Shown here: one piece after another, positions 1 through 47,975 of the stretch | How the letters are laid out: every line of letters starts with the position of its first letter | Numbering within the stretch: the first letter of the stretch is position 1 | DNA from: Candidatus Woesearchaeota archaeon | GTDB taxonomy: Archaea; Nanobdellota; Nanobdellia; Pacearchaeales; GW2011-AR1 | Length of the DNA: 47,975 nucleotides | Assembly: GCA_964408125.1 (NCBI GenBank) | Contig: CAYOYC010000002.1 | Coordinates: forward strand, 1-47,975 | Direction: 5' to 3' | Made by a program: the position numbers and the translations under genes | The notes under the pieces: model-generated | The model's database searches: none | Told to the model about the DNA's origin: nothing | Seen by the model: the letters and a program-made list of their open reading frames with translations, nothing else

Positions 1-61
1 GCACTGGGTCAATCATTAGCACGCCCCGGGCTTTAGCCCGCGGGTAGTTGACATTGAGCAA

Positions 62-334
62 TTGTTTAGATTTTTTGAGAAACTTGGGAGTACAAATCTA
101 TTAATTACAGAAACAAAGCAAATTCCAGAAATATTTTCGCAGACAGGAGTTGAAGAATTCTTGGCAGATGGTGTAATTGTATTTTATAATTTCAAAAGAG
201 GAGATGTTAGAGAGAAAGGAATTGAGGTTTTGAAGATGAGGGGAGAGAATCATCAGAAGAAAATTGTTGCTTGTATTATTTCCGATGGCGGTATTACGGT
301 TTATCCCAATCAAGAAGTTTTTAGTGAGATGTAA
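62..334 (+). CDS. KaiC/RadA-like RecA-superfamily ATPase, C-terminal fragment only (possibly a disrupted gene)
   Basis: The translation ends ...EEFLADGVIVFYNF..REKGIEVLKMRGENHQKK..DGGITVYP, typical of the C-terminal end of KaiC-like ATPases. The frame is open only from nt 20 and the listed start is TTG. No Walker motifs are present in the fragment. Confidence 0.5.
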   Translation: MFRFFEKLGSTNLLITETKQIPEIFSQTGVEEFLADGVIVFYNFKRGDVREKGIEVLKMRGENHQKKIVACIISDGGITVYPNQEVFSEM

Positions 335-1663
335 TTAAAATTTTGTTAAATTAATTTCTAAATTTCTTTTTAATTCATTAATGAATCTTTGTTCATCTTC
401 TTTTTTGATTAAGCATCCAGCTGCTTTTTGGTGGCCACCGACTTCGGCATCTAAATTAATTAAGGTGATTGTTTTTTCTAGCATTTCTTTAAGGTTTTTA
501 CCTTTTCTTCCGGCCATTCTAGCTGAAACCTTTATTTTATCTTGGTTGTAGGCCATTCCGATCAAAACGGTGCCTTCTTGGTAATCTAGTGAGGATGACA
601 TAATGGAAGTTATTGTTCCAATTATTGTATCTTTTATAGAGTCTTTCGCATTTAAAATCATAAAGCCATTGCCATTTATTCTTTCTATTTTATTTGCATT
701 TTTTAGTGCGTCAATTAGTTCTTGTTTGTATTGGAGATATATCTCTTGAGCTTGTTCTTTTGCTTTTTCTAGTTGCAAACAAAAAGAGAGCGCAATGTCT
801 GAGTTACCGAGTCTTGAACAAGCGTTAACCAAAACAGAAAGTTCTCTAACGTCTTCCTTTCTATTAAAAAATTTCATAAGGTAAATATTTCCTATTATCT
901 CAGTTTTGTCTCCCTTTGAGGCCATTTTTACCGAGATGGAGGTAACTAATTTTGAGATTTCTTCTTCTGTCAACTCGTATAGCGTCTTTTCTCCTGAAAT
1001 TTGATTCTCTCTTAATAGTTCTTGAACCCCAGCGGATGAGCCAGTTACTCCCGGGATAAAAAAGTTTGTGGAATATTCTAAGGACTTTCTTAATGGGCGG
1101 GTGGCGGAGAATATCAATAAAGATTTTTTAATTTCTAATCCTTCGGAATCTGTGAGTATTTGTTGATATGTTTTTGTGATGTGTGTTTCATGCCGATCTC
1201 CTATCATTCCCATTATTGCCAGGTGTGCTAAATCTTTATTTTTATCAGATAGTGCTTTAGAAAAAAGATAGCATAATCCTGCGCCGCATATTTCTTCCTC
1301 ATCTGCAAATAGGTGGGGATTTATTATCTTTATTTTGTCGTTGAGTTTAGATTTGTCTAATTCGTGATGGTCCAGGATAAATATCGGATTTTCTAAATTT
1401 TGAAATGAATCTAGACTATTTGATGCTAGGTCTACAAAAAATAGGGTCTCGTTTTTATTTCTTTTTAACTCTTCTTTTAATATTTGTTTGTCAATTCCTT
1501 TTATTATTCTTAGGCTAAATTGTTTTTGTATTCTTTGAAAGGTTTTTATCATTATTGCGGCAGATGTTATACCGTCTGTATCATGATGTGAAATTAATCT
1601 TATTGGTTTTTTATCTGTTATTTCTAAGAATTCTTTTGTCAGGTTAGATATTGCATTAATCAT
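335..1663 (-). CDS. recJ: DHH-family phosphoesterase, archaeal RecJ/GAN (Cdc45-like)
   Basis: DHH-family motifs 'ISHHDTDGITSAA' and 'FILDHHE' plus a DHHA1-like 'GGHQKAAG' near the C-terminus. It lies next to rps15, a common archaeal arrangement. Confidence 0.8.
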   Translation of the reverse strand: MINAISNLTKEFLEITDKKPIRLISHHDTDGITSAAIMIKTFQRIQKQFSLRIIKGIDKQILKEELKRNKNETLFFVDLASNSLDSFQNLENPIFILDHHELDKSKLNDKIKIINPHLFADEEEICGAGLCYLFSKALSDKNKDLAHLAIMGMIGDRHETHITKTYQQILTDSEGLEIKKSLLIFSATRPLRKSLEYSTNFFIPGVTGSSAGVQELLRENQISGEKTLYELTEEEISKLVTSISVKMASKGDKTEIIGNIYLMKFFNRKEDVRELSVLVNACSRLGNSDIALSFCLQLEKAKEQAQEIYLQYKQELIDALKNANKIERINGNGFMILNAKDSIKDTIIGTITSIMSSSLDYQEGTVLIGMAYNQDKIKVSARMAGRKGKNLKEMLEKTITLINLDAEVGGHQKAAGCLIKKEDEQRFINELKRNLEINLTKF

Positions 1664-1743
1664 ATTATCACTCTTTTTTATTTGAACTATAAAAAATAAA
1701 TTAAAGTGCTTTTTAAGGTTTGTTGTGCTAATTGAGAGTTAAA

Positions 1744-2109
1744 TTAGTTTTTCTTTCGTTTTGAGAAATATTTTCGTAAAGCATTAAGTTTTGAGTTTGC
1801 TTTTTGAAATTTATGTTTTGCTTTCTTGTCTGTTACGTTGTTTTTTATATGTTCCTTTAACTTTTCTACTTTTACCTCAATGTTTTGAACTTCGAAGAAT
1901 TCGTTTTTGTTTATTTCTTTCAAGTAAGCGGAGATTTTCTTGCCATATACCTTTGTTGTTGGCACCCCATATTGGTCTCTAAGTATCAATCCGATTTGAG
2001 CTGCTTGGTATTTTTCTGCAAGCGTAGCTATGATTTTTTTCAATTCTTCTTCGGATAATTTAAGCCAAACCGGTTTTGGATGTTTTTGGTCCAATGATTT
2101 TTTTGCCAT
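1744..2109 (-). CDS. rps15: 30S ribosomal protein S15 (uS15)
   Basis: N-terminal 'KPVWLKLSEEELKKII' and 'AQIGLILRDQYGVP' are characteristic of archaeal S15/S13e. The tail is basic. Confidence 0.9.
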   Translation of the reverse strand: MAKKSLDQKHPKPVWLKLSEEELKKIIATLAEKYQAAQIGLILRDQYGVPTTKVYGKKISAYLKEINKNEFFEVQNIEVKVEKLKEHIKNNVTDKKAKHKFQKANSKLNALRKYFSKRKKN

Positions 2110-2212
2110 AGCTGGAGGTGTTTTTCTTGCTTTTTAAAGGTTTTTATTAGGGATTTTGAAATATACAGTCGTTTACATATATGCTTAAATATGCCCAATT
2201 CTACTATTTTTT

Positions 2213-2359
2213 ATGTCAAATTTAAATTGCCCCAAGTGCCATGGAACTGGTTACGTGAAAGAGAAGAATGGAACGGTACATACTTGCTTTGATTGTTTGA
2301 CTTGTGGGGATATGGATCAGCACGATAAGAACGTTAGGGATTCGGGTATAAAGCTATAA
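2213..2359 (+). CDS. Small zinc-ribbon protein (48 aa), absent from the ORF track
   Basis: ATG 2213 to TAA 2357-2359 translates to MSNLNCPKCHGTGYVKEKNGTVHTCFDCLTCGDMDQHDKNVRDSGIKL. It has a CxxCxGxG motif plus a second CxxC pair. A TATA-like 'cttaaatat' lies about 25 nt upstream. Confidence 0.5.
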   Translation: MSNLNCPKCHGTGYVKEKNGTVHTCFDCLTCGDMDQHDKNVRDSGIKL

Positions 2360-2411
2360 ATTTCTTGATAAACACAATCCTTAAAAATGACCAAATTTTG
2401 AGAATATTAAC

Positions 2412-2451
2412 GGTTTAGTCTAGGGACTGGACCATGGAAACTTCGGTTTCC
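2412..2451 (+). other. Two adjacent stable hairpins forming a structured leader just 5' of tRNA-Gln
   Basis: GGTTTAGTC-TAGG-GACTGGACC (2412-2433) and GGAAAC-TTCG-GTTTCC (2436-2451). A TATA-like TTAAAAAT at 2381-2388 lies about 27 nt upstream. Confidence 0.45.
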
Positions 2452-2455
2452 TAAA

Positions 2456-2528
2456 AGCCCTATAGTCTAGTGGTCAAGGATACAGGCCTTTGACGCCTGT
2501 GACCCCGGTTCGAATCCGGGTGGGGCTA
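2456..2528 (+). tRNA. tRNA-Gln (anticodon UUG)
   Basis: Folded by hand. Acceptor AGCCCTA/TGGGGCT, anticodon stem CAGGC/GCCTG, loop CTTTGAC, T arm CCCGG-TTCGAAT-CCGGG, discriminator A. Length 73 nt; CCA is not encoded. Confidence 0.9.
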
Positions 2529-2559
2529 TATTTAAAAAGTTCTTTTTGTTAATTAATTT

Positions 2560-2775
2560 ATGGACAATAGAGATGTGGCGGCAATAATAGCGGGGATTGT
2601 TTTTATTATAGGCGGTTTAACATTAGCTGTAGCATCTTTTTTTGTATGGCCTATTATTTTTTATGCAGTAATTTGTTTGGGTATTGGCGTTGCAATATTA
2701 TTTCATTCTAGAAAAGCAGAGCAGATTGAACAGATACGATGGAAAGATATAAAAAGTAAGAAGGGTAAAAAATAA
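2560..2775 (+). CDS. Small membrane protein (2 predicted TM helices, basic tail)
   Basis: Hydrophobic stretches AAIIAGIVFIIGGLTLAVASFFVW and IIFYAVICLGIGVAILF. It abuts the next gene by 1 nt. Confidence 0.5.
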   Translation: MDNRDVAAIIAGIVFIIGGLTLAVASFFVWPIIFYAVICLGIGVAILFHSRKAEQIEQIRWKDIKSKKGKK

Positions 2776-2776
2776 T

Positions 2777-3097
2777 ATGAAGAAAATAATTTCTACAACT
2801 ACGGAAGAGGTTCCTGGGAAAAAAATTAAGGAGATATTGGGTATAGTTAGAGGGAATACAGTGAGGGCTAAAAATATTGGCAGAGATATTATGGCTAGTT
2901 TCAAAAATATTGTTGGTGGAGAAATAAAAAGTTATTCTGATTTGCTTGCTCAATCAAGAGATGAGGCATATAATAGAATGATGAATGAGGCGATTTCTAT
3001 GAACGCAGATGCGGTTGTTGGAGTTAGATTTGTTACTTCAATGATTATGCAAGGAGCTTCTGAGATTTCTTGTTTCGGAACGGCTGTTAAGTTTTAA
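2777..3097 (+). CDS. YbjQ/UPF0145 family protein
   Basis: 'GIVRGNTVRAKNIGRDIMASFKNIVGGEI..Y..LL..R.EA...M...A...GADAVVGVRF' is the typical UPF0145 pattern. Confidence 0.8.
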   Translation: MKKIISTTTEEVPGKKIKEILGIVRGNTVRAKNIGRDIMASFKNIVGGEIKSYSDLLAQSRDEAYNRMMNEAISMNADAVVGVRFVTSMIMQGASEISCFGTAVKF

Positions 3098-3131
3098 TTA
3101 AATTTATAAAACTAGAGTATTTTTGTTATTT

Positions 3132-3776
3132 ATGAAGTTTTTATTGACGTCTGCGGGGTTTACCAATAAGTCCATAGCTGATGCTTTGAAAAAGTTGGCT
3201 GGTGGGGAAATCAAAATAGCCTTTATCCCTACTGCTGCAAATGAAGAAGAAGATAAATCTTGGTTGCAGAAAGATTTGGACAATTGTAGAAAATTAGGTG
3301 AAGTGGATGTGGTGGATATTTCTGTATTGGAGAAAAGTATTTGGCTTGAGAAATTAAAGTGGGCGAGCGTGATTTTAGTAGGTGGCGGGGATACAACTTA
3401 CCTAATGAAATGGGTTATTAAGTCCGGGCTTACGGAAGAGCTGCCTAAATTATTAAAAAAAAGAGTGTATGTGGGTATTAGCGCTGGGAGTATAATTCTT
3501 AGTAAGTCAATTCAAGCATCTTCTGAATATTTGTTTAGTTTATATGGTGATGAAGTGAAAAACCCTCCGAGCGGTTTAGGTTTAATTAATTTTGATATTA
3601 GACCACATCTTAATTCTTCGTGTTTTCCAAAGGTAAACGAAAAGTATTTGACGAAAGTTTTTAAAAATATAGATGAGGATTTGTATGCTATTGATGACAA
3701 TTCTGCTGTTGTTTTTGACGATGGTAAAATAGAAGTTGTTTCCGAGGGAAAGTGGATTAAATACACAAAGGATTAA
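3132..3776 (+). CDS. Peptidase S51 (dipeptidase E-like) family protein
   Basis: 'IAFIPTAAN', 'VGGGDTTYLMKW', nucleophile elbow 'GISAGSII', and His in 'IRPHLNS'. I chose ATG 3132 over the listed TTG 3123. Confidence 0.7.
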   Translation: MKFLLTSAGFTNKSIADALKKLAGGEIKIAFIPTAANEEEDKSWLQKDLDNCRKLGEVDVVDISVLEKSIWLEKLKWASVILVGGGDTTYLMKWVIKSGLTEELPKLLKKRVYVGISAGSIILSKSIQASSEYLFSLYGDEVKNPPSGLGLINFDIRPHLNSSCFPKVNEKYLTKVFKNIDEDLYAIDDNSAVVFDDGKIEVVSEGKWIKYTKD

Positions 3777-4375
3777 TGCTTGTAACGACCTCTTCCTTCA
3801 ACCTTTTTGAGTTGCTCTAGGACCCGAGGGGCTTCTTTGTAATTCTCTGAATATCCTTCTAAAAATTTTTCAAATAATTTTTCGTAGTTTTGAAAATGTT
3901 TAGCTTCTAGAGCTTGTTTGATTAAATGCAAGTCTACTGCTTTGTCTTCTATTCTTTTTGAGATAAACCCTAATCCAAAATCTATTATATAAACATCTTT
4001 GTCTTTTAAGATCGTGTTAGATGTTGTTAAATCTCCGTGAATTATATCTGCTTGGTGGAGTTTTGCGACTTCTTTTCCGAGTGTTTTTAGAACAATAAAT
4101 TGCTTTTTCTCTTCGTAGGAGTTAAGTTTGTCAGATAGCTTATCTCCGTTAATATATTCTAGTTCTAATTCGAATTTCGTTTGATTGATAACTTTTGGAA
4201 CGTTTATTATTTTTGATGCTTTTTCTAATATTTTTGCTTCTTTTTCCGTTCTTCTTTTTCTTATTCTTTCGTCTAGTTCTTTTAGACGGTAGCCCTTAGG
4301 AATACGATTTTTAGTTACAATATCTTTGTCTAGGGTTATTATTGCTTCTGCACCCCGTGCTAGTGTTTTTGTCAT
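3773..4375 (-). CDS. bud32: Bud32/PRPK-type Kae1-associated kinase (KEOPS subunit)
   Basis: 'RGAEAII', 'R...E..IL', catalytic 'IIHGDLTTSNTIL' and 'YIIDFGLG'. About 200 aa, as expected for an archaeal Bud32. Confidence 0.85.
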   Translation of the reverse strand: MTKTLARGAEAIITLDKDIVTKNRIPKGYRLKELDERIRKRRTEKEAKILEKASKIINVPKVINQTKFELELEYINGDKLSDKLNSYEEKKQFIVLKTLGKEVAKLHQADIIHGDLTTSNTILKDKDVYIIDFGLGFISKRIEDKAVDLHLIKQALEAKHFQNYEKLFEKFLEGYSENYKEAPRVLEQLKKVEGRGRYKH

Positions 4376-4426
4376 ATAAATTTATTCTTTCATTAGTTTT
4401 AAATATTCTCTTTTATTTGATTTATT

Positions 4427-5197
4427 ATGAAATTGAGGAATTATTTGGTATTTTTTATTTTTATATTTAGCATTAGTCTTGTTTTTGCGGCTGTTCCAAG
4501 TTATCAGGATAAGTATGTAAATGATTTTGCGGGAGTTTTTAGTAGCTTACAAGTTGGAGAGTTAAGGGGGTTGTTGTCTAGTGTTGATGCAGATACAACT
4601 GCAGAGTTTGTAGTGGTTACAGATAATGAATGCACTTCAAAAGGTGGGCCAAGCCAGTATGCAATAGATATTTTGAATACGTGGAAGGTTGGTAAGGCAG
4701 ATAAGAATAATGGATTGGTTGCGTTGTATTGTAAGGCAGAAAATAAAATTTGGGTTAGTGTCGGATACGGGCTAGAGGGGATTTTACCAGATTCTAAAAT
4801 TGGAAGAATGCTAGACGAGAGTTATATTCCATTAAGAGATTCTGGAAACGTTAGTGAGGGGATTATTTCTTTTATAAGAAGCGTTTCGGACGTCGCTGAG
4901 CAAAATAAGGAGGAAATTTTATCTGGGCAAGCGGGTGGGTCTAGTTCGAGTGGAAGTTTTGGAGGGGCGATATTTGTAATTGCTTTATTTATTTTATTTG
5001 CATTTTTCTTATATTCTGTTTCTAAAAGAAAGGGTAAAAAAGGTTTTGGAGATTTCTTGGCTTTCTTTTTTATTGATTTTGTCGTGAGGATGATATTATA
5101 TTCTATACTTTTCGGTGGTAGAAATAGAAGTTCTGGTGGCGGATTCGGAGGAGGATTTGGTGGGGGAATGGGCGGCGGCGGAGGAGCTGGGCGTTAG
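4427..5197 (+). CDS. TPM-domain protein (YgcG-like) with TM segment and Gly-rich tail
   Basis: Signal sequence, 'YVNDFAGVFS', 'AEFVVVT', 'NNGLVALY', and a C-terminal GGGFGGGFGGG tail. Paired with LemA as in many prokaryotes. Confidence 0.75.
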   Translation: MKLRNYLVFFIFIFSISLVFAAVPSYQDKYVNDFAGVFSSLQVGELRGLLSSVDADTTAEFVVVTDNECTSKGGPSQYAIDILNTWKVGKADKNNGLVALYCKAENKIWVSVGYGLEGILPDSKIGRMLDESYIPLRDSGNVSEGIISFIRSVSDVAEQNKEEILSGQAGGSSSSGSFGGAIFVIALFILFAFFLYSVSKRKGKKGFGDFLAFFFIDFVVRMILYSILFGGRNRSSGGGFGGGFGGGMGGGGGAGR

Positions 5198-5228
5198 GTT
5201 TTTAAATGAGGATTAACTGGTATTAATT

Positions 5229-5831
5229 ATGGAAAAGAAAAAAGGGATGAAGACTTCAACTAAGGTGTGGATTGGCGTTGGTGTTGTAGTTTTACTTTTG
5301 GTTTTTTGGCTTGTGGGTTCTTATAATAATTTTATTTCTATGGATCAGAATATTAATGGTAAGTGGAGCGAGGTTGAAAATCAATATCAAAGACAGAACG
5401 ATGTAATTGGTAGAATGATTGACACTGTCTCAAGTCAGGTTGGAGTTGAAACTAAGTTTGTTAAGGACGTAATTGCTGCAAGGACTGCTTGGGCAAGTTC
5501 TGCAGGAGCAAATCAACTTGTAAAAGATACAGCGGGTCAACAATTGAATAGCGGAATAAATGCCTTTGTTAATGCTGTTGCTGAAAATTATCCAACTCTA
5601 CAGGCAAGTCAAGGCTATGCTGCCTTAAGAGATGAAATGGTTGGAACACAAAATAGAATTACTGTTGCTAGGGGAGAATATATTAAAGCTATACAATTAT
5701 TCAATACGGGTATTATGAGATTCCCTGGGAATGTAGTTGCGGGAATGTTTGGATTTAATGCTAAAGATTATTATAAAGCAGCTGAAGGAAGTTTGGATAC
5801 ACCAGCTCTTGGAAACGGAATTTTACCTTAA
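5229..5831 (+). CDS. lemA: LemA family protein
   Basis: N-terminal TM segment followed by 'YNNFISMDQNINGKWSEVENQYQRQNDVI' and 'FPGNVVAGMFGF', the LemA signature. Confidence 0.85.
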   Translation: MEKKKGMKTSTKVWIGVGVVVLLLVFWLVGSYNNFISMDQNINGKWSEVENQYQRQNDVIGRMIDTVSSQVGVETKFVKDVIAARTAWASSAGANQLVKDTAGQQLNSGINAFVNAVAENYPTLQASQGYAALRDEMVGTQNRITVARGEYIKAIQLFNTGIMRFPGNVVAGMFGFNAKDYYKAAEGSLDTPALGNGILP

Positions 5832-5857
5832 AATAATAAAAGTTTTTATTTGATTCT

Positions 5858-7228
5858 CTACATCTTTATTTTGCCTTTAAATTGTTTGGCAAACTTAGCC
5901 ATCATCTTTTTATCGATTTTTCCTTCTTGGAGTCCGGTCATTGAAGATTGAGATTTCATTAGTTCGTTAATCATTTTATATTGTTTCAATAGTTCTCTGA
6001 TTTCGGATGTTGTTGTTCCGGATCCCCTTGAGACTCTTTGGATCCTAGTTGTTTGTTTGTCGAATAATTCGGGGTTTTCAACTTCCTCTTTTGTCATTGA
6101 TTGAATAGCATACTTCCAGTGTTTCATTTTTTCTTCTTGTTTTTGCATAACATCTTTTGGAACTTTTGCTGCAGCATTTCCAAATCCAGGAATCATGCTC
6201 ATTATTTTATCCATACTTCCCATTTGTCCCATTGATTCAAGTTGAGAATATAAATCGTGTAAATTGAATTTTCCTTCTTTTAATCTTGCTTCGATTTTTT
6301 CTTGCTGTTTATCATCCACCGCAGAACGAACTTTTTCTAATAATCCTTCTAGATCTCCCATTCCCAATAGTCTTGAGATGAAAGAAGTTGGATTAAATAT
6401 TTCAAATTCGTGGATTTTTTCTCCAGTACCAATAAAGAAGACCGGAGCGTTTGTTTCGGCGCAAGCGGTTAAAGCGCCACCCGCTTTAGCTGTACCGTCC
6501 ATTCTTGTTATAATTACTCCGTCTATAGAAAGTGCTTTTTGAAATTCTTGTGCTTGTGTTTTTGCAGTTTGTCCGATATCTGCAGGAAGAACTAAAATTC
6601 TGTGGGTTGGTTTTATTTTTTTCTCGATTGATTTTATTTCAGAAACTAAATCCTCGTTTAATCCATCTCTGCCTGCCGTATCTATTAGAACTAAATCATA
6701 GTCTTTTAAGTCTTCTTCATATTGTTTTATTATCTTTGCGGGATCTTTTTCTTTTTCATCTATGAAAGCTTTAACCTTTGCTTTTTCACACATGTCTTGT
6801 AATTGTTTCATAGCTGCAGGTCTTTGGGTGTCTAAACCTAAAGCGCAGACTTTTCTCCCTCGTTTAGCGTAATAGAATGCTAATTTGGCTATACTTGTGG
6901 TTTTTCCGGATCCGTAGAGACCAAGTAATAATATTTTTTCTTTTTTTTCTAATTTTAGCTCTTTTCCTTTGCCAATTAGAATTGCGATTTGGTCGTGAAT
7001 TAATTTTATTAGTTGTTCTTTTTTGTCAATTCCCTTGATGCTTTCATCAATTGCAATTTCTCTGATTTTTTGACTTAGTTTAAAGACGAGTTCTACATTA
7101 ACGTCTGCTTCGATAAGTGCCCTTTGCAAATCCTTTATGACTACGTCTATGAGTTTCTTGTCTACAAAAATGGCGTTCGTTATCTTTTTTATTCCGCCTG
7201 TGAGTGCTTCTGATACTTTTTCTAACAT
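5858..7228 (-). CDS. srp54: Signal recognition particle protein SRP54
   Basis: NG domain with 'GLYGSGKTTSIAKLA', 'DTAGR' and 'TRMDG'. Met-rich M domain (MGQMGSMDKIMSMIPG). Confidence 0.95.
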   Translation of the reverse strand: MLEKVSEALTGGIKKITNAIFVDKKLIDVVIKDLQRALIEADVNVELVFKLSQKIREIAIDESIKGIDKKEQLIKLIHDQIAILIGKGKELKLEKKEKILLLGLYGSGKTTSIAKLAFYYAKRGRKVCALGLDTQRPAAMKQLQDMCEKAKVKAFIDEKEKDPAKIIKQYEEDLKDYDLVLIDTAGRDGLNEDLVSEIKSIEKKIKPTHRILVLPADIGQTAKTQAQEFQKALSIDGVIITRMDGTAKAGGALTACAETNAPVFFIGTGEKIHEFEIFNPTSFISRLLGMGDLEGLLEKVRSAVDDKQQEKIEARLKEGKFNLHDLYSQLESMGQMGSMDKIMSMIPGFGNAAAKVPKDVMQKQEEKMKHWKYAIQSMTKEEVENPELFDKQTTRIQRVSRGSGTTTSEIRELLKQYKMINELMKSQSSMTGLQEGKIDKKMMAKFAKQFKGKIKM

Positions 7229-7284
7229 AGAATTAGCAGCAAAATGAGGATTAATAAGTTTTGGGTTTTCGGTTGTTCATTATG

Positions 7285-7298
7285 CTACTTATAAGTAG
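7285..7298. promoter_or_regulatory. Perfect 14-bp palindrome CTACTTATAAGTAG with a TATA-like core in a divergent intergenic region
   Basis: The sequence is self-complementary. It lies about 60 nt upstream of the srp54 ATG. Confidence 0.3.
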
Positions 7299-7342
7299 TC
7301 ACAAATAGAAAAGTTTAAATAGTTATATTGACCTTTTTGTGT

Positions 7343-7924
7343 ATGTCTAATAAAAAAGAAATTATTGAATATTTAGAGAATTTTTCTAGAGCTAAACCTA
7401 GTGCCGTTGTGAATCGGCTTTCTAGGGGTTCAAAATTAATGAAAGGTCTCAATCTTGGATATGAAATCGATAATATAAATGTGGATGAAAGATTGGGTGT
7501 TTTTCCCATAGGGGCTATCCCGTATAGAGTTATACATAATGCGTTGCGATCTAACAGTTTTGAAATAATGGCCCTTTTCAAGGGATCTGAATTTATTCCT
7601 TTTTCTAAAGTTATGAAGGCGGGAGTTGGTCAATGTTTTGAGAAATCCATTCTGGTGCAGTTGGCAGCACAGCGGGCGGAGAGTTCTTATTTAATTAGTG
7701 GCGCTCTTGAATTGGATAATGAGCGGGGCGCTGACTTTCATGCTTTTAATTTAGTTGTTCGTGGAGATGGGGTTTATTTAGTGGATGTTGAGAATCCAAT
7801 TAGTAAAGACAAGGAAGGGAATGTTTTGAGTCCATATGTCGTGCCCGTAAAAGAAATAACTGCAATAGGAAATATTTCTGTTCCAGAGGAATATCGTGCG
7901 GGAAGAACCTATTCGTTGGATTAA
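7343..7924 (+). CDS. Hypothetical protein, possible transglutaminase-like Cys-His-Asp fold
   Basis: 'GVGQCFEKSILVQLAAQRAESSYLISG' ... 'DFHAFNLVV..GVYLVDVENP' resembles the C/H/D spacing of transglutaminase-like peptidases. The TATA 'gtttaaatag' at 7313-7322 favours ATG 7343. Confidence 0.45.
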   Translation: MSNKKEIIEYLENFSRAKPSAVVNRLSRGSKLMKGLNLGYEIDNINVDERLGVFPIGAIPYRVIHNALRSNSFEIMALFKGSEFIPFSKVMKAGVGQCFEKSILVQLAAQRAESSYLISGALELDNERGADFHAFNLVVRGDGVYLVDVENPISKDKEGNVLSPYVVPVKEITAIGNISVPEEYRAGRTYSLD

Positions 7925-9157
7925 TTATAACCCTAATCTTTTAATCATTTTATCTTTATCAAAAACTTCTAGGTCGTCGTATAGTTGACCGGTTCCTAGG
8001 AAATATATTGGTTTTTTAGTAATGTAAGATACAGAAAGTGCTGTTCCGCCTTTTTCGTCTATATCGGCCTTACTTAAGATTATACCATCGATTGAAATGT
8101 GTTGATTGAAAGAACGAGCTTGTTCGGTTGCATCGTTTCCAGTTATAGATTCTCCTAGAAATATTTTTTTATCTGGATTACAAACTTTGATTATTTTTTC
8201 CATTTCTTTCATTAGGCTTTCTTTTGTGTTCATTCTTCCGGCGGTGTCTATGAGAACTACATCGATTGCGTGTTTCTTTGCATAAATTATTGCCTCGAAG
8301 CCCACGGATGCTGGATCTGAGTTATAATCTTTCTTAATTATTGGAACATTTAATTTATTAGCATGAATTTCAAGTTGTTCAATTGCGGCTGCTCTAAATG
8401 TGTCTCCTGCTGCTAAACAAACAGAGAGTTTTTCTTTTTTTAATAAGTGAGCAACTTTTGCTATTGAAGTTGTTTTTCCAGAGCCATTTATTCCCACGAA
8501 AGCGATTACATATGGTTTTTTATTTTTCAAGCTTTCCCTTATTTCTTTTATCAAGTTTGGAGGATTGATTAGAATTTCTTCTAGTGCTTCTTTTAGTTTT
8601 GTTTCAATACTTACTTCAGATAAATTTTTACCAACTAAATCGTGTTTTAATTTCCCTCTTATGAATTCAACTACTTCGTAGGCGACGTTATTCTGGAGCA
8701 TTATCATTTCTAGTTCTGTGAAAAGTTCGTCGAATCTTTCTTCTGTAACTTTTTTCTTAAATTTGTCGAAGAAAGAGTGTTGTTCCGTAGGTTCCTCTTT
8801 GGGTATTTCGTTTTTCTCTTCTGCGTGGGAGAATAATTTTTTGAAAAATCCCTTCTTATTGGGATTATCTTGCAAAGCTTCTATTCGAGCCTCGGGAGAC
8901 TCTATTGGTTGTTCTTTTTTTATTTCTTCTACTATTTTTTCAGATAATTCTCTTTCTTTTTTGTCTTGCTTGGGTGTTCTTTTCTTTTTTTCTGTTTTTG
9001 GGGTTTTAGTAGGAGTTTTGCTCCTTGGCTTTATTTTGGTTTGTTTTGGTTTTACGGGTGGAGTTTTCCCAATGGGATGATCTTGTGAGGCCTCTGAAAA
9101 TTCTTCCTTTAGCTTTTCTTTCCAGCTGTGTAGTTTTTCTTTAAGGAATTTGAACAT
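7925..9157 (-). CDS. ftsY: SRP receptor FtsY
   Basis: 'GINGSGKTTSIAKVA', 'DTAGR' and 'SKADID'. A Lys/Pro/Thr-rich N-terminal A-domain precedes the NG domain. Confidence 0.95.
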   Translation of the reverse strand: MFKFLKEKLHSWKEKLKEEFSEASQDHPIGKTPPVKPKQTKIKPRSKTPTKTPKTEKKKRTPKQDKKERELSEKIVEEIKKEQPIESPEARIEALQDNPNKKGFFKKLFSHAEEKNEIPKEEPTEQHSFFDKFKKKVTEERFDELFTELEMIMLQNNVAYEVVEFIRGKLKHDLVGKNLSEVSIETKLKEALEEILINPPNLIKEIRESLKNKKPYVIAFVGINGSGKTTSIAKVAHLLKKEKLSVCLAAGDTFRAAAIEQLEIHANKLNVPIIKKDYNSDPASVGFEAIIYAKKHAIDVVLIDTAGRMNTKESLMKEMEKIIKVCNPDKKIFLGESITGNDATEQARSFNQHISIDGIILSKADIDEKGGTALSVSYITKKPIYFLGTGQLYDDLEVFDKDKMIKRLGL

Positions 9158-9173
9158 GGTTTATTTATGGTAG

Positions 9174-9458
9174 CTATGTTTTTAATTCTATTCTCTTTAG
9201 GTTTTTTAGTTTTTTAGCTAATTCTGGATTCCAAATATATCCCACTGTATCATTTCTATCTAGTGCTATTTTATTTATACTTTGTAAATAGTCTATTATA
9301 ACCATGTATGTTTGCCACATTACCTTTTTGGGAAGTTTTTGCCATAATTCTCTGATGTTGTATTCTCCAGAGTTGTCATCTATGAATTTTTCTACCATGA
9401 GAACAGTTCCCAGGGTAGGGCTTCTCGCGAAAGGATTTTTTTCTATTTCTTGTTCCAT
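9174..9458 (-). CDS. Hypothetical small protein (winged-helix-like by appearance)
   Basis: Uninterrupted 94-aa ORF downstream of ftsY on the same strand. No motif recognised. Confidence 0.4.
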   Translation of the reverse strand: MEQEIEKNPFARSPTLGTVLMVEKFIDDNSGEYNIRELWQKLPKKVMWQTYMVIIDYLQSINKIALDRNDTVGYIWNPELAKKLKNLKRIELKT

Positions 9459-9733
9459 ATTTTTATGTATATCAATTGATATATAAAGCTTTCGATTGTA
9501 TTTTTGAATATGTTATTTGTTTGTGGGCGTGGGAGAAAATGAGTGGAAAATAATTTTTCCCATGAGAATCTTTTAAGGTTAGGGTTTCAGAAATAGGTTT
9601 TTTATTTTGACTAATGTGGTGATAATGTAAATGTGGCGAGAAGACTTTGTGTTTTTGAGAGTTTGTTTTTAGTGTGCCACCGTTTTTTGCTTCTTTTCCA
9701 CAAGTTCTGCGATTTTGGCAAGGAAAAATATTT

Positions 9734-10474
9734 CTATTTAATTACATTCCAGATTTCCATAAATGCTCCTTTTAAAGAACTCGCAATATCTTCATCCTTT
9801 ATTGCAATAGCCAGATTCTTACCTCGGTGAATGTAAATTATTGTTAAATCTCCTATTAGATCTATGTCGGAAAGAGAACCATTAGGTTCATATTTAATTT
9901 GTGAATTTTCGAAGAATACTTTTTCCCCTCTGGCAGAATCATCAAATATCTTTTTTATTTTGAATTTTTTTCTTTTTTTAAATAGATTATAAGTGAAATA
10001 ATCAATAATCTTTTTATCATATGTTTCAATTCTATCTATTCCCCAACAAAAAAGCTCTGTTCCTTTTGGAAATTCAAGTTCTTTTTCGAATGCAATTTTT
10101 ATCCCCTCAATTCCTTCATAAATTTCGACAATTGTCCCTTTTTTATCATTTACCTCCTTATTTACCAAAGGAATGATAGAGTTTATATCCAATTTTAGTA
10201 AATCTAATTGGTGTTTTTTATTTTCAATATAACTAGAAATTTTCTCTAAAGGAAGAGCCTTGTAATGCTTGACGTTATTTTTAGTAACAAAAGAAACCAA
10301 CCCCTTCATTATCAATGAATCTAAAATCTCATAGATTCTACCTGAGCCCACATCAGAATCTTTTATCAGAGGTCCAGTTTTAGATTCTCCGATTTTAAGA
10401 AGACCAATAAAAACCTTAGTTTCATTCTGCGTAAGCCCAATTTTTCTAAGTTTATTTTCAAGTTCGTTTAACAT
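9734..10474 (-). CDS. TrmB-family transcriptional regulator
   Basis: N-terminal 'LRKIGLTQNETKVFIGLLKIGESKTGPLIKDSDVGSGRIYEILDSLIMKGLV' is a TrmB-type wHTH. A C-terminal effector-like domain follows. Confidence 0.8.
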   Translation of the reverse strand: MLNELENKLRKIGLTQNETKVFIGLLKIGESKTGPLIKDSDVGSGRIYEILDSLIMKGLVSFVTKNNVKHYKALPLEKISSYIENKKHQLDLLKLDINSIIPLVNKEVNDKKGTIVEIYEGIEGIKIAFEKELEFPKGTELFCWGIDRIETYDKKIIDYFTYNLFKKRKKFKIKKIFDDSARGEKVFFENSQIKYEPNGSLSDIDLIGDLTIIYIHRGKNLAIAIKDEDIASSLKGAFMEIWNVIK

Positions 10475-10566
10475 AACATCCTCATAATTTTTTACTATTT
10501 AAACCTTTTTATTGCCCCTACCAATAATGGGGGATATATCTAAATAGTGTGTTTTTTGTTAGATAA

Positions 10567-10590
10567 TTAAGCAATTGAAAGATTGCTTAA
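10567..10590. promoter_or_regulatory. Perfect 9-bp inverted repeat TTAAGCAAT-N6-ATTGCTTAA (operator candidate)
   Basis: Read directly from the sequence. It lies in the divergent region between the TrmB-family gene (ATG 10474) and the 10696 gene. Confidence 0.35.
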
Positions 10591-10695
10591 GAGAAAACAA
10601 AATGGAAATGAAAAAACAAGATATGTTTGAAAAAGAAAGAAGACTAGTTGAAACCAGCTTTTTCTTTAATGAATTAAAAGGAGGTGTAAATAAAA

Positions 10696-11181
10696 ATGGG
10701 ATTAATAAATAAGCTTACAAAAATATTGGCTCCAATAGCTTTAGCAACAGCTCTTTTGACGGGGGTTTTTGGAAGAAAAGGAGAAACAGGGTATACAACT
10801 AGAGAAATTGAATTAGACCAAGTGTTTCAAAACAGATACGGAATTACATTGGTTTATACAGATGAAAATCGAGTTGTTCAAAATCAAAGAGTACTTCCAA
10901 ATTTTGCAGACAATTGTAATCATGCGTGGAAAGGATTTTGCAGATATCCAAACATGGATATAGAAGGCTTTGAAACATTCAATTCAAGAGTGAAAAGTGG
11001 GTATAAAATTATTCGAGACGATAGTAGGGCGGAGGGAATAATAGCGAGAGTATTAGAATTTGAAGATGGACATAATTTCTATGAAATTCGTCTACCTACA
11101 AGAGATAAACTAACTCCTGGTTTTGAAGGACTTGGAAGAGCGCAAGGAAAAATTTATGAAAACCTTAACGAGTTAGAATAA
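10696..11181 (+). CDS. Hypothetical membrane-anchored or secreted protein
   Basis: Strong Shine-Dalgarno AAGGAGGTG 7-15 nt upstream. N-terminal hydrophobic segment ILAPIALATALLTGVF. Confidence 0.5.
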   Translation: MGLINKLTKILAPIALATALLTGVFGRKGETGYTTREIELDQVFQNRYGITLVYTDENRVVQNQRVLPNFADNCNHAWKGFCRYPNMDIEGFETFNSRVKSGYKIIRDDSRAEGIIARVLEFEDGHNFYEIRLPTRDKLTPGFEGLGRAQGKIYENLNELE

Positions 11182-11244
11182 ATTACTCAGAAATGACAGG
11201 ATCATTGCCTCATAAATTTTTGGTATTGGCTAAAACTTTTTTAT

Positions 11245-11280
11245 AAAAGAGGTATTTTTTTAGAAGCAATACCCTTTTTT
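11245..11280 (+). terminator. Hairpin followed by an oligo-T run downstream of the 10696 gene
   Basis: AAAAGAGGTAT ... ATACCCTTTT forms a stem (10 bp, one bulge) followed by TTTTTT. Confidence 0.35.
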
Positions 11281-11459
11281 ATAGATACTTTTTAAAATAT
11301 TGTTTCTCTTGATTTATTTAGGTGAATATCTCAGAACTGTTTCTGAGAAAAAGTAGGGGTTGATTCATCTGTTTTATTTAGATTTATTATTTAAATATGT
11401 TTTGTTTCTATTCTGGAGAGAACATAAATTCTTTTAAAGCTAAGTGTTTCCTTTTTGGT

Positions 11460-12011
11460 ATGATTACGTATAATGATCTTTATGAGGCGTTGAGAAAGGA
11501 GAGATATAGTGATGATTTGCAGTTGCTTAAGAAGGGTTTCTTATTAGAGGTTTCGGAGTACTTTTCAGAGAAAAAGAAGTTTTCGGATAAGGAAGATGAT
11601 ATGTTTTCTGATATTGTTATAAAAAATAAGAAGAAGCTGGAAAATGCTATGGCATTGTTTAAGGAGCTTTTGTTAAGAAGAAGGAAGAAAATATTGAATC
11701 TATCTTTCGTTGCTTCTGAGACGGGGATTAGTAAGAAGGATTTTGAAAATTTATTAGATTTTGAGAAGGAGTTATTTGAAGATATTGTGAAAAGCTTAGA
11801 GAAGGCAGATAAGAATTTGGGTGAGTCTATGTCTGGAGATAGAACAGAATCTAGGTTTAAACTTGTTAAATTTACTAATAGGGTTGAAGAATTTTTAAAT
11901 ATGGAAGGTGATGCTGTTGGTCCCTTTAATAAGGGAGAGGTGGCAAATTTAGATAAAGAAATAGTTGAAATATTGGTTCAGGACAAAAAAATAGAGATTT
12001 TGGAAGAATAA
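11460..12011 (+). CDS. GINS complex subunit (Gins51/Sld5-Psf1-like)
   Basis: 'ITYNDLYEALRKERYSDDLQLL...F', 'LLLRRRKKIL', and a C-terminal B-domain-like 'AVGPFNKGEVANLDKEIVEILVQ'. The TATA 'cttttaaagc' at 11431-11440 favours ATG 11460 over the listed 11397. Confidence 0.65.
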   Translation: MITYNDLYEALRKERYSDDLQLLKKGFLLEVSEYFSEKKKFSDKEDDMFSDIVIKNKKKLENAMALFKELLLRRRKKILNLSFVASETGISKKDFENLLDFEKELFEDIVKSLEKADKNLGESMSGDRTESRFKLVKFTNRVEEFLNMEGDAVGPFNKGEVANLDKEIVEILVQDKKIEILEE

Positions 12012-12045
12012 TAAGTTTTAAATAGTTCCATTCATTTTTGTTAAG

Positions 12046-12297
12046 ATGAAGGTGATTGGATTTATATTGGTTGCGTTAGGAATTTTACTTGGCGCATGTT
12101 CTAAAATAATTCCCTTGCAAAATTTTGCTGTTAAAATTGGATTTTCTTCTATAGTTTTGAGTGCGTGGGGAATATATATAGCCGGAGGATTGGTCGTTAT
12201 TGGTTTACTGGTTTTGATTCTAGTTAAGGATACGAATGGGACGAAAGAGGTTCCAATTTACCAAGGCGATAAAGTTGTTGGATATAGAAGGCACTGA
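12046..12297 (+). CDS. Small membrane protein
   Basis: Three hydrophobic segments. The tail is KEVPIYQGDKVVGYRRH. Confidence 0.5.
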   Translation: MKVIGFILVALGILLGACSKIIPLQNFAVKIGFSSIVLSAWGIYIAGGLVVIGLLVLILVKDTNGTKEVPIYQGDKVVGYRRH

Positions 12298-12299
12298 GG

Positions 12300-12788
12300 C
12301 TATTTTAGGGTTTTTATTAATTTGTTAATTGGAGTATCTAAAAGGATTAATAAAAGAGTTATGCCTACGAGGATATATTTTGATTCGTTGGTTTCAAATG
12401 AGAAAGTGGTGGAATCTTTAAATGTGATGAATACTTGTATTATTAGGAAAATGGCTAGTAGTGACTTTCTTCCGACCGCAGACATATGATTCTTATGGGC
12501 TATTATTAATATAATTAATAGTGGAATTATAAAAAATAGTATAAGCGCTATAGTTTTGAATGGTAGTATATATGTGTATATAATCCAGCTTTCTTTCATA
12601 AAAAATACGGACATAAAAGATATACACACGCTTATGAGTGCGTTTATTTTTTTATTGTCTTTAAATAAGTTGACATAAGTAAGTAGGGAATAAACCACAA
12701 TGAAAATAAGAATTAGAACCAGTATTAGGATTAGGTCTTGGTTAGCTATGTATTTTTCTGTTATGCCTGTTAGGAAATTGTCAAACAT
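12300..12788 (-). CDS. Polytopic membrane protein, member of the local paralog array
   Basis: 4-5 TM segments. The central block YSLLTYVNLFKDNKKINALISVCISFMSVFF aligns with the next gene's YSGMSVAKFPQNSGLRFLLSLIIGFLAVVM. Confidence 0.6.
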   Translation of the reverse strand: MFDNFLTGITEKYIANQDLILILVLILIFIVVYSLLTYVNLFKDNKKINALISVCISFMSVFFMKESWIIYTYILPFKTIALILFFIIPLLIILIIAHKNHMSAVGRKSLLAIFLIIQVFITFKDSTTFSFETNESKYILVGITLLLILLDTPINKLIKTLK

Positions 12789-12837
12789 GTGTTTTAGAGG
12801 ATAGGGTCTTTTTTATAGGTTTTGTTTTAACTTAAAA

Positions 12838-13719
12838 ATGAAATGGAGAAATATTTATAAAGGTATAAGTTGTTTGTTTTTCATGGATAAAAAGTTTGGT
12901 GTATTGTTAGTTGTTCTTTTGGTTGTATCCTTGTTCGTAATAAGTATACAGAGTGCTAGTGCAGCAGAGTTTAAGGATACAAAGGTTGGAAAACTTCTTT
13001 TAAATGTTTTTTGGGCGGAAAGTGATGGCGGGGATTTAACAAGTGACGATATGAATACATTGGGGGTTATTACAAGATGGATGATGTTGCTCCTTGTTAT
13101 CTTGCTAATATATTCTGGTATGAGTGTGGCTAAGTTCCCACAGAATTCGGGATTGAGATTTTTACTTTCCTTAATTATTGGGTTTTTGGCGGTTGTAATG
13201 ATTAATAATTCTGAATTTATTACATTACTTCAGTCGTATAAGGCGCTGGGATTAACTATTTCTATTTTGTTGCCTATGATTGCTCTTGCATTTATTACCT
13301 ATTCTGTTTCGATATCGATGAATAGTTTTGGTATTTTATTACAGAGATTGGCATGGCTGATTTATTCTATATTTTTGTTTATTAAAATTGGTGGAATGTT
13401 GTTATTGAAGATGTGGAGTTCATATGTCATTTTCCCTTCTGTAGATAATGTACCAACGTGGATGTATAGAGTGGTTCCCTTTATTTTTGGAAAGGAATAT
13501 GGTGATATGGGGGATATAGTTTCTAGCATGGATACTATAGTAATGGTTATGCTATTGGTTGTTACTGTCGCAGTATTTATGTGGTTTGTAATTATGAATG
13601 AAAAGACGGTTAGGTGGATTGCAAATGCTACGCAGGTTTCTGATTTAGATAGATATAAAGACAAAGTAGAAAGGTCTTCTGGTAAGGTAAACGTTGACGC
13701 AGAGGCAACGAAGAAATAA
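12838..13719 (+). CDS. Polytopic membrane protein, member of the local paralog array
   Basis: Signal/TM segment (..ISIQSASAAEF) and multiple TM helices. An alternative start is ATG 12883, because a TATA at 12853-12862 lies about 26 nt upstream of it. Confidence 0.6.
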   Translation: MKWRNIYKGISCLFFMDKKFGVLLVVLLVVSLFVISIQSASAAEFKDTKVGKLLLNVFWAESDGGDLTSDDMNTLGVITRWMMLLLVILLIYSGMSVAKFPQNSGLRFLLSLIIGFLAVVMINNSEFITLLQSYKALGLTISILLPMIALAFITYSVSISMNSFGILLQRLAWLIYSIFLFIKIGGMLLLKMWSSYVIFPSVDNVPTWMYRVVPFIFGKEYGDMGDIVSSMDTIVMVMLLVVTVAVFMWFVIMNEKTVRWIANATQVSDLDRYKDKVERSSGKVNVDAEATKK

Positions 13720-13755
13720 GGATAGGATTATAAATATTGTTTTTCTATTTTTTAT

Positions 13756-14991
13756 ATGGTGTTAAACAAAAGAAAGAGTGCGATTTATTTTGTATTGGCC
13801 TTGTTTTTTATTTTCCAAATTATTAGTCTAATAGGTTTTTCTAATGCGGAGGAAGCAGTGATAAGTTTTACATTTAACGCTGGAGATGTTATAATATACG
13901 ATAGTCATGCTTATAAATTTTTGAAAAATACTGGAGATATTAAGGGTATAGATAAAAAGAGTGTGCTCAATGAATACATTCTAAAATTGGGTGAAGATTC
14001 AGAGAATTTTAATAAAACATTTATTAGGCTTAATAGATCGGAGGAGTGTGTTGCATTGAGGGAGAATTATGTGGATAATAATGAAATTACATATAAACCT
14101 GGAGATAATCCTTGGCTGAGTAAGGATTTCTGGGAAGCGTTTTTTTATGTAGACCCGTGTTCTTTGGATATGTTTCAAGACAGTGTGGGTAGGGGTTGGA
14201 ATTTTACAAAGAACCAAACAAGTATCAAGATAGGTTGGATGTTTGGAACAAATACTTTTTCTGGCGAGAGTAAATTATTCCCAATGCCCTTAGCTTTTTT
14301 CCCGTTTAGAATATGGTCCGTTTATCCATTAAAAAGAATTATTGAGGAGGGGGATGGATTTGACTTGGGAGATTTTGCTTTTATCCTTGTATTGGCCTTT
14401 GTTTTTGTTATATCGAATTTAATTGTTGGGTTCTTTATTCAAAAATTGACAAGGTCCCACTGGGGTTATTTAAAAAAAATAATTGTAGGGGCAGTAGCAA
14501 TCGCATTTATTCCTGGATTTTTTATGACTAGAAATAGCTTGTTTGCATTTATGTGTTTAATATTTTTTACTATAATGCTTTGGATTAGGATGGATTATTT
14601 GATGAAAAAGAAATATAGTAGGGGTTTTTCTTTTAATCTATTGAATTTATATGGGTCGTTGTTTCCGGCCAGGGTTCCGGCCGCGAGAAGTTTAACATTT
14701 TCCCTGATGGATAATTTTGAGAGTCGACTCTACTCTGTTGAATTTATTCTTTTCCTTCTTTATCCATTTTTAGGCTCCGTTCCTGTAATAAATGTTATAC
14801 TATCATTTTTAACTTTAGAAGTTTTATTTGCACCGTTATTCTGGAGGGCGTTACTTTGTACGTTTGTTTTGTTTATGCTAGTACAGTTTTGGCCGATGAT
14901 ATCTAGATATAATAAGAAGAGAAGGTTGTACAAAAAGGCTATGGAAAAGGTAGCCGGAGAAGAAGTTCTGAAGGAAATGGGTCGTGCTTAA
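13756..14991 (+). CDS. Polytopic membrane protein with ~190-aa N-terminal ectodomain, paralog array member
   Basis: Signal sequence, then a soluble N-terminal part, then TM helices. The C-terminal module is SVPVINVILSFLT ... ISRYNKKRRLYKKAMEKVAG. Confidence 0.65.
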   Translation: MVLNKRKSAIYFVLALFFIFQIISLIGFSNAEEAVISFTFNAGDVIIYDSHAYKFLKNTGDIKGIDKKSVLNEYILKLGEDSENFNKTFIRLNRSEECVALRENYVDNNEITYKPGDNPWLSKDFWEAFFYVDPCSLDMFQDSVGRGWNFTKNQTSIKIGWMFGTNTFSGESKLFPMPLAFFPFRIWSVYPLKRIIEEGDGFDLGDFAFILVLAFVFVISNLIVGFFIQKLTRSHWGYLKKIIVGAVAIAFIPGFFMTRNSLFAFMCLIFFTIMLWIRMDYLMKKKYSRGFSFNLLNLYGSLFPARVPAARSLTFSLMDNFESRLYSVEFILFLLYPFLGSVPVINVILSFLTLEVLFAPLFWRALLCTFVLFMLVQFWPMISRYNKKRRLYKKAMEKVAGEEVLKEMGRA

Positions 14992-15021
14992 ATATTTAAA
15001 CGTTAATTCTATTGAATTAGT

Positions 15022-15885
15022 ATGAGTTGGTGGGAATCATTTATTAATTTCTCTGGGAAGGAGGTTATTGATAGTGGTAGTTATATTTTTGGGATAGTTA
15101 TATTAATCGCAATTTTTGCGTTGTTGTTTTTTTTATCGAAGAAGAGTAAAATTAGCAAGGGTTTTTTGTCGGCTGTGATTATTATTTTGGTTGCATTTTC
15201 CATTTATTGGGGCATGCTTGGAATAAAAAGTTGTGTTATCACATCTGATCAGTTGGCGAAGGCCGCCAATGGTACGGGGTTTATGAATAGCACTCTTTGG
15301 CCAGCTTGGAACTGGATGAGGGGCAACGTTTTGGGTTGTGGCAAGGAATTGGGATGGGGCGGCAGGCTTTTGCGTGATGTTGGCAAGGTGTTAGGATTTG
15401 AACAGACCATGGGAGATTTCTTCTTAGATTTTCTAACTGGATTTGTCGCGGGAATATTTTTGTGGTTAATTTATATTTTAGCTTTCGAGTCTGAAAAAAT
15501 AGGACAACTTTTTAGAACAAAAATGAAAAATAATTTGTATATTCCCGGAAAAGAAAACATGGGTAAACTTAAATCAAGTTGGCTATCTATTATTGCTAGT
15601 GGGATTATTCCATGGAAGGCGATTGTTATTGGTGCATTTTATGCAGTGCTTTTACAAATACCTTTCTTAAAAACTGCTATTGAGTTTATCACGTTTAGTA
15701 AGTTTTTAGGTGTAGAGATAGGTATTCCGGTTTTAATTAGAGCAATAATAATTGCATTTTATTTTGGATTATTGCCTACAGCAATTGAATCGTATAGCAG
15801 ATATAAGATTAGAAAGGAATTATATACTAAATTACTGGAAGTAAAGGCTGGAGTTAAGGCTGCAAGAACGCTTGGGAGTCAATAA
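15022..15885 (+). CDS. Polytopic membrane protein, paralog array member
   Basis: C-terminal module QIPFLKTAIEFITF ... ESYSRYKIRKELYTKLLEVKAG. Confidence 0.65.
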   Translation: MSWWESFINFSGKEVIDSGSYIFGIVILIAIFALLFFLSKKSKISKGFLSAVIIILVAFSIYWGMLGIKSCVITSDQLAKAANGTGFMNSTLWPAWNWMRGNVLGCGKELGWGGRLLRDVGKVLGFEQTMGDFFLDFLTGFVAGIFLWLIYILAFESEKIGQLFRTKMKNNLYIPGKENMGKLKSSWLSIIASGIIPWKAIVIGAFYAVLLQIPFLKTAIEFITFSKFLGVEIGIPVLIRAIIIAFYFGLLPTAIESYSRYKIRKELYTKLLEVKAGVKAARTLGSQ

Positions 15886-16622
15886 TGAAAAAATTATTGT
15901 TTCTTTTCTTATTGTTTTTTTTATCTTTTGTAGTTGTTTCGGCAGAATTGAGTAAAACTGAAATAGATGTGATAAATAGTAATTATTCTGCTGGGAAAAA
16001 TGATGTTAGTTTTTTGGGAAGATATTATTTGGCTCTCAAACAGAGCGATATTTCTGTTTGGGGAATTTTAAGTTTTGAAAGAAGTTCTTGGAATGAGTTA
16101 GAAGATGTTTCTAAATTTATATCTGGAGATTTGCTGGGGTTTGATGGTTATCAAAAATTTAATAATTCTGAATATGGTTTAATTGTGGGATTTTTTGCAG
16201 GATTAATTTTATGGATTTTTTGTAAATTTAGAAATCTTTATTTAGTGTTATGCTCTTTTGTTAATCAAAAACAATATAAGTCGTATGATCCGGAAAAGGA
16301 CTTGAAATTAAGGACGAGTGTAGAGTGGATTAATTTTATGGCGGGAAGATTTTGGAAGGTTTTTTTAGTAGCAATCGTATTTTTTGTTTTAATGTATATT
16401 CCTATTTTAAACAGAATTGTTCAGATATTAAGTTTTCAATTTCTAGACATTAGTATTCTGGCTCATTCACTTATTCTTTGTATATTAATTGGGATTTTAC
16501 CCCAGCTAATACAAAATTATTCTAATTATAGAATAAAAATACATCTCGAGAAAAGGCTTTTAGATATGAAGGCTGGTGCAAGAAAGCAAGAAATTGAAGG
16601 GCAAGTTGTTAGAAGAAGATAG
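15885..16622 (+). CDS. Polytopic membrane protein, paralog array member
   Basis: The start overlaps the upstream stop by 1 nt. Signal sequence present. C-terminal module YIPILNRIVQILSF ... QNYSNYRIKIHLEKRLLDMKAG. Confidence 0.65.
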   Translation: MKKLLFLFLLFFLSFVVVSAELSKTEIDVINSNYSAGKNDVSFLGRYYLALKQSDISVWGILSFERSSWNELEDVSKFISGDLLGFDGYQKFNNSEYGLIVGFFAGLILWIFCKFRNLYLVLCSFVNQKQYKSYDPEKDLKLRTSVEWINFMAGRFWKVFLVAIVFFVLMYIPILNRIVQILSFQFLDISILAHSLILCILIGILPQLIQNYSNYRIKIHLEKRLLDMKAGARKQEIEGQVVRRR

Positions 16623-16623
16623 T

Positions 16624-17718
16624 TTAGGAAGCACCTGGTCGGTGCATTCGTGCTAATAGTATTCTGATTAGTAGACTTTCGGGGTCCTCGTTTTGACGGT
16701 CGTTATTAAGTGTTCTTAATAATTGTGTTGCTTGTATATATTTTGCTAAATCTTCTATTCCCGCGCCAGGTGCAAGTCCCAATTGTATATTTCCATTTTC
16801 ATCTGTTTGAACTCCGAACTTCGGAGCACTTTGTTTTTGTTTCTTTGCAAATAAGTCGTATGCTTCGTTTATTAATCCGTTTTGTATGGAGTAAGCAAAT
16901 AGTGTGTTAGCATCAGTAATTCCTGCCGTTTTAAGTTGTGCAGCTGTAGCTTCATATTTTTTCATTCTTTTTGTATCAGCTAGGCCATTTGCGAGTCTTC
17001 CTATTGGGCTTGGGTGAGTTTGCGCATAAGCTTGTGCTGCATTTCTATAGTCGTTTATGTCATTAGCTACCGGCTTCGTGTCGATTCCAAGCCTATATTT
17101 TGCTCTTTCAAGTAAATTTCTTGAATGCCTTACTAGTTTAATCTGGTATGGGTTTAGTTTCTTTATTTTTTTATTGAAAATATCTTCTTCTCTTTTAAAT
17201 TTCCTTCTTTCCTTCTTTCTTAAGCCATCCAATGTTTGTTCAGCTTGTGTTGCTTGTGCTTTTCTTGCTTCTCTTGGATCTATAATTCTACTAGGATCGT
17301 CAATCTCCTTTCCTTCGTTTACTTTCGAGTAGAAATTATCTAGCATTTGATGATATTCCTGGCAGGATGTATAAGCATCGATCCCTTTTGATGTAGCTGC
17401 TATGGCTAGTTTTGCTCCTTCTCTAATTCCTCTTCCGACGTATTTAACTCCGCTCCATAAGTAGCTTAATCCAGTTTCAGCTGCTGCTTTAGTGTGAGCG
17501 TATAATGGTTTTGATAAAAGCGTACCGCCTGCTAAAGCACCGACTGGTCCGCCTAGTAAATATCCCGTTGTGGCACCCAGAACTCCAGTAGCACCAACAT
17601 ATTTCTCGAGGCTATTTTTTAATTCTGTTCTTCTTGCATCCTTTTCTGCCCTCATGTCATTGGCTAAAGCCATAAGAGATGCTGCCCTTGGGCTCATGTA
17701 TGAATATGTGTTTGTCAT
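16624..17718 (-). CDS. Hypothetical Ala/Gly/Lys-rich protein with a glycine-zipper segment
   Basis: GATGVLGATTGYLLGGPVGALAGGTLL near the N-terminus. The rest is hydrophilic and helical-looking. G+C is visibly higher than in the flanking genes. Confidence 0.6.
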   Translation of the reverse strand: MTNTYSYMSPRAASLMALANDMRAEKDARRTELKNSLEKYVGATGVLGATTGYLLGGPVGALAGGTLLSKPLYAHTKAAAETGLSYLWSGVKYVGRGIREGAKLAIAATSKGIDAYTSCQEYHQMLDNFYSKVNEGKEIDDPSRIIDPREARKAQATQAEQTLDGLRKKERRKFKREEDIFNKKIKKLNPYQIKLVRHSRNLLERAKYRLGIDTKPVANDINDYRNAAQAYAQTHPSPIGRLANGLADTKRMKKYEATAAQLKTAGITDANTLFAYSIQNGLINEAYDLFAKKQKQSAPKFGVQTDENGNIQLGLAPGAGIEDLAKYIQATQLLRTLNNDRQNEDPESLLIRILLARMHRPGAS

Positions 17719-17896
17719 GTTTTTTGTTGTAAAAAGAGTTTTGGTGTTTTATTTTCCTGGCTCTTTTTGTATGATTATTCTAAGTGGAGGGGGTATTTAA
17801 ATCTTTTGTTTTTGTTACTACTACATAGTTTACATAAAGTGTTTAATTAAATGCTGTTCTGGATAGATTTAAAAGTTTTCAATTTGTCTATATTTT

Positions 17897-18784
17897 ATGA
17901 AAAGAGTAATGAAGTTATTTTTTATGTTATTGCTAGTGATTAATATATTTTCATTTGTTATAGGGGTTAGCGCTAGTATTGATTCCCAGGTGGAGGATGT
18001 TGCCAATACTGCAGACAAGAGTATTCAGGAAGTAGATAGATTTCTTAGTAGTAGTGAGGCGAGAAGTGAATATTTAAAACAAGAATGGCTTAAAATTACA
18101 CAGTCTCAACCGTTTGGTAAATATATTTTACCAGTTCATAATTATCTAATTTTACATAAGCAGGTTTTTGGATATCTTTTGGGAATAAATTATCAGTTCT
18201 CTTGGAAGTTTTTTTTAGCCTTTATATTTTGGGTCGTTCTTGTAGTGTTTTGCTTTAGAATAATTAGGGGGCTTGTTATGTTTATAATGGCTTCAATTAT
18301 ATTAGTAAAAAGGTCTGAACGCGATTTTGGGGAACTTATTAGAAGGCCAGGTGTGATGATGTGTATAAATTTGATTTTATTTTTGGCTATAGTTTTGTTG
18401 ATTTCTGTGGTAAGGGTACCATTGGGGCTAGCAATCGTGGTTTATGGCATATTTTCTAATGAAACTAGTTTGATTATGAGAATAATATATGTGGCGGTTA
18501 TAATTGGAGGAGTGTATTTGTTAAATATGATTTATAAGGAAATGGTTTACTTTTCTAAGATATATAAAGATGCGAGGAAACAAAAGACGATAAGTGATAC
18601 GGTAAAGAGGATAGAGGATGAGTTGGAGGATTTTAAATCGGGGAAGAAAAAAATTATTGCACAAGATTCTATGGAGATGGCAGGTGCCAAATCTTTTTCA
18701 GAAGAAGAACAACAGCAAGCTGACGAAGAAGAGGCATTGGCTCAAGCCAGAGAAGACGTTGATGGAATTACAGACGAAGAGTAG
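17897..18784 (+). CDS. Polytopic membrane protein with acidic C-terminal tail, probable distant paralog array member
   Basis: Signal sequence and TM helices. 'RVPLGLAIVVYGIFS ... YKEMVYFSKIYKDARKQ' has the same layout as the 13756/15022/15885 proteins. Confidence 0.6.
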   Translation: MKRVMKLFFMLLLVINIFSFVIGVSASIDSQVEDVANTADKSIQEVDRFLSSSEARSEYLKQEWLKITQSQPFGKYILPVHNYLILHKQVFGYLLGINYQFSWKFFLAFIFWVVLVVFCFRIIRGLVMFIMASIILVKRSERDFGELIRRPGVMMCINLILFLAIVLLISVVRVPLGLAIVVYGIFSNETSLIMRIIYVAVIIGGVYLLNMIYKEMVYFSKIYKDARKQKTISDTVKRIEDELEDFKSGKKKIIAQDSMEMAGAKSFSEEEQQQADEEEALAQAREDVDGITDEE

Positions 18785-18801
18785 TTCTAAATTTTAATTC
18801 T

Positions 18802-18849
18802 TAAGAAAGCCTGCAGAGGGATTCAAACCCCCGACCCTCAGTTTCTTTG
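18802..18849 (-). repeat. Exact 48-nt copy of the 3' part of tRNA-Thr(UGU): last 6 intron nt, 3' exon and 6-nt trailer
   Basis: Identical to 21523-21570 (taagaaagcctgcagagggattcaaacccccgaccctcagtttctttg). No matching 5' half is adjacent. Confidence 0.85.
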
Positions 18850-18936
18850 CTTTGGGGTTATGGTTTGTTACGTTTTTGCATATCGGGCCTAAGCAATAAT
18901 ATTATTTAGAATAAGCTATAACCTCCGCCTGAGTTT

Positions 18937-19617
18937 TTATTTATTAAAAAAATCTATTGCATGTTTTAGGGTAATATAAGCCATGGATAAATCATCCTCT
19001 TTTAGAATAAAAATATTTTGCTTAAATGTGGTGGCTAACTCGACAATATTTATTTTTTTGTCTGATAAAAGAGAAAGAAGATGCGCAAGAAATCCTATAG
19101 TATTTTTAGAATAATCGTTTAAATCTTGAGATTCTCTTAAAGAAAGTATTGCAAGATTTTCTTGGGTTTCAATAATACTTTTCTTTATACTTTCAAATTT
19201 TTTAAAATTCTTTTTATCACATATTATAGTTATTTCTGAAGTGCCCTGGATAGTAAACATTATGTCTCCCATGTCCCACCTGATCTCTCTAGAAATCTCA
19301 TTTATCCTTTTTACGACATTTTTTGTTCTTTCTAAAGTAATATCAACAATATTTGTTTTCATAATTAGTTCAGCATCTCTCAATATTTCTTCAAAAGAAA
19401 TAGACTGTTTTTCATTCTTCACCTCATCATATAGTCTTTGTAAAGAAATAAGAACTGAAGAAAAATTTGCCTTTTTATTCTTGGCTTTTATCTTAGGTAA
19501 TATCTGCCTTGTTAACTCGGAATAATTGATTATTCCCCTCTTTAAGCTTTCAGCTAAAAACAAGCTAGAGTTTATTTCTTCTTTTACAAGTTGTGCTGTT
19601 GCTTCTGGTTTGTCCAT
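18937..19617 (-). CDS. Hypothetical protein with C-terminal ACT-like domain
   Basis: The C-terminal 'GFLAHLLSLLSDKKINIVELATTFKQNIFILKEDDLSMAYITLKHAI' resembles an ACT fold. Confidence 0.45.
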   Translation of the reverse strand: MDKPEATAQLVKEEINSSLFLAESLKRGIINYSELTRQILPKIKAKNKKANFSSVLISLQRLYDEVKNEKQSISFEEILRDAELIMKTNIVDITLERTKNVVKRINEISREIRWDMGDIMFTIQGTSEITIICDKKNFKKFESIKKSIIETQENLAILSLRESQDLNDYSKNTIGFLAHLLSLLSDKKINIVELATTFKQNIFILKEDDLSMAYITLKHAIDFFNK

Positions 19618-19761
19618 TTTGATGTATAGTATTAGACATAAAGTATAATAAAAGAGAGTTTATATATTTTACTAAGGTAATATGGAATTAAAAAATAAAA
19701 ACAGTTTGAAAGAGAAATACTTTGCTTTAGAAATTCAACTAAATTTTAATGGAGGTGAAAT

Positions 19762-20043
19762 ATGGCACAAGGATCAGTAGCACCTGAGGGTAAACACGGC
19801 GGGGTTGGATCAATAAGCAAGCTAGAAGAAAAAATTCTCGGGATATCGATGGGAATAGGGATAGCTCTTTCTGGTAGTGTATTAACTTATCTAGGGGTAA
19901 ACAACTTTACAGAAAAGTTAGCAAATAATGCATCCTATCAAGAAATAACTAGCTCAGCACTCGGAATCGGGTTTGGAGGGGCAATTATTGCTGCAGGAAT
20001 AGGTTTTGCAGCATGTGCGTTAAAAGAGCAATACAAAAAATAA
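19762..20043 (+). CDS. Small Gly-rich membrane protein (2 TM)
   Basis: Shine-Dalgarno GGAGGTGA upstream. Segments GISMGIGIALSGSVLTYLG and ALGIGFGGAIIAAGIGFAACAL. Confidence 0.5.
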   Translation: MAQGSVAPEGKHGGVGSISKLEEKILGISMGIGIALSGSVLTYLGVNNFTEKLANNASYQEITSSALGIGFGGAIIAAGIGFAACALKEQYKK

Positions 20044-20063
20044 ATTTTTTAAAAGAGGTGATT

Positions 20064-21428
20064 TTATTTTTTCTTTCTGTTCTTCATCCAGAAAAATCCA
20101 GCAACTACACCAATCAAAATAAGAACTCCCCCAATCCACGAAGAAGCCGTATTTGATAAATTTGAAATTGCGTTTCCAGTAAGATTAGTTTGGAGGAGAA
20201 ATAAACCCGAAACTAATCCTAATATGGAGATTAAATGCATTGGTTTTAAAACTTTTTCCAATCCCCCTAGAACGCTCATTTGTAGTCTTCTTCCAAAACT
20301 CATCTTTTCCCTTAATTCTTTTATTCTGTCTAAAAGATAATCTTCAGAATATCTTCTATCTTCCCAAGATTTTCCAGATCCAATTACTAATATTTTTTTA
20401 TATCTATCGATCGTAACTTTTCTAAGTTTATCGATTTTTACTTCAGAATCAATTCCTTCTAAATCCATATCTAAGTACAGTCTCATTTCATATAAACATT
20501 TAATAGCTTCACTCATTTTATTTTCTTCTATGAGCTTATCTGTTTTAACTAGCATTCTATTAAAGTAAGCATCATCTCCATAAGGTTTTTTAGGGAAGTG
20601 TGTTTTTATTAGGACATCACTTCCAGATTCAAACCAATTACCATCGTTATAACGAGATTCATTAACTTCAATAGGTAGGTTATACTTTTTTGATATTGTA
20701 TCTCTATAATATTTAATTTTTGCCTCTTTTTTATCTTTAGGTGTATTTGTGGGAATTCTAATTACTACTTTTGCAATACTATCGGGTGTTGCGTGATTCA
20801 CATATCCTATTCCCTCTCCTCCACTTGGGCGAGTTTTTGAGTTGAATAGTTTCCCATTGTTGGGCACAAAGCAAATGCTATATTTATCTCCAGAAGTTAT
20901 ATCTTTTTTGCTTTTAACTCCCCAATGTGCTCGAATGGAATCTAGTTCAAGGAGGATATTGTCTCCATATAGTGGGCGTCCGTGAAAACTTCCATAAAAG
21001 CCCGTATCTAGAATATTTATCAGGCTATCGTATGAGTCTGGCATTATATGGCTCCTTCCTGCTGTGTGAGCCCCTGAACTAATTGCATGATTTGCAACCA
21101 ATGGTTGAAAAACCATATAGTTTTCTTTCCTTTTTACCTGGGCATATTTACTACGCCAAAGTCTTGATTGGTCCCCAAATCTAATTTCGTTATTAGGATC
21201 GTCACCGGTATATTCAATAGTAAGTATTTCGTCATGAGGGTCTTTTGATTTTGAAAAATAATCTTTTAAACTCATTCCGTTAAATTGCAATTTGTCTGTC
21301 CCATAAACCTCTCTAAGATTTCTATTTACTTCGTCTTCAGTTAAATTTCCTAGTTCGCTAATGGGAATTCGGTAAACAAATCCTTTTGAACCTCTTTTTA
21401 ATCCCGTAACTTTTCTTCTTATTGGCAT
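20064..21428 (-). CDS. Hypothetical 454-aa protein, cytoplasmic-looking N-terminal domain with C-terminal TM anchors
   Basis: No signal peptide. The C-terminus is HLISILGLVSGLFLLQ...SSWIGGVLILIGVVAGFFWMKNRKKK. Confidence 0.55.
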   Translation of the reverse strand: MPIRRKVTGLKRGSKGFVYRIPISELGNLTEDEVNRNLREVYGTDKLQFNGMSLKDYFSKSKDPHDEILTIEYTGDDPNNEIRFGDQSRLWRSKYAQVKRKENYMVFQPLVANHAISSGAHTAGRSHIMPDSYDSLINILDTGFYGSFHGRPLYGDNILLELDSIRAHWGVKSKKDITSGDKYSICFVPNNGKLFNSKTRPSGGEGIGYVNHATPDSIAKVVIRIPTNTPKDKKEAKIKYYRDTISKKYNLPIEVNESRYNDGNWFESGSDVLIKTHFPKKPYGDDAYFNRMLVKTDKLIEENKMSEAIKCLYEMRLYLDMDLEGIDSEVKIDKLRKVTIDRYKKILVIGSGKSWEDRRYSEDYLLDRIKELREKMSFGRRLQMSVLGGLEKVLKPMHLISILGLVSGLFLLQTNLTGNAISNLSNTASSWIGGVLILIGVVAGFFWMKNRKKK

Positions 21429-21522
21429 GAAACTAAATCTTTTTCAAACTATAAAAAACTTCCCAAAAACAATTCTCTTGATTTTTTAAGTCGATAAATC
21501 TTAAAATAGTGATGATAAAATA

Positions 21523-21570
21523 TAAGAAAGCCTGCAGAGGGATTCAAACCCCCGACCCTCAGTTTCTTTG
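21523..21570 (-). repeat. Second copy of the 48-nt repeat, inside and just 3' of the intact tRNA-Thr gene
   Basis: Identical to 18802-18849. Confidence 0.85.
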
Positions 21571-21624
21571 TCTGTTTATAACATTAATACAAAACTGATG
21601 CTCTATCAACTGAGCTATGCAGGC
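21529..21624 (-). tRNA. tRNA-Thr (anticodon UGU) with a 23-nt intron at the canonical 37/38 position
   Basis: The reverse complement folds as GCCTGCA-TA-GCTC-AGTTGATA-GAGC-A-TCAGT-TTTGTA[TTAATGTTATAAACAGACAAAGA]A-ACTGA-GGGTC-GGGGG-TTTGAAT-CCCTC-TGCAGGC-T. UUUG/CAAA can form a BHB-type central helix flanked by 3-nt bulges. Confidence 0.85.
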
Positions 21625-21665
21625 GTAAAAATAAGAGATTTAGATGGTTTTTAAGTATTTTGTAT

Positions 21666-22202
21666 TTATTTCCAAAAGCTTTTTTCAACAGTCTCTTTCT
21701 TCAGTTCTACTGGGTAGATTAATTCTGCGAGTTCGTCTGGAGAAAACCATAGTTGAATTTCTCTCTTGGCATCTTTTTCGGATTCGGAAGCATGGACTAC
21801 TGTTTCGAGCACTTCTGTTTTAGAGTTGATTCTTCCATATTTTCCCCTAATTGAAGAAGGATCTGCATCTTCTGGGTTTGTGCTTCCAATTATTTCTCTT
21901 ATTTTTTCGATTATGTTTTCTCCATGATATACTAAAGCCATTACTCTATTTGTGTGATATTCTCCTTGGATATATTTTATTATACTATTATACAGAGTGG
22001 TGCCTTTTTCTTCCCCAAGCCTTGTTATAAGTTTACCTTTTAATTCAGAATAGTGTTCTTCTGCGAGTTCTCTTTTTACAGAAACTATTTTAGATCCGAT
22101 AATTTTTCCCCTTGCTCTAGAAAGTTCAGAGATAATATCCCCAGTTAATGATTTGATAAGTCCGTCGGGTTTAATTAGTATTAGACATTGCTGTATTGCC
22201 AT
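21666..22202 (-). CDS. ndk: Nucleoside diphosphate kinase
   Basis: 'LILIKPDG', 'NPEDADPSSIRGKYG' and 'VVHASES'. Somewhat longer than typical NDKs. Confidence 0.9.
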   Translation of the reverse strand: MAIQQCLILIKPDGLIKSLTGDIISELSRARGKIIGSKIVSVKRELAEEHYSELKGKLITRLGEEKGTTLYNSIIKYIQGEYHTNRVMALVYHGENIIEKIREIIGSTNPEDADPSSIRGKYGRINSKTEVLETVVHASESEKDAKREIQLWFSPDELAELIYPVELKKETVEKSFWK

Positions 22203-22203
22203 T

Positions 22204-22923
22204 TTATTCTTTTTTAACTTTTTTTTCAGAAACTTTTTCTTCTTCTGAAGCGACCTCTTTTTCTTCTTCAGTTTCTTTATCAGTAGAGTTTGATTCTTCT
22301 TTTGCTTTCTTTTCTTTTTCTGCTAGGTCTAATTCTTCTGCTTGTGTTAGTTCCACTACTTCTTCTTTGACTTCTGGAACTTTTATTGTTAAATCTGCCT
22401 TTAAGATATCCTTTGTTTCTAATACTCTTATTTCACAAAGAGAAAGGGGATAAACTTTCTTTAATCTTGGGTACATTTCCTTTTGCATCTCTCCAAATAT
22501 GATAGATTCTGCCAATTCTAGGTATGTTTTTGTTTTTGTATATTCTAGTATGAATTCTTTTGCTGTTTTTCTAAGGCTATTTCTGATAGCTCTTGATACT
22601 TTCTTTCGTGTTATTAAGAAGGGTTTTATTGTTACTGGTACGTCTTTACATGAGCTAGTAAATGAGTCCTCTACATAATTTACTCTTTTTCTCATCATTC
22701 TTTGAACATAACTTCTCATTAAAGTCAAGCTTTTTGGGTGAGCAACTAGCTTTTTATCCTTGTAAATTATTTGAAAGACTACCTCTAATCCTCGGCCTTT
22801 AAGTTTTCTTGAAAGGTCAAGCTTTATTGTTTTATTTTCTAAAGTTTCTGGCGTTCCTAAAGCGGGTAGTGTCTCATTTACGATTGGTAATTCTATATCT
22901 ATAAATTTCTTTTTTGTTGCCAT
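22204..22923 (-). CDS. rps3ae: 30S ribosomal protein S3Ae (eS1) with an acidic/Lys-rich C-terminal extension
   Basis: 'LMRSYVQRMMRKRVNYVED', 'VTIKPFLITRKKVSRAIRNSLRK' and 'VYPLSLCEIRVLE'. About 60 extra E/K-rich residues at the C-terminus. Confidence 0.85.
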   Translation of the reverse strand: MATKKKFIDIELPIVNETLPALGTPETLENKTIKLDLSRKLKGRGLEVVFQIIYKDKKLVAHPKSLTLMRSYVQRMMRKRVNYVEDSFTSSCKDVPVTIKPFLITRKKVSRAIRNSLRKTAKEFILEYTKTKTYLELAESIIFGEMQKEMYPRLKKVYPLSLCEIRVLETKDILKADLTIKVPEVKEEVVELTQAEELDLAEKEKKAKEESNSTDKETEEEKEVASEEEKVSEKKVKKE

Positions 22924-22924
22924 T

Positions 22925-23236
22925 TTATTCTTGTAGCATCTTGCTTGCTCTTATTCCTGCTTTTCTGTCTTTGCCTTTATTGCAAGTTAAGCAGATATAT
23001 AGAAGCTTCGCCTTTTTAGTTGTTTTAGTTTTCATTTTGAACTTAGTGACTGCTGGTTTAGAACCCCATTTACCCTTATTGCCAATTCCTCTTCCTTTTC
23101 CTCTAAGTTTTGCTCTCATAATACCGCCTCTTTTTAACGCGCCTCTTTTATTTCCAGAGCTAACTATCTTTATTTTTTGTTCAGTAGTTTTATTGCAATA
23201 TGGGCAATATCTATTTGTTTTTTTTGGAATCTTCAT
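22925..23236 (-). CDS. rpl44e: 50S ribosomal protein L44e (eL42)
   Basis: 'MKIPKKTNRYCPYCNKTTEQKI' and 'LLYICLTCNK' form the zinc ribbon. A TATA (tttataaa, 23259-23266) lies about 27 nt upstream of ATG 23236. The listed 23323 start adds an implausible extension. Confidence 0.9.
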   Translation of the reverse strand: MKIPKKTNRYCPYCNKTTEQKIKIVSSGNKRGALKRGGIMRAKLRGKGRGIGNKGKWGSKPAVTKFKMKTKTTKKAKLLYICLTCNKGKDRKAGIRASKMLQE

Positions 23237-23306
23237 AATATGAGAGTTACTAGATGGGTTTATAAAGTTTCGTGTGTCTATAGTTGCGCAGTGACCGTGG
23301 GATAAT

Positions 23307-23322
23307 TGCGGCTTTCGCCGCA
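23307..23322. other. GC-rich hairpin TGCGGC-TTTC-GCCGCA (GAAA tetraloop on the minus strand)
   Basis: Read directly. It lies between the palindromic TATA of rpl44e and the 23364 gene. Confidence 0.4.
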
Positions 23323-23333
23323 CGATAAGTAGT

Positions 23334-23354
23334 CAAATTTACTTCGTAAATTTG
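23334..23354. promoter_or_regulatory. Perfect inverted repeat CAAATTTAC-TTC-GTAAATTTG, 10 nt upstream of ATG 23364
   Basis: Read directly. Confidence 0.3.
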
Positions 23355-23363
23355 TTAATTAAG

Positions 23364-23630
23364 ATGGTAAGAATAAAGTTTAGAGTTGGGCAACAGAGAA
23401 AGTTTTTAGACTTAGTTATTTCTAATTCTAGTTCGCCTTCGCTGAGAGGATTAAAACAGTTTGGACTAAAAATAAACTATGAGACCCTTAAGAGCTACTA
23501 CAATGAGAATAGAACGTTGCCAGAAGATTTTTTTAATGATCTTCTTATTTTGGCAAGGGTAGATAAAAAATCTTTGAAATTTAGTTACTTAAAAGAGCAC
23601 TGGGGGCAAGTTAAAGGCGGGAAGCGCTGA
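23364..23630 (+). CDS. Hypothetical small protein (HTH-like appearance)
   Basis: MVRIKFRVGQQRKFLDLV...LKSYYNENRTLPEDFF. I chose ATG 23364 over the listed TTG 23352. Confidence 0.4.
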   Translation: MVRIKFRVGQQRKFLDLVISNSSSPSLRGLKQFGLKINYETLKSYYNENRTLPEDFFNDLLILARVDKKSLKFSYLKEHWGQVKGGKR

Positions 23631-23635
23631 TTTCA

Positions 23636-24154
23636 TTATTTCATTGAGAATCTTTCTGGATTTATTCCTTGCGTTATGTGAACAATACCACCAGTCACTT
23701 GATATGTTTTTTTAGTAGCCGGCAGGAGTCTCCCTTTTGGAAATATTAATATTTGATCCCATTGAGACATCTCTGTTTTTCCAGATTCCCTATATTCTTG
23801 AAATTGATTCATCCAATCCCAATCAACTATGAACAATTCTCTGTTTGTCGCCATTCTTTCTAGCGATTTTATGTGAGTAGAATTTTTTATAGACGCTATC
23901 TCTCGATCAAGTGTGTATGTACCCAGAGCCCAATATGCTTCTTTTAAATTTCCATAGTCTTTTTGATGGCCTAAAACCCTCCAAGATAAGTTGGTATATC
24001 TTTCTGAGTGAGCCAATTTGAACTTAACTTCAACAACTTTTTGGTCGTCAATTAGATCTGGGCCATTAGATGGATTTACGCTCATGCCCAATGCTTGTGC
24101 TGCCCAGCGTTCGTTATTGAAATGCATAAGGGAGTTGAAAGTTCTTCGGTCCAT
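23636..24154 (-). CDS. PD-(D/E)xK nuclease-fold protein (orphan restriction-endonuclease-like)
   Basis: 'ERWAAQALG...NGPDLIDDQKVVEVKFK' matches an E ... PD ... ExK arrangement. No methyltransferase gene is adjacent. Confidence 0.5.
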   Translation of the reverse strand: MDRRTFNSLMHFNNERWAAQALGMSVNPSNGPDLIDDQKVVEVKFKLAHSERYTNLSWRVLGHQKDYGNLKEAYWALGTYTLDREIASIKNSTHIKSLERMATNRELFIVDWDWMNQFQEYRESGKTEMSQWDQILIFPKGRLLPATKKTYQVTGGIVHITQGINPERFSMK

Positions 24155-24215
24155 TATGGGGTGTCTTGAGACGTATTTAAAAGAATTTATGTTCTAGGGT
24201 TTTTAATCAATAAGC

Positions 24216-24223
24216 TTATAAAA
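24216..24223 (+). promoter_or_regulatory. TATA box (TTATAAAA) for tRNA-Val
   Basis: About 27 nt upstream of tRNA position +1 at 24247. Confidence 0.5.
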
Positions 24224-24246
24224 TAAAAGCTCCGTGAATAATTATT

Positions 24247-24317
24247 GATTCCATAGTATAATGGCAGAACAAAACCTTGACGTGGTTTAGACCCAGGTTC
24301 AATTCCTGGTGGAATCA
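24247..24317 (+). tRNA. tRNA-Val (anticodon GAC)
   Basis: Acceptor GATTCCA/TGGAATC, anticodon stem AAACC/GGTTT, loop TTGACGT, T arm CCAGG-TTCAATT-CCTGG. The D stem has one mismatch. Confidence 0.85.
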
Positions 24318-24368
24318 TTATTAGACGTCACAAATATATTTATATATCTAGTTTTTCTTGTTTTCTTA

Positions 24369-26204
24369 ATGGGAGTGATGAACAAAAGAGGTCAGGTAAC
24401 TATATTCATAATTTTAGCAATAGTTTTAGTTGTGGGTATTATTTTGTATTTTGTTTTTAATGGAGGTTCTTCGTCTGTAATCTCAAAGGATCTACAATCT
24501 GGGGAGGATGCTTATAAGTCGTGTATAACCGAACGGGTTAAGCTTGGAATTAGTTTGCTTGGGCAACAGGGCGGATATATATATTTAGATGAGTTGGAAT
24601 TTTATTCTGGAAGCCTGTATATGCCATCGTCTTCTCAGTTGGATTTTTATGGGAATGCGGTTCCATATTGGATGTTTGTTTCTGGAAATAATATTTTGAG
24701 AGAGCAGAAGCCCACAAAACAAAGTATGACTACAGAGTTAAGAAGATTCATATCAGAAGGTATTAATTCTTGTAATTTTGATAACTTAAATAGCGAGGGA
24801 ATTTATGTTGATGTTTACGACGGAAATATAGAGGTGGATATAAGAGATACATCAGTGGAAGTTACGCTAAATAATCCAATTTATATTTCATTTGAGGATC
24901 AATCGGCTACAATTAGTAATCATAAAATATCTATAAATTCAAAATTGGGTAAATTTTATAATTTAGCTACTGTGGTTTATAATAAAGAAAAAGAAGATGC
25001 ATTTTTGGAAGAATATGGATTAGATGTAATGCAACTGTATGCACCAGTTACTGGAGTTGAATTTACGTGTACTCCTATGTTTTTTAATGATGCTCAGGTC
25101 AAGAAAAATATTAGCCAGGGTTTGGAAGATAATATTGCATCTCTGAAAGTTTCTGGAAACTATTATGATTTAAATGATCCGCAACATTCTTATTTTGTCG
25201 TCGATGTTGGAGAAAACGTGGACGAAAATGTTAATTTTGTTTATTCTAAAAATTGGCCAACTGGAATAGAAATGTTTGGAGATAGACTTGTTCAACCAAT
25301 AGGAAATCAGCAGGGGCTTGGGATGTTTGGATTGTGTTTTGTTCCGTATCATTTTGTTTATAATATTAATTTCCCCGTTTTAATCCAGTTTTATGACAAT
25401 GGTGAACTTTTCCAATTTGGAGTCGTTGCTGTTATAAAGAATAGTCAGTCTAGAGAGGCGTTGTTGGCTGATGAAGAAACCCTTTCTGGCGAGCAGATAT
25501 GTGAAAATTCTAATGCAAATATAGATGTTTCTGTGTATGATTTAGATTTAAATCCAATTGTGGCAAATTTAAGATTTAGTTGTCTTGGCCAATCTTGCGA
25601 ATTAGGCAATTCTGTAAGTGGTTCTGGAAATTTCGATGTGCCAATGTGCGTCAATGGTGTTTTAGATGCTTATGTAGATGGATATGCACCAGCTTCTGTT
25701 AGTGTGTCTACGAATAGAGAGACGAGTGCTAATATATTAATGAAGAAAATTTATGATGTGAATGTTTCGGTGGGCAATCAGGATAAAATGAGTATTGTTT
25801 TTAGTTCTTCAGACTATAGTTCTGTATTAAATTATCCAGATGAAAAATCTGTTAAATTAGTAGAGGGTGGGTATAATATAACGGCATTTGTTTACAAAAA
25901 TACGTCGATTAATTTTGCTGGATTAAAAGATAGAAAGTGTTTGGATGTTCCATCTAGTAGTATTGGTGGAGTATTTGGGGCAACAGAGCAAAGGTGTTAT
26001 GATATTGATATACCAGCTCAGGAAATTGATTCGGCATTAGTTGGAGGAGGGAAGGCCTTTGATTATTTTACAGAGGAACAATTTTTAGATTCTCAATATT
26101 TGAAAATATCTGTCCCTATGTTTGGTGTTCCACAAAAAATAGAAGATTTACAAAACAATTATTTAGAATGGGAGGTTTCAAGGATTGACTTGACTTTTGA
26201 ATGA
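24369..26204 (+). CDS. Large extracellular protein with prepilin-like (class III) signal peptide
   Basis: The N-terminus MGVMNKRGQVTIFIILAIVLVVGIILYF has a basic stretch, then G, then a hydrophobic helix. A TATA at 24334-24347 favours ATG 24369. The listed 24309 start overlaps tRNA-Val. The stop overlaps the next ATG (ATGA). Confidence 0.7.
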   Translation: MGVMNKRGQVTIFIILAIVLVVGIILYFVFNGGSSSVISKDLQSGEDAYKSCITERVKLGISLLGQQGGYIYLDELEFYSGSLYMPSSSQLDFYGNAVPYWMFVSGNNILREQKPTKQSMTTELRRFISEGINSCNFDNLNSEGIYVDVYDGNIEVDIRDTSVEVTLNNPIYISFEDQSATISNHKISINSKLGKFYNLATVVYNKEKEDAFLEEYGLDVMQLYAPVTGVEFTCTPMFFNDAQVKKNISQGLEDNIASLKVSGNYYDLNDPQHSYFVVDVGENVDENVNFVYSKNWPTGIEMFGDRLVQPIGNQQGLGMFGLCFVPYHFVYNINFPVLIQFYDNGELFQFGVVAVIKNSQSREALLADEETLSGEQICENSNANIDVSVYDLDLNPIVANLRFSCLGQSCELGNSVSGSGNFDVPMCVNGVLDAYVDGYAPASVSVSTNRETSANILMKKIYDVNVSVGNQDKMSIVFSSSDYSSVLNYPDEKSVKLVEGGYNITAFVYKNTSINFAGLKDRKCLDVPSSSIGGVFGATEQRCYDIDIPAQEIDSALVGGGKAFDYFTEEQFLDSQYLKISVPMFGVPQKIEDLQNNYLEWEVSRIDLTFE

Positions 26205-29200
26205 TGGCGTTAAAAATATACATTTGCATTGCGTTAATGTTTTTATTAGCAGGGGTAGGGGCTGCAGCATTTACCAATCCTGCTGCTACAACTGTGAGTT
26301 CTTCTGGTCCAGGTTATCAATTTACGAATCCTAGTATATCTAGTATGTATTCTTCTTCGGATATATCTACATATTGGCCGGCACTTGCACAGCAAATGGA
26401 AAGTGGACAATGCGAGGGGAATACTGATTTCTTGGTTATGATTCCACCTGGAGGATGTAGTCCGGCAGTTGTGAGAAGCGATTTATTGGAAGAGCAAAAT
26501 GTTCCAGTGTTTTGTCAGCTTGAATCTGTCAAAGTTAATCCGTTAATAAAAGTTTCGTCTATAAAATCAATTTCATTTAAGGGTGCGTATCCTGGAGAGA
26601 TTTCAGGAGTTAGTTTTTATCCTTCTCGAGCAGCTCTAAAAAGCTATACAACTTTATTAGGGAGTCCAATTGTAAACAATATTGGTTATGTTGTTATCGT
26701 TTTGAAAAAACAGAATAATGAAAGTTCTATGGCAAAAAATGTTTCTGGAAGTTTAACTGCTACAATGTATTATGATGCAGAAAAGGCTTTTGGCGTCGGT
26801 GCTTCGGAGTTTTATTTGCAAACTATGAATGAAAATGATTGGCAAACCGATTGGGCTCAACAAACTTTCTGGGGAGGAAGAGGTGTTATGAAGTTGGTAG
26901 ATATACAAAGAGATGAGGTGACTGTAGAAGTTCTAACTAATAACCAAGATGTTATTAGAAGTGTTAAATTAAAGGTTGGTGAGACAAGCAGCGAGTTTTA
27001 TTTCCCGGGATTTTATTGTCAGGCTGGGATGAAGTTGAAACTAAATTCTATTGTTTCTCCGGAAGATTCTGTTTTGTTGAATATAGATGGCACAACGATG
27101 GATGCAAGAGTTGGAACGAAATTAATAAATGGTAGGTGTACTGTTAAATCTCTTGATGTTTTTGCGGGAGAAACTGGCACTGTAAAGATAATTTGCGATG
27201 GGAAGGCATTCGATTTGAGTTTGTTAAATAATTATAGAGCGAATTTTACAGTTGGGGATAAAAATTCAATTCGTGATTTGGGAGATGTTGTTAATTCTTC
27301 TACTGATAATAATTTGTATTTGGCTTATACTGGATACGTAAGTGGAGCGGAGTATGCGGGTATGAGTGTTGGTACAGAATTTGTTGTTTTGATAAAAGAT
27401 AAAACAGCGCCAGATAAAACTGTTTACTCTCAAATTGCTACTAAGATAGAAAATACATTCAATGGACTGGCTGCGGGCATGAGTATGGATGCGCTTAAGG
27501 TAGCGATAAGAGTTGGTAAATATACAAATGATGATTTGATTATTTTAAATAGAACAGAGAGTCTTCCTGATATTAATTTTAATGGGTTTGTGGATAAAGA
27601 CAGCAATCCAATTAGTGGTGTTGCAAGTTCTGTAGAGAATAATGATGCGAGCGAGTATTTTGAAGCAGGAGATGAGGCTATACAAGAATTATTAAAACAA
27701 TATCCAACTACTACGCCAACTACAACAACCGTATCTACGCAACAGTCTTTCGGAGAGCAAGGACTTTTAGAAGAAATAGATTTGATTAGGGCATCTGAAG
27801 GGAAATTAGATTACAGCGGTAAAAAAATAGAATTAATGAATAGATTTTTAGAACTTTATCCAGAGTCTCCGAATGCTAATGGTGTAAGATCTGATTTATC
27901 GATGGCACAGAGAACAGATTCAACTAATGCGTATAGAACTATTTATGTAAACAATGAATATCATTCTATCGGGGTTGTTAAGTTTAAGCCAACAGATTCT
28001 ACGGGTAAGGGTGTTGAATTGTTGGTGGATGGAAAAGTTGTGAAAGATGATGAAAGTGGGAGTTCTGTCTTTAAAGTGGGGCAAAGTGTTAATTTATCTA
28101 AAATTGCAGGAAATTATCCAGGTAGAAAGGATTATTTGATTATAAAAGATATAAAGGTTGATAGGATTATCGTTGATGCTTATAATGATACAGAATTAAA
28201 ATATAAAGATCAGGATATTATGTTTGGGGAGAATTCAGATGGTACTCAGAAATATAAGGAGTTTAGCTTTGATAAAATTAAATATAAAGTTGTATTAAAT
28301 GATTTAAATGTCAAAAAGGTTGCGTATGTTAGTTTGGTTTCTAATTTGAAAACGAGTTCAGAAGCGAATTTTACTTATAATATAGGAATTGAAAAAAGAG
28401 CTATACAGTTGAATCCAGAAAAAGCAATGGATAGAGCTAGTGAATTGAATAAAACAATACAAAGATGGGAAGAAAAAAATGCGAAGATTGGATCTTTGGT
28501 GGAAAAATGGAAGGGTGTTTGTTTAGCTACGGGGTTGGCCCTACAGGTTAAGAATTTTGTAAGTGGTTTATCTGGTGAAAGTTTTGCAAGACAGAATGTT
28601 ATGATGGTATATAGATCAAAGTGTGAGAATAGTGCAATAAATCCTAAGACTGGCGAATCCTATAATAAGGCTAGTAGTGATGTTTGTTATAATTCCTTAT
28701 CTGATGAGATTGCAAAAGATGTCGATGCTTACTCTGTGGCAGTTGAGAGCGTAAATGACGAAATAGAAACTTATGGTGGTAAGTTGGATAGTTGGAAGTC
28801 GAGTGGATCATGTTCTATAGTGATAGATGGATGTAAAGAAAATGTTCAGGCGAAAGATTTGAATTCGTGGGCAGATGTTAGACAGTGCTTGTTAAATAAA
28901 AAAATACAGGTATCTAGTGCAACTCAAGATTTGAAAAATGATGTAAAAACTAGAACGGAAGGACAATTGAGAGCAGCTTGCGAAAATAAACAGCAATCTC
29001 AAGCGTTGGTAGATATAGCGGATCAGTTGCCTGAAGGATTTAAAGAGAGCGCAATTGTTTTACAGGATAATGTGAGGAAAGATTATAGTTTGGAGAAATA
29101 TCAAACTGTTGCGGCTACTAATCTCAAGGGGAAGATAATGAATATATCTCCAAATGAAGGGTTTGTACAATTAAGTGCATTGTTGGATTCTAATAAAGAT

Positions 29201-31849
29201 AAGAACGTTGGGGTTGCTACAACTATGGTTGGGGCTGATTATAAGTTGATTGTTATTACAAATTTAGCTGGAACACCAGTTCCGAGTGTATATAACATTT
29301 CTAGTCCAAGTGGTTCCAATTATCAAATTACAGGATTAGATAATGATTTACTTAGGAAAATTAGTGTTTCACAGATTGCAGGTAAAAAGTGCGCATATAA
29401 ATATACAAATCCGACGGTGAGATATTATGATAGCGAACCGAATAAAGGGATGCCGGCAATTACTCCGATTGATTTGAATACAGGATGGTATGTGTATATT
29501 CCGCAAACTCAGGGTGGAGTTTTATCCAGTGGTGTTCAGGGATATCAATCATCTGGAGCGGTGCAATTTTATTATTTATGTAATGTTGGGAGCAATGGTA
29601 GAGAGGATATGAAGGGTAATGATGATATTTGCCAGAGTTTCAATATTAATAATTATAATAATGTGGATGCATTTAGTGGTTGTTCAATGACGAGGTCAGA
29701 AATACAATCAATGGCTAAGAAAGCAGAAGATGTTATTAAGCGTGTGGCTAGTCAATATAAAGATGGGGTTAGCAGTGTAAATATACAGGGAGTTGGGGAT
29801 AATATTAATGTAGGAGCGGGGATGTCGGGAGATGGAGATTTATACCAGTGTCAGGATTTTATGAGTCCGGAAGATTGTAGAATTATGTATAATGTTTGTG
29901 ATCCGGTTATATGTCCGCCATCGAGATGTAATTTTGGTGGGAAGATACCAGTTGCAAATGTAATTCAATCTGGAATAATTGGAAGTTTGGTTTTATGTCT
30001 TCCTAATTCTATTTTACTCAAGGGAGATGTTTTAATCCCAGTTTGCTTAACGGGAATACATGCAGGCATTGAGGGATATGTTTCTATTTTGAAAGCACAG
30101 CAGGCTTGTTTAACTGAATATGCAAAAACAGGAAAACACGTGGGTATATGTGATGAGATGACTGCAGTTTACAAATGTGAATTTTTCTGGAGACAGGCTT
30201 CGCCGTTGATACAAAATATAATTCCAAAATTATTTGAGTTTGCTTATACGGGAGGCTATAATAAACAATCAGGTGGTGGAGAATATGCTATTTTCCAAAG
30301 ATCTTGGGACAATATGCAGAAGAGTATTGATTATTTTAAGAATACATATGCATCGACTTCTTTCACTGCCTTGAAATTTGGAAATGTTCAAGAAGTGGGT
30401 TCGTCATTTTGTAAGAATTTTATTGGGACATCTTTACCTACGTCTGCTAATGCTTTGGATGCTATGTTAAAACCAGAATCTCCTTCGCAGTTTTATGGAA
30501 AGTTTTCAGAAATACCGTTGACGGATGCGACTGTTCCGGCTAGTTCGCAATATAAGGTTTATTATCATATTTATGCAGGAACAGATCAGGGTGTGAGATA
30601 TACTGTTTATTTGAAGAATCCACCAGCTACTAGTTATTATCAAACTGCGCAGACTGTTGTGGTAAAACAGGGATACATTGCGCTTGGTGAGCAGGCAGAT
30701 GAGGCTATTGATTTTAGCGCGCCTGCAGGATATAAGGAATTGTGTATAATAATAAATAATCAAGAAGAGTGTGGGTTCCAATCCATTTCTACTGAATTTA
30801 CTATTAATTTAGTTCATGATATGTATGCTAAAGAACAGGGTAATACTGAAAATATAGAAACTGAAAAAGAATGTATACAGGGCAGCCCGTCTGTTTTGGC
30901 GTTGGCAAATACAAATTTGGAAGCGGGTGCGGATGAAGCGATTAATCCAGATATTTCCTTGAGAGGAATAAATAGAGTGTGTGCGACTCAAAATCCTGGG
31001 CAGGGAACGAATAGTGTTAATTGGAAGTCGGTGGGCTTTTGTGGAGACCAGAAACTAACTTGTTGGCTGGACTTGAGTTCGGTAAATAATGACGCGATGA
31101 ATGTTTTGAAAAAAGTTGGAACGATTGCGAATACTCGGGAAGTTTTAAGCGGGAGTGACCCGAATGTGCAATATAAAGACGATTTATATAATAGTGCGGT
31201 GAAGATTGAAGAGCTGAAGGGTGATATAAAGAAATTAAAGGAAGTAAGGAAAACGGAAGACAATAATATTGATAAGAGTGTTGATCCATTATTGGTAAAG
31301 ATCGAAGATGTAATGAAATATGCCTATTCGGATGCGAATAAAGCAGAGCTTTTATTATTGAAATATAGAATGTATGAGGTTGCGACTAGGGTGATGTTGG
31401 GGATAAAATTAGAAAATAGTGCTCCTCTTAAGGCTGTTACGGCTACCGCGGATGCCTCAACTAATACTCCTGTCGTAGTCGCTCAGACTATTAAAAAAAT
31501 AACAAGAATAACATTTAATGATAATTATGTTATAGAGGATATAACGTCCTCTTCATCGCTTTTAAATAAACCAGATTTGCCGGTCGGTGAACCCATTAAA
31601 ATGGGAATTGAGAATGATTGTGCCTCACTTAGTGTTTACAGACAAAGACTGAGTGGCGTACTTTGGGGTCTTTTTGATTCTAGTTTAACAAGTGATGTTG
31701 ATGGAGAGTATTTGGTTGGGGACAGTTTCTCTGATGGAGATGAGATTGTATTAAGGGTGAAGTGTCTTGATTCTGAGGATAAACCACAGCAGTCTTTGCA
31801 TATTACCGTTAGTTTTACAAAAGTATTATTAGGAACGGTTGATTCTTAA
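26201..31849 (+). CDS. Giant (1882-aa) secreted Cys-rich surface protein, no recognisable family
   Basis: Uninterrupted ORF with Sec-type signal MMALKIYICIALMFLLAGVGAAA/FTNP. It has a Thr/Pro linker PTTTPTTTTV, many NxS/T sequons and many paired Cys. There is no C-terminal TM segment. Confidence 0.8.
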   Translation: MMALKIYICIALMFLLAGVGAAAFTNPAATTVSSSGPGYQFTNPSISSMYSSSDISTYWPALAQQMESGQCEGNTDFLVMIPPGGCSPAVVRSDLLEEQNVPVFCQLESVKVNPLIKVSSIKSISFKGAYPGEISGVSFYPSRAALKSYTTLLGSPIVNNIGYVVIVLKKQNNESSMAKNVSGSLTATMYYDAEKAFGVGASEFYLQTMNENDWQTDWAQQTFWGGRGVMKLVDIQRDEVTVEVLTNNQDVIRSVKLKVGETSSEFYFPGFYCQAGMKLKLNSIVSPEDSVLLNIDGTTMDARVGTKLINGRCTVKSLDVFAGETGTVKIICDGKAFDLSLLNNYRANFTVGDKNSIRDLGDVVNSSTDNNLYLAYTGYVSGAEYAGMSVGTEFVVLIKDKTAPDKTVYSQIATKIENTFNGLAAGMSMDALKVAIRVGKYTNDDLIILNRTESLPDINFNGFVDKDSNPISGVASSVENNDASEYFEAGDEAIQELLKQYPTTTPTTTTVSTQQSFGEQGLLEEIDLIRASEGKLDYSGKKIELMNRFLELYPESPNANGVRSDLSMAQRTDSTNAYRTIYVNNEYHSIGVVKFKPTDSTGKGVELLVDGKVVKDDESGSSVFKVGQSVNLSKIAGNYPGRKDYLIIKDIKVDRIIVDAYNDTELKYKDQDIMFGENSDGTQKYKEFSFDKIKYKVVLNDLNVKKVAYVSLVSNLKTSSEANFTYNIGIEKRAIQLNPEKAMDRASELNKTIQRWEEKNAKIGSLVEKWKGVCLATGLALQVKNFVSGLSGESFARQNVMMVYRSKCENSAINPKTGESYNKASSDVCYNSLSDEIAKDVDAYSVAVESVNDEIETYGGKLDSWKSSGSCSIVIDGCKENVQAKDLNSWADVRQCLLNKKIQVSSATQDLKNDVKTRTEGQLRAACENKQQSQALVDIADQLPEGFKESAIVLQDNVRKDYSLEKYQTVAATNLKGKIMNISPNEGFVQLSALLDSNKDKNVGVATTMVGADYKLIVITNLAGTPVPSVYNISSPSGSNYQITGLDNDLLRKISVSQIAGKKCAYKYTNPTVRYYDSEPNKGMPAITPIDLNTGWYVYIPQTQGGVLSSGVQGYQSSGAVQFYYLCNVGSNGREDMKGNDDICQSFNINNYNNVDAFSGCSMTRSEIQSMAKKAEDVIKRVASQYKDGVSSVNIQGVGDNINVGAGMSGDGDLYQCQDFMSPEDCRIMYNVCDPVICPPSRCNFGGKIPVANVIQSGIIGSLVLCLPNSILLKGDVLIPVCLTGIHAGIEGYVSILKAQQACLTEYAKTGKHVGICDEMTAVYKCEFFWRQASPLIQNIIPKLFEFAYTGGYNKQSGGGEYAIFQRSWDNMQKSIDYFKNTYASTSFTALKFGNVQEVGSSFCKNFIGTSLPTSANALDAMLKPESPSQFYGKFSEIPLTDATVPASSQYKVYYHIYAGTDQGVRYTVYLKNPPATSYYQTAQTVVVKQGYIALGEQADEAIDFSAPAGYKELCIIINNQEECGFQSISTEFTINLVHDMYAKEQGNTENIETEKECIQGSPSVLALANTNLEAGADEAINPDISLRGINRVCATQNPGQGTNSVNWKSVGFCGDQKLTCWLDLSSVNNDAMNVLKKVGTIANTREVLSGSDPNVQYKDDLYNSAVKIEELKGDIKKLKEVRKTEDNNIDKSVDPLLVKIEDVMKYAYSDANKAELLLLKYRMYEVATRVMLGIKLENSAPLKAVTATADASTNTPVVVAQTIKKITRITFNDNYVIEDITSSSSLLNKPDLPVGEPIKMGIENDCASLSVYRQRLSGVLWGLFDSSLTSDVDGEYLVGDSFSDGDEIVLRVKCLDSEDKPQQSLHITVSFTKVLLGTVDS

Positions 31850-31853
31850 ATAA

Positions 31854-32708
31854 TTATTCTACAAGTGGGACAAGGGCATCGAAATCTACTGAGCCAAATA
31901 TTAATCTTTCTGCGGGTGTAGTATTTGTTATTGCTGGTGTTGGCGTGTATGGTATTTTAACTAGTTTTCCTTCAACGGGTCTTGAGATATTTCCTCTTAT
32001 AGAAAATTTCTCTCTTGCATTCCCTTGTGAATCGAATGTTGTTGTTCTTTGTGCCCCTTCAGTTGGGTCAACTAGCATAAAATTTGTAGAGCCAACACTA
32101 TTTGTTCCAGAATAAACAGAATCTAATGTAGGGATAACCAAGTAATTATGAGAGCCAATTCTGCTGAAGTTTACAGTGCTAATATCTTCTCTTGAAGGAG
32201 ATACTGTTACGACAGAAGAATTTTTACCTGTTTGTGTTGTATATGGCCTAAATGAATTGGTGTTGCTTCCTATTGTTATTCTAGTAGTTTTAACGGCGCC
32301 AGTATTTACTGAAGTTACTCCCGGTGATGTAGCGATCACGTTAACTGGGAAATACATTTTTCCATTTCCAGTCGATGTCACTTCTCCATTTTCTTGGTCA
32401 AATTCAGAGTTTGCTAGTTCGCAGAGATAAACGCCCATTGTACTTGTTCTTGGAAGTATTTCATCGCCAACCTTTGCAGTCATTCCAGCTGGTATTGATT
32501 TAACAAAATAAGGTGTTCTTTCTTGGATGCCATTCGCTTTTTTTGTAAGCGGGCTTAGAACTGGAACATTATATCCCCTTGTTTGTGCGGCATAATCTGA
32601 GCCAGACTTAACATTAGATACATCTACTCTGTCAGTATTAAAAGATGTACATCCGACCAAAAATGATAAAAGTCCTCCAGCGATTGCATTTCGTGATATA
32701 TTTCTCAT
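31854..32708 (-). CDS. Lipoprotein-like secreted Ser/Thr/Asn-rich protein
   Basis: N-terminus MRNISRNAIAGGLLSFLVGC with a lipobox-like LVGC. A TATA lies about 25-30 nt upstream of the ATG. Confidence 0.6.
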   Translation of the reverse strand: MRNISRNAIAGGLLSFLVGCTSFNTDRVDVSNVKSGSDYAAQTRGYNVPVLSPLTKKANGIQERTPYFVKSIPAGMTAKVGDEILPRTSTMGVYLCELANSEFDQENGEVTSTGNGKMYFPVNVIATSPGVTSVNTGAVKTTRITIGSNTNSFRPYTTQTGKNSSVVTVSPSREDISTVNFSRIGSHNYLVIPTLDSVYSGTNSVGSTNFMLVDPTEGAQRTTTFDSQGNAREKFSIRGNISRPVEGKLVKIPYTPTPAITNTTPAERLIFGSVDFDALVPLVE

Positions 32709-32808
32709 AAGTTTGTTACCAAAAAGACATTTATAAATCTTTTGGTTTTGTTACTATTAAGTAATTAATACAAAATGAAGAGGTGTTTTTTATTCGCAAA
32801 ATAATTAA

Positions 32809-32891
32809 TGGGGAGAAGAGGACTCGAACCCCTGTAAGCGTAAGCTACGACGGCCTAAACGTCGCCCGTTTGACCACTCCGGCATCTCCCC
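32809..32891 (-). tRNA. tRNA-Leu (anticodon UAG), class II with long variable arm
   Basis: The reverse complement folds as GGGGAGA...CGACG-TTTAGGC-CGTCG-TAGCTTACGCTTAC-AGGGG-TTCGAGT-CCTCT-TCTCCCC-A. Confidence 0.9.
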
Positions 32892-32942
32892 ATGATAGAA
32901 TTAGGGGTTTTGACTAGTATAAAAAGATTTGTTTTAGGGAAA

Positions 32943-33698
32943 TTATTGTATAACCCTTAGGGGATTGCCGATAGAAATTTCTATTTTGTCGTTTTTAGAC
33001 ATTGAGTATGTTCGAATTGAGTCAATTGCGACTATTGCGTGGTTTATCTTAGAGACTATTGTTAATTTTTCATTAGGGTTTATTTTTCCTTTTTTTATTT
33101 TTGATTTGTGAATTTTTCTTTTATATAATTCTCTTATTCTAAATCTTAATTGTTTTTTTTCTCGACCAAATGAAAATCCACCCATAGAGTGATACCATGC
33201 AGTAGAACCTGTCCCGGTAGAGATTACTATCCCAGAACTTTTCTGAGGTTCTGTTTTATTTTTATAATTTATTTCGTAGTTGGTTGTGTGGTGAGGGTTT
33301 ATATTTCCGAAGAAAGTTTCATTTAGGGCGTTTTCTGTTTCTATTTTTTTATTCTTTTGATGTATTATTATTTTCTCTCGTGTGTAGTCTCTTATTTTTA
33401 CCTTGTTTTCGAGTATTTGTCTTATCTTTTTATTTAGTTGAGAATATTTAATCGTGGTGAGTGCGCCTTCGCTTCTATTTGTATCAGAATTTACTCCTAA
33501 AATGGGGGTATTTTCTATAAAATGAGCTGCTGATAAAAATGTTCCATCTCCACCGATCGAAATTACTAGATCAACTTCTTTAAGGTGATTTTTAGAAATT
33601 ATGTTTTTCCAGACTTTAGTTATTTTTATATTTGGGAAATCTTTTTTTATAGGACTTTCATTAAATAGTTTATCTCTATGAACAATTAAAATTCTCAT
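32943..33698 (-). CDS. nadK: NAD(+) kinase
   Basis: 'DLVISIGGDGTFLSAAH', 'GINSD' and 'ISTGTGSTAWYHSMGG'. Confidence 0.85.
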   Translation of the reverse strand: MRILIVHRDKLFNESPIKKDFPNIKITKVWKNIISKNHLKEVDLVISIGGDGTFLSAAHFIENTPILGVNSDTNRSEGALTTIKYSQLNKKIRQILENKVKIRDYTREKIIIHQKNKKIETENALNETFFGNINPHHTTNYEINYKNKTEPQKSSGIVISTGTGSTAWYHSMGGFSFGREKKQLRFRIRELYKRKIHKSKIKKGKINPNEKLTIVSKINHAIVAIDSIRTYSMSKNDKIEISIGNPLRVIQ

Positions 33699-33704
33699 GA
33701 TTAT

Positions 33705-34661
33705 TTAGCTCTTCTTTTTCTCTCTCTTCTTCTCTTCTTTTAGTGCGTCTTTTTCTGTTTCTTTAAGTTTTATTTTTTCTTCTAATCTTAGTCTATCCAG
33801 AAGCTCCTTGTATCTGTTTCTTATTGTTACTTCTGTAATACCAGCAACATCTGCTACTTCTCTTTGAGTCTTTTTTTCGTCGTTAAGTAGAGCTGAAACA
33901 TATAGAGCGGCAGCGGCAATTCCGGCAGGACCTCTTCCGGAAGTTAATTCAGATATTTCTGCTCTTTTTAGTATATCTAAAGCTCCGTTTTGTGATTTTG
34001 GAGAGAGATGTAGAGTTGAACCAAATCTTGAGATATAGTCTTTTGGAGAAGAAGGAGTTACTTTGATTCCTATTCTTCTTATTATAAATCTGTATGTTCT
34101 TCCAATTTCTTTTCTTTCTACTTCAGATGCAATTGAAATTTCATCTAGCGTTCTTGGGATGTTATAGGAACGACAAGAGGCGTATATACATGCAGCTATT
34201 ACAGATTCCATTGATCTTCCTCTTACTAATCCTCTTTGGAGAACGTAATTGTAAACTCTTGCAGCTTCTTCTTTTACTACGGATGGTAATTCTAGGAAAG
34301 AAGCGACTCTTCTTAGTTCGGCCATTGCTAATCTTAGGTTTCTTTCGATTGATGTAGAGACTCTTTCTTGCCATTTCTTTAATCTTAGATATTTCCTAGT
34401 TTGGTTTGCGGAATCTAGTTTGTATATATCTGAGATTTCACCTACGTTAGTAGTTAATCCTTTATCGAATTTTTGCATAGAAATTGGAGCGCCGCCTCTT
34501 GACTTCTTTTCTGATTTATCGAAAGCTCTTAGTTCGTGTGTTGTGTCAACCATCTTTTCTTCGACTAATAAACCACAATCACCGCAGATAACTTCGCTTC
34601 TTGCTTCGTCGTAAATTAGATGAGAACTGCCACATTCGGGACACTTTTTAGATTGAACCAT
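33705..34661 (-). CDS. tfb: Transcription initiation factor IIB (TFB)
   Basis: Zn ribbon CPECGS...CGDCGLL, two cyclin-like repeats and 'REVADVAGITEVTIRNRYKEL'. The tail is Lys/Glu-rich. Confidence 0.95.
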   Translation of the reverse strand: MVQSKKCPECGSSHLIYDEARSEVICGDCGLLVEEKMVDTTHELRAFDKSEKKSRGGAPISMQKFDKGLTTNVGEISDIYKLDSANQTRKYLRLKKWQERVSTSIERNLRLAMAELRRVASFLELPSVVKEEAARVYNYVLQRGLVRGRSMESVIAACIYASCRSYNIPRTLDEISIASEVERKEIGRTYRFIIRRIGIKVTPSSPKDYISRFGSTLHLSPKSQNGALDILKRAEISELTSGRGPAGIAAAALYVSALLNDEKKTQREVADVAGITEVTIRNRYKELLDRLRLEEKIKLKETEKDALKEEKKREKKKS

Positions 34662-34770
34662 TTTTAAGAGTTAGTGATAAGGTTTTTAAACGGTATGGGT
34701 TTTTAAACCTTTCGGTTTTTATCGAGGAGAAAAATTATTGATTTTGTATGATATAGAAATCTTTAAATAG

Positions 34771-34819
34771 TAATGTATACAAAATATACGATATATATAA
34801 AGCAGATAATGTATACAAA
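34771..34819 (+). promoter_or_regulatory. Two copies of TAATGTATACAAA, each containing the palindrome TGTATACA, 36 bp apart and flanking a TATA box
   Basis: Copies at 34771-34783 and 34807-34819, with TATATATAAAG between them. The second copy ends at the ATG of the RHH gene. Confidence 0.4.
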
Positions 34820-34968
34820 TGAGTAAAAAAGAAGTAAAAGGGAAATCAACCACCCTTAGATTGGACGAGAGTACCAAAGAGAGATTGGAAAATCTTGATT
34901 TTGTAAAAAAGCATAGTTTTGACGAGATTATTTTAGAATTAATTAAATTTTATGAGTTGAAAAAATGA
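34819..34968 (+). CDS. Ribbon-helix-helix (CopG/Arc-like) small protein (49 aa), absent from the ORF track
   Basis: MSKKEVKGKSTTLRLDESTKERLENLDFVKKHSFDEIILELIKFYELKK. 'TTLRLDESTKERLE' is a typical RHH strand-helix. The stop overlaps the next ATG (ATGA at 34965-34968). Confidence 0.55.
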   Translation: MSKKEVKGKSTTLRLDESTKERLENLDFVKKHSFDEIILELIKFYELKK

Positions 34969-35405
34969 CAAAAGAAGGAATAATTAAGATTATTGAATCA
35001 GGCGAGAAAGAAGTATTGTTATTGCAATTAATGAGAGTTATACAGAGAGATTGTTTTGAGGGGAATAAGATGTCGATGGAAGAGTATGAAGAAGCGATGA
35101 TACAATACGAATCTAGATTAAGTAAGGTAATACAGGAGAAAATTAAGACAGAAACTCAGATAGCTAATATAAATAAACTAAGTGGAAAGAAGAGTGCATT
35201 AAAACAAGAAAAAGACAGGTTAATTACTTTAGTTAAGCAAACACAGGATGATTATATGAATAAGGGGAAGTTGGATACTAGAGTTTATGAAAATATGTTG
35301 AGAACATATGCAACGAGATTGAGTAAGATACAGGAAGAGTTAGTGTATATGGAAGCGGAAGAGGAGTTGAAGAAAGTTACTGGCTTTTGGAGAAAATGGT
35401 TTTAA
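34965..35405 (+). CDS. Coiled-coil hypothetical protein
   Basis: Heptad-like charged sequence. Start/stop overlap with the RHH gene suggests translational coupling. Confidence 0.5.
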   Translation: MTKEGIIKIIESGEKEVLLLQLMRVIQRDCFEGNKMSMEEYEEAMIQYESRLSKVIQEKIKTETQIANINKLSGKKSALKQEKDRLITLVKQTQDDYMNKGKLDTRVYENMLRTYATRLSKIQEELVYMEAEEELKKVTGFWRKWF

Positions 35406-35414
35406 GAGTATGAT

Positions 35415-35771
35415 TTATTCAACCAAGATGCCTTGCACCGTTCCTTCTTGAGAGGGTCTATTTGTTATTTTTGCTTTTCCTAGTTCGGTATCGACGATAG
35501 CACCCTTAACTAAAATATTTTGTCTAGCTAAGAAACGATTAGATGGTGTTTCAAGTACGTTTTTGATTGTTACTTTTTTTCCTTTTCCGTTTTTAATTAT
35601 GTTAATTGTATTTTGAGAAAGAGATACTGTTTTTAACGTTCCGCCAAGTCCTCTTAATATCTTTGTTTTCTTTTCTCCAAGCTTAACTTTTCTTACGTGT
35701 CCTGGTAAAGAATGCTTTTGTTTCTTGCATTGCTTGTGATACTTTCCACCAGATATTTTTCTTCCTGCCAT
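35415..35771 (-). CDS. rps8e: 30S ribosomal protein S8e
   Basis: 'MAGRKISGGKYHKQCKKQKHSLPG'. A TATA lies about 26 nt upstream of ATG 35771. The listed 35852 start is an extension. Confidence 0.9.
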   Translation of the reverse strand: MAGRKISGGKYHKQCKKQKHSLPGHVRKVKLGEKKTKILRGLGGTLKTVSLSQNTINIIKNGKGKKVTIKNVLETPSNRFLARQNILVKGAIVDTELGKAKITNRPSQEGTVQGILVE

Positions 35772-35866
35772 GATATACTGTCTGAAAAATCTATTTATAA
35801 AGGTTTTGGGTAGAGGAATTTCTTCATCATAAATATGTTTAAAAAGCATCAAATCGAGTTGTTTTT

Positions 35867-36106
35867 ATGGTAAATGGAATCGAGAGACCTCTGGACTTGT
35901 TAAATCAAGCTAAAGGTAAGGAGATAATAGTGCAGCTTAAGAGCGGCAAACAACTTGTCGGAACACTCTTAGCATTTGACATCCACATTAATGTGGTTCT
36001 TGACAATGCGAAAGAGATGGAAAACGGCCAGATAGTAAAGAGCTATGGTTTAGCTTTCTTAAGAGGCGACACAATTGTGTTTATATCTCCATCAAATTTG
36101 AAGTAA
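35867..36106 (+). CDS. Sm-like (LSm) archaeal protein
   Basis: Sm1 'VQLKSGKQLVGTLLAFDIHINVVLDNA' and Sm2 'LAFLRGDTIVFISP'. Confidence 0.9.
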   Translation: MVNGIERPLDLLNQAKGKEIIVQLKSGKQLVGTLLAFDIHINVVLDNAKEMENGQIVKSYGLAFLRGDTIVFISPSNLK

Positions 36107-36263
36107 GCATTTAGCTGATTTAGTTTTTGCTACAGCACGGAATTTTTCTTGTGCGATTACTTAAGTTAGTCGGGACTTTGTTTTTTGGTATCTTGTATGT
36201 TCTTATGGTTTGTGTATAGTTAAGTGAACAAATGCTTTTAAAGATAGAAATGATTATTTCTTT

Positions 36264-36587
36264 ATGGTTGGAAGAATCGTAGACGAAAGGCCTGAGAAAA
36301 AAACTTACACTAGCTTAGATGACTGGGAAAATCAACATCCGGATTGTTTGCCTCTTGTAAAGGCCTTAGTTGTAGCTGATATCGAATTGAACGGGAGTCA
36401 TGTTGATTATTCATCCCCTGTAGCGGGAGAATATACTTGGGGCGATTATACTGAAATTAAATTTTGGGATTCTCCTGTGGTGTTCGCAGGAGAACATGCA
36501 CAGTCCCATCCTGTGCGAAGTGTGAGGGAGTATTTTTTATCTGATTTGGCGAAAAAATGGCCTCGAGATTCAGACAAGGTTATTTGA
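36264..36587 (+). CDS. Hypothetical protein (first part of a possibly frameshifted gene)
   Basis: Overlaps the next ORF by 31 nt. An A6 run at 36552-36557 sits at the junction. Confidence 0.4.
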   Translation: MVGRIVDERPEKKTYTSLDDWENQHPDCLPLVKALVVADIELNGSHVDYSSPVAGEYTWGDYTEIKFWDSPVVFAGEHAQSHPVRSVREYFLSDLAKKWPRDSDKVI

Positions 36588-36799
36588 TCGAAGTTGTTGG
36601 TTTAAGAGATGACTCAGGAAGAGACATAAGTAGTGCGATGCCAGATGAAAAATATCCTAAAGGTGTTTATTCTGGAGAGATGGAAAGAAGGGTAGGGTTT
36701 AAGAGATTGCGACAAGATAAGTCTGATTTTTTAAGAAGGGTAGATGCTGCGCACAGAGGTACAAGAGAAAGTAATTTAATTTTTATAGGTGCTTGTTAA
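36557..36799 (+). CDS. Hypothetical protein (second part of a possibly frameshifted gene)
   Basis: A one-A insertion in the A6 run would fuse ...SDLAKK to MASRFRQGYLIEVVG... Confidence 0.35.
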   Translation: MASRFRQGYLIEVVGLRDDSGRDISSAMPDEKYPKGVYSGEMERRVGFKRLRQDKSDFLRRVDAAHRGTRESNLIFIGAC

Positions 36800-37704
36800 A
36801 TAGAAACTTTATCTAAGTCTTCTGCGACTTTTACGTCTTTGAAAACTTTTTTAGCTTCTTCTAATATATATTTTGGATTTTCATATCTTTGTGAGAGATG
36901 CATTAAAATTAATTTCTTAGATTTAGATTTTTTTGCGAGTTGTGCAGCTTGAGCGCCTGTCATGTGTTTATATTCTTCTGCCTGTTCTTTTTCCTCTTGA
37001 CAATATGTAGATTCGCAAATTAAAAGATCTGAATTTTTCGCTAAATCAATAGATTGTGGATTTTCTTGAGTGTCCATAACGTAGGTTACTTTCTTTTGGT
37101 TTTCTGTGTAGATTAATTTTTTACCGTCTATTCTTTTATCATTAAAAGTTATTGTTTTTCCTCTAGCTAGTTCTCCAATTAGAGGAGAATTTTCTGGAAG
37201 TTTTAATTTTTTTAATTTTTTCTTATCTATTCTAGACTTTTCTTTTATTGTAAAAGAGTATGCTAGGCATGGAGCATCGTGATTCATTTGCATACAATCA
37301 ACTTTGAATTCTTTTTCGTCTAAAATTGTTCCATCGTTGCATTCTTTAATTTCCATCTGGTAAGAAGATCCCTTCTTTATGAACAATCTTTCATATAATT
37401 CCATAAATTGTTTTGTTCCTCGTGGTCCGTAAATGCATAATTTGCCTGAATAATTATTTAGTGCGAGGGTTTGAAGAATTCCTGGAATTCCAAATACGTG
37501 GTCGCCGTGCCAGTGTGATAAAAATATTCTGGTTAGTTTGCATGGGTTAAGATTTGCATATCTAAATTGTCTTTGAGTTCCCTCTCCGCAATCAAATAGT
37601 AAATTTTCATCTTTATATTGCATTAAAACTGCTGGGTGGTTTCTTCTTTTTGTAGGCACGGCTGATCCAGTTCCTAAAAATGTGAGGTTTATTTTTTCTG
37701 CCAT
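36796..37704 (-). CDS. rnz: Ribonuclease Z (tRNA 3' endonuclease)
   Basis: 'LTFLGTGSAVPT', 'FDCGEGTQRQ', the metallo-beta-lactamase motif 'SHWHGDH', and a C-terminal 'LMHLSQRY'. Confidence 0.9.
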   Translation of the reverse strand: MAEKINLTFLGTGSAVPTKRRNHPAVLMQYKDENLLFDCGEGTQRQFRYANLNPCKLTRIFLSHWHGDHVFGIPGILQTLALNNYSGKLCIYGPRGTKQFMELYERLFIKKGSSYQMEIKECNDGTILDEKEFKVDCMQMNHDAPCLAYSFTIKEKSRIDKKKLKKLKLPENSPLIGELARGKTITFNDKRIDGKKLIYTENQKKVTYVMDTQENPQSIDLAKNSDLLICESTYCQEEKEQAEEYKHMTGAQAAQLAKKSKSKKLILMHLSQRYENPKYILEEAKKVFKDVKVAEDLDKVSI

Positions 37705-37766
37705 GTAATATATACTGGAGTATATAGTTTATAAATTATTGGAGTAGGAAGTTATTAATCCAATTC

Positions 37767-37804
37767 TAGATGCTTCAATCTTGGATCCTCTGCAACTAAA
37801 ATTT
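37767..37804 (+). repeat. Left copy of an imperfect direct repeat flanking the toxin-antitoxin cassette
   Basis: The core TTGGATCCTCTGCAACTAAAATTT (37781-37804) matches TTGGATTCTCTGCAGGCTTAAATTTT (38389-38414). The first 14 nt match at 13 of 14 positions. Confidence 0.5.
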
Positions 37805-37824
37805 AAGAACGAAAGATTTATAAA

Positions 37825-37839
37825 GTAAGAATTTCTTAC
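37825..37839 (+). promoter_or_regulatory. Palindrome GTAAGAA-T-TTCTTAC between the TATA and the ATG of the antitoxin gene (operator candidate)
   Basis: Read directly. The TATA 'gatttataaag' lies just upstream. Confidence 0.3.
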
Positions 37840-37845
37840 CTGTTT

Positions 37846-38112
37846 ATGAAATTTGAAGTTACAAGTATGAGTAGCAAGGGGCAAATAGTAATTCCTATAG
37901 ATATTCGTGTAGAACTTAATTTAGTTGAAGGCGAAGTTTTGGGCATATCTTCTCAAGATGGATTAATTGTTTTAAAGAAAATTGAAAATGAAATGTCAAG
38001 AGACGAAATAGGCACTTTAAAAGAGATAAAAGAAGCATGGCAAGAGATTGGAAACGGCAAATCTAAAAAACTAAGTAGTGAAGGATTCTTGAAAGAAATC
38101 TCTGCATGGTAG
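37846..38112 (+). CDS. AbrB/SpoVT/MazE-family antitoxin
   Basis: 'SSKGQIVIPIDIRVELNLVEGEVLGI' is a swapped-hairpin AbrB-type motif. It overlaps the toxin gene by 7 nt. Confidence 0.8.
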   Translation: MKFEVTSMSSKGQIVIPIDIRVELNLVEGEVLGISSQDGLIVLKKIENEMSRDEIGTLKEIKEAWQEIGNGKSKKLSSEGFLKEISAW

Positions 38113-38351
38113 AGATAGTTTATACTGAAAAATTTGAAAAAGAGTTTAAGAAAACAGATAAATCTGTTAAAGATATTGCTGTAAAACAAATTCAGAAGAT
38201 TATCCAAAATCCAGAAATAGGAAAACCCTTGAAATATAATTTAAAGAGTGAAAGAACAGTCTATGTTAGACCATATAGAATCATTTATTCATTTTTTGAG
38301 AATACTCTTTATTTTTTAAGGTTTGAGCATAGAAAAGAAGTATATGAATAA
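38106..38351 (+). CDS. RelE/ParE-family toxin
   Basis: 'NPEIGKPLKYNLKSERTVYVRPYRIIYSF...LYFLRFEHRKEVY' is the typical RelE/ParE pattern. Confidence 0.8.
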   Translation: MVEIVYTEKFEKEFKKTDKSVKDIAVKQIQKIIQNPEIGKPLKYNLKSERTVYVRPYRIIYSFFENTLYFLRFEHRKEVYE

Positions 38352-38373
38352 TCTTCGTAAAAGTGTTCCCATC

Positions 38374-38414
38374 TCAGACGCTGTTCAGTTGGATTCTCTG
38401 CAGGCTTAAATTTT
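38374..38414 (+). repeat. Right copy of the imperfect direct repeat flanking the toxin-antitoxin cassette
   Basis: See the left copy. It also contains CTCTGCAGGCTT (38396-38407), identical to the 3' acceptor end plus trailer of tRNA-Thr read in its sense. Confidence 0.5.
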
Positions 38415-38597
38415 TGGCTTAGCTTGAGGGCTTTTACTAAGAAATAATTTCAATTCTTATTTCTACTAAGCTTCCATGAGGTAATTGTTCTTGCAAAAGT
38501 GTTGGGATTATGATAACGGTTTGTTTGCCATGTTTGGCAATTTTCTTTGTTATTGTGAATTGTTTGTTCATTTTATTCGAAGGTTTTTAATATAGAA

Positions 38598-39075
38598 GTG
38601 AAAGCACACGAGAAGAAGTCTAATTCTGTTTATGGATTTTATATCTGTAACAAGAAGGTTATAGAAGAGTTTGGGAAGTTTGGATTTACTAATAATAAAA
38701 CATATACGGTAAGAATACCAGAGGAGATCGTAAAGAGTGATAATGAAAAAATATGGAGTGCTTTTATTAGGGGATTTGCAGATTGCGATGGTTGTTTTTC
38801 AAATGAGTGTTATGCTAAATAGATTGGATATAAAACATACAATAAATATATCAGCGAATAATGGTGTTAATGAGGCGCCTAGATATAGAATTATGGTTCG
38901 AGGGCCAGAAAGAGTAGAGGAATTTATTAATAAGGTTGGGTTTCATAATCCTGTTCAAATTACTAGGTATTTAGTTTGGAAGAAATTTGGATTTTGTCCG
39001 CCAAAGATAGGTATTGAAAAAAGAAAATTAATTCTTAATGGAAAGTTAGATCCAAAATATTTCTATAGAAGTTAA
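38598..39075 (+). pseudogene. LAGLIDADG homing-endonuclease remnant, N-terminally truncated and frameshifted
   Basis: 'IWSAFIRGFADCDGCF' is a LAGLIDADG-type motif. The frame breaks at a T5 run (38795-38799) and continues in the overlapping ORF (RLDIKHTINIS...RIMVRGPERVEEFINKVGFHNP). Stops close the frame upstream of 38559. Confidence 0.65.
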
Positions 39076-39076
39076 A

Positions 39077-39151
39077 CGCCCGAGCGAGGATTTGAACCCC
39101 GGACCTACGCATTAGAAGTGCATCGCTCTATCCAGGCTGAGCTACCCGGGC
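39077..39151 (-). tRNA. tRNA-Arg (anticodon UCU)
   Basis: The reverse complement folds as GCCCGGG-TA-GCTC-AGCCTGGATA-GAGC-G-ATGCA-CTTCTAA-TGCGT-AGGTC-CGGGG-TTCAAAT-CCTCG-CTCGGGC-G. Confidence 0.9.
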
Positions 39152-39260
39152 ATAAAAATACTATCAAAAAATCGTATTTAAAATTATGCTTTTGGGATAA
39201 ATCGGGTTCTCTATATTCAATAGGGGGTAAATATTTAAAGGAAACATAATTTAGAATAGT

Positions 39261-40181
39261 ATGAAGTTGGGAAACTTGATTGAGTCACAGCAATTAACTC
39301 CCGATATTTTATTTTCTTTGTTTAAAAGTGCTGACGAAATACGAGCAAATCCGAAGCTTTTTTCTGATGTTTTAAAAGGAAAGGTTGTTGCGACTTTGTT
39401 TTATGAGCCAAGCACAAGAACAAGGTTAAGTTTTGAATCTGCAACTGAAAAACTTGGAGGAAGCATTATTAGTACTGAAAATGCAAAAGAGTTTTCTTCT
39501 TCTATAAAAGGAGAGAGTATGGAGGATACTGCGCGAATTGTTGCGGCGTATGCAGACTGTATAGTTATGAGGCATTATGAAGAGGGTTCTGCGAAGAAAG
39601 CGGGCGGTGTTATCAATATTCCCATGATAAATGCGGGAGATGGGAAGGGTCAACATCCTACGCAGGCTTTATTGGATTTGTATACGGTGTATAGAGAAAT
39701 AGGGAGAGTTGATAATTTTAAGATTGCTTTTGTTGGAGATCTTGCTTCGGGGAGGACGGTGCGTTCTTTATGTTATTTAATTGGAAAGTTTTCTAATATT
39801 GAAGTTGTTTTTGTCTCGCCTGAAAATTTGAAAATGAAAGATGATATAAAAGAGTATTTGGAGAGACATAATGTTAATTTTCGTGAAGAACAGGAATTAA
39901 GCAAGCTTTTGCCAGAGATGGATGTGATTTATATGACCAGAATTCAAAAAGAAAGGATTTCGGTCGAGGATTATGAAAAAGCGAAAGGCAGATTTGTGAT
40001 TAATAAAGATAATCTTAATTTGGTAAAGAAAGAGGCAATTATTATGCATCCACTGCCGCACGTTGAGGAAATTGATTTGTCCTTAGATATAGAACAAAAT
40101 GATAAAAGAGTTGCATATTTTAGGCAGGCAGAGAATGGATTATTTATTAGGATGGCTTTATTAAAAATGTTATTAGAATAG
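39261..40181 (+). CDS. pyrB: Aspartate carbamoyltransferase catalytic subunit
   Basis: 'EPSTRTRLSFE', 'GQHPTQALLD' and 'IMHPLP'. No pyrI gene follows. Confidence 0.95.
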   Translation: MKLGNLIESQQLTPDILFSLFKSADEIRANPKLFSDVLKGKVVATLFYEPSTRTRLSFESATEKLGGSIISTENAKEFSSSIKGESMEDTARIVAAYADCIVMRHYEEGSAKKAGGVINIPMINAGDGKGQHPTQALLDLYTVYREIGRVDNFKIAFVGDLASGRTVRSLCYLIGKFSNIEVVFVSPENLKMKDDIKEYLERHNVNFREEQELSKLLPEMDVIYMTRIQKERISVEDYEKAKGRFVINKDNLNLVKKEAIIMHPLPHVEEIDLSLDIEQNDKRVAYFRQAENGLFIRMALLKMLLE

Positions 40182-40210
40182 TTTAAAAAGAAAAGTTATT
40201 TTACTTTTTT

Positions 40211-40708
40211 ATGAGTTTCGTAGGTGATTTGTTTAAGTTTGTACTTGTTTTAGTTTTATTGGCAGCTGCAGCTTATGGTGGATATTTTTATGGGCAGATG
40301 GCCTTGCAGGAATCGTTATTTGAAGTTAATGTTCCAATTAATCAGACTTTTGATTTTGAATTAAACCAGGTCGTAGATATTCCTATTAAAACAGTGTTTG
40401 ATTTTCCGTTTAGTGATTCTTTCCTAATTAGCGAAAATGTACCAATTAATACTTTTATAGACTTAGATGAGATGATACGAATTCCATTGAATTTACCAAC
40501 TGGCAATATAACTATAGATGTTCCTATCAAAAAAAGAATTCCTATAAATACGTCGATAAATGTATATAAATTAATAAATATTAGTAAAAATATTAGTTTG
40601 AATGTTGACAAGCAAATATCTTTTAATGTAAGGAAAAATATTTCCGTTCCTGTTAATATGGAAGTTTTAACAAAAGTCCCAGTCCCGGATTGGATGAGAA
40701 AAGAATAA
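40211..40708 (+). CDS. Membrane-anchored protein with reiterated (V/I)P(I/L)(N/K) motifs
   Basis: An N-terminal TM segment, then VPINQT.., IPIKTV.., VPINTF.., IPLNLP.., VPIKKR, IPINTS, VPVNME. Confidence 0.5.
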   Translation: MSFVGDLFKFVLVLVLLAAAAYGGYFYGQMALQESLFEVNVPINQTFDFELNQVVDIPIKTVFDFPFSDSFLISENVPINTFIDLDEMIRIPLNLPTGNITIDVPIKKRIPINTSINVYKLINISKNISLNVDKQISFNVRKNISVPVNMEVLTKVPVPDWMRKE

Positions 40709-40779
40709 GCAGGTAGCAGGAATTGCACCTGCGCATAAACGGGTTGCAGCCGTTTGCCTTACTGCTTGGCTATACCTGC
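40708..40779 (-). tRNA. tRNA-Cys (anticodon GCA), discriminator U73
   Basis: The reverse complement folds as GCAGGTA-TA-GCCA-AGCAGTA-AGGC-A-AACGG-CTGCAAC-CCGTT-TATGC-GCAGG-TGCAATT-CCTGC-TACCTGC-T. The T loop is non-canonical. Confidence 0.8.
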
Positions 40780-40877
40780 ATGAAAATCTCAAGAATAATG
40801 CGTTTTTAAAGATTTGTTGGGGTTAATTTATAGTTTTGTATAAAAAAATTTATAAAGATTAAAGATGTCTGTTTTTA

Positions 40878-42815
40878 ATGAGTAAATTTCGAGGAGGGCT
40901 GGTTGGGGCTATAGCTGCGGGTCTTCTATCTTTATCTGCGAATGTTTTGGGTGCGAATAATTATGTTTGGACAGATCCCTGGAGGGTTAAGGTTAGTTGT
41001 GATTTAAAATCTGCAGAGGGTGATGTATTAACAAATGCGGTTGATGTTTCTATGGAACAGGGGATAGATAATATTGCAGTTAGTGTGCTACCCAGAGATA
41101 TGGGCGAGAATTCTTCATGTATTCAATTAGATGGTAGGCGTAGTTCTGTTACTATTGCCCATCCTGGTTTAAATCTTGGAGATGGAGGACTTGTTGAATA
41201 TAAAAGAACTGAAGATAGAACTAAATATGTTGTTAAGGGGAAGGGCACGACAAATTTCTTGTCTGAAGAATTGGTTTCTCCAAAAAGATTGGAGGATATT
41301 CTTCCTGGATTTGGCGAGATTGCTCGTCGAGAAAGACCGGAAGAGCAATTTTCTATTTCACGTGTAGAGACTTCTTTTAAAAATGAAGGAGTGGGTATGA
41401 ATATTAAGGAAGAAAGTATAGATCAAATTCGTGGTACAGTGCGTGGCATTGCCGAACAGCTTGATGTTTTGAGGGTAGAACTTAATGTTGTTAACTCACC
41501 TGTCCAAAGGAGCAAGTGGTCTGGCGATTCATCTTTTTTTATAGCTGATGATGGGAATATTTATTGTTCTTATGATGGTAAAAATTATAGTATTGGTGGT
41601 GGTGAAGTTCAGGATAGGCTTAAAAATATTCCTCTCAGAAAAAAAATAGAAGATAGTAATAGGGAAAGATTGGGCTGGTATAGACATTATCAATTTGTTT
41701 TTAGTACAGATTCTGGTTCTATTGCAAGAGAGCCATTGGTGGGTGTTTTAGCTAAGCCGTCTTTTTTAATTGGGGGCAAAGAATATACTACACCAGAAAT
41801 ATTATTTAGAATGCAGTTGGATAAAAAGGCTACAGTTTCTGAGTATAAGGATGACAATGTTGCATTTATTAGACACCCCAATACTGAGGTGCTTGATTTT
41901 GTTGGCAGAGAGTTTGTGTGGGGCAACCCGAAGGGATATCCTCATTCTATCCCCGTAGAAAGATCTTGTATTAATGGGGAGTGGGTTAGATATTGGAATG
42001 TATTAATGGATGGTGTTAAAGACAGGGGAGTGAGGGGGATAGAGTATGTTAATTTTGGGCAACTAGAAGGAATAATTGAACAAAAGAATCTCGTGGTTCT
42101 TAGGGATTTAACTAATGGGAGGAGAGCACTTTATGTTAGGGAGGGGGAAACTATTAATGATAGCTGGGGCACTATTAAGCCAGGAGAGGGGATATTAGAT
42201 ATTCCGCCTGAATTTATTGGTTCGGTTTCTGATGTTGTTAGGTTTAATCAGCTTTCACCATTAGTTGTAAGATCAAAGTCATCCGTTGGAGCAGTTCTAA
42301 GTAGAAATATGCGTCCAGGGAACGATATTCCCGAATTTTGGATAGCTTCGGATGTGAAATATGAAGCGGCTGCTGAGAGAAGGAAAGATGAAAACTTGGG
42401 GGAGATACCTGTTAGACAGTTAGCTTTAGGCATAATGATGAATGGATATAGGGCTAGTCCGGCAGATTTTTGGTTTTTTATGGACGATGATTATTATAAA
42501 GCGACTAAGGGGAGGGGCTTTGAGGTACAAAATATATCTTACCCCATATTTCATACATACATGGAAACGCAAGTTTCGAACTATCAGAATAAACAATTGC
42601 TTTCTCCTAGAAAAACAAATATTCCTGGAATTTATTCAATTCCCTTTAAGGATGATGGTTCGTTTCATGATGTGGAGATAATAGGTTCAAAATCTTCAAA
42701 TGGTATGTTGGTTGGTGGTAAGGATACACCATTAGGGCTTAGTGAAGTTATATCATATTGCGTTTGGCCAAAATTATTGCCTAGTGCGGCTGCTGAGGAG
42801 CTTCTTGGAAAGTAG
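40878..42815 (+). CDS. Secreted 645-aa hypothetical protein
   Basis: Signal peptide MSKFRGGLVGAIAAGLLSLSANVLGA. No TM segment elsewhere and no recognisable motif. G+C is higher than in the neighbours. Confidence 0.6.
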   Translation: MSKFRGGLVGAIAAGLLSLSANVLGANNYVWTDPWRVKVSCDLKSAEGDVLTNAVDVSMEQGIDNIAVSVLPRDMGENSSCIQLDGRRSSVTIAHPGLNLGDGGLVEYKRTEDRTKYVVKGKGTTNFLSEELVSPKRLEDILPGFGEIARRERPEEQFSISRVETSFKNEGVGMNIKEESIDQIRGTVRGIAEQLDVLRVELNVVNSPVQRSKWSGDSSFFIADDGNIYCSYDGKNYSIGGGEVQDRLKNIPLRKKIEDSNRERLGWYRHYQFVFSTDSGSIAREPLVGVLAKPSFLIGGKEYTTPEILFRMQLDKKATVSEYKDDNVAFIRHPNTEVLDFVGREFVWGNPKGYPHSIPVERSCINGEWVRYWNVLMDGVKDRGVRGIEYVNFGQLEGIIEQKNLVVLRDLTNGRRALYVREGETINDSWGTIKPGEGILDIPPEFIGSVSDVVRFNQLSPLVVRSKSSVGAVLSRNMRPGNDIPEFWIASDVKYEAAAERRKDENLGEIPVRQLALGIMMNGYRASPADFWFFMDDDYYKATKGRGFEVQNISYPIFHTYMETQVSNYQNKQLLSPRKTNIPGIYSIPFKDDGSFHDVEIIGSKSSNGMLVGGKDTPLGLSEVISYCVWPKLLPSAAAEELLGK

Positions 42816-42854
42816 TTTCTAAAACTTTATAAATTGAGGTTTGATTGAATAACT

Positions 42855-44339
42855 ATGGTTGAGAAGAAGGAAGCGAAGATAACTGTTGAAGAGTTGGCTA
42901 ATTTTTGTAAAGCTGAAGGATTTGTTTTTAGGTCGAGTGATATTTATGGTGGGTTTTCTGGTTTTTGGGATTTTGGTCCGTTGGGAGTTGAATTGTTTAA
43001 TAACATAAAAAAAGACTGGTGGAATTATTTTGTACATCAAAAAGAGAATATGGTTGGGATTGAGGCTTCTATAATTTCTAATCCAAAAACATGGGTTGCC
43101 TCTGGACATGTTGCTAATTTTAATGATGTTGCGGTTTATTGTCCTAAGTGTAAATTATCAACAAAAATTGATAAGTCCGAAGTTGGGAAAGTTAAGTGTG
43201 AGAAGTGCGGAGGAGAATACGATGTTAAAGGGGAGTTTAGTTTGATGTTTAAAACGAAAGTTGGAGCGATGGACGCTGTCGATGCTTATTTGAGAGGAGA
43301 AACTGCGCAGGGAATGTTTTTAGATTTTAAGAATGTTCAGCAAACTTCAAGAATGAACTTGCCGTTTGGTATTGCTCAAATTGGAAGATGTTTTAGAAAT
43401 GAAATTGCACCAAGAGATTTTTTATTTAGGAGTAGAGAGTTTCATATTGGGGAGTTTGAATTTTTTATAAATCCAGAAGAAAAAAAATGTGATTTATTGG
43501 AGAAAAAACAATTAGATGTTAAAGTGCGATTGCTTGATGAAGAAACTCAAAAGGCTGGGAAGAGTACTTTAAGGGAAACAACTATCGGTGATATGTTAAA
43601 GAAGGGTAAACTGGAAGAATGGCATGCATATTGGTTGGCAGAACAAGTTTTATGGTTTAAGCAAATAGGATTAAAAGAAATTAAGATAAGAGAGCATACC
43701 AAAGACGAATTATCACATTATTCTTCCGCTACTTTTGATATAGATTATGAATATCCATTTGGATCTAAAGAGGTTGCTGGAAATGCGAATAGGGGACAAT
43801 ATGATTTAACTCAACATTCTAAAGCAAGTGGAGAAAAAATGGAAGTATTTGATGAGAAATATAAGAATAAAGTAATTCCTAGGGTTATTGAACCTACATT
43901 CGGTATGGAAAGAGTTTTCTTGGCGTTACTTACAAAAGTATATTATTTTGATGAGAAAAGAAAGAATGTTGTTTTGAAATTACCCGCTAAGTTATCTCCT
44001 GTTAAGGCAGCTGTTTTTCCAATAATAAAAGATGAAAAGTATGAGAAGATTGCTAAAGAAATTGTTTTTGATTTGAGGAAAGAGTGGAATGTAACCTATG
44101 ATAAATCTGGTTCGATTGGAAGAAGGTATTCTAGAAATGACGAGATTGGGACGGTGATGTGTATTACGGTTGATGAAGATAGCCCGAAAGATAAATCCTG
44201 TACTATTCGTGATAGAGATACTACAAAACAGGTTCGTGTCAAGATTTCTGAGTTGAGAGATGTTGTCAGAAAAGTTGTTGAAGGAGAAGATGTTTTGAAA
44301 TTTGGAAAACTTGTCGAGACGAGAGTGAAGGAAGATTAA
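42855..44339 (+). CDS. glyS: Glycine--tRNA ligase (archaeal/eukaryotic alpha2 type)
   Basis: 'FRSSDIYGGFSGFWDFGPLGVEL', 'RGETAQGMF', 'GRCFRNEIAPR' and 'EPTFGMERV'. Confidence 0.95.
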   Translation: MVEKKEAKITVEELANFCKAEGFVFRSSDIYGGFSGFWDFGPLGVELFNNIKKDWWNYFVHQKENMVGIEASIISNPKTWVASGHVANFNDVAVYCPKCKLSTKIDKSEVGKVKCEKCGGEYDVKGEFSLMFKTKVGAMDAVDAYLRGETAQGMFLDFKNVQQTSRMNLPFGIAQIGRCFRNEIAPRDFLFRSREFHIGEFEFFINPEEKKCDLLEKKQLDVKVRLLDEETQKAGKSTLRETTIGDMLKKGKLEEWHAYWLAEQVLWFKQIGLKEIKIREHTKDELSHYSSATFDIDYEYPFGSKEVAGNANRGQYDLTQHSKASGEKMEVFDEKYKNKVIPRVIEPTFGMERVFLALLTKVYYFDEKRKNVVLKLPAKLSPVKAAVFPIIKDEKYEKIAKEIVFDLRKEWNVTYDKSGSIGRRYSRNDEIGTVMCITVDEDSPKDKSCTIRDRDTTKQVRVKISELRDVVRKVVEGEDVLKFGKLVETRVKED

Positions 44340-44340
44340 A

Positions 44341-44541
44341 ATGAGTATAATTAATGAACTTGCTGAAAGAGGACTTATTAATAGAGAAGATGTCCCAAGG
44401 GGATCAAGCGATACTCCGTGGACCAGATTGCATGCTGAATTGTGTGATCCGTATAGTCAGTTATCTCAAGATGTACATTATACATTAGGGCAACAGGCTA
44501 GAAATTATTCTGCTGTTTCACAAAGAGTGGTTGGAAGTTAA
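44341..44541 (+). CDS. Hypothetical 66-aa ORF (doubtful)
   Basis: Starts 1 nt after the glyS stop. Its composition differs from the neighbours and no motif was recognised. Confidence 0.3.
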   Translation: MSIINELAERGLINREDVPRGSSDTPWTRLHAELCDPYSQLSQDVHYTLGQQARNYSAVSQRVVGS

Positions 44542-45149
44542 TTTTCTTTTGTATTAATTGTTCTAATGTCTATCTTCTTATTCGAGTCTGTTTTTATTAG
44601 AAAATAGTCGCTGGTTATTATTTTATTTTTGTTTTTGTCTAGATTGGTTAAAATTATTTTTTCTTTTGTCTTTGCGTTTACAAATATTAGCAAGAAGGAG
44701 TGGATTATTTTTTGCTGTTTTGTTTTTACTTGTTCTAGAGATATTGAATTTATTTTTTCTAGTTTTACGTTTATACCATATTTTTCTTTCATTATTCTAG
44801 TTACTGCATTTTCTATGGATTCTCCAACAAGGATTCTACCCCCGGGCATACTTAGTAAGTTTTTGAAGGGTCTTTTTTTTCGTGTTATTAAAAAACATTC
44901 TTCTGAATTTCCAATATGTATTAGCACTGCGGGCAATGTAGAGTCTTTTTCTGAAAGGAATGGGATTATTCTTTGGGATGTATCAGATAGCAAATAGTGT
45001 TTTCCCTCTTTTTTCAATATACCCCCTTTAGTCAATTTTTTTAAGTGATATGTTAGTTTGTTTGACCTTACGTTTAGTGCCTTCTCCATATCGGAGAATT
45101 TAAGTTTTTCTTCATATTGGAATAATTTTAAAATGTCCATTTTAGTCAA
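44538..45149 (-). CDS. Winged-HTH (ArsR-like) domain fused to a NUDIX hydrolase domain
   Basis: N-terminal 'FSDMEKALNVRSNKLTYHLKKLTKGGIL' and a Nudix-box-like 'MPGGRILVGESIENAVTRIMKEKYGI'. Confidence 0.65.
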   Translation of the reverse strand: MTKMDILKLFQYEEKLKFSDMEKALNVRSNKLTYHLKKLTKGGILKKEGKHYLLSDTSQRIIPFLSEKDSTLPAVLIHIGNSEECFLITRKKRPFKNLLSMPGGRILVGESIENAVTRIMKEKYGINVKLEKINSISLEQVKTKQQKIIHSFLLIFVNAKTKEKIILTNLDKNKNKIITSDYFLIKTDSNKKIDIRTINTKEN

Positions 45150-45191
45150 ATTTTTTGAGGGAGCGTTTATATATAAATACTTCTGAATGAG

Positions 45192-45746
45192 ATGATGAAA
45201 AAATTAACAGACTTATTTAAGAAATTTAGGAAGAAGGAGAAACTTAAAGAGAAAGTAGGGGTGCGGGAAAAGGTTTCACAAAGTGATGAACTCTCTCAGT
45301 TTTTAGTAAGTCAGGAGGGGCCCAGTGGTTGGACTTACTCTAAATTAGACAAGGACGGACTTAGGTTTAGATATGACCACCCAGGGATTTGGGTCATGAA
45401 TAACCAAGATTTACATCGTTCTCTTGAGAGAATAAGGCAATATGGGATGGAAGGAAAATCTTGTTATAATTGTTTCATGAATCCGAAAGGTTTTTGTGGA
45501 GACTGCTATTTTGGATATCTGGAGGCTGCAGACCAGGATTTTGCATGTAGTTTAGATAATACTGTTGAATTATTAACAAAAAGAAGACCACATGAAGAAG
45601 AAACTGAGGCGGTAAAATTTGAAATTGCTCAGCAGTATCATGAACAATTACATATAAGGCATTCCTTATCTATGCCCATATATTCAGAATCGTTGACTAT
45701 CTTAAAAGATATTTTATATAAATTATGGAAAACTGGATATGTATGA
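45192..45746 (+). CDS. Hypothetical Cys-rich protein
   Basis: 'KSCYNCFMNPKGFCGDCYFGY' is a CxxC...CxxC cluster. It overlaps the next gene by 8 nt. Confidence 0.5.
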   Translation: MMKKLTDLFKKFRKKEKLKEKVGVREKVSQSDELSQFLVSQEGPSGWTYSKLDKDGLRFRYDHPGIWVMNNQDLHRSLERIRQYGMEGKSCYNCFMNPKGFCGDCYFGYLEAADQDFACSLDNTVELLTKRRPHEEETEAVKFEIAQQYHEQLHIRHSLSMPIYSESLTILKDILYKLWKTGYV

Positions 45747-46245
45747 TCAAAATAAGGCACACTATATTGTTGTAACGGGAATAATTGTTAGAAATGGGAA
45801 GTTTCTGATTACTAAAAGAGCGGATTGGGAAAAGGCATTCCCCGGGAGATGGACAGTCCCTGGTGGGAAACTAGAGGAATCAGATTATACCTCTAGAGAT
45901 AAAGATACGGAACATCATTGGTATAATGTTTTAGAAGATGTCTTAAAACGAGAATTAAAAGAAGAAGTTAATTTGGAAATTAAAAATATTGGTTATGTTA
46001 CTAGTTTAGTTTATATTAGACCCGATGGGATTCCGTGCTTGATAGCGAGTTTATTCGCGGAGCCCAAAGATGAGAGCGTAGATATAAAACTTTGTGATGC
46101 TCTTTCTGAATTTGTTTGGGTTGATTTGGAGGAAGCAAAAAAATATGATTTGATTGAGGGAATTTATGATGAGTTGACTATACTGGATGGATTTCTTAAG
46201 TCTGGAAAACATATGGATTGGAAAGGGCCTAGTAGAACATTTTAA
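45739..46245 (+). CDS. NUDIX hydrolase
   Basis: 'WTVPGGKLEE ... LEDVLKRELKEEVNLEI' is a Nudix box containing an insertion. Confidence 0.75.
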   Translation: MYDQNKAHYIVVTGIIVRNGKFLITKRADWEKAFPGRWTVPGGKLEESDYTSRDKDTEHHWYNVLEDVLKRELKEEVNLEIKNIGYVTSLVYIRPDGIPCLIASLFAEPKDESVDIKLCDALSEFVWVDLEEAKKYDLIEGIYDELTILDGFLKSGKHMDWKGPSRTF

Positions 46246-46260
46246 AAATCCAATTTGCTT

Positions 46261-47016
46261 ATGTCTGTTATGAATCCGGTTTGGCTATATTCATTAGTTA
46301 GTGTATTTATTGTTAGTTTAATAGCGCTTGTTGGGTTGGTTACTTTATCTATTAGTTCTGAAAAATTGAAGAAGGTTTTAATTTATTTGATTAGTTTTTC
46401 TGCGGGTGCTTTATTTGGAGATGCGTTTTTGCACTTATTGCCCGAAATTGCCGAAAATGGAATTTCGATAGGAGTTTCGCTTTCTATTATTTTTGGAATT
46501 ATTTTGTTTTTTTCTTTGGAAAAAGTTATTCACTGGAGACATTGTCATATGCCAATAACAAAGACACATGTTCACCCGTTTGCATATATGAATTTATTTG
46601 GAGACGCGTTGCATAATTTTATTGATGGTCTAATTATTGCTGCAAGTTATATTGTAAGTGTTCCTGCAGGAATTGCTACAACAATTGCAGTTTTATTACA
46701 TGAAATTCCCCAAGAAATAGGAGATTTTGGAGTTTTGATTTATGCAGGATTTTCTAAAGGAAGAGCAATACTTCTAAATTTTGTTACGGCATTGACAGCC
46801 TTCTTTGGTGTAGTCGTTGCTCTTTTGTTGAGTAATTGGTTTGCTGGAGTAGAACAATATTTTGTGGCTTTAGCTATCGGAGGATTTTTGTATATAGCGG
46901 GAAGCGATTTAATTCCTGAGTTGCATAAAGAGACAAGGATGAAGGTGTCGTTGTTACAGTTATTAACCTTTATTTTGGGTGTTTTGGTTATGATGAGCTT
47001 ACTTTTGTTGGAATGA
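46261..47016 (+). CDS. ZIP-family divalent metal transporter (ZupT-like)
   Basis: 'GDALHNFIDGL' and 'HEIPQEIGDFGVL'. Multiple TM segments. I chose ATG 46261 over the listed TTG 46255. Confidence 0.85.
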   Translation: MSVMNPVWLYSLVSVFIVSLIALVGLVTLSISSEKLKKVLIYLISFSAGALFGDAFLHLLPEIAENGISIGVSLSIIFGIILFFSLEKVIHWRHCHMPITKTHVHPFAYMNLFGDALHNFIDGLIIAASYIVSVPAGIATTIAVLLHEIPQEIGDFGVLIYAGFSKGRAILLNFVTALTAFFGVVVALLLSNWFAGVEQYFVALAIGGFLYIAGSDLIPELHKETRMKVSLLQLLTFILGVLVMMSLLLLE

Positions 47017-47058
47017 TAAGATTATTAAACGAGTTAAGATTATTATCTTTGAGGTGAT

Positions 47059-47859
47059 ATGGGAATAACTATTAGTTTTGTATCTGTTAAAGGAGGCGTT
47101 GGTAAGACAATGTTAGCTCTTGAAACTGCTTCTGCTTTAGCGAATGATTTTGGGAAGAAAGTTTTACTTGTGGATGCAAATTTTTCTGCACCAAATATAG
47201 GTTTGCATTTGGATATGAAAGATGGTTTGACTTTACATGATGTTTTGGGAGATAAGGAGGGATTACATGCTGCAATTTATGAGTCTTTTGGGATGGATGT
47301 TGTTCCATCTTCTTTACATTTTAAAGATGAAATTGACCCATATAAGTTAAAAAAAGTTTTAGAAAAACATAGAGCGAGATATGATTTTATTATTATTGAT
47401 TCTTCGCCCCATTATTCTGAGATGTTGCCAGCGATTGCGGCTGCTGATAAAATTTTTGTTGTTACAACTCCAGATAGAGTTACTTTGCAAACTTCTCTTA
47501 AAGCGGCAATATTGGCTAAGAAAAATAATGCGAATGTTGAGGGGGTTATAATAAATCGTATAAAAGATTCACTTTATGAAGCGGATTTGAAAGATGTTGA
47601 GTATATTATAGAATTACCAGTTGTTGCGAGGATAAAGGATCATAAAAAAATGTTAGAGGCAAATCATTTTATGGTTCCAATTACTCTTTATGATAGTTTA
47701 AATGAAATTTCTAGAGAAATAAAAAGATTAGCTGGCGTATTGGCAGGAGAGAAAGAGAAGAGAGGGTTCTTTATTAGGATATTTGGTAAACGTTTTAAAA
47801 AAGAAAGTGTAAATAGAGAGTGTTTGAGGCAGAAACTTTACGAATCTCCGTTGGTTTGA
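47059..47859 (+). CDS. MinD/ParA-family P-loop ATPase
   Basis: Deviant Walker A 'VKGGVGKT' and 'IIIDSSP'. Confidence 0.85.
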   Translation: MGITISFVSVKGGVGKTMLALETASALANDFGKKVLLVDANFSAPNIGLHLDMKDGLTLHDVLGDKEGLHAAIYESFGMDVVPSSLHFKDEIDPYKLKKVLEKHRARYDFIIIDSSPHYSEMLPAIAAADKIFVVTTPDRVTLQTSLKAAILAKKNNANVEGVIINRIKDSLYEADLKDVEYIIELPVVARIKDHKKMLEANHFMVPITLYDSLNEISREIKRLAGVLAGEKEKRGFFIRIFGKRFKKESVNRECLRQKLYESPLV

Positions 47860-47893
47860 TAAAATTTAAATAGTCTCTTGCCTCGGGACTATT

Positions 47894-47975
47894 ATGTTTA
47901 AGTTAAGTAAAAGAGGTATTTCGGATGTTGTGACAACTGTTTTAATTATTGCTCTAACTATTGTTGCTATTTCGG
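47894..47975 (+). CDS. Archaeal type IV pilin/archaellin-like protein, 5' partial (runs off the window)
   Basis: MFKLSKRGISDVVTTVLIIALTIVAIS has a class III signal (KRG/ISDVV) followed by a hydrophobic helix. A TATA 'aatttaaatag' lies about 25 nt upstream. Confidence 0.6.
   Translation, partial: MFKLSKRGISDVVTTVLIIALTIVAIS

What the first reader, a model, noticed from the sequence alone, without database searches (positions are those of the whole stretch)
12046..18784. Tandem array of paralogous polytopic membrane proteins with a constant C-terminal module and unrelated ectodomains
Seven genes in this 6.7-kb stretch encode only membrane proteins that I cannot place in any family: 12046, 12300(-), 12838, 13756, 15022, 15885 and 17897.

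**Shared C-terminal module.** The last ~100 aa of the 411-, 287- and 245-aa proteins align by eye. Each has a TM segment with '[IV]P[FIV][LI].(N/K)..[IV]..[IL][ST]F' (SVPVINVILSFLT, QIPFLKTAIEFITF, YIPILNRIVQILSF). Two more TM helices follow. Each ends in a basic amphipathic tail (ISRYNKKRRLYKKAMEKVAG, ESYSRYKIRKELYTKLLEVKAG, QNYSNYRIKIHLEKRLLDMKAG).

**Weaker members.** The 293- and 295-aa proteins show the same layout more faintly (VVPFIF..., RVPLGL...YFSKIYKDARKQ). The 162- and 293-aa proteins share a central block.

**Variable part.** The N-terminal, presumably outward-facing, parts differ completely in length and sequence. Most genes have their own TATA about 25 nt upstream of the ATG.

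**Interpretation.** A locally expanded family with a fixed membrane/cytoplasmic module and diversified exterior, in an otherwise streamlined genome, fits a surface-interaction, receptor or transport system. No ATPase or known secretion component is nearby.
Basis: partly seen in the sequence, partly recalled or inferred. Interest (0 to 1): 0.75.

Follow-up and report, generated by a model that had tools for sequence, protein, structure and literature searches.

The report
Conserved eight-gene membrane-protein cluster of DPANN archaea
This stretch is a real, anciently conserved set of eight neighbouring genes, found in small host-dependent archaea (Pacearchaeota/Woesearchaeota), that probably builds one multi-subunit membrane complex unlike any known protein family, rather than a recently expanded array of variable surface receptors.

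Summary
The genes are real. None matches any family in Pfam, NCBIfam, PHROGs, PADLOC, PDB sequences, or Foldseek searches of PDB and BFVD.

**Relationships among the proteins**
- The shared C-terminal module of the 411-, 287- and 245-aa proteins is confirmed (shuffle z = 5-22). A profile of it finds 212 relatives among 1.84 billion representative proteins.
- The 162- and 293-aa proteins are a second paralogous pair (hhalign 92.9 %, E 3.7e-7).
- The 293- and 295-aa proteins are not related to the first family (hhalign 2-9 %).

**Main correction**
This is not a local expansion. The named records are Pacearchaeota and Woesearchaeota. Orthology is one-to-one, the flanking housekeeping genes vary, and there is no strain-level hypervariability.

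**Best reading**
A lineage-specific, vertically inherited hetero-oligomeric cytoplasmic-membrane complex with a constitutive envelope role, such as transport or anchoring. Its function is not established. A link to type IV pilin-like surface structures is weak: a prepilin-like N-terminus in most p287 orthologs, and pilin/transglycosylase operons adjacent in two lineages. The fold and family are new, so interest is moderate to high, limited by the lack of any functional handle.

The parts
12046..12297 (+). E subunit (p83): small protein with 2 TM helices and a conserved basic C-terminal motif EVPIYxGxKxVGYRR(H)
   Evidence: Homologs of 73-93 aa lie immediately upstream of the B2 gene in L010, L016, L017, L020, L022, L026 and L027, and nearby in L006, L007 and L009. 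The alignment shows the conserved tail. A TATA-like hexamer sits at -29.
12300..12788 (-). B2 subunit (p162): polytopic protein (about 4-5 TM), no signal peptide, paralog of p293, transcribed divergently from it
   Evidence: Orthologs occupy the same position and strand in all loci that reach that far. Related to the p293 family: hhalign 92.9 %, E 3.7e-7; shuffle z 7.1/6.0. TATA-like hexamer at -29.
12883..13719 (+). B1 subunit (p293; the ORF opens at 12838 but Met16 at 12883 is the likely start): signal peptide, short ectodomain, about 5 TM, helical cytoplasmic tail. It is the best-conserved member.
   Evidence: 20 homologs were found by word-indexed profile search. Invariant residues include F85, P86, G100, E111, G123, P131, Q154 and W158. 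The AF2 model has pLDDT 73.6 and no Foldseek hit. A TATA-like hexamer at -29 from Met16 and the ortholog N-termini support the shorter start.
13756..14991 (+). A1 subunit (p411): Sec-type signal peptide, about 170-aa ectodomain, family-A C-terminal module (3 TM plus basic tail)
   Evidence: BLASTP and shuffle statistics. Orthologs of 227-427 aa lie in the same slot. TATA-like hexamer at -28.
15022..15885 (+). A2 subunit (p287): two N-terminal TM helices here, where most orthologs carry a prepilin-like 'KRG + hydrophobic' N-terminus; about 60-aa ectodomain; family-A module
   Evidence: 46 of 65 A2-type representatives carry [KR][GA] followed by a hydrophobic stretch, against 12 of 56 A3 and 9 of 22 A1. 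TATA-like hexamer at -28.
15885..16622 (+). A3 subunit (p245): Sec-type signal peptide, about 70-aa helical ectodomain, family-A module. Its ATG overlaps the p287 stop codon.
   Evidence: The AF2 model has pLDDT 82 and pTM 0.68, with the module above 90. No Foldseek hit in PDB or BFVD. The start/stop overlap or near-abutment with A2 is conserved in L001, L003, L006, L007 and L009.
16624..17718 (-). D subunit (p364): basic (net +12 to +19), mostly helical, poorly conserved protein with a Gly-zipper-like hydrophobic segment (about residues 40-68).
   Evidence: The position is conserved in L001, L003, L006, L007, L009, L016 and L023. Weak sequence conservation: 24.6 % identity to L001, E 2e-20; alignment. 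Net charge. No TM segment at the hydropathy threshold used.
17897..18784 (+). C subunit (p295): signal peptide, about 70-aa ectodomain with the conserved motif SRxEYLKQxW, 3-5 TM, long charged tail ending in the conserved acidic motif EG[ILM]x[DK][DE][DE]
   Evidence: Ortholog alignment. Unrelated to families A and B. TATA-like hexamers at -30..-28.
12812..12859 (.). Divergent promoter region between B2(-) and B1(+), with one TATA-like box for each gene
   Evidence: TATAAA lies at -29 of p162, and TTTATA/TATAAA at -29..-27 of Met16 of p293.

Best explanation
**What it is.** Bases 12046-18784 hold a self-contained, vertically inherited eight-gene module of Pacearchaeota/Woesearchaeota-type DPANN archaea.

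**What it most likely encodes.** I infer that it encodes one hetero-oligomeric cytoplasmic-membrane complex made of:
- three ancient paralogous subunits (A1, A2, A3), each with an N-out ectodomain, 3 TM helices and a basic cytoplasmic helix;
- two paralogous polytopic subunits (B1, B2) carrying conserved polar intramembrane residues;
- a multi-TM subunit with an acidic C-terminal peptide (C);
- a small 2-TM subunit with a conserved basic tail (E);
- a basic peripheral cytoplasmic protein (D).

**How it likely works.** In family A the near-invariant residues are Gly, Pro and Trp, which suggests a structural, pseudo-symmetric helix bundle. The B pair is the more likely channel or transport core. 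The charged tails would assemble on the cytoplasmic face.

**Likely role.** A constitutive, lineage-specific envelope function, such as a conduit or transporter, or an anchoring platform for surface structures. It is not a fast-diversifying receptor array.

**Status of each step.**
- Shown: the paralogies, one-to-one orthology, fixed gene order, individual promoters, and the absence of known homologs.
- Inferred: complex formation, topology and role.
For: - **Fixed order and orientation.** E+ B2- B1+ A1+ A2+ A3+ D- C+ recurs in about 18 distinct loci whose flanks differ: GINS/S3Ae, FEN1/PolB, Trm5, ribosomal proteins, RadA.
- **One-to-one orthology** of every member.
- **A2/A3 coupling.** The start/stop overlap or near-abutment is conserved.
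- **Paralogy statistics**.
- **Family A breadth.** 212 clusters at 50 % identity, always with the module at the C-terminus.
- **Topology.** Signal peptide, ectodomain, TM helices, and KR-rich loops and tails.
- **Structure.** A confident AF2 model of A3 with a 54-residue TM3-plus-tail helix.
- **Conserved residues.** Structural residues in family A and polar TM residues in family B.
- **Native composition.** GC equals that of the rest of the window, and each gene has a native leaderless-type TATA.
- **Not mobile or defensive.** No phage, defence or mobile-element signal.
- **Not hypervariable.** Proteins are identical or nearly identical across samples and strains.
Against:
- No functional domain, ATPase or substrate-binding component is linked to the cluster.
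- D is so poorly conserved that its membership rests mainly on position.
- Some divergent loci (L014, L016, L017, L020) have altered subunit composition.
- Gene-order conservation among related, streamlined genomes can persist without functional coupling.
- Each gene has its own promoter, so co-transcription is not demonstrated.
Confidence: 0.55

Rival explanations
1. An accessory membrane platform or anchor for type IV pilin-like surface filaments, playing a role like PilN/PilO, GspL/M or ArlF/G. The A2 subunit would be a prepilin-peptidase substrate that stays in the membrane.
For: - 71 % of A2-type representatives start with a class-III-like 'MNKRG/KKG + hydrophobic helix', against 21-41 % in A3 and A1.
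- In L002 and the L003 lineage the cluster directly follows an operon of at least 4-8 class-III-signal proteins. One of these is fused to an SLT lytic transglycosylase, and in L002 the operon also includes a Peptidase_A24 prepilin peptidase.
- The family-A profile weakly touches a type IV pilin N-domain in PDB (E 0.41, not significant).
Against: - The window's own p287 lacks the [KR][GA] motif and has two N-terminal TM helices instead.
- Pilin operons are adjacent in only 2 of about 18 loci.
- No T2SSE ATPase, T2SSF platform or A24 peptidase appears in the annotated part of the 48-kb window, nor among the 25 most frequent Pfam families (of 43 matched) in 81 neighbouring genes of ten other loci.
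- The N-terminal regular expression also matches ordinary Sec n-regions.
Confidence: 0.15
2. One reading: a locally expanded, diversifying family of surface receptors or adhesins with a constant membrane anchor.
For: Ectodomains of the paralogs are unrelated in sequence and length. Across distant orthologs they diverge faster than the module and carry indels: 11-28 % against 25-46 % identity.
Against: - Copy number is fixed at three, with one-to-one orthologs in the same order across lineages. Identity ranges from about 60 % down to about 25-35 % over the module.
- Against the nearest genome, ectodomain and module are equally conserved.
- Proteins are identical across samples, and near-identical strains show no ectodomain-specific hypervariability.
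- No adhesin, lectin or Ig-like domains appear in 102 family members.
Confidence: 0.07
3. Extremely divergent versions of a known housekeeping membrane machine that are simply beyond detection. Candidates are an Oxa1/YidC/DUF106-type insertase (N-out, 3 TM, basic tail), an ExbB/TolQ/MotA-type stator, or an Mce/Mla-like lipid importer (two paralogous permeases plus several paralogs with ectodomains, with the ATPase encoded elsewhere).
For: - The topology of family A (N-out, TM1, cytoplasmic amphipathic helix, TM2, TM3, basic C-tail) resembles the Oxa1-superfamily core. That comparison rests on my own knowledge; the topology itself comes.
- The subunit logic resembles mycobacterial Mce operons (own knowledge).
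- The genes sit in a core-genome neighbourhood.
Against: - No Pfam hit for 102 family-A or 22 family-B members, even at permissive E-values.
- No PDB sequence hit.
- Foldseek with a confident A3 model returns nothing with E below 5, and no YidC, EMC3, GET1, ExbB or MotA chain. The B1 model likewise returns nothing.
Confidence: 0.1
4. Functionally unrelated lineage-specific membrane proteins that stay adjacent only through inherited synteny in small, slowly rearranging genomes. There is no common complex.
For: Each gene has its own TATA box. Other housekeeping synteny (GINS, S3Ae, and the 631/1882-aa gene pair) is also preserved between the window and L003.
Against: - The flanking genes differ completely among loci while the internal order and orientation of all eight genes is retained.
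- The A2/A3 overlap is conserved.
- Two sets of paralogs are kept side by side.
Confidence: 0.12

Closest known systems
Lineage-specific 'hypothetical' protein-family modules of Woesearchaeota/Pacearchaeota (modules 98 and 222 in Castelle et al. 2021, PMC8204110; general phenomenon in Meheust et al. 2022, PMC9258230)
   Same: Both describe families of unknown function restricted to these lineages, predicted to be mostly membrane-bound or extracellular. The eight families here very probably fall in such catalogues.
   Different: Those papers list families by co-occurrence. In the text I could read, they do not describe this gene cluster, its paralogy structure or its fixed order. I could not verify that these exact families are in their tables.
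Oxa1/YidC/DUF106 (Ylp1) insertase superfamily
   Same: An analogy in topology only: N-out, three core TM helices with a cytoplasmic helix between TM1 and TM2, and a basic C-terminal tail. In eukaryotes the superfamily exists as several paralogs (own knowledge of the family; topology).
   Different: No sequence match to PF01956 or PF02096, and no structural match. Family A also has large signal-peptide-led ectodomains and the conserved motif 'QIPxLNxxIxxITxE' in TM2, which is not known from that superfamily.
Type IV filament systems of archaea (pilins with class III signal peptides, PibD/EppA peptidase, ArlF/G- or PilN/O-like accessory membrane proteins)
   Same: A2 orthologs mostly carry a prepilin-like N-terminus. 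In two lineages the cluster abuts a pilin, SLT and prepilin-peptidase operon.
   Different: There is no secretion ATPase or platform protein in or near the cluster. The proteins are polytopic and cannot be extracted into a filament. The window's own A2 lacks the motif.
Mce/Mla-type lipid importers (YrbEA/B permease pair plus MceA-F paralogs, with the ATPase encoded elsewhere)
   Same: An analogy in architecture only: two paralogous polytopic proteins plus several paralogs that have different ectodomains, with no ATPase in the operon. Lipid import would be plausible for lipid-auxotrophic DPANN (own knowledge).
   Different: No MCE domain or MlaE homology. Here the conserved part of the paralogs is the membrane module, not the ectodomain.

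Membership tests
Any curated protein family (Pfam-A, NCBIfam, PHROGs, PADLOC) | Score at or above the family's curated cut-off | tested here: not met
   No window protein reaches any cut-off. Among 102 family-A and 22 family-B members, no family is hit by more than 2 members. The same holds for D-slot orthologs.
Any solved structure (PDB) or viral predicted structure (BFVD) | Significant sequence-profile or fold similarity | tested here: not met
   hmmsearch of the A and B1 profiles against PDB gives best E-values of 0.41 and 0.09. Foldseek best E-values: 5.5 for A3 against PDB, 1.7 for B1 against PDB, 1.4 for A3 against BFVD; all TM-scores are at most 0.24. AlphaFold DB was not available.
Type IV filament (T4P / archaellum-like) system | PilB/ArlI-type ATPase (T2SSE) and PilC/ArlJ platform (T2SSF) encoded with the locus | tested here: not met
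   Neither appears among the annotated genes of the 48-kb window, in the precomputed Pfam tables of L003, L006, L007, L010 and L013, or among the top 25 families of 81 neighbouring genes.
Type IV filament (T4P / archaellum-like) system | Class III (prepilin) signal peptide: [KR][GA] followed by a hydrophobic helix, plus a prepilin peptidase | tested here: inconclusive
   The motif is present in 46 of 65 A2-type representatives but absent from the window's p287. Peptidase_A24 is adjacent only in L002. Cleavage cannot be tested in silico.
Oxa1/YidC/DUF106 insertases | Sequence or fold match to the three-TM insertase core with a hydrophilic groove | tested here: not met
   No hit to PF01956, PF02096 or related models. 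No YidC, EMC3, GET1 or TMCO1 chain appears among the Foldseek results.
MotA/ExbB/TolQ stator family | Match to PF01618, or a fold match to ExbB/MotA | tested here: not met
   No Pfam hit and no Foldseek hit.
Mce/Mla lipid transport | MCE domain (PF02470) and MlaE/YrbE permease (PF02405) | tested here: not met
   No hit in any cluster protein or family member.
Mobile element, virus or defence island | Atypical composition, integrase or viral hallmark genes, phage or defence homologs, patchy distribution | tested here: not met
   GC is 0.32-0.34, like the rest of the window. tblastn finds no match in 50,697 phage records. No PHROG or PADLOC hits. Neighbours are housekeeping genes and the cluster looks vertically inherited.

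The most novel reading that the evidence does not exclude
The eight genes encode a previously unrecognised archaeal envelope machine, with new folds and no ATPase in the locus, that is part of the core genome of Pacearchaeota/Woesearchaeota. It could be the conduit through which these lipid- and nucleotide-auxotrophic cells take up host-derived molecules, or the membrane base of their pilin-like or giant-adhesin attachment apparatus.
Probability: 0.2. Interest if true: 0.85.

Novelty: categorically new. Interest (0 to 1): 0.55.

Why it matters
Pacearchaeota and Woesearchaeota are abundant, uncultivated, host-dependent archaea. How they attach to partners and acquire lipids and metabolites is unknown. 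A core-genome module of eight membrane proteins, conserved across the group and matching nothing known, is a concrete and testable candidate for a lineage-defining envelope function. It also adds at least two new membrane-protein families with confident or usable structure models. Family A alone has 212 clusters at 50 % identity. At the least, the families deserve names and Pfam/arCOG models. At best, they mark a new kind of cell-surface or transport machine.

Tried and rejected
- **Known families.** Pfam, NCBIfam, PHROGs and PADLOC scans of the window proteins, and Pfam scans of 102 family-A members, 22 family-B members and the D-slot orthologs, gave nothing.
- **PDB by sequence profile.** Nothing significant. 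The one family-A hit, a type IV pilin N-domain, has E 0.41.
- **AF2 plus Foldseek.** Models of A3 (pLDDT 82) and B1 (pLDDT 73.6) found no match in PDB. The A3 model also found none in BFVD.
- **p293 or p295 as distant family-A members.** Rejected by shuffle controls and hhalign.
- **Phage or mobile origin.** Rejected.
- **Close-relative scans of GTDB representative genomes** with p287 and p293 found nothing. A profile scan found only two genomes, one Pacearchaeota and one Woesearchaeota. An alignment-based scan with family A failed because no stretch was conserved enough.
- **A HerA-like DUF87 ATPase** lies 2-4 kb from the cluster in 6 loci. I judged it housekeeping synteny: it is 61-66 % conserved, contains an intein in L007, sits on variable sides of the cluster, and is absent from this window.
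- **Literature.** Five full-text searches found only generic mentions of lineage-specific unknown membrane families and no description of this cluster.
- **Not possible here.** Multimer prediction was also not possible.

Full report
**Setting**

The window is a low-GC (about 33 %) archaeal chromosome segment. It carries GINS51, TFIIB, ribosomal proteins S3Ae, S8e and S13/S15, SRP54, FtsY, TrmB, NDK and aminoacyl-tRNA synthetases. Relatives of the genes studied come from records titled Candidatus Pacearchaeota and Candidatus Woesearchaeota. The organism is therefore a DPANN archaeon of that group.

**The genes**

An eighth gene, at 16624-17718 on the minus strand (364 aa), lies inside the stretch and was omitted.

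Hydropathy shows a common build for the five larger plus-strand proteins:
- an N-terminal signal peptide or anchor;
- an exterior segment of 40-170 aa;
- 3-5 TM helices;
- a charged C-terminal tail.

The other three differ. p162 is polytopic without a signal peptide. p83 has two TM helices. p364 has no segment above the TM threshold but carries a Gly-zipper-like hydrophobic stretch.

For p293 the likely start is Met16 (12883). Two things support this: the ortholog N-termini, and a TATA-like box 29 nt upstream of that codon.

**Are the similarities real?**

| Pair | BLASTP | Shuffle z, whole sequence / 12-residue window |
|---|---|---|
| p245-p287 | E 1.6e-15 over 174 aa | 22.4 / 12.8 |
| p411-p245 | E 0.04 | 7.4 / 6.0 |
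| p411-p287 | E 1.3e-4 | 5.4 / 5.1 |
| p162-p293 | none below E 1 | 7.1 / 6.0 |

The z values come from Smith-Waterman scores against 300 composition-preserving shuffles. Every other pair is indistinguishable from chance once local hydrophobicity is preserved. That includes p293 and p295 against the three-member family (window-shuffle z at most 2.2).

Profile-profile comparison agrees:
- p293 orthologs against p162 orthologs: 92.9 %, E 3.7e-7 over 99 columns.
- Family A against the p295 family: 8.5 %.
- Family A against the p293 family: 2.4 %.
- The p293 family against the p295 family: 0.9 %.

The stretch therefore holds five families: A (p411, p287, p245), B (p293, p162), C (p295), D (p364) and E (p83). 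The "weaker members" are not.

**Conservation elsewhere**

Word-indexed searches found few relatives. An exhaustive profile search with the family-A module found 212 representative clusters at E below 1e-3 (135 below 1e-10). The module was at the C-terminus in the listed hits.

I fetched genomic contexts and scored them with HMMs of each family. The same arrangement, E+ B2- B1+ A1+ A2+ A3+ D- C+, appears in about 18 distinct loci. These include a 246-kb marine contig, Tara Oceans assemblies, groundwater assemblies and several MAGs.

- Every window protein has a single best ortholog in the same slot.
- Flanks differ from locus to locus: GINS and S3Ae; FEN1 and PolB; Trm5/Tyw2; ribosomal-protein operons; RadA.
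- The A2 stop and A3 start overlap or nearly abut in the window and in L001, L003, L006, L007 and L009.
- A few divergent loci show altered composition (L014, L016, L017, L020).

The cluster is thus a fixed, ancient, vertically inherited module. It is not a local expansion.

**Exterior parts**

The exterior parts are unrelated between paralogs. Over long distances they lose identity and change length faster than the membrane modules: 11-28 % against 25-46 %.

At short range the picture changes. Against the nearest genome (L001), exterior and module are equally conserved: 36/36 %, 58/60 % and 42/48 %. The proteins are identical across samples of the same population. Between near-identical strains there is no consistent ectodomain-specific excess of substitutions. 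I therefore see no signature of receptor-type diversification.

**Promoters**

Across 45 window genes, TATA-like hexamers concentrate at -30 to -26 from the start codon: 52 hits against at most 10 in any other 5-nt bin. This fits leaderless transcription. Six of the eight cluster genes have such a box. p245, which overlaps p287, and p364 do not. The 30-36-nt spacers between B1, A1 and A2 are just large enough for a promoter.

**Search for known relatives**

All of the following were negative:
- Pfam, NCBIfam, PHROGs and PADLOC for the window proteins.
- Pfam for 102 family-A members, 22 family-B members and D-slot orthologs.
- PDB sequence profiles.
- tblastn against 50,697 phage records.

AlphaFold2 gave a confident model of p245 (pLDDT 82, pTM 0.68, module above 90) and a usable model of p293 (pLDDT 73.6). 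In the p245 model TM1 is a 32-residue helix. A cytoplasmic amphipathic helix carries the near-invariant Trp. TM2 is kinked at the invariant Pro of the motif 'IPxLN'. TM3 and the tail form one 54-residue helix.

Foldseek found nothing for p245 or p293 in PDB, and nothing for p245 in BFVD. The best E-values were 1.4-5.5 and TM-scores were at most 0.24.

Five full-text literature searches turned up only general statements. Woesearchaeota and Pacearchaeota are said to have lineage-specific modules of unknown, mostly membrane or extracellular families (PMC8204110, PMC9258230). I found no description of this cluster.

**What it probably is**

*Shown.* Eight genes in five families with two sets of ancient paralogs. 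Order and strand are invariant. Neighbourhoods are core-genome. Composition and promoters are native. There is no detectable homolog of known function.

*Inferred.*
- The products form one hetero-oligomeric complex in the cytoplasmic membrane.
- In family A the near-invariant positions are Gly, Pro and Trp (G85, G102, G106, W148, P173, G203, P206 in p245). This is typical of helix packing rather than catalysis. The tails are consistently basic, net +2 to +8.
- In family B the invariant positions include polar residues in or next to TM helices (E111, Q154, S162). This makes B1/B2 the better candidate for a channel or transport core.
- C ends in the conserved acidic peptide EG[ILM]x[DK][DE][DE].
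- D is strongly basic.
- E has the conserved tail EVPIYxGxKxVGYRR.
- These charged elements plausibly assemble on the cytoplasmic side.

I put about 0.55 on "one constitutive, lineage-specific envelope complex". The specific role, whether conduit, transporter or anchor, is unresolved.

**The pilin lead**

Most A2-type proteins elsewhere begin with 'MNKRG' or 'KKG' followed by a hydrophobic helix: 46 of 65, against 12 of 56 A3-type and 9 of 22 A1-type. That is the signature of archaeal class III prepilin signal peptides.

In L002 and the L003 lineage the cluster directly follows an operon of class-III-signal proteins. One of those proteins is fused to an SLT lytic transglycosylase. In L002 the operon also contains a Peptidase_A24.

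Several points argue against a strong link:
- The window's own p287 lacks the motif.
- Only 2 of about 18 loci show the adjacency.
- No T2SSE or T2SSF gene is near any cluster.

I keep this as a rival at about 0.15.

**Other rivals**
- A diversifying receptor array, 0.07.
- Undetectably divergent known machines, 0.10. Oxa1-like topology and Mce-like operon logic are analogies only, and every membership test failed.
- Mere synteny without a complex, 0.12.

**Verdict**

The feature is real and lies outside every family I could test. Its importance is capped by the absence of any functional handle. The next decisive steps are multimer modelling with genome-paired alignments, phyletic profiling across complete Nanobdellota genomes, and expression or proteomic data.

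Noticed in passing
window 24309-26204 (+) and 26201-31849 (+): The 631-aa ORF overlaps tRNA-Val at its annotated GTG start. Its likely start is Met24 (about 24378), giving a canonical class III prepilin-type signal 'MNKRGQ|VTIFIILAIVLVVG'. It overlaps the start of a 1882-aa giant protein. Neither has a Pfam hit. The pair is syntenic in L003 (a 613-aa protein starting 'MRDKRGQVTIF', plus one of at least 2021 aa; 39-42 % identity). It may be a pilin-like protein coupled to a giant surface protein.
   Followed up: partly
L003 1932-7766; L002 1-3944: Directly upstream of the cluster in two lineages lies an operon of about 8 (L003) or 4 (L002) proteins with class III signal peptides. In L003 it includes a 380-aa protein that combines a pilin-like N-terminus with an SLT lytic transglycosylase domain. 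In L002 it includes a Peptidase_A24 prepilin peptidase. This could be a peptidoglycan-cutting 'modular pilin' in an archaeon that lacks peptidoglycan.
   Followed up: partly
window, all genes: TATA-like hexamers are sharply positioned 26-30 nt upstream of start codons genome-wide: 52 hits in that bin against at most 10 elsewhere. This implies mostly leaderless mRNAs and gives a handy criterion for choosing start codons.
   Followed up: yes
window 21529-21624 (-) and 32808-32892 (-): Rfam reports a 96-nt tRNA at 21529-21624 that ARAGORN does not report, so it probably contains an intron. Conversely, ARAGORN's tRNA-Leu(TAG) at 32808-32892 is not in the Rfam gathering-threshold list.
   Followed up: no
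L007 17988-20918 (-); L009 25-1059; L016 2794-4104; L017 3194-4504; L020 4480-5784; L027 3693-4997: A highly conserved (61-66 % identity) HerA-like DUF87 P-loop ATPase of about 434 aa lies 2-4 kb from the cluster in six loci, on variable sides. In L007 it is interrupted by an intein. It is absent from this 48-kb window. I judged it housekeeping synteny rather than a partner ATPase, but this is not excluded.
   Followed up: partly
window 38737-39075 (+), next to tRNA-Arg 39076-39152: This 112-aa ORF matches only the C-terminal 62 residues of a 269-aa LAGLIDADG_3 protein of L003 (39 % identity, E 4e-14). It is probably a remnant or fragment of a homing endonuclease.
   Followed up: no
window 19762-20043 (+) and 20064-21428 (-): Two further membrane-associated proteins without a family lie just downstream of the cluster: a Gly-rich 93-aa protein with 2 TM helices, and a 454-aa protein with C-terminal TM segments and a KKK tail. 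Neither has counterparts next to the cluster in other loci, so they are not part of the conserved module.
   Followed up: partly
window 5858-7228 (-) and 7925-9157 (-): SRP54 and its receptor FtsY lie within 2 kb of each other and 3-6 kb upstream of the cluster. The same arrangement occurs in the JGI 3300059473 contig. It is lineage synteny and is not seen in other loci.
   Followed up: no

Follow-up and report, generated by a model that had tools for sequence, protein, structure and literature searches.

What is encoded by an uninterrupted reading frame of 1882 codons that takes up about 12% of a 47,975-nucleotide stretch of DNA from a Candidatus Woesearchaeota archaeon (contig CAYOYC010000002.1, hereafter the window), and does its product act at the contact with a host, as had been suspected from the sequence? 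Such a frame is hardly a product of chance, since the probability of 1882 stop-free codons at 35% GC corresponds to ln P of about -139, and its extent agrees with the first-pass annotation, which had described a giant secreted Cys-rich protein. The N-terminal h-region, MMALKIYICIALMFLLAGVGAAA/FTNP, has Kyte-Doolittle (KD) values of 2.0-2.4 and ends in AAA, and an equivalent signal is present in all relatives with a median KD of 3.0, in keeping with the Sec-type signal read earlier. The only other strongly hydrophobic stretch revealed by hydropathy lies at residues 1249-1298, and a hydrophobic C-terminus was found neither in the giant nor in 82 relatives, as the proposed lack of a C-terminal anchor implies. 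The giant is thus predicted to be exported by its Sec signal and to carry no anchor of its own.

Cys residues in the giant number 37 (2.0%, versus roughly 0.7% in most other proteins of the window) and are closely spaced as had been noted, with up to 10 of them within 110 aa as compared to a mean of 6.05 in shuffled sequences, and 30 of the 36 Cys of the mature protein are kept in at least 98% of relatives (n = 57). The Thr/Pro linker PTTTPTTTTV was located at residues 502-511 (nt 27704-27733). The abundance of NxS/T sequons claimed earlier was not borne out, as 11 were observed against 18.4 ± 3.9 in shuffled sequences, which amounts to a depletion. No internal repeats were found, and searches with the giant, the gene preceding it (hereafter the partner) and the lipoprotein-like gene following it against Pfam, NCBIfam and PHROGs gave nothing above noise, which leaves the description of the giant as lacking repeats and recognisable domains intact. 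Coordinates of all features are collected in Table 1.

Table 1. Features of the partner-giant locus in the window (residue numbers refer to the giant unless stated otherwise)
Feature	Position (nt)	Strand	Details
Candidate operon promoter, TATA-like ATATTTATATAT	24336..24347	+	about 22-30 nt upstream of partner start; inferred, read from sequence
Partner gene	24369..26204	+	611 aa; ectodomain of about 580 aa with invariant Cys
ATGA overlap, partner TGA stop and giant ATG start	26201..26204	+	indicates translational coupling
Giant gene	26201..31849	+	ATG 26201 to TAA 31849; 1882 aa; 11.8% of window
Sec-type signal peptide, predicted	26201..26269	+	residues 1-23, cleavage AAA/FT; from hydropathy and relatives' equivalent h-regions ending in small residues
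Conserved N-terminal beta-rich domains	26390..27229	+	residues 64-343; 40-69% identity to query per 40-aa block
Variable insert with Thr/Pro linker	27230..27829	+	residues 344-543; identity 12-22%, gap fraction up to 0.42
Beta-sandwich domain	27932..28393	+	residues 578-731; AF2 N-part model residues 555-708 all strands, pLDDT about 82-93
Long-helix 'stalk'	28415..29023	+	residues 739-941; helices of 52, 17, 24 and 33 residues in both AF2 models
Conserved core	29390..31069	+	residues 1064-1623; identity 35-73% per block, AF2 secondary structure
Cys cluster	29849..30178	+	residues 1217-1326; 10 Cys, each kept in at least 98% of relatives
Conserved hydrophobic helical hairpin	29945..30094	+	residues 1249-1298, flanked by Cys1266 and Cys1282
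Three-helix bundle, end of conserved scaffold	31184..31399	+	residues 1662-1733; AF2 C-part helices 963-985, 991-1008 and 1012-1034, pLDDT about 84-89
Polymorphic C-terminal module	31499..31813	+	residues 1767-1871; beta-sandwich, AF2 strands pLDDT 55-75

The start assigned at first to the partner, GTG 24309, overlaps tRNA-Val (24246-24318) and had to be abandoned in favour of ATG 24369 or 24378. The same tRNA gene lies just upstream of the TATA-like element, and a scan for bacterial promoters and terminators was uninformative, the organism being archaeal. The partner begins with MGVMNKRGQ followed by VTIFIILAIVLVVGIILYFVF, and when split as MGVMNKRG/QVTIFIILAIVLVVGIILYFVF it displays the class III pattern of a short basic leader, Gly or Ala at -1 and about 20 hydrophobic residues, so that a class III or prepilin-like signal, or else a signal-anchor, is predicted. 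The motif [KR][GAS]Q[VIL][TSA][IL]F[IV]I was recognised by eye in nearly all of 77 partner loci, Q6 is invariant in the partner alignment A6, and the hydrophobic stretch after the conserved [KR]GQ spans roughly 21 residues. The Pfam model Class_IIIsignal (QxSxExxxL) gave no match in the partner at E ≤ 1, the residues being Q at +1 and T at +3 with no E at +5, and neither a prepilin peptidase nor a pilus ATPase was found among the scanned ORFs of the 48-kb window. Type IV pilus components have been stated to be missing from DPANN genomes (10.1101/2020.05.14.094862). At least 799 partner homologs exist, of uniform length (604-674 aa) and with neither a Pfam match nor a name, and hhalign detected no domain shared by partner and giant.

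The partner precedes the giant immediately and on the same strand in 78 of 82 loci, and as the other four are truncated upstream, the association holds in all 78 informative loci. The median gap is -4 nt, with an overlap of start and stop codons in 48 of the 64 loci that could be evaluated, which upholds the co-transcription with a prepilin-like gene proposed earlier. From this arrangement the two genes are judged to be translationally coupled and always adjacent, and the partner to be an obligate partner of the giant, which is a new finding.

Homologs of the giant share 36-66% identity with it over more than 90% of its length. An exhaustive phmmer search with the core segment 1064-1623 as query retrieved one tight family of at least 1050 clusters at 50% identity; 902 of these lie at E ≤ 1e-30, and the matches do not trail off into weak, remote ones. 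The giant occurs in no fewer than 560 species genomes, and the family signature has at least 599 matches in species genomes. The best 80 species-genome loci come from Woese-, Pace- and Nanoarchaeota MAGs with the exception of three odd labels, 'Methanococcoides sp. SA1' (L002/P0098), 'Aenigmarchaeum' (L063) and 'bacterium' (L070). Archaeal genes of the window (TFIIB, S3Ae, S8e) and the MAG labels of the relatives are in accord with the DPANN-type archaeon that had been deduced from the letters. On the sequence evidence, the family is restricted to tiny, symbiotic DPANN archaea of the Woese-/Pacearchaeota type, vertically inherited and lineage-defining. An origin from a mobile element or virus was ruled out by strict synteny with a housekeeping neighbourhood of NDK, S3Ae, L44e, TFIIB and S8e, maintained in the relatives.

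Two further elements had been grouped with the giant into one envelope system, namely the convergent lipoprotein-like gene, whose gap to the giant is indeed 4 nt (ATAA), and the membrane-protein array at 12-18.8 kb. Since the former occurs in none of 82 related loci and the latter is linked in only 0-3 of 82, both were rejected as parts of the system and the grouping was given up; of the three neighbouring genes whose synteny was in question, partner and giant stay together in relatives and the lipoprotein-like gene does not.

AlphaFold models of the giant (N-part and C-part, pLDDT 70-78) and a map of conservation across relatives define conserved segments at residues 64-343, 704-863 and 1064-1623, and conservation falls after residue 1624. 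Strands predominate in residues 64-343 (AF2 pLDDT about 80-94), where six Cys (71, 86, 105, 273, 313 and 332) are invariant, and this region is proposed to be the partner- or cell-proximal end. The subsequent variable insert (344-543) is deleted in many relatives and missing in homologs with about 67% coverage. Three additional invariant Cys (774, 808 and 829) belong to the helical 'stalk'. By AF2 secondary structure, the core is composed of an alpha/beta domain, a helical domain rich in Cys, a beta-sandwich of Ig/FnIII-like type (1430-1526) and a second, small alpha/beta domain, with the family signature C..[ML][FY]NVCDPVICP.SRC[ND][FL]GG situated inside the Cys cluster. Residues 1249-1298 are modelled as helices (pLDDT 50-78), with a family mean KD of about 1.27 and conserved N, Q, H and E within, on which grounds a classical TM hairpin was ruled out. 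Foldseek searches with both models against PDB, and with the C-part against BFVD, returned no match at E ≤ 1e-3, the only similarities being to generic FnIII/Ig-like beta-sandwiches at E of about 0.01-0.1. Sequence profile searches of PDB with the giant and partner alignments gave best E values of 0.02-0.2, all spurious, and no match for the partner. S-layer families are likewise absent in Pfam and NCBIfam searches, so that the earlier statement of no known S-layer motif stands.

A further new finding is the polymorphism of the C-terminal tail of the family. Among 71 relatives, Pfam recognised SLT in 10 tails, VanY in two, and glucosaminidase, GH3, DUF2272 and M10 in one each, and precomputed Pfam assignments added Amidase_3, Hydrolase_2 and polysaccharide deacetylase; overall the tails contain 10 different Pfam families or none, and they cluster into many unrelated types. 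SLT (PF01464) is also carried by 11 of 119 other listed homologs, which puts its share among members at about 10-15%. A peptidoglycan-degrading enzyme forms the tail in roughly one species in six, while about 80% of tails, including that in the window, have no recognisable function. SLT is an accessory C-terminal module, not a family-defining one, and it is absent from the window giant. The tail of the latter has no Pfam match and is predicted to be a non-catalytic beta-sandwich with a single Cys pair (1807/1855), preceded by an Ala/Thr-rich linker. An iterative HMM search with this tail retrieved nothing among the tails of 71 relatives. Its links, all weak and derived from BLAST or patterns, lead to a rare 'HDCDS...YCLD' cap: similarity to the P0057 tail is 27% over 95 aa (E 0.004 in a small database), and the pattern 'xxCxS...C[LF][DK]' recurs in 7 of 279 other tails.

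The family of the giant had not gone unnoticed, as attention was drawn to it in 2021 by the SLT domain of some members. It very probably corresponds to the family that Castelle et al. 2021 described as a "large extracellular murein-lytic transglycosylase" (PMC8204110; fam00969), a match made by description and not by accessions. In both cases the proteins are confined to these lineages, secreted and as long as about 3000 aa. SLT-bearing members align with the window giant at 36% identity and 95% coverage (P0076), 37% identity and 67% coverage (P0098) and 44% over the best segment in the case of P0111, a protein of 2970 aa with SLT, amidase_3 and deacetylase. The published annotation derives from the SLT domain alone, which the window giant lacks. 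Members are annotated as 'lytic murein transglycosylase' (PMC9723730, PMC10936187), and attachment to bacterial walls has been suggested for large SLT proteins outside the cell (PMC8204110, PMC9723730). In this SLT-family literature (PMC8204110, PMC9723730, PMC10936187), no description was found of the obligate partner, of the tail polymorphism or of the conserved core, which spans about 1700 aa.

Several known systems resemble the locus in part. In the PilY1/PilC tip adhesin complexes of type IV pili, a large Sec-exported anchorless protein is co-encoded with prepilin-type minor pilins. The window pair is similar in this arrangement and in its proposed role in cell contact, by analogy only, since the giant has no match to the C-terminal beta-propeller of PilY1/PilC by Pfam or Foldseek, a single 'pilin-like' protein of 610 aa takes the place of several small minor pilins, and pilus machinery is absent from the window and reportedly from DPANN (10.1101/2020.05.14.094862). 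A class III signal of the form [KR]-G/A followed by a hydrophobic stretch, on large archaeal surface proteins, also unites the partner with DUF361/EppA-type pilins and with the Sulfolobus 'bindosome', whose members are large substrate-binding proteins with class III signal peptides. Gln directly after Gly in the partner is reminiscent of EppA-type substrates; however, the partner has no Class_IIIsignal match and no Glu at +5, and its ectodomain is unlike solute-binding proteins by Pfam and PDB profile. A conserved N-terminal scaffold whose C-terminal modules can be exchanged, SLT, amidase and carboxypeptidase among them, is shared with polymorphic toxins, polyvalent proteins and phage tail-associated lysins, but the giant lacks Rhs/YD or filamentous repeats and pre-toxin domains, many tails are non-enzymatic, and no conserved immunity gene follows, the downstream gene of the window being found in 0 of 82 loci. 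SPEARE proteins of Nanohaloarchaeota are likewise giant secreted DPANN proteins suspected of host interaction, yet they are set apart, by description, through serine protease, adhesion and restriction-endonuclease domains, none of which Pfam finds in the window giant.

The reading that we favour, at about even confidence, is that partner and giant form a two-subunit complex at the cell surface, anchored by the partner and stabilised by disulfides, which uses its variable distal end to bind or breach the envelope of the host. The N-terminal helix of the partner would keep the complex on the membrane, whether it acts as a signal-anchor or is processed like a prepilin, in the manner of pilin-like surface proteins. 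The conserved N-terminal domains of the giant would bind the partner, and the giant would project as a multi-domain disulfide-stabilised stalk, with the C-terminal module at its far end to bind the envelope of the host cell or degrade it locally. In the window giant this end may function as an adhesin rather than a lysin, because its module is a non-catalytic beta-sandwich. Invariant cysteines are found in both partner and giant; the binding of the two proteins to each other and their surface location are predicted, and no structure or profile match in PDB or Foldseek ties the core domains to adhesion. The original suspicion of host attachment is compatible with the peptidoglycan-degrading tails of some relatives and with the literature (PMC8204110), and to that extent survives, but the window giant itself has no such tail. 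Pacearchaeota are enriched in the size fraction above 2.5 um, suggesting strong host attachment (bioRxiv 10.1101/2020.05.14.094862). Counted against the host-contact reading are the partner signal without a Class_IIIsignal match and the window without pilus genes, and a near-universal locus among housekeeping genes would equally suit a purely structural role in the envelope.

The main rival, which we regard as unlikely, takes up this structural role and holds that the pair is the main S-layer-like envelope protein, with the giant as canopy, the partner as membrane-anchored stalk, and enzymatic tails as occasional add-ons. Its model is SlaA/SlaB of Sulfolobales, a two-gene operon likewise encoding a large outer subunit with no anchor and a smaller one held in the membrane, and the near-universal, vertically inherited pair, its housekeeping neighbourhood, the Ig/FnIII-like beta-sandwich domains of the giant and the fact that an S-layer gene was not identified in the window all argue for it. 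Sequence or fold similarity to SlaA/SlaB is nevertheless lacking, the anchor of the window pair is N-terminal and the gene order reversed, and no S-layer family (Pfam, NCBIfam) or solved-structure fold is matched. A Cys-rich composition with 30 invariant Cys, few sequons and long helical as well as Cys-rich helical domains is atypical of S-layers, and core conservation of up to 73% per block across the class is unusual for proteins that evolve so fast. Moreover, separately annotated 'S-layer protein genes' rank among the top transcripts of a Woesearchaeota metatranscriptome (PMC11606122). A role directed at the archaeon's own envelope, in assembly, cell division or budding and unrelated to hosts, could equally draw on the strongly conserved core and on the universal single locus, syntenic between ribosomal-protein, NDK and TFIIB genes, but such synteny denotes vertical inheritance and not necessarily function; we consider this very unlikely, as the archaeal envelope offers no substrate for peptidoglycan-specific modules and a polymorphic distal tail is typical of proteins facing other organisms.

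Two additional explanations concern the activity of the giant itself. It is distinctly unlikely, in our estimate, that the core is a membrane-active machine, in which the buried hairpin 1249-1298 inserts in the host membrane after the tail has bound or breached the wall and supplies a nutrient conduit, like alpha-helical pore-forming or translocation domains; we rate just as low the corresponding view of the pair as a host-penetration apparatus, in which the tail recognises or cuts the wall and the hairpin, extremely conserved and stapled by disulfides, serves as conduit. The hairpin with its flanking Cys is among the most conserved parts of the family and lies within a predicted helical domain, accessory modules that degrade the wall imply that the host membrane can be reached, and minimal metabolism creates a need for host resources (PMC8204110). 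Insertion is made less likely by the moderate hydrophobicity of the hairpin (KD about 1.27), by the conserved polar residues N, Q, H and E inside it and by a regional pLDDT of only 50-78. No fold match to colicin, diphtheria-T, Bcl-2 or Cry domains or to viral fusion proteins was obtained, and the hairpin may do no more than form the hydrophobic core of its domain. If true, penetration would represent a new, fold-level-novel machine bridging cells, in which the tail type would predict the host envelope type, the wall target being bacterial murein where tails are SLT, VanY, amidase or glucosaminidase. That the giant is a scavenging exo-enzyme or toxin released freely from the cell, and in some species a murein hydrolase that frees wall fragments or lyses bacteria at a distance, with the partner unrelated or a secretion helper, is highly improbable. 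The Sec signal, the lack of an anchor on the giant, the SLT, VanY, glucosaminidase and amidase modules in relatives and the label 'lytic murein transglycosylase' in the literature (PMC9723730, PMC10936187) would all fit it, but most members, the window giant included, have no catalytic domain, a soluble enzyme would hardly need a conserved scaffold of about 1700 aa without enzymatic function, and strict translational coupling to an anchored partner favours retention at the cell.

A large part of the diversity of Archaea belongs to the Woese- and Pacearchaeota, none of which, to our knowledge, has been cultured. The partner-giant locus is one of very few surface candidates that are both lineage-wide and lineage-specific, and recognition of SLT as an optional tail, combined with a constant anchored partner and a modular tail, turns the vague label "murein transglycosylase" into a concrete two-protein target suited to structure work on new folds, to antibodies and cryo-ET, and to the prediction of hosts from the type of tail. 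Should tails follow host envelopes, a genome would for the first time reveal whether the hosts of a given DPANN lineage are bacteria or archaea.

The first-pass annotation had described a single uninterrupted ORF occupying 12% of the window, and these dimensions are exact (see the table); an open frame of 1882 codons in DNA of 35% GC cannot have arisen by chance (ln P about -139). The encoded giant protein carries MMALKIYICIALMFLLAGVGAAA/FTNP at its N-terminus, in keeping with the Sec-type signal assigned to it, as its sole strongly hydrophobic stretch, with a moderate one at residues 1249-1298, and the Thr/Pro linker expected at about nt 27700-27740 was located. Its reputed abundance of closely spaced Cys was borne out by the presence of 37 such residues (2.0%, where most other proteins of the window have roughly 0.7%), with 10 inside 110 residues (shuffle mean 6.05). 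However, NxS/T sequons, thought to be many, are depleted, with 11 observed as compared to 18.4 +/- 3.9 in shuffled sequences. Neither a hydrophobic C-terminal anchor nor internal repeats could be detected in the giant, as originally noted. GC skew is positive in nearly all 2-kb bins of the window and maximal over the giant gene (0.26-0.44), whose coding strand has G markedly in excess of C, and cumulative skew climbs almost monotonically over the 48 kb with a sole dip at 20-24 kb.

Features of the window, with residue numbers referring to the giant
Feature	Position	Strand	Remarks
Membrane array	nt 12300-18784		six to seven ORFs, multi-TM or signal-bearing, 162-411 aa
tRNA-Val	nt 24246-24318		directly upstream of operon
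TATA-like ATATTTATATAT	nt 24336-24347		precedes partner ATG 24369/24378
Partner, likely true start	ATG 24369 or ATG 24378		611 aa from 24369 (gene-caller version)
Giant ORF	ATG 26201 to TAA 31849	+	1882 aa, 11.8% of window
Signal peptide	residues 1-23
Disordered linker	residues 24-55		Ser/Thr-rich
Conserved beta-rich domains	residues ~64-343		best-conserved N-terminal block
Variable insert	residues 344-543		often deleted; ends in helical TPR-like stretch
Thr/Pro linker	residues 502-511 (nt 27704-27733)	+
Beta-sandwich	residues 578-731
Long helices	residues 739-941
Variable alpha/beta region	residues 944-1063
Conserved core	residues 1064-1623		starts with alpha/beta domain
Cys-rich helical domain	residues 1217-1423		in core
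Ig/FnIII-like sandwich	residues 1430-1526		in core
Small Cys-containing alpha/beta domain			in core, after Ig/FnIII-like sandwich
Three-helix bundle	residues 1662-1733
Ala/Thr-rich linker	after residue 1733
Tail beta-sandwich	residues 1767-1871 (nt 31499-31813)
Lipoprotein-like gene	nt 31854-32708	-	284 aa, lipobox-like N-terminus (LLSFLVGC/TSF)
tRNA-Leu	nt 32808-32892		beyond lipoprotein-like gene

The giant was rejected as an orphan upon finding a large homologous family. A word-indexed search retrieved at least 779 homologs, 1650-2970 aa long and with full-length identity from 66% down to ~36%; the matches listed all come from MAGs assigned to Pacearchaeota, Woesearchaeota or Nanoarchaeota or labelled as an unclassified 'archaeon'. 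Scanning one genome per GTDB species with the signature peptides Cxx[ML][FY]NVCDP and CPxSRC[ND][FL]GG gave at least 599 matches, at least 560 of them confirmed. When core residues 1060-1640 served as query in an exhaustive phmmer search of 1.84 billion representatives, 1050 were matched (902 at E<=1e-30), describing a single tight family lacking a tail of remote relatives. Three homolog-bearing contigs are oddly labelled 'Methanococcoides sp. SA1' (L002, protein P0098), 'Aenigmarchaeum sp.' (L063) and 'bacterium' (L070), probably due to binning or labelling errors; L002 has the same Woese/Pace-type flanks (NDK, S3Ae, TFIIB, S8e). By description rather than accession, this is very probably the family already flagged by Castelle et al. 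(PMC8204110), whose label 'large lytic murein transglycosylase' is reused in later papers (PMC9723730; PMC10936187).

The giant was modelled with AlphaFold2 in two parts using 58-sequence alignments (residues 24-870, pLDDT 78.2, pTM 0.64; residues 700-1882, pLDDT 70.1, pTM 0.47), and the order of elements was read from these models and the conservation map. At least 98% of 57 relatives share 30 of its 36 mature Cys; the other six lie in the variable region (871-927) and the tail. The even number of conserved Cys and their extracellular location suggest some 15 disulfides, metal sites being a possible alternative. In the most conserved stretch, Cys1266 and Cys1282 flank a hairpin of hydrophobic helices (1249-1268 and 1277-1298), which was rejected as a classical TM pair because of its family-wide Kyte-Doolittle hydropathy of only ~1.27 and the conserved N, Q, H and E inside. 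The description 'no recognisable domains' withstood Pfam, NCBIfam and PHROG, none of which was matched, an empty profile search of PDB sequences, and Foldseek comparison of both models with PDB and of the C-terminal part with BFVD, where nothing reached E<=1e-3 and the results were confined to domain-level likenesses to FnIII, ApaG and RhoGDI-type beta-sandwiches (E ~0.01-0.1).

Co-transcription of the giant with a prepilin-like gene, as first proposed, is strengthened by comparison with 82 related loci, surveyed by tblastn with the neighbouring proteins of the window. In 78 loci the partner immediately precedes the giant in the same orientation, and in the other four the upstream sequence is truncated. 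In the window its TGA overlaps the ATG of the giant (ATGA), and overlap recurs in 48 of 64 evaluable loci (median gap -4 nt), an arrangement that speaks for translational coupling and for output of the universally paired proteins at about 1:1. A mechanically called GTG start at 24309 was rejected, as it overlaps tRNA-Val. The partner family (at least 799 members of a very uniform 604-674 aa, sharing 45-78% identity with the query, none of them named or assigned a Pfam domain) has invariant Cys and retains a leader that is short and basic, followed by [KR][GAS]Q and ~21 hydrophobic residues (QVTIFIILAIVLV...). Such an N-terminus has the layout of archaeal class III (prepilin-like) signals, here with Gln at +1; the Glu of the Pfam Class_IIIsignal motif is missing, and that model is unmatched. 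The partner gave no match in a profile search of PDB and has no homology to the giant.

The window has an archaeal, housekeeping character (~34% GC; TFIIB, S3Ae, S8e, NDK, SRP54, FtsY, GINS and ProRS-like genes). Around the pair, TFIIB (52), S3Ae (47), an L44e-like ORF (48), S8e (42) and NDK (29) recur in the 82 loci, which indicates vertical inheritance; origin from a mobile element was thus rejected. The small Cys-rich ORF at 22925-23323 (-) (3.8% Cys, CPYC motif) is kept beside S3Ae in 48 loci, and its L002 equivalent weakly matches Ribosomal_L44; it probably encodes ribosomal protein L44e from an internal true start (MKIPKK...). The lipoprotein-like gene is indeed convergent, ending 4 nt past the giant stop; however, its assumed membership of the same system did not hold, since it occurs in 0/82 loci and hence appears to be an insertion specific to its lineage, placed between the giant gene and tRNA-Leu and outside the conserved module. 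Its product has no match in Pfam, NCBIfam or PHROG. The membrane array, also counted as part of the system, is linked to the pair in just 0-3 loci, and its ORFs have no Pfam match. Both are best removed from the proposed system, as is the claim of glycosylation. A second secreted-looking protein (40878-42815, +; 645 aa, N-terminal hydrophobic segment) has neither a Pfam/NCBIfam match nor a counterpart in the related loci examined.

The murein lytic transglycosylase domain (SLT, PF01464) is absent from the window giant and present in only 11 of 119 other homologs listed (precomputed Pfam). When C-termini after ~residue 1725 from 71 species-representative relatives were scanned with Pfam, SLT was found in 10, VanY in two, and Glucosaminidase, GH3, DUF1615, DUF2272 and Peptidase_M10 in one each, the remaining tails giving no recognisable family; P0111 has amidase_3 and polysaccharide deacetylase besides, and P0042 has Hydrolase_2. 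Clustering of the final 130 residues from 280 members yields numerous groups unrelated to one another (53, 46, 9, 7, 7 and so on). Judged from these domain assignments, the family consists of a conserved ~1700-residue scaffold to which a polymorphic C-terminal module is joined, SLT is one option for the tail and not the family core, and in roughly one species in six the tail is an enzyme whose sole substrate is bacterial peptidoglycan. For the window tail a beta-sandwich with one Cys pair is predicted, and its sole likeness is to a rare 'HDCDS...YCLD' cap found in seven other sequences. This cap, at the extreme C-terminus with its Cys pair conserved (H[DN]C[DN]S, ~45-55 aa, YC[LF][DK]), is borne for example by P0045/L008, L041, L061, L072, P0057 and P0292. 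Its presence even behind SLT or NlpC-like modules (P0045) suggests that tails are assembled from shuffled cassettes.

The giant is thus exported and anchorless, the partner has a conserved, anchor-like and prepilin-like N-terminus, both carry invariant Cys, and the conserved N-terminal half and core of the giant are followed by a polymorphic distal tail, sometimes with murein hydrolases. We consider there to be an even chance that the partner would keep the giant at the cell surface through the conserved N-terminal domains of the latter, that the helical and beta domains would form a disulfide-stabilised projecting stalk, and that the C-terminal module would contact the host envelope, which in the window organism it would bind without catalysis. 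The literature supports this indirectly: attachment to bacterial walls has been proposed for SLT-bearing members (PMC8204110), and enrichment of Pacearchaeota in the >2.5 um size fraction suggests firm host attachment (10.1101/2020.05.14.094862). Type IV pilus components are stated to be missing in DPANN genomes (10.1101/2020.05.14.094862), so no pilus is claimed; the N-terminus of the partner may serve either as a signal-anchor or in the manner of a bindosome-like class III signal.

An S-layer-like pair analogous to SlaA/SlaB would accommodate universality, housekeeping synteny and two-subunit logic, but is unlikely given a Cys-rich, sequon-poor giant with very high core conservation, the lack of any matching S-layer family or fold, and separately annotated S-layer genes among the top Woesearchaeota transcripts (PMC11606122). 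That the conserved hairpin domain might insert into membranes or form a pore, an attractive idea founded on conservation and analogy, is distinctly improbable. A self-directed role in envelope housekeeping, which would leave peptidoglycan-specific tails unexplained, is given slightly lower probability, and a soluble secreted lysin or toxin appears the least probable, as most members have no catalytic domain and the giant is coupled to an anchored partner.

The giant is real and, on closer inspection, of greater interest than a 'giant ORFan'. It is a further member of an already noticed, functionally uncharacterised family; to the knowledge of this family are added the lack of a fold-level relative, a domain and conservation map, the optional nature of SLT and an obligate partner.
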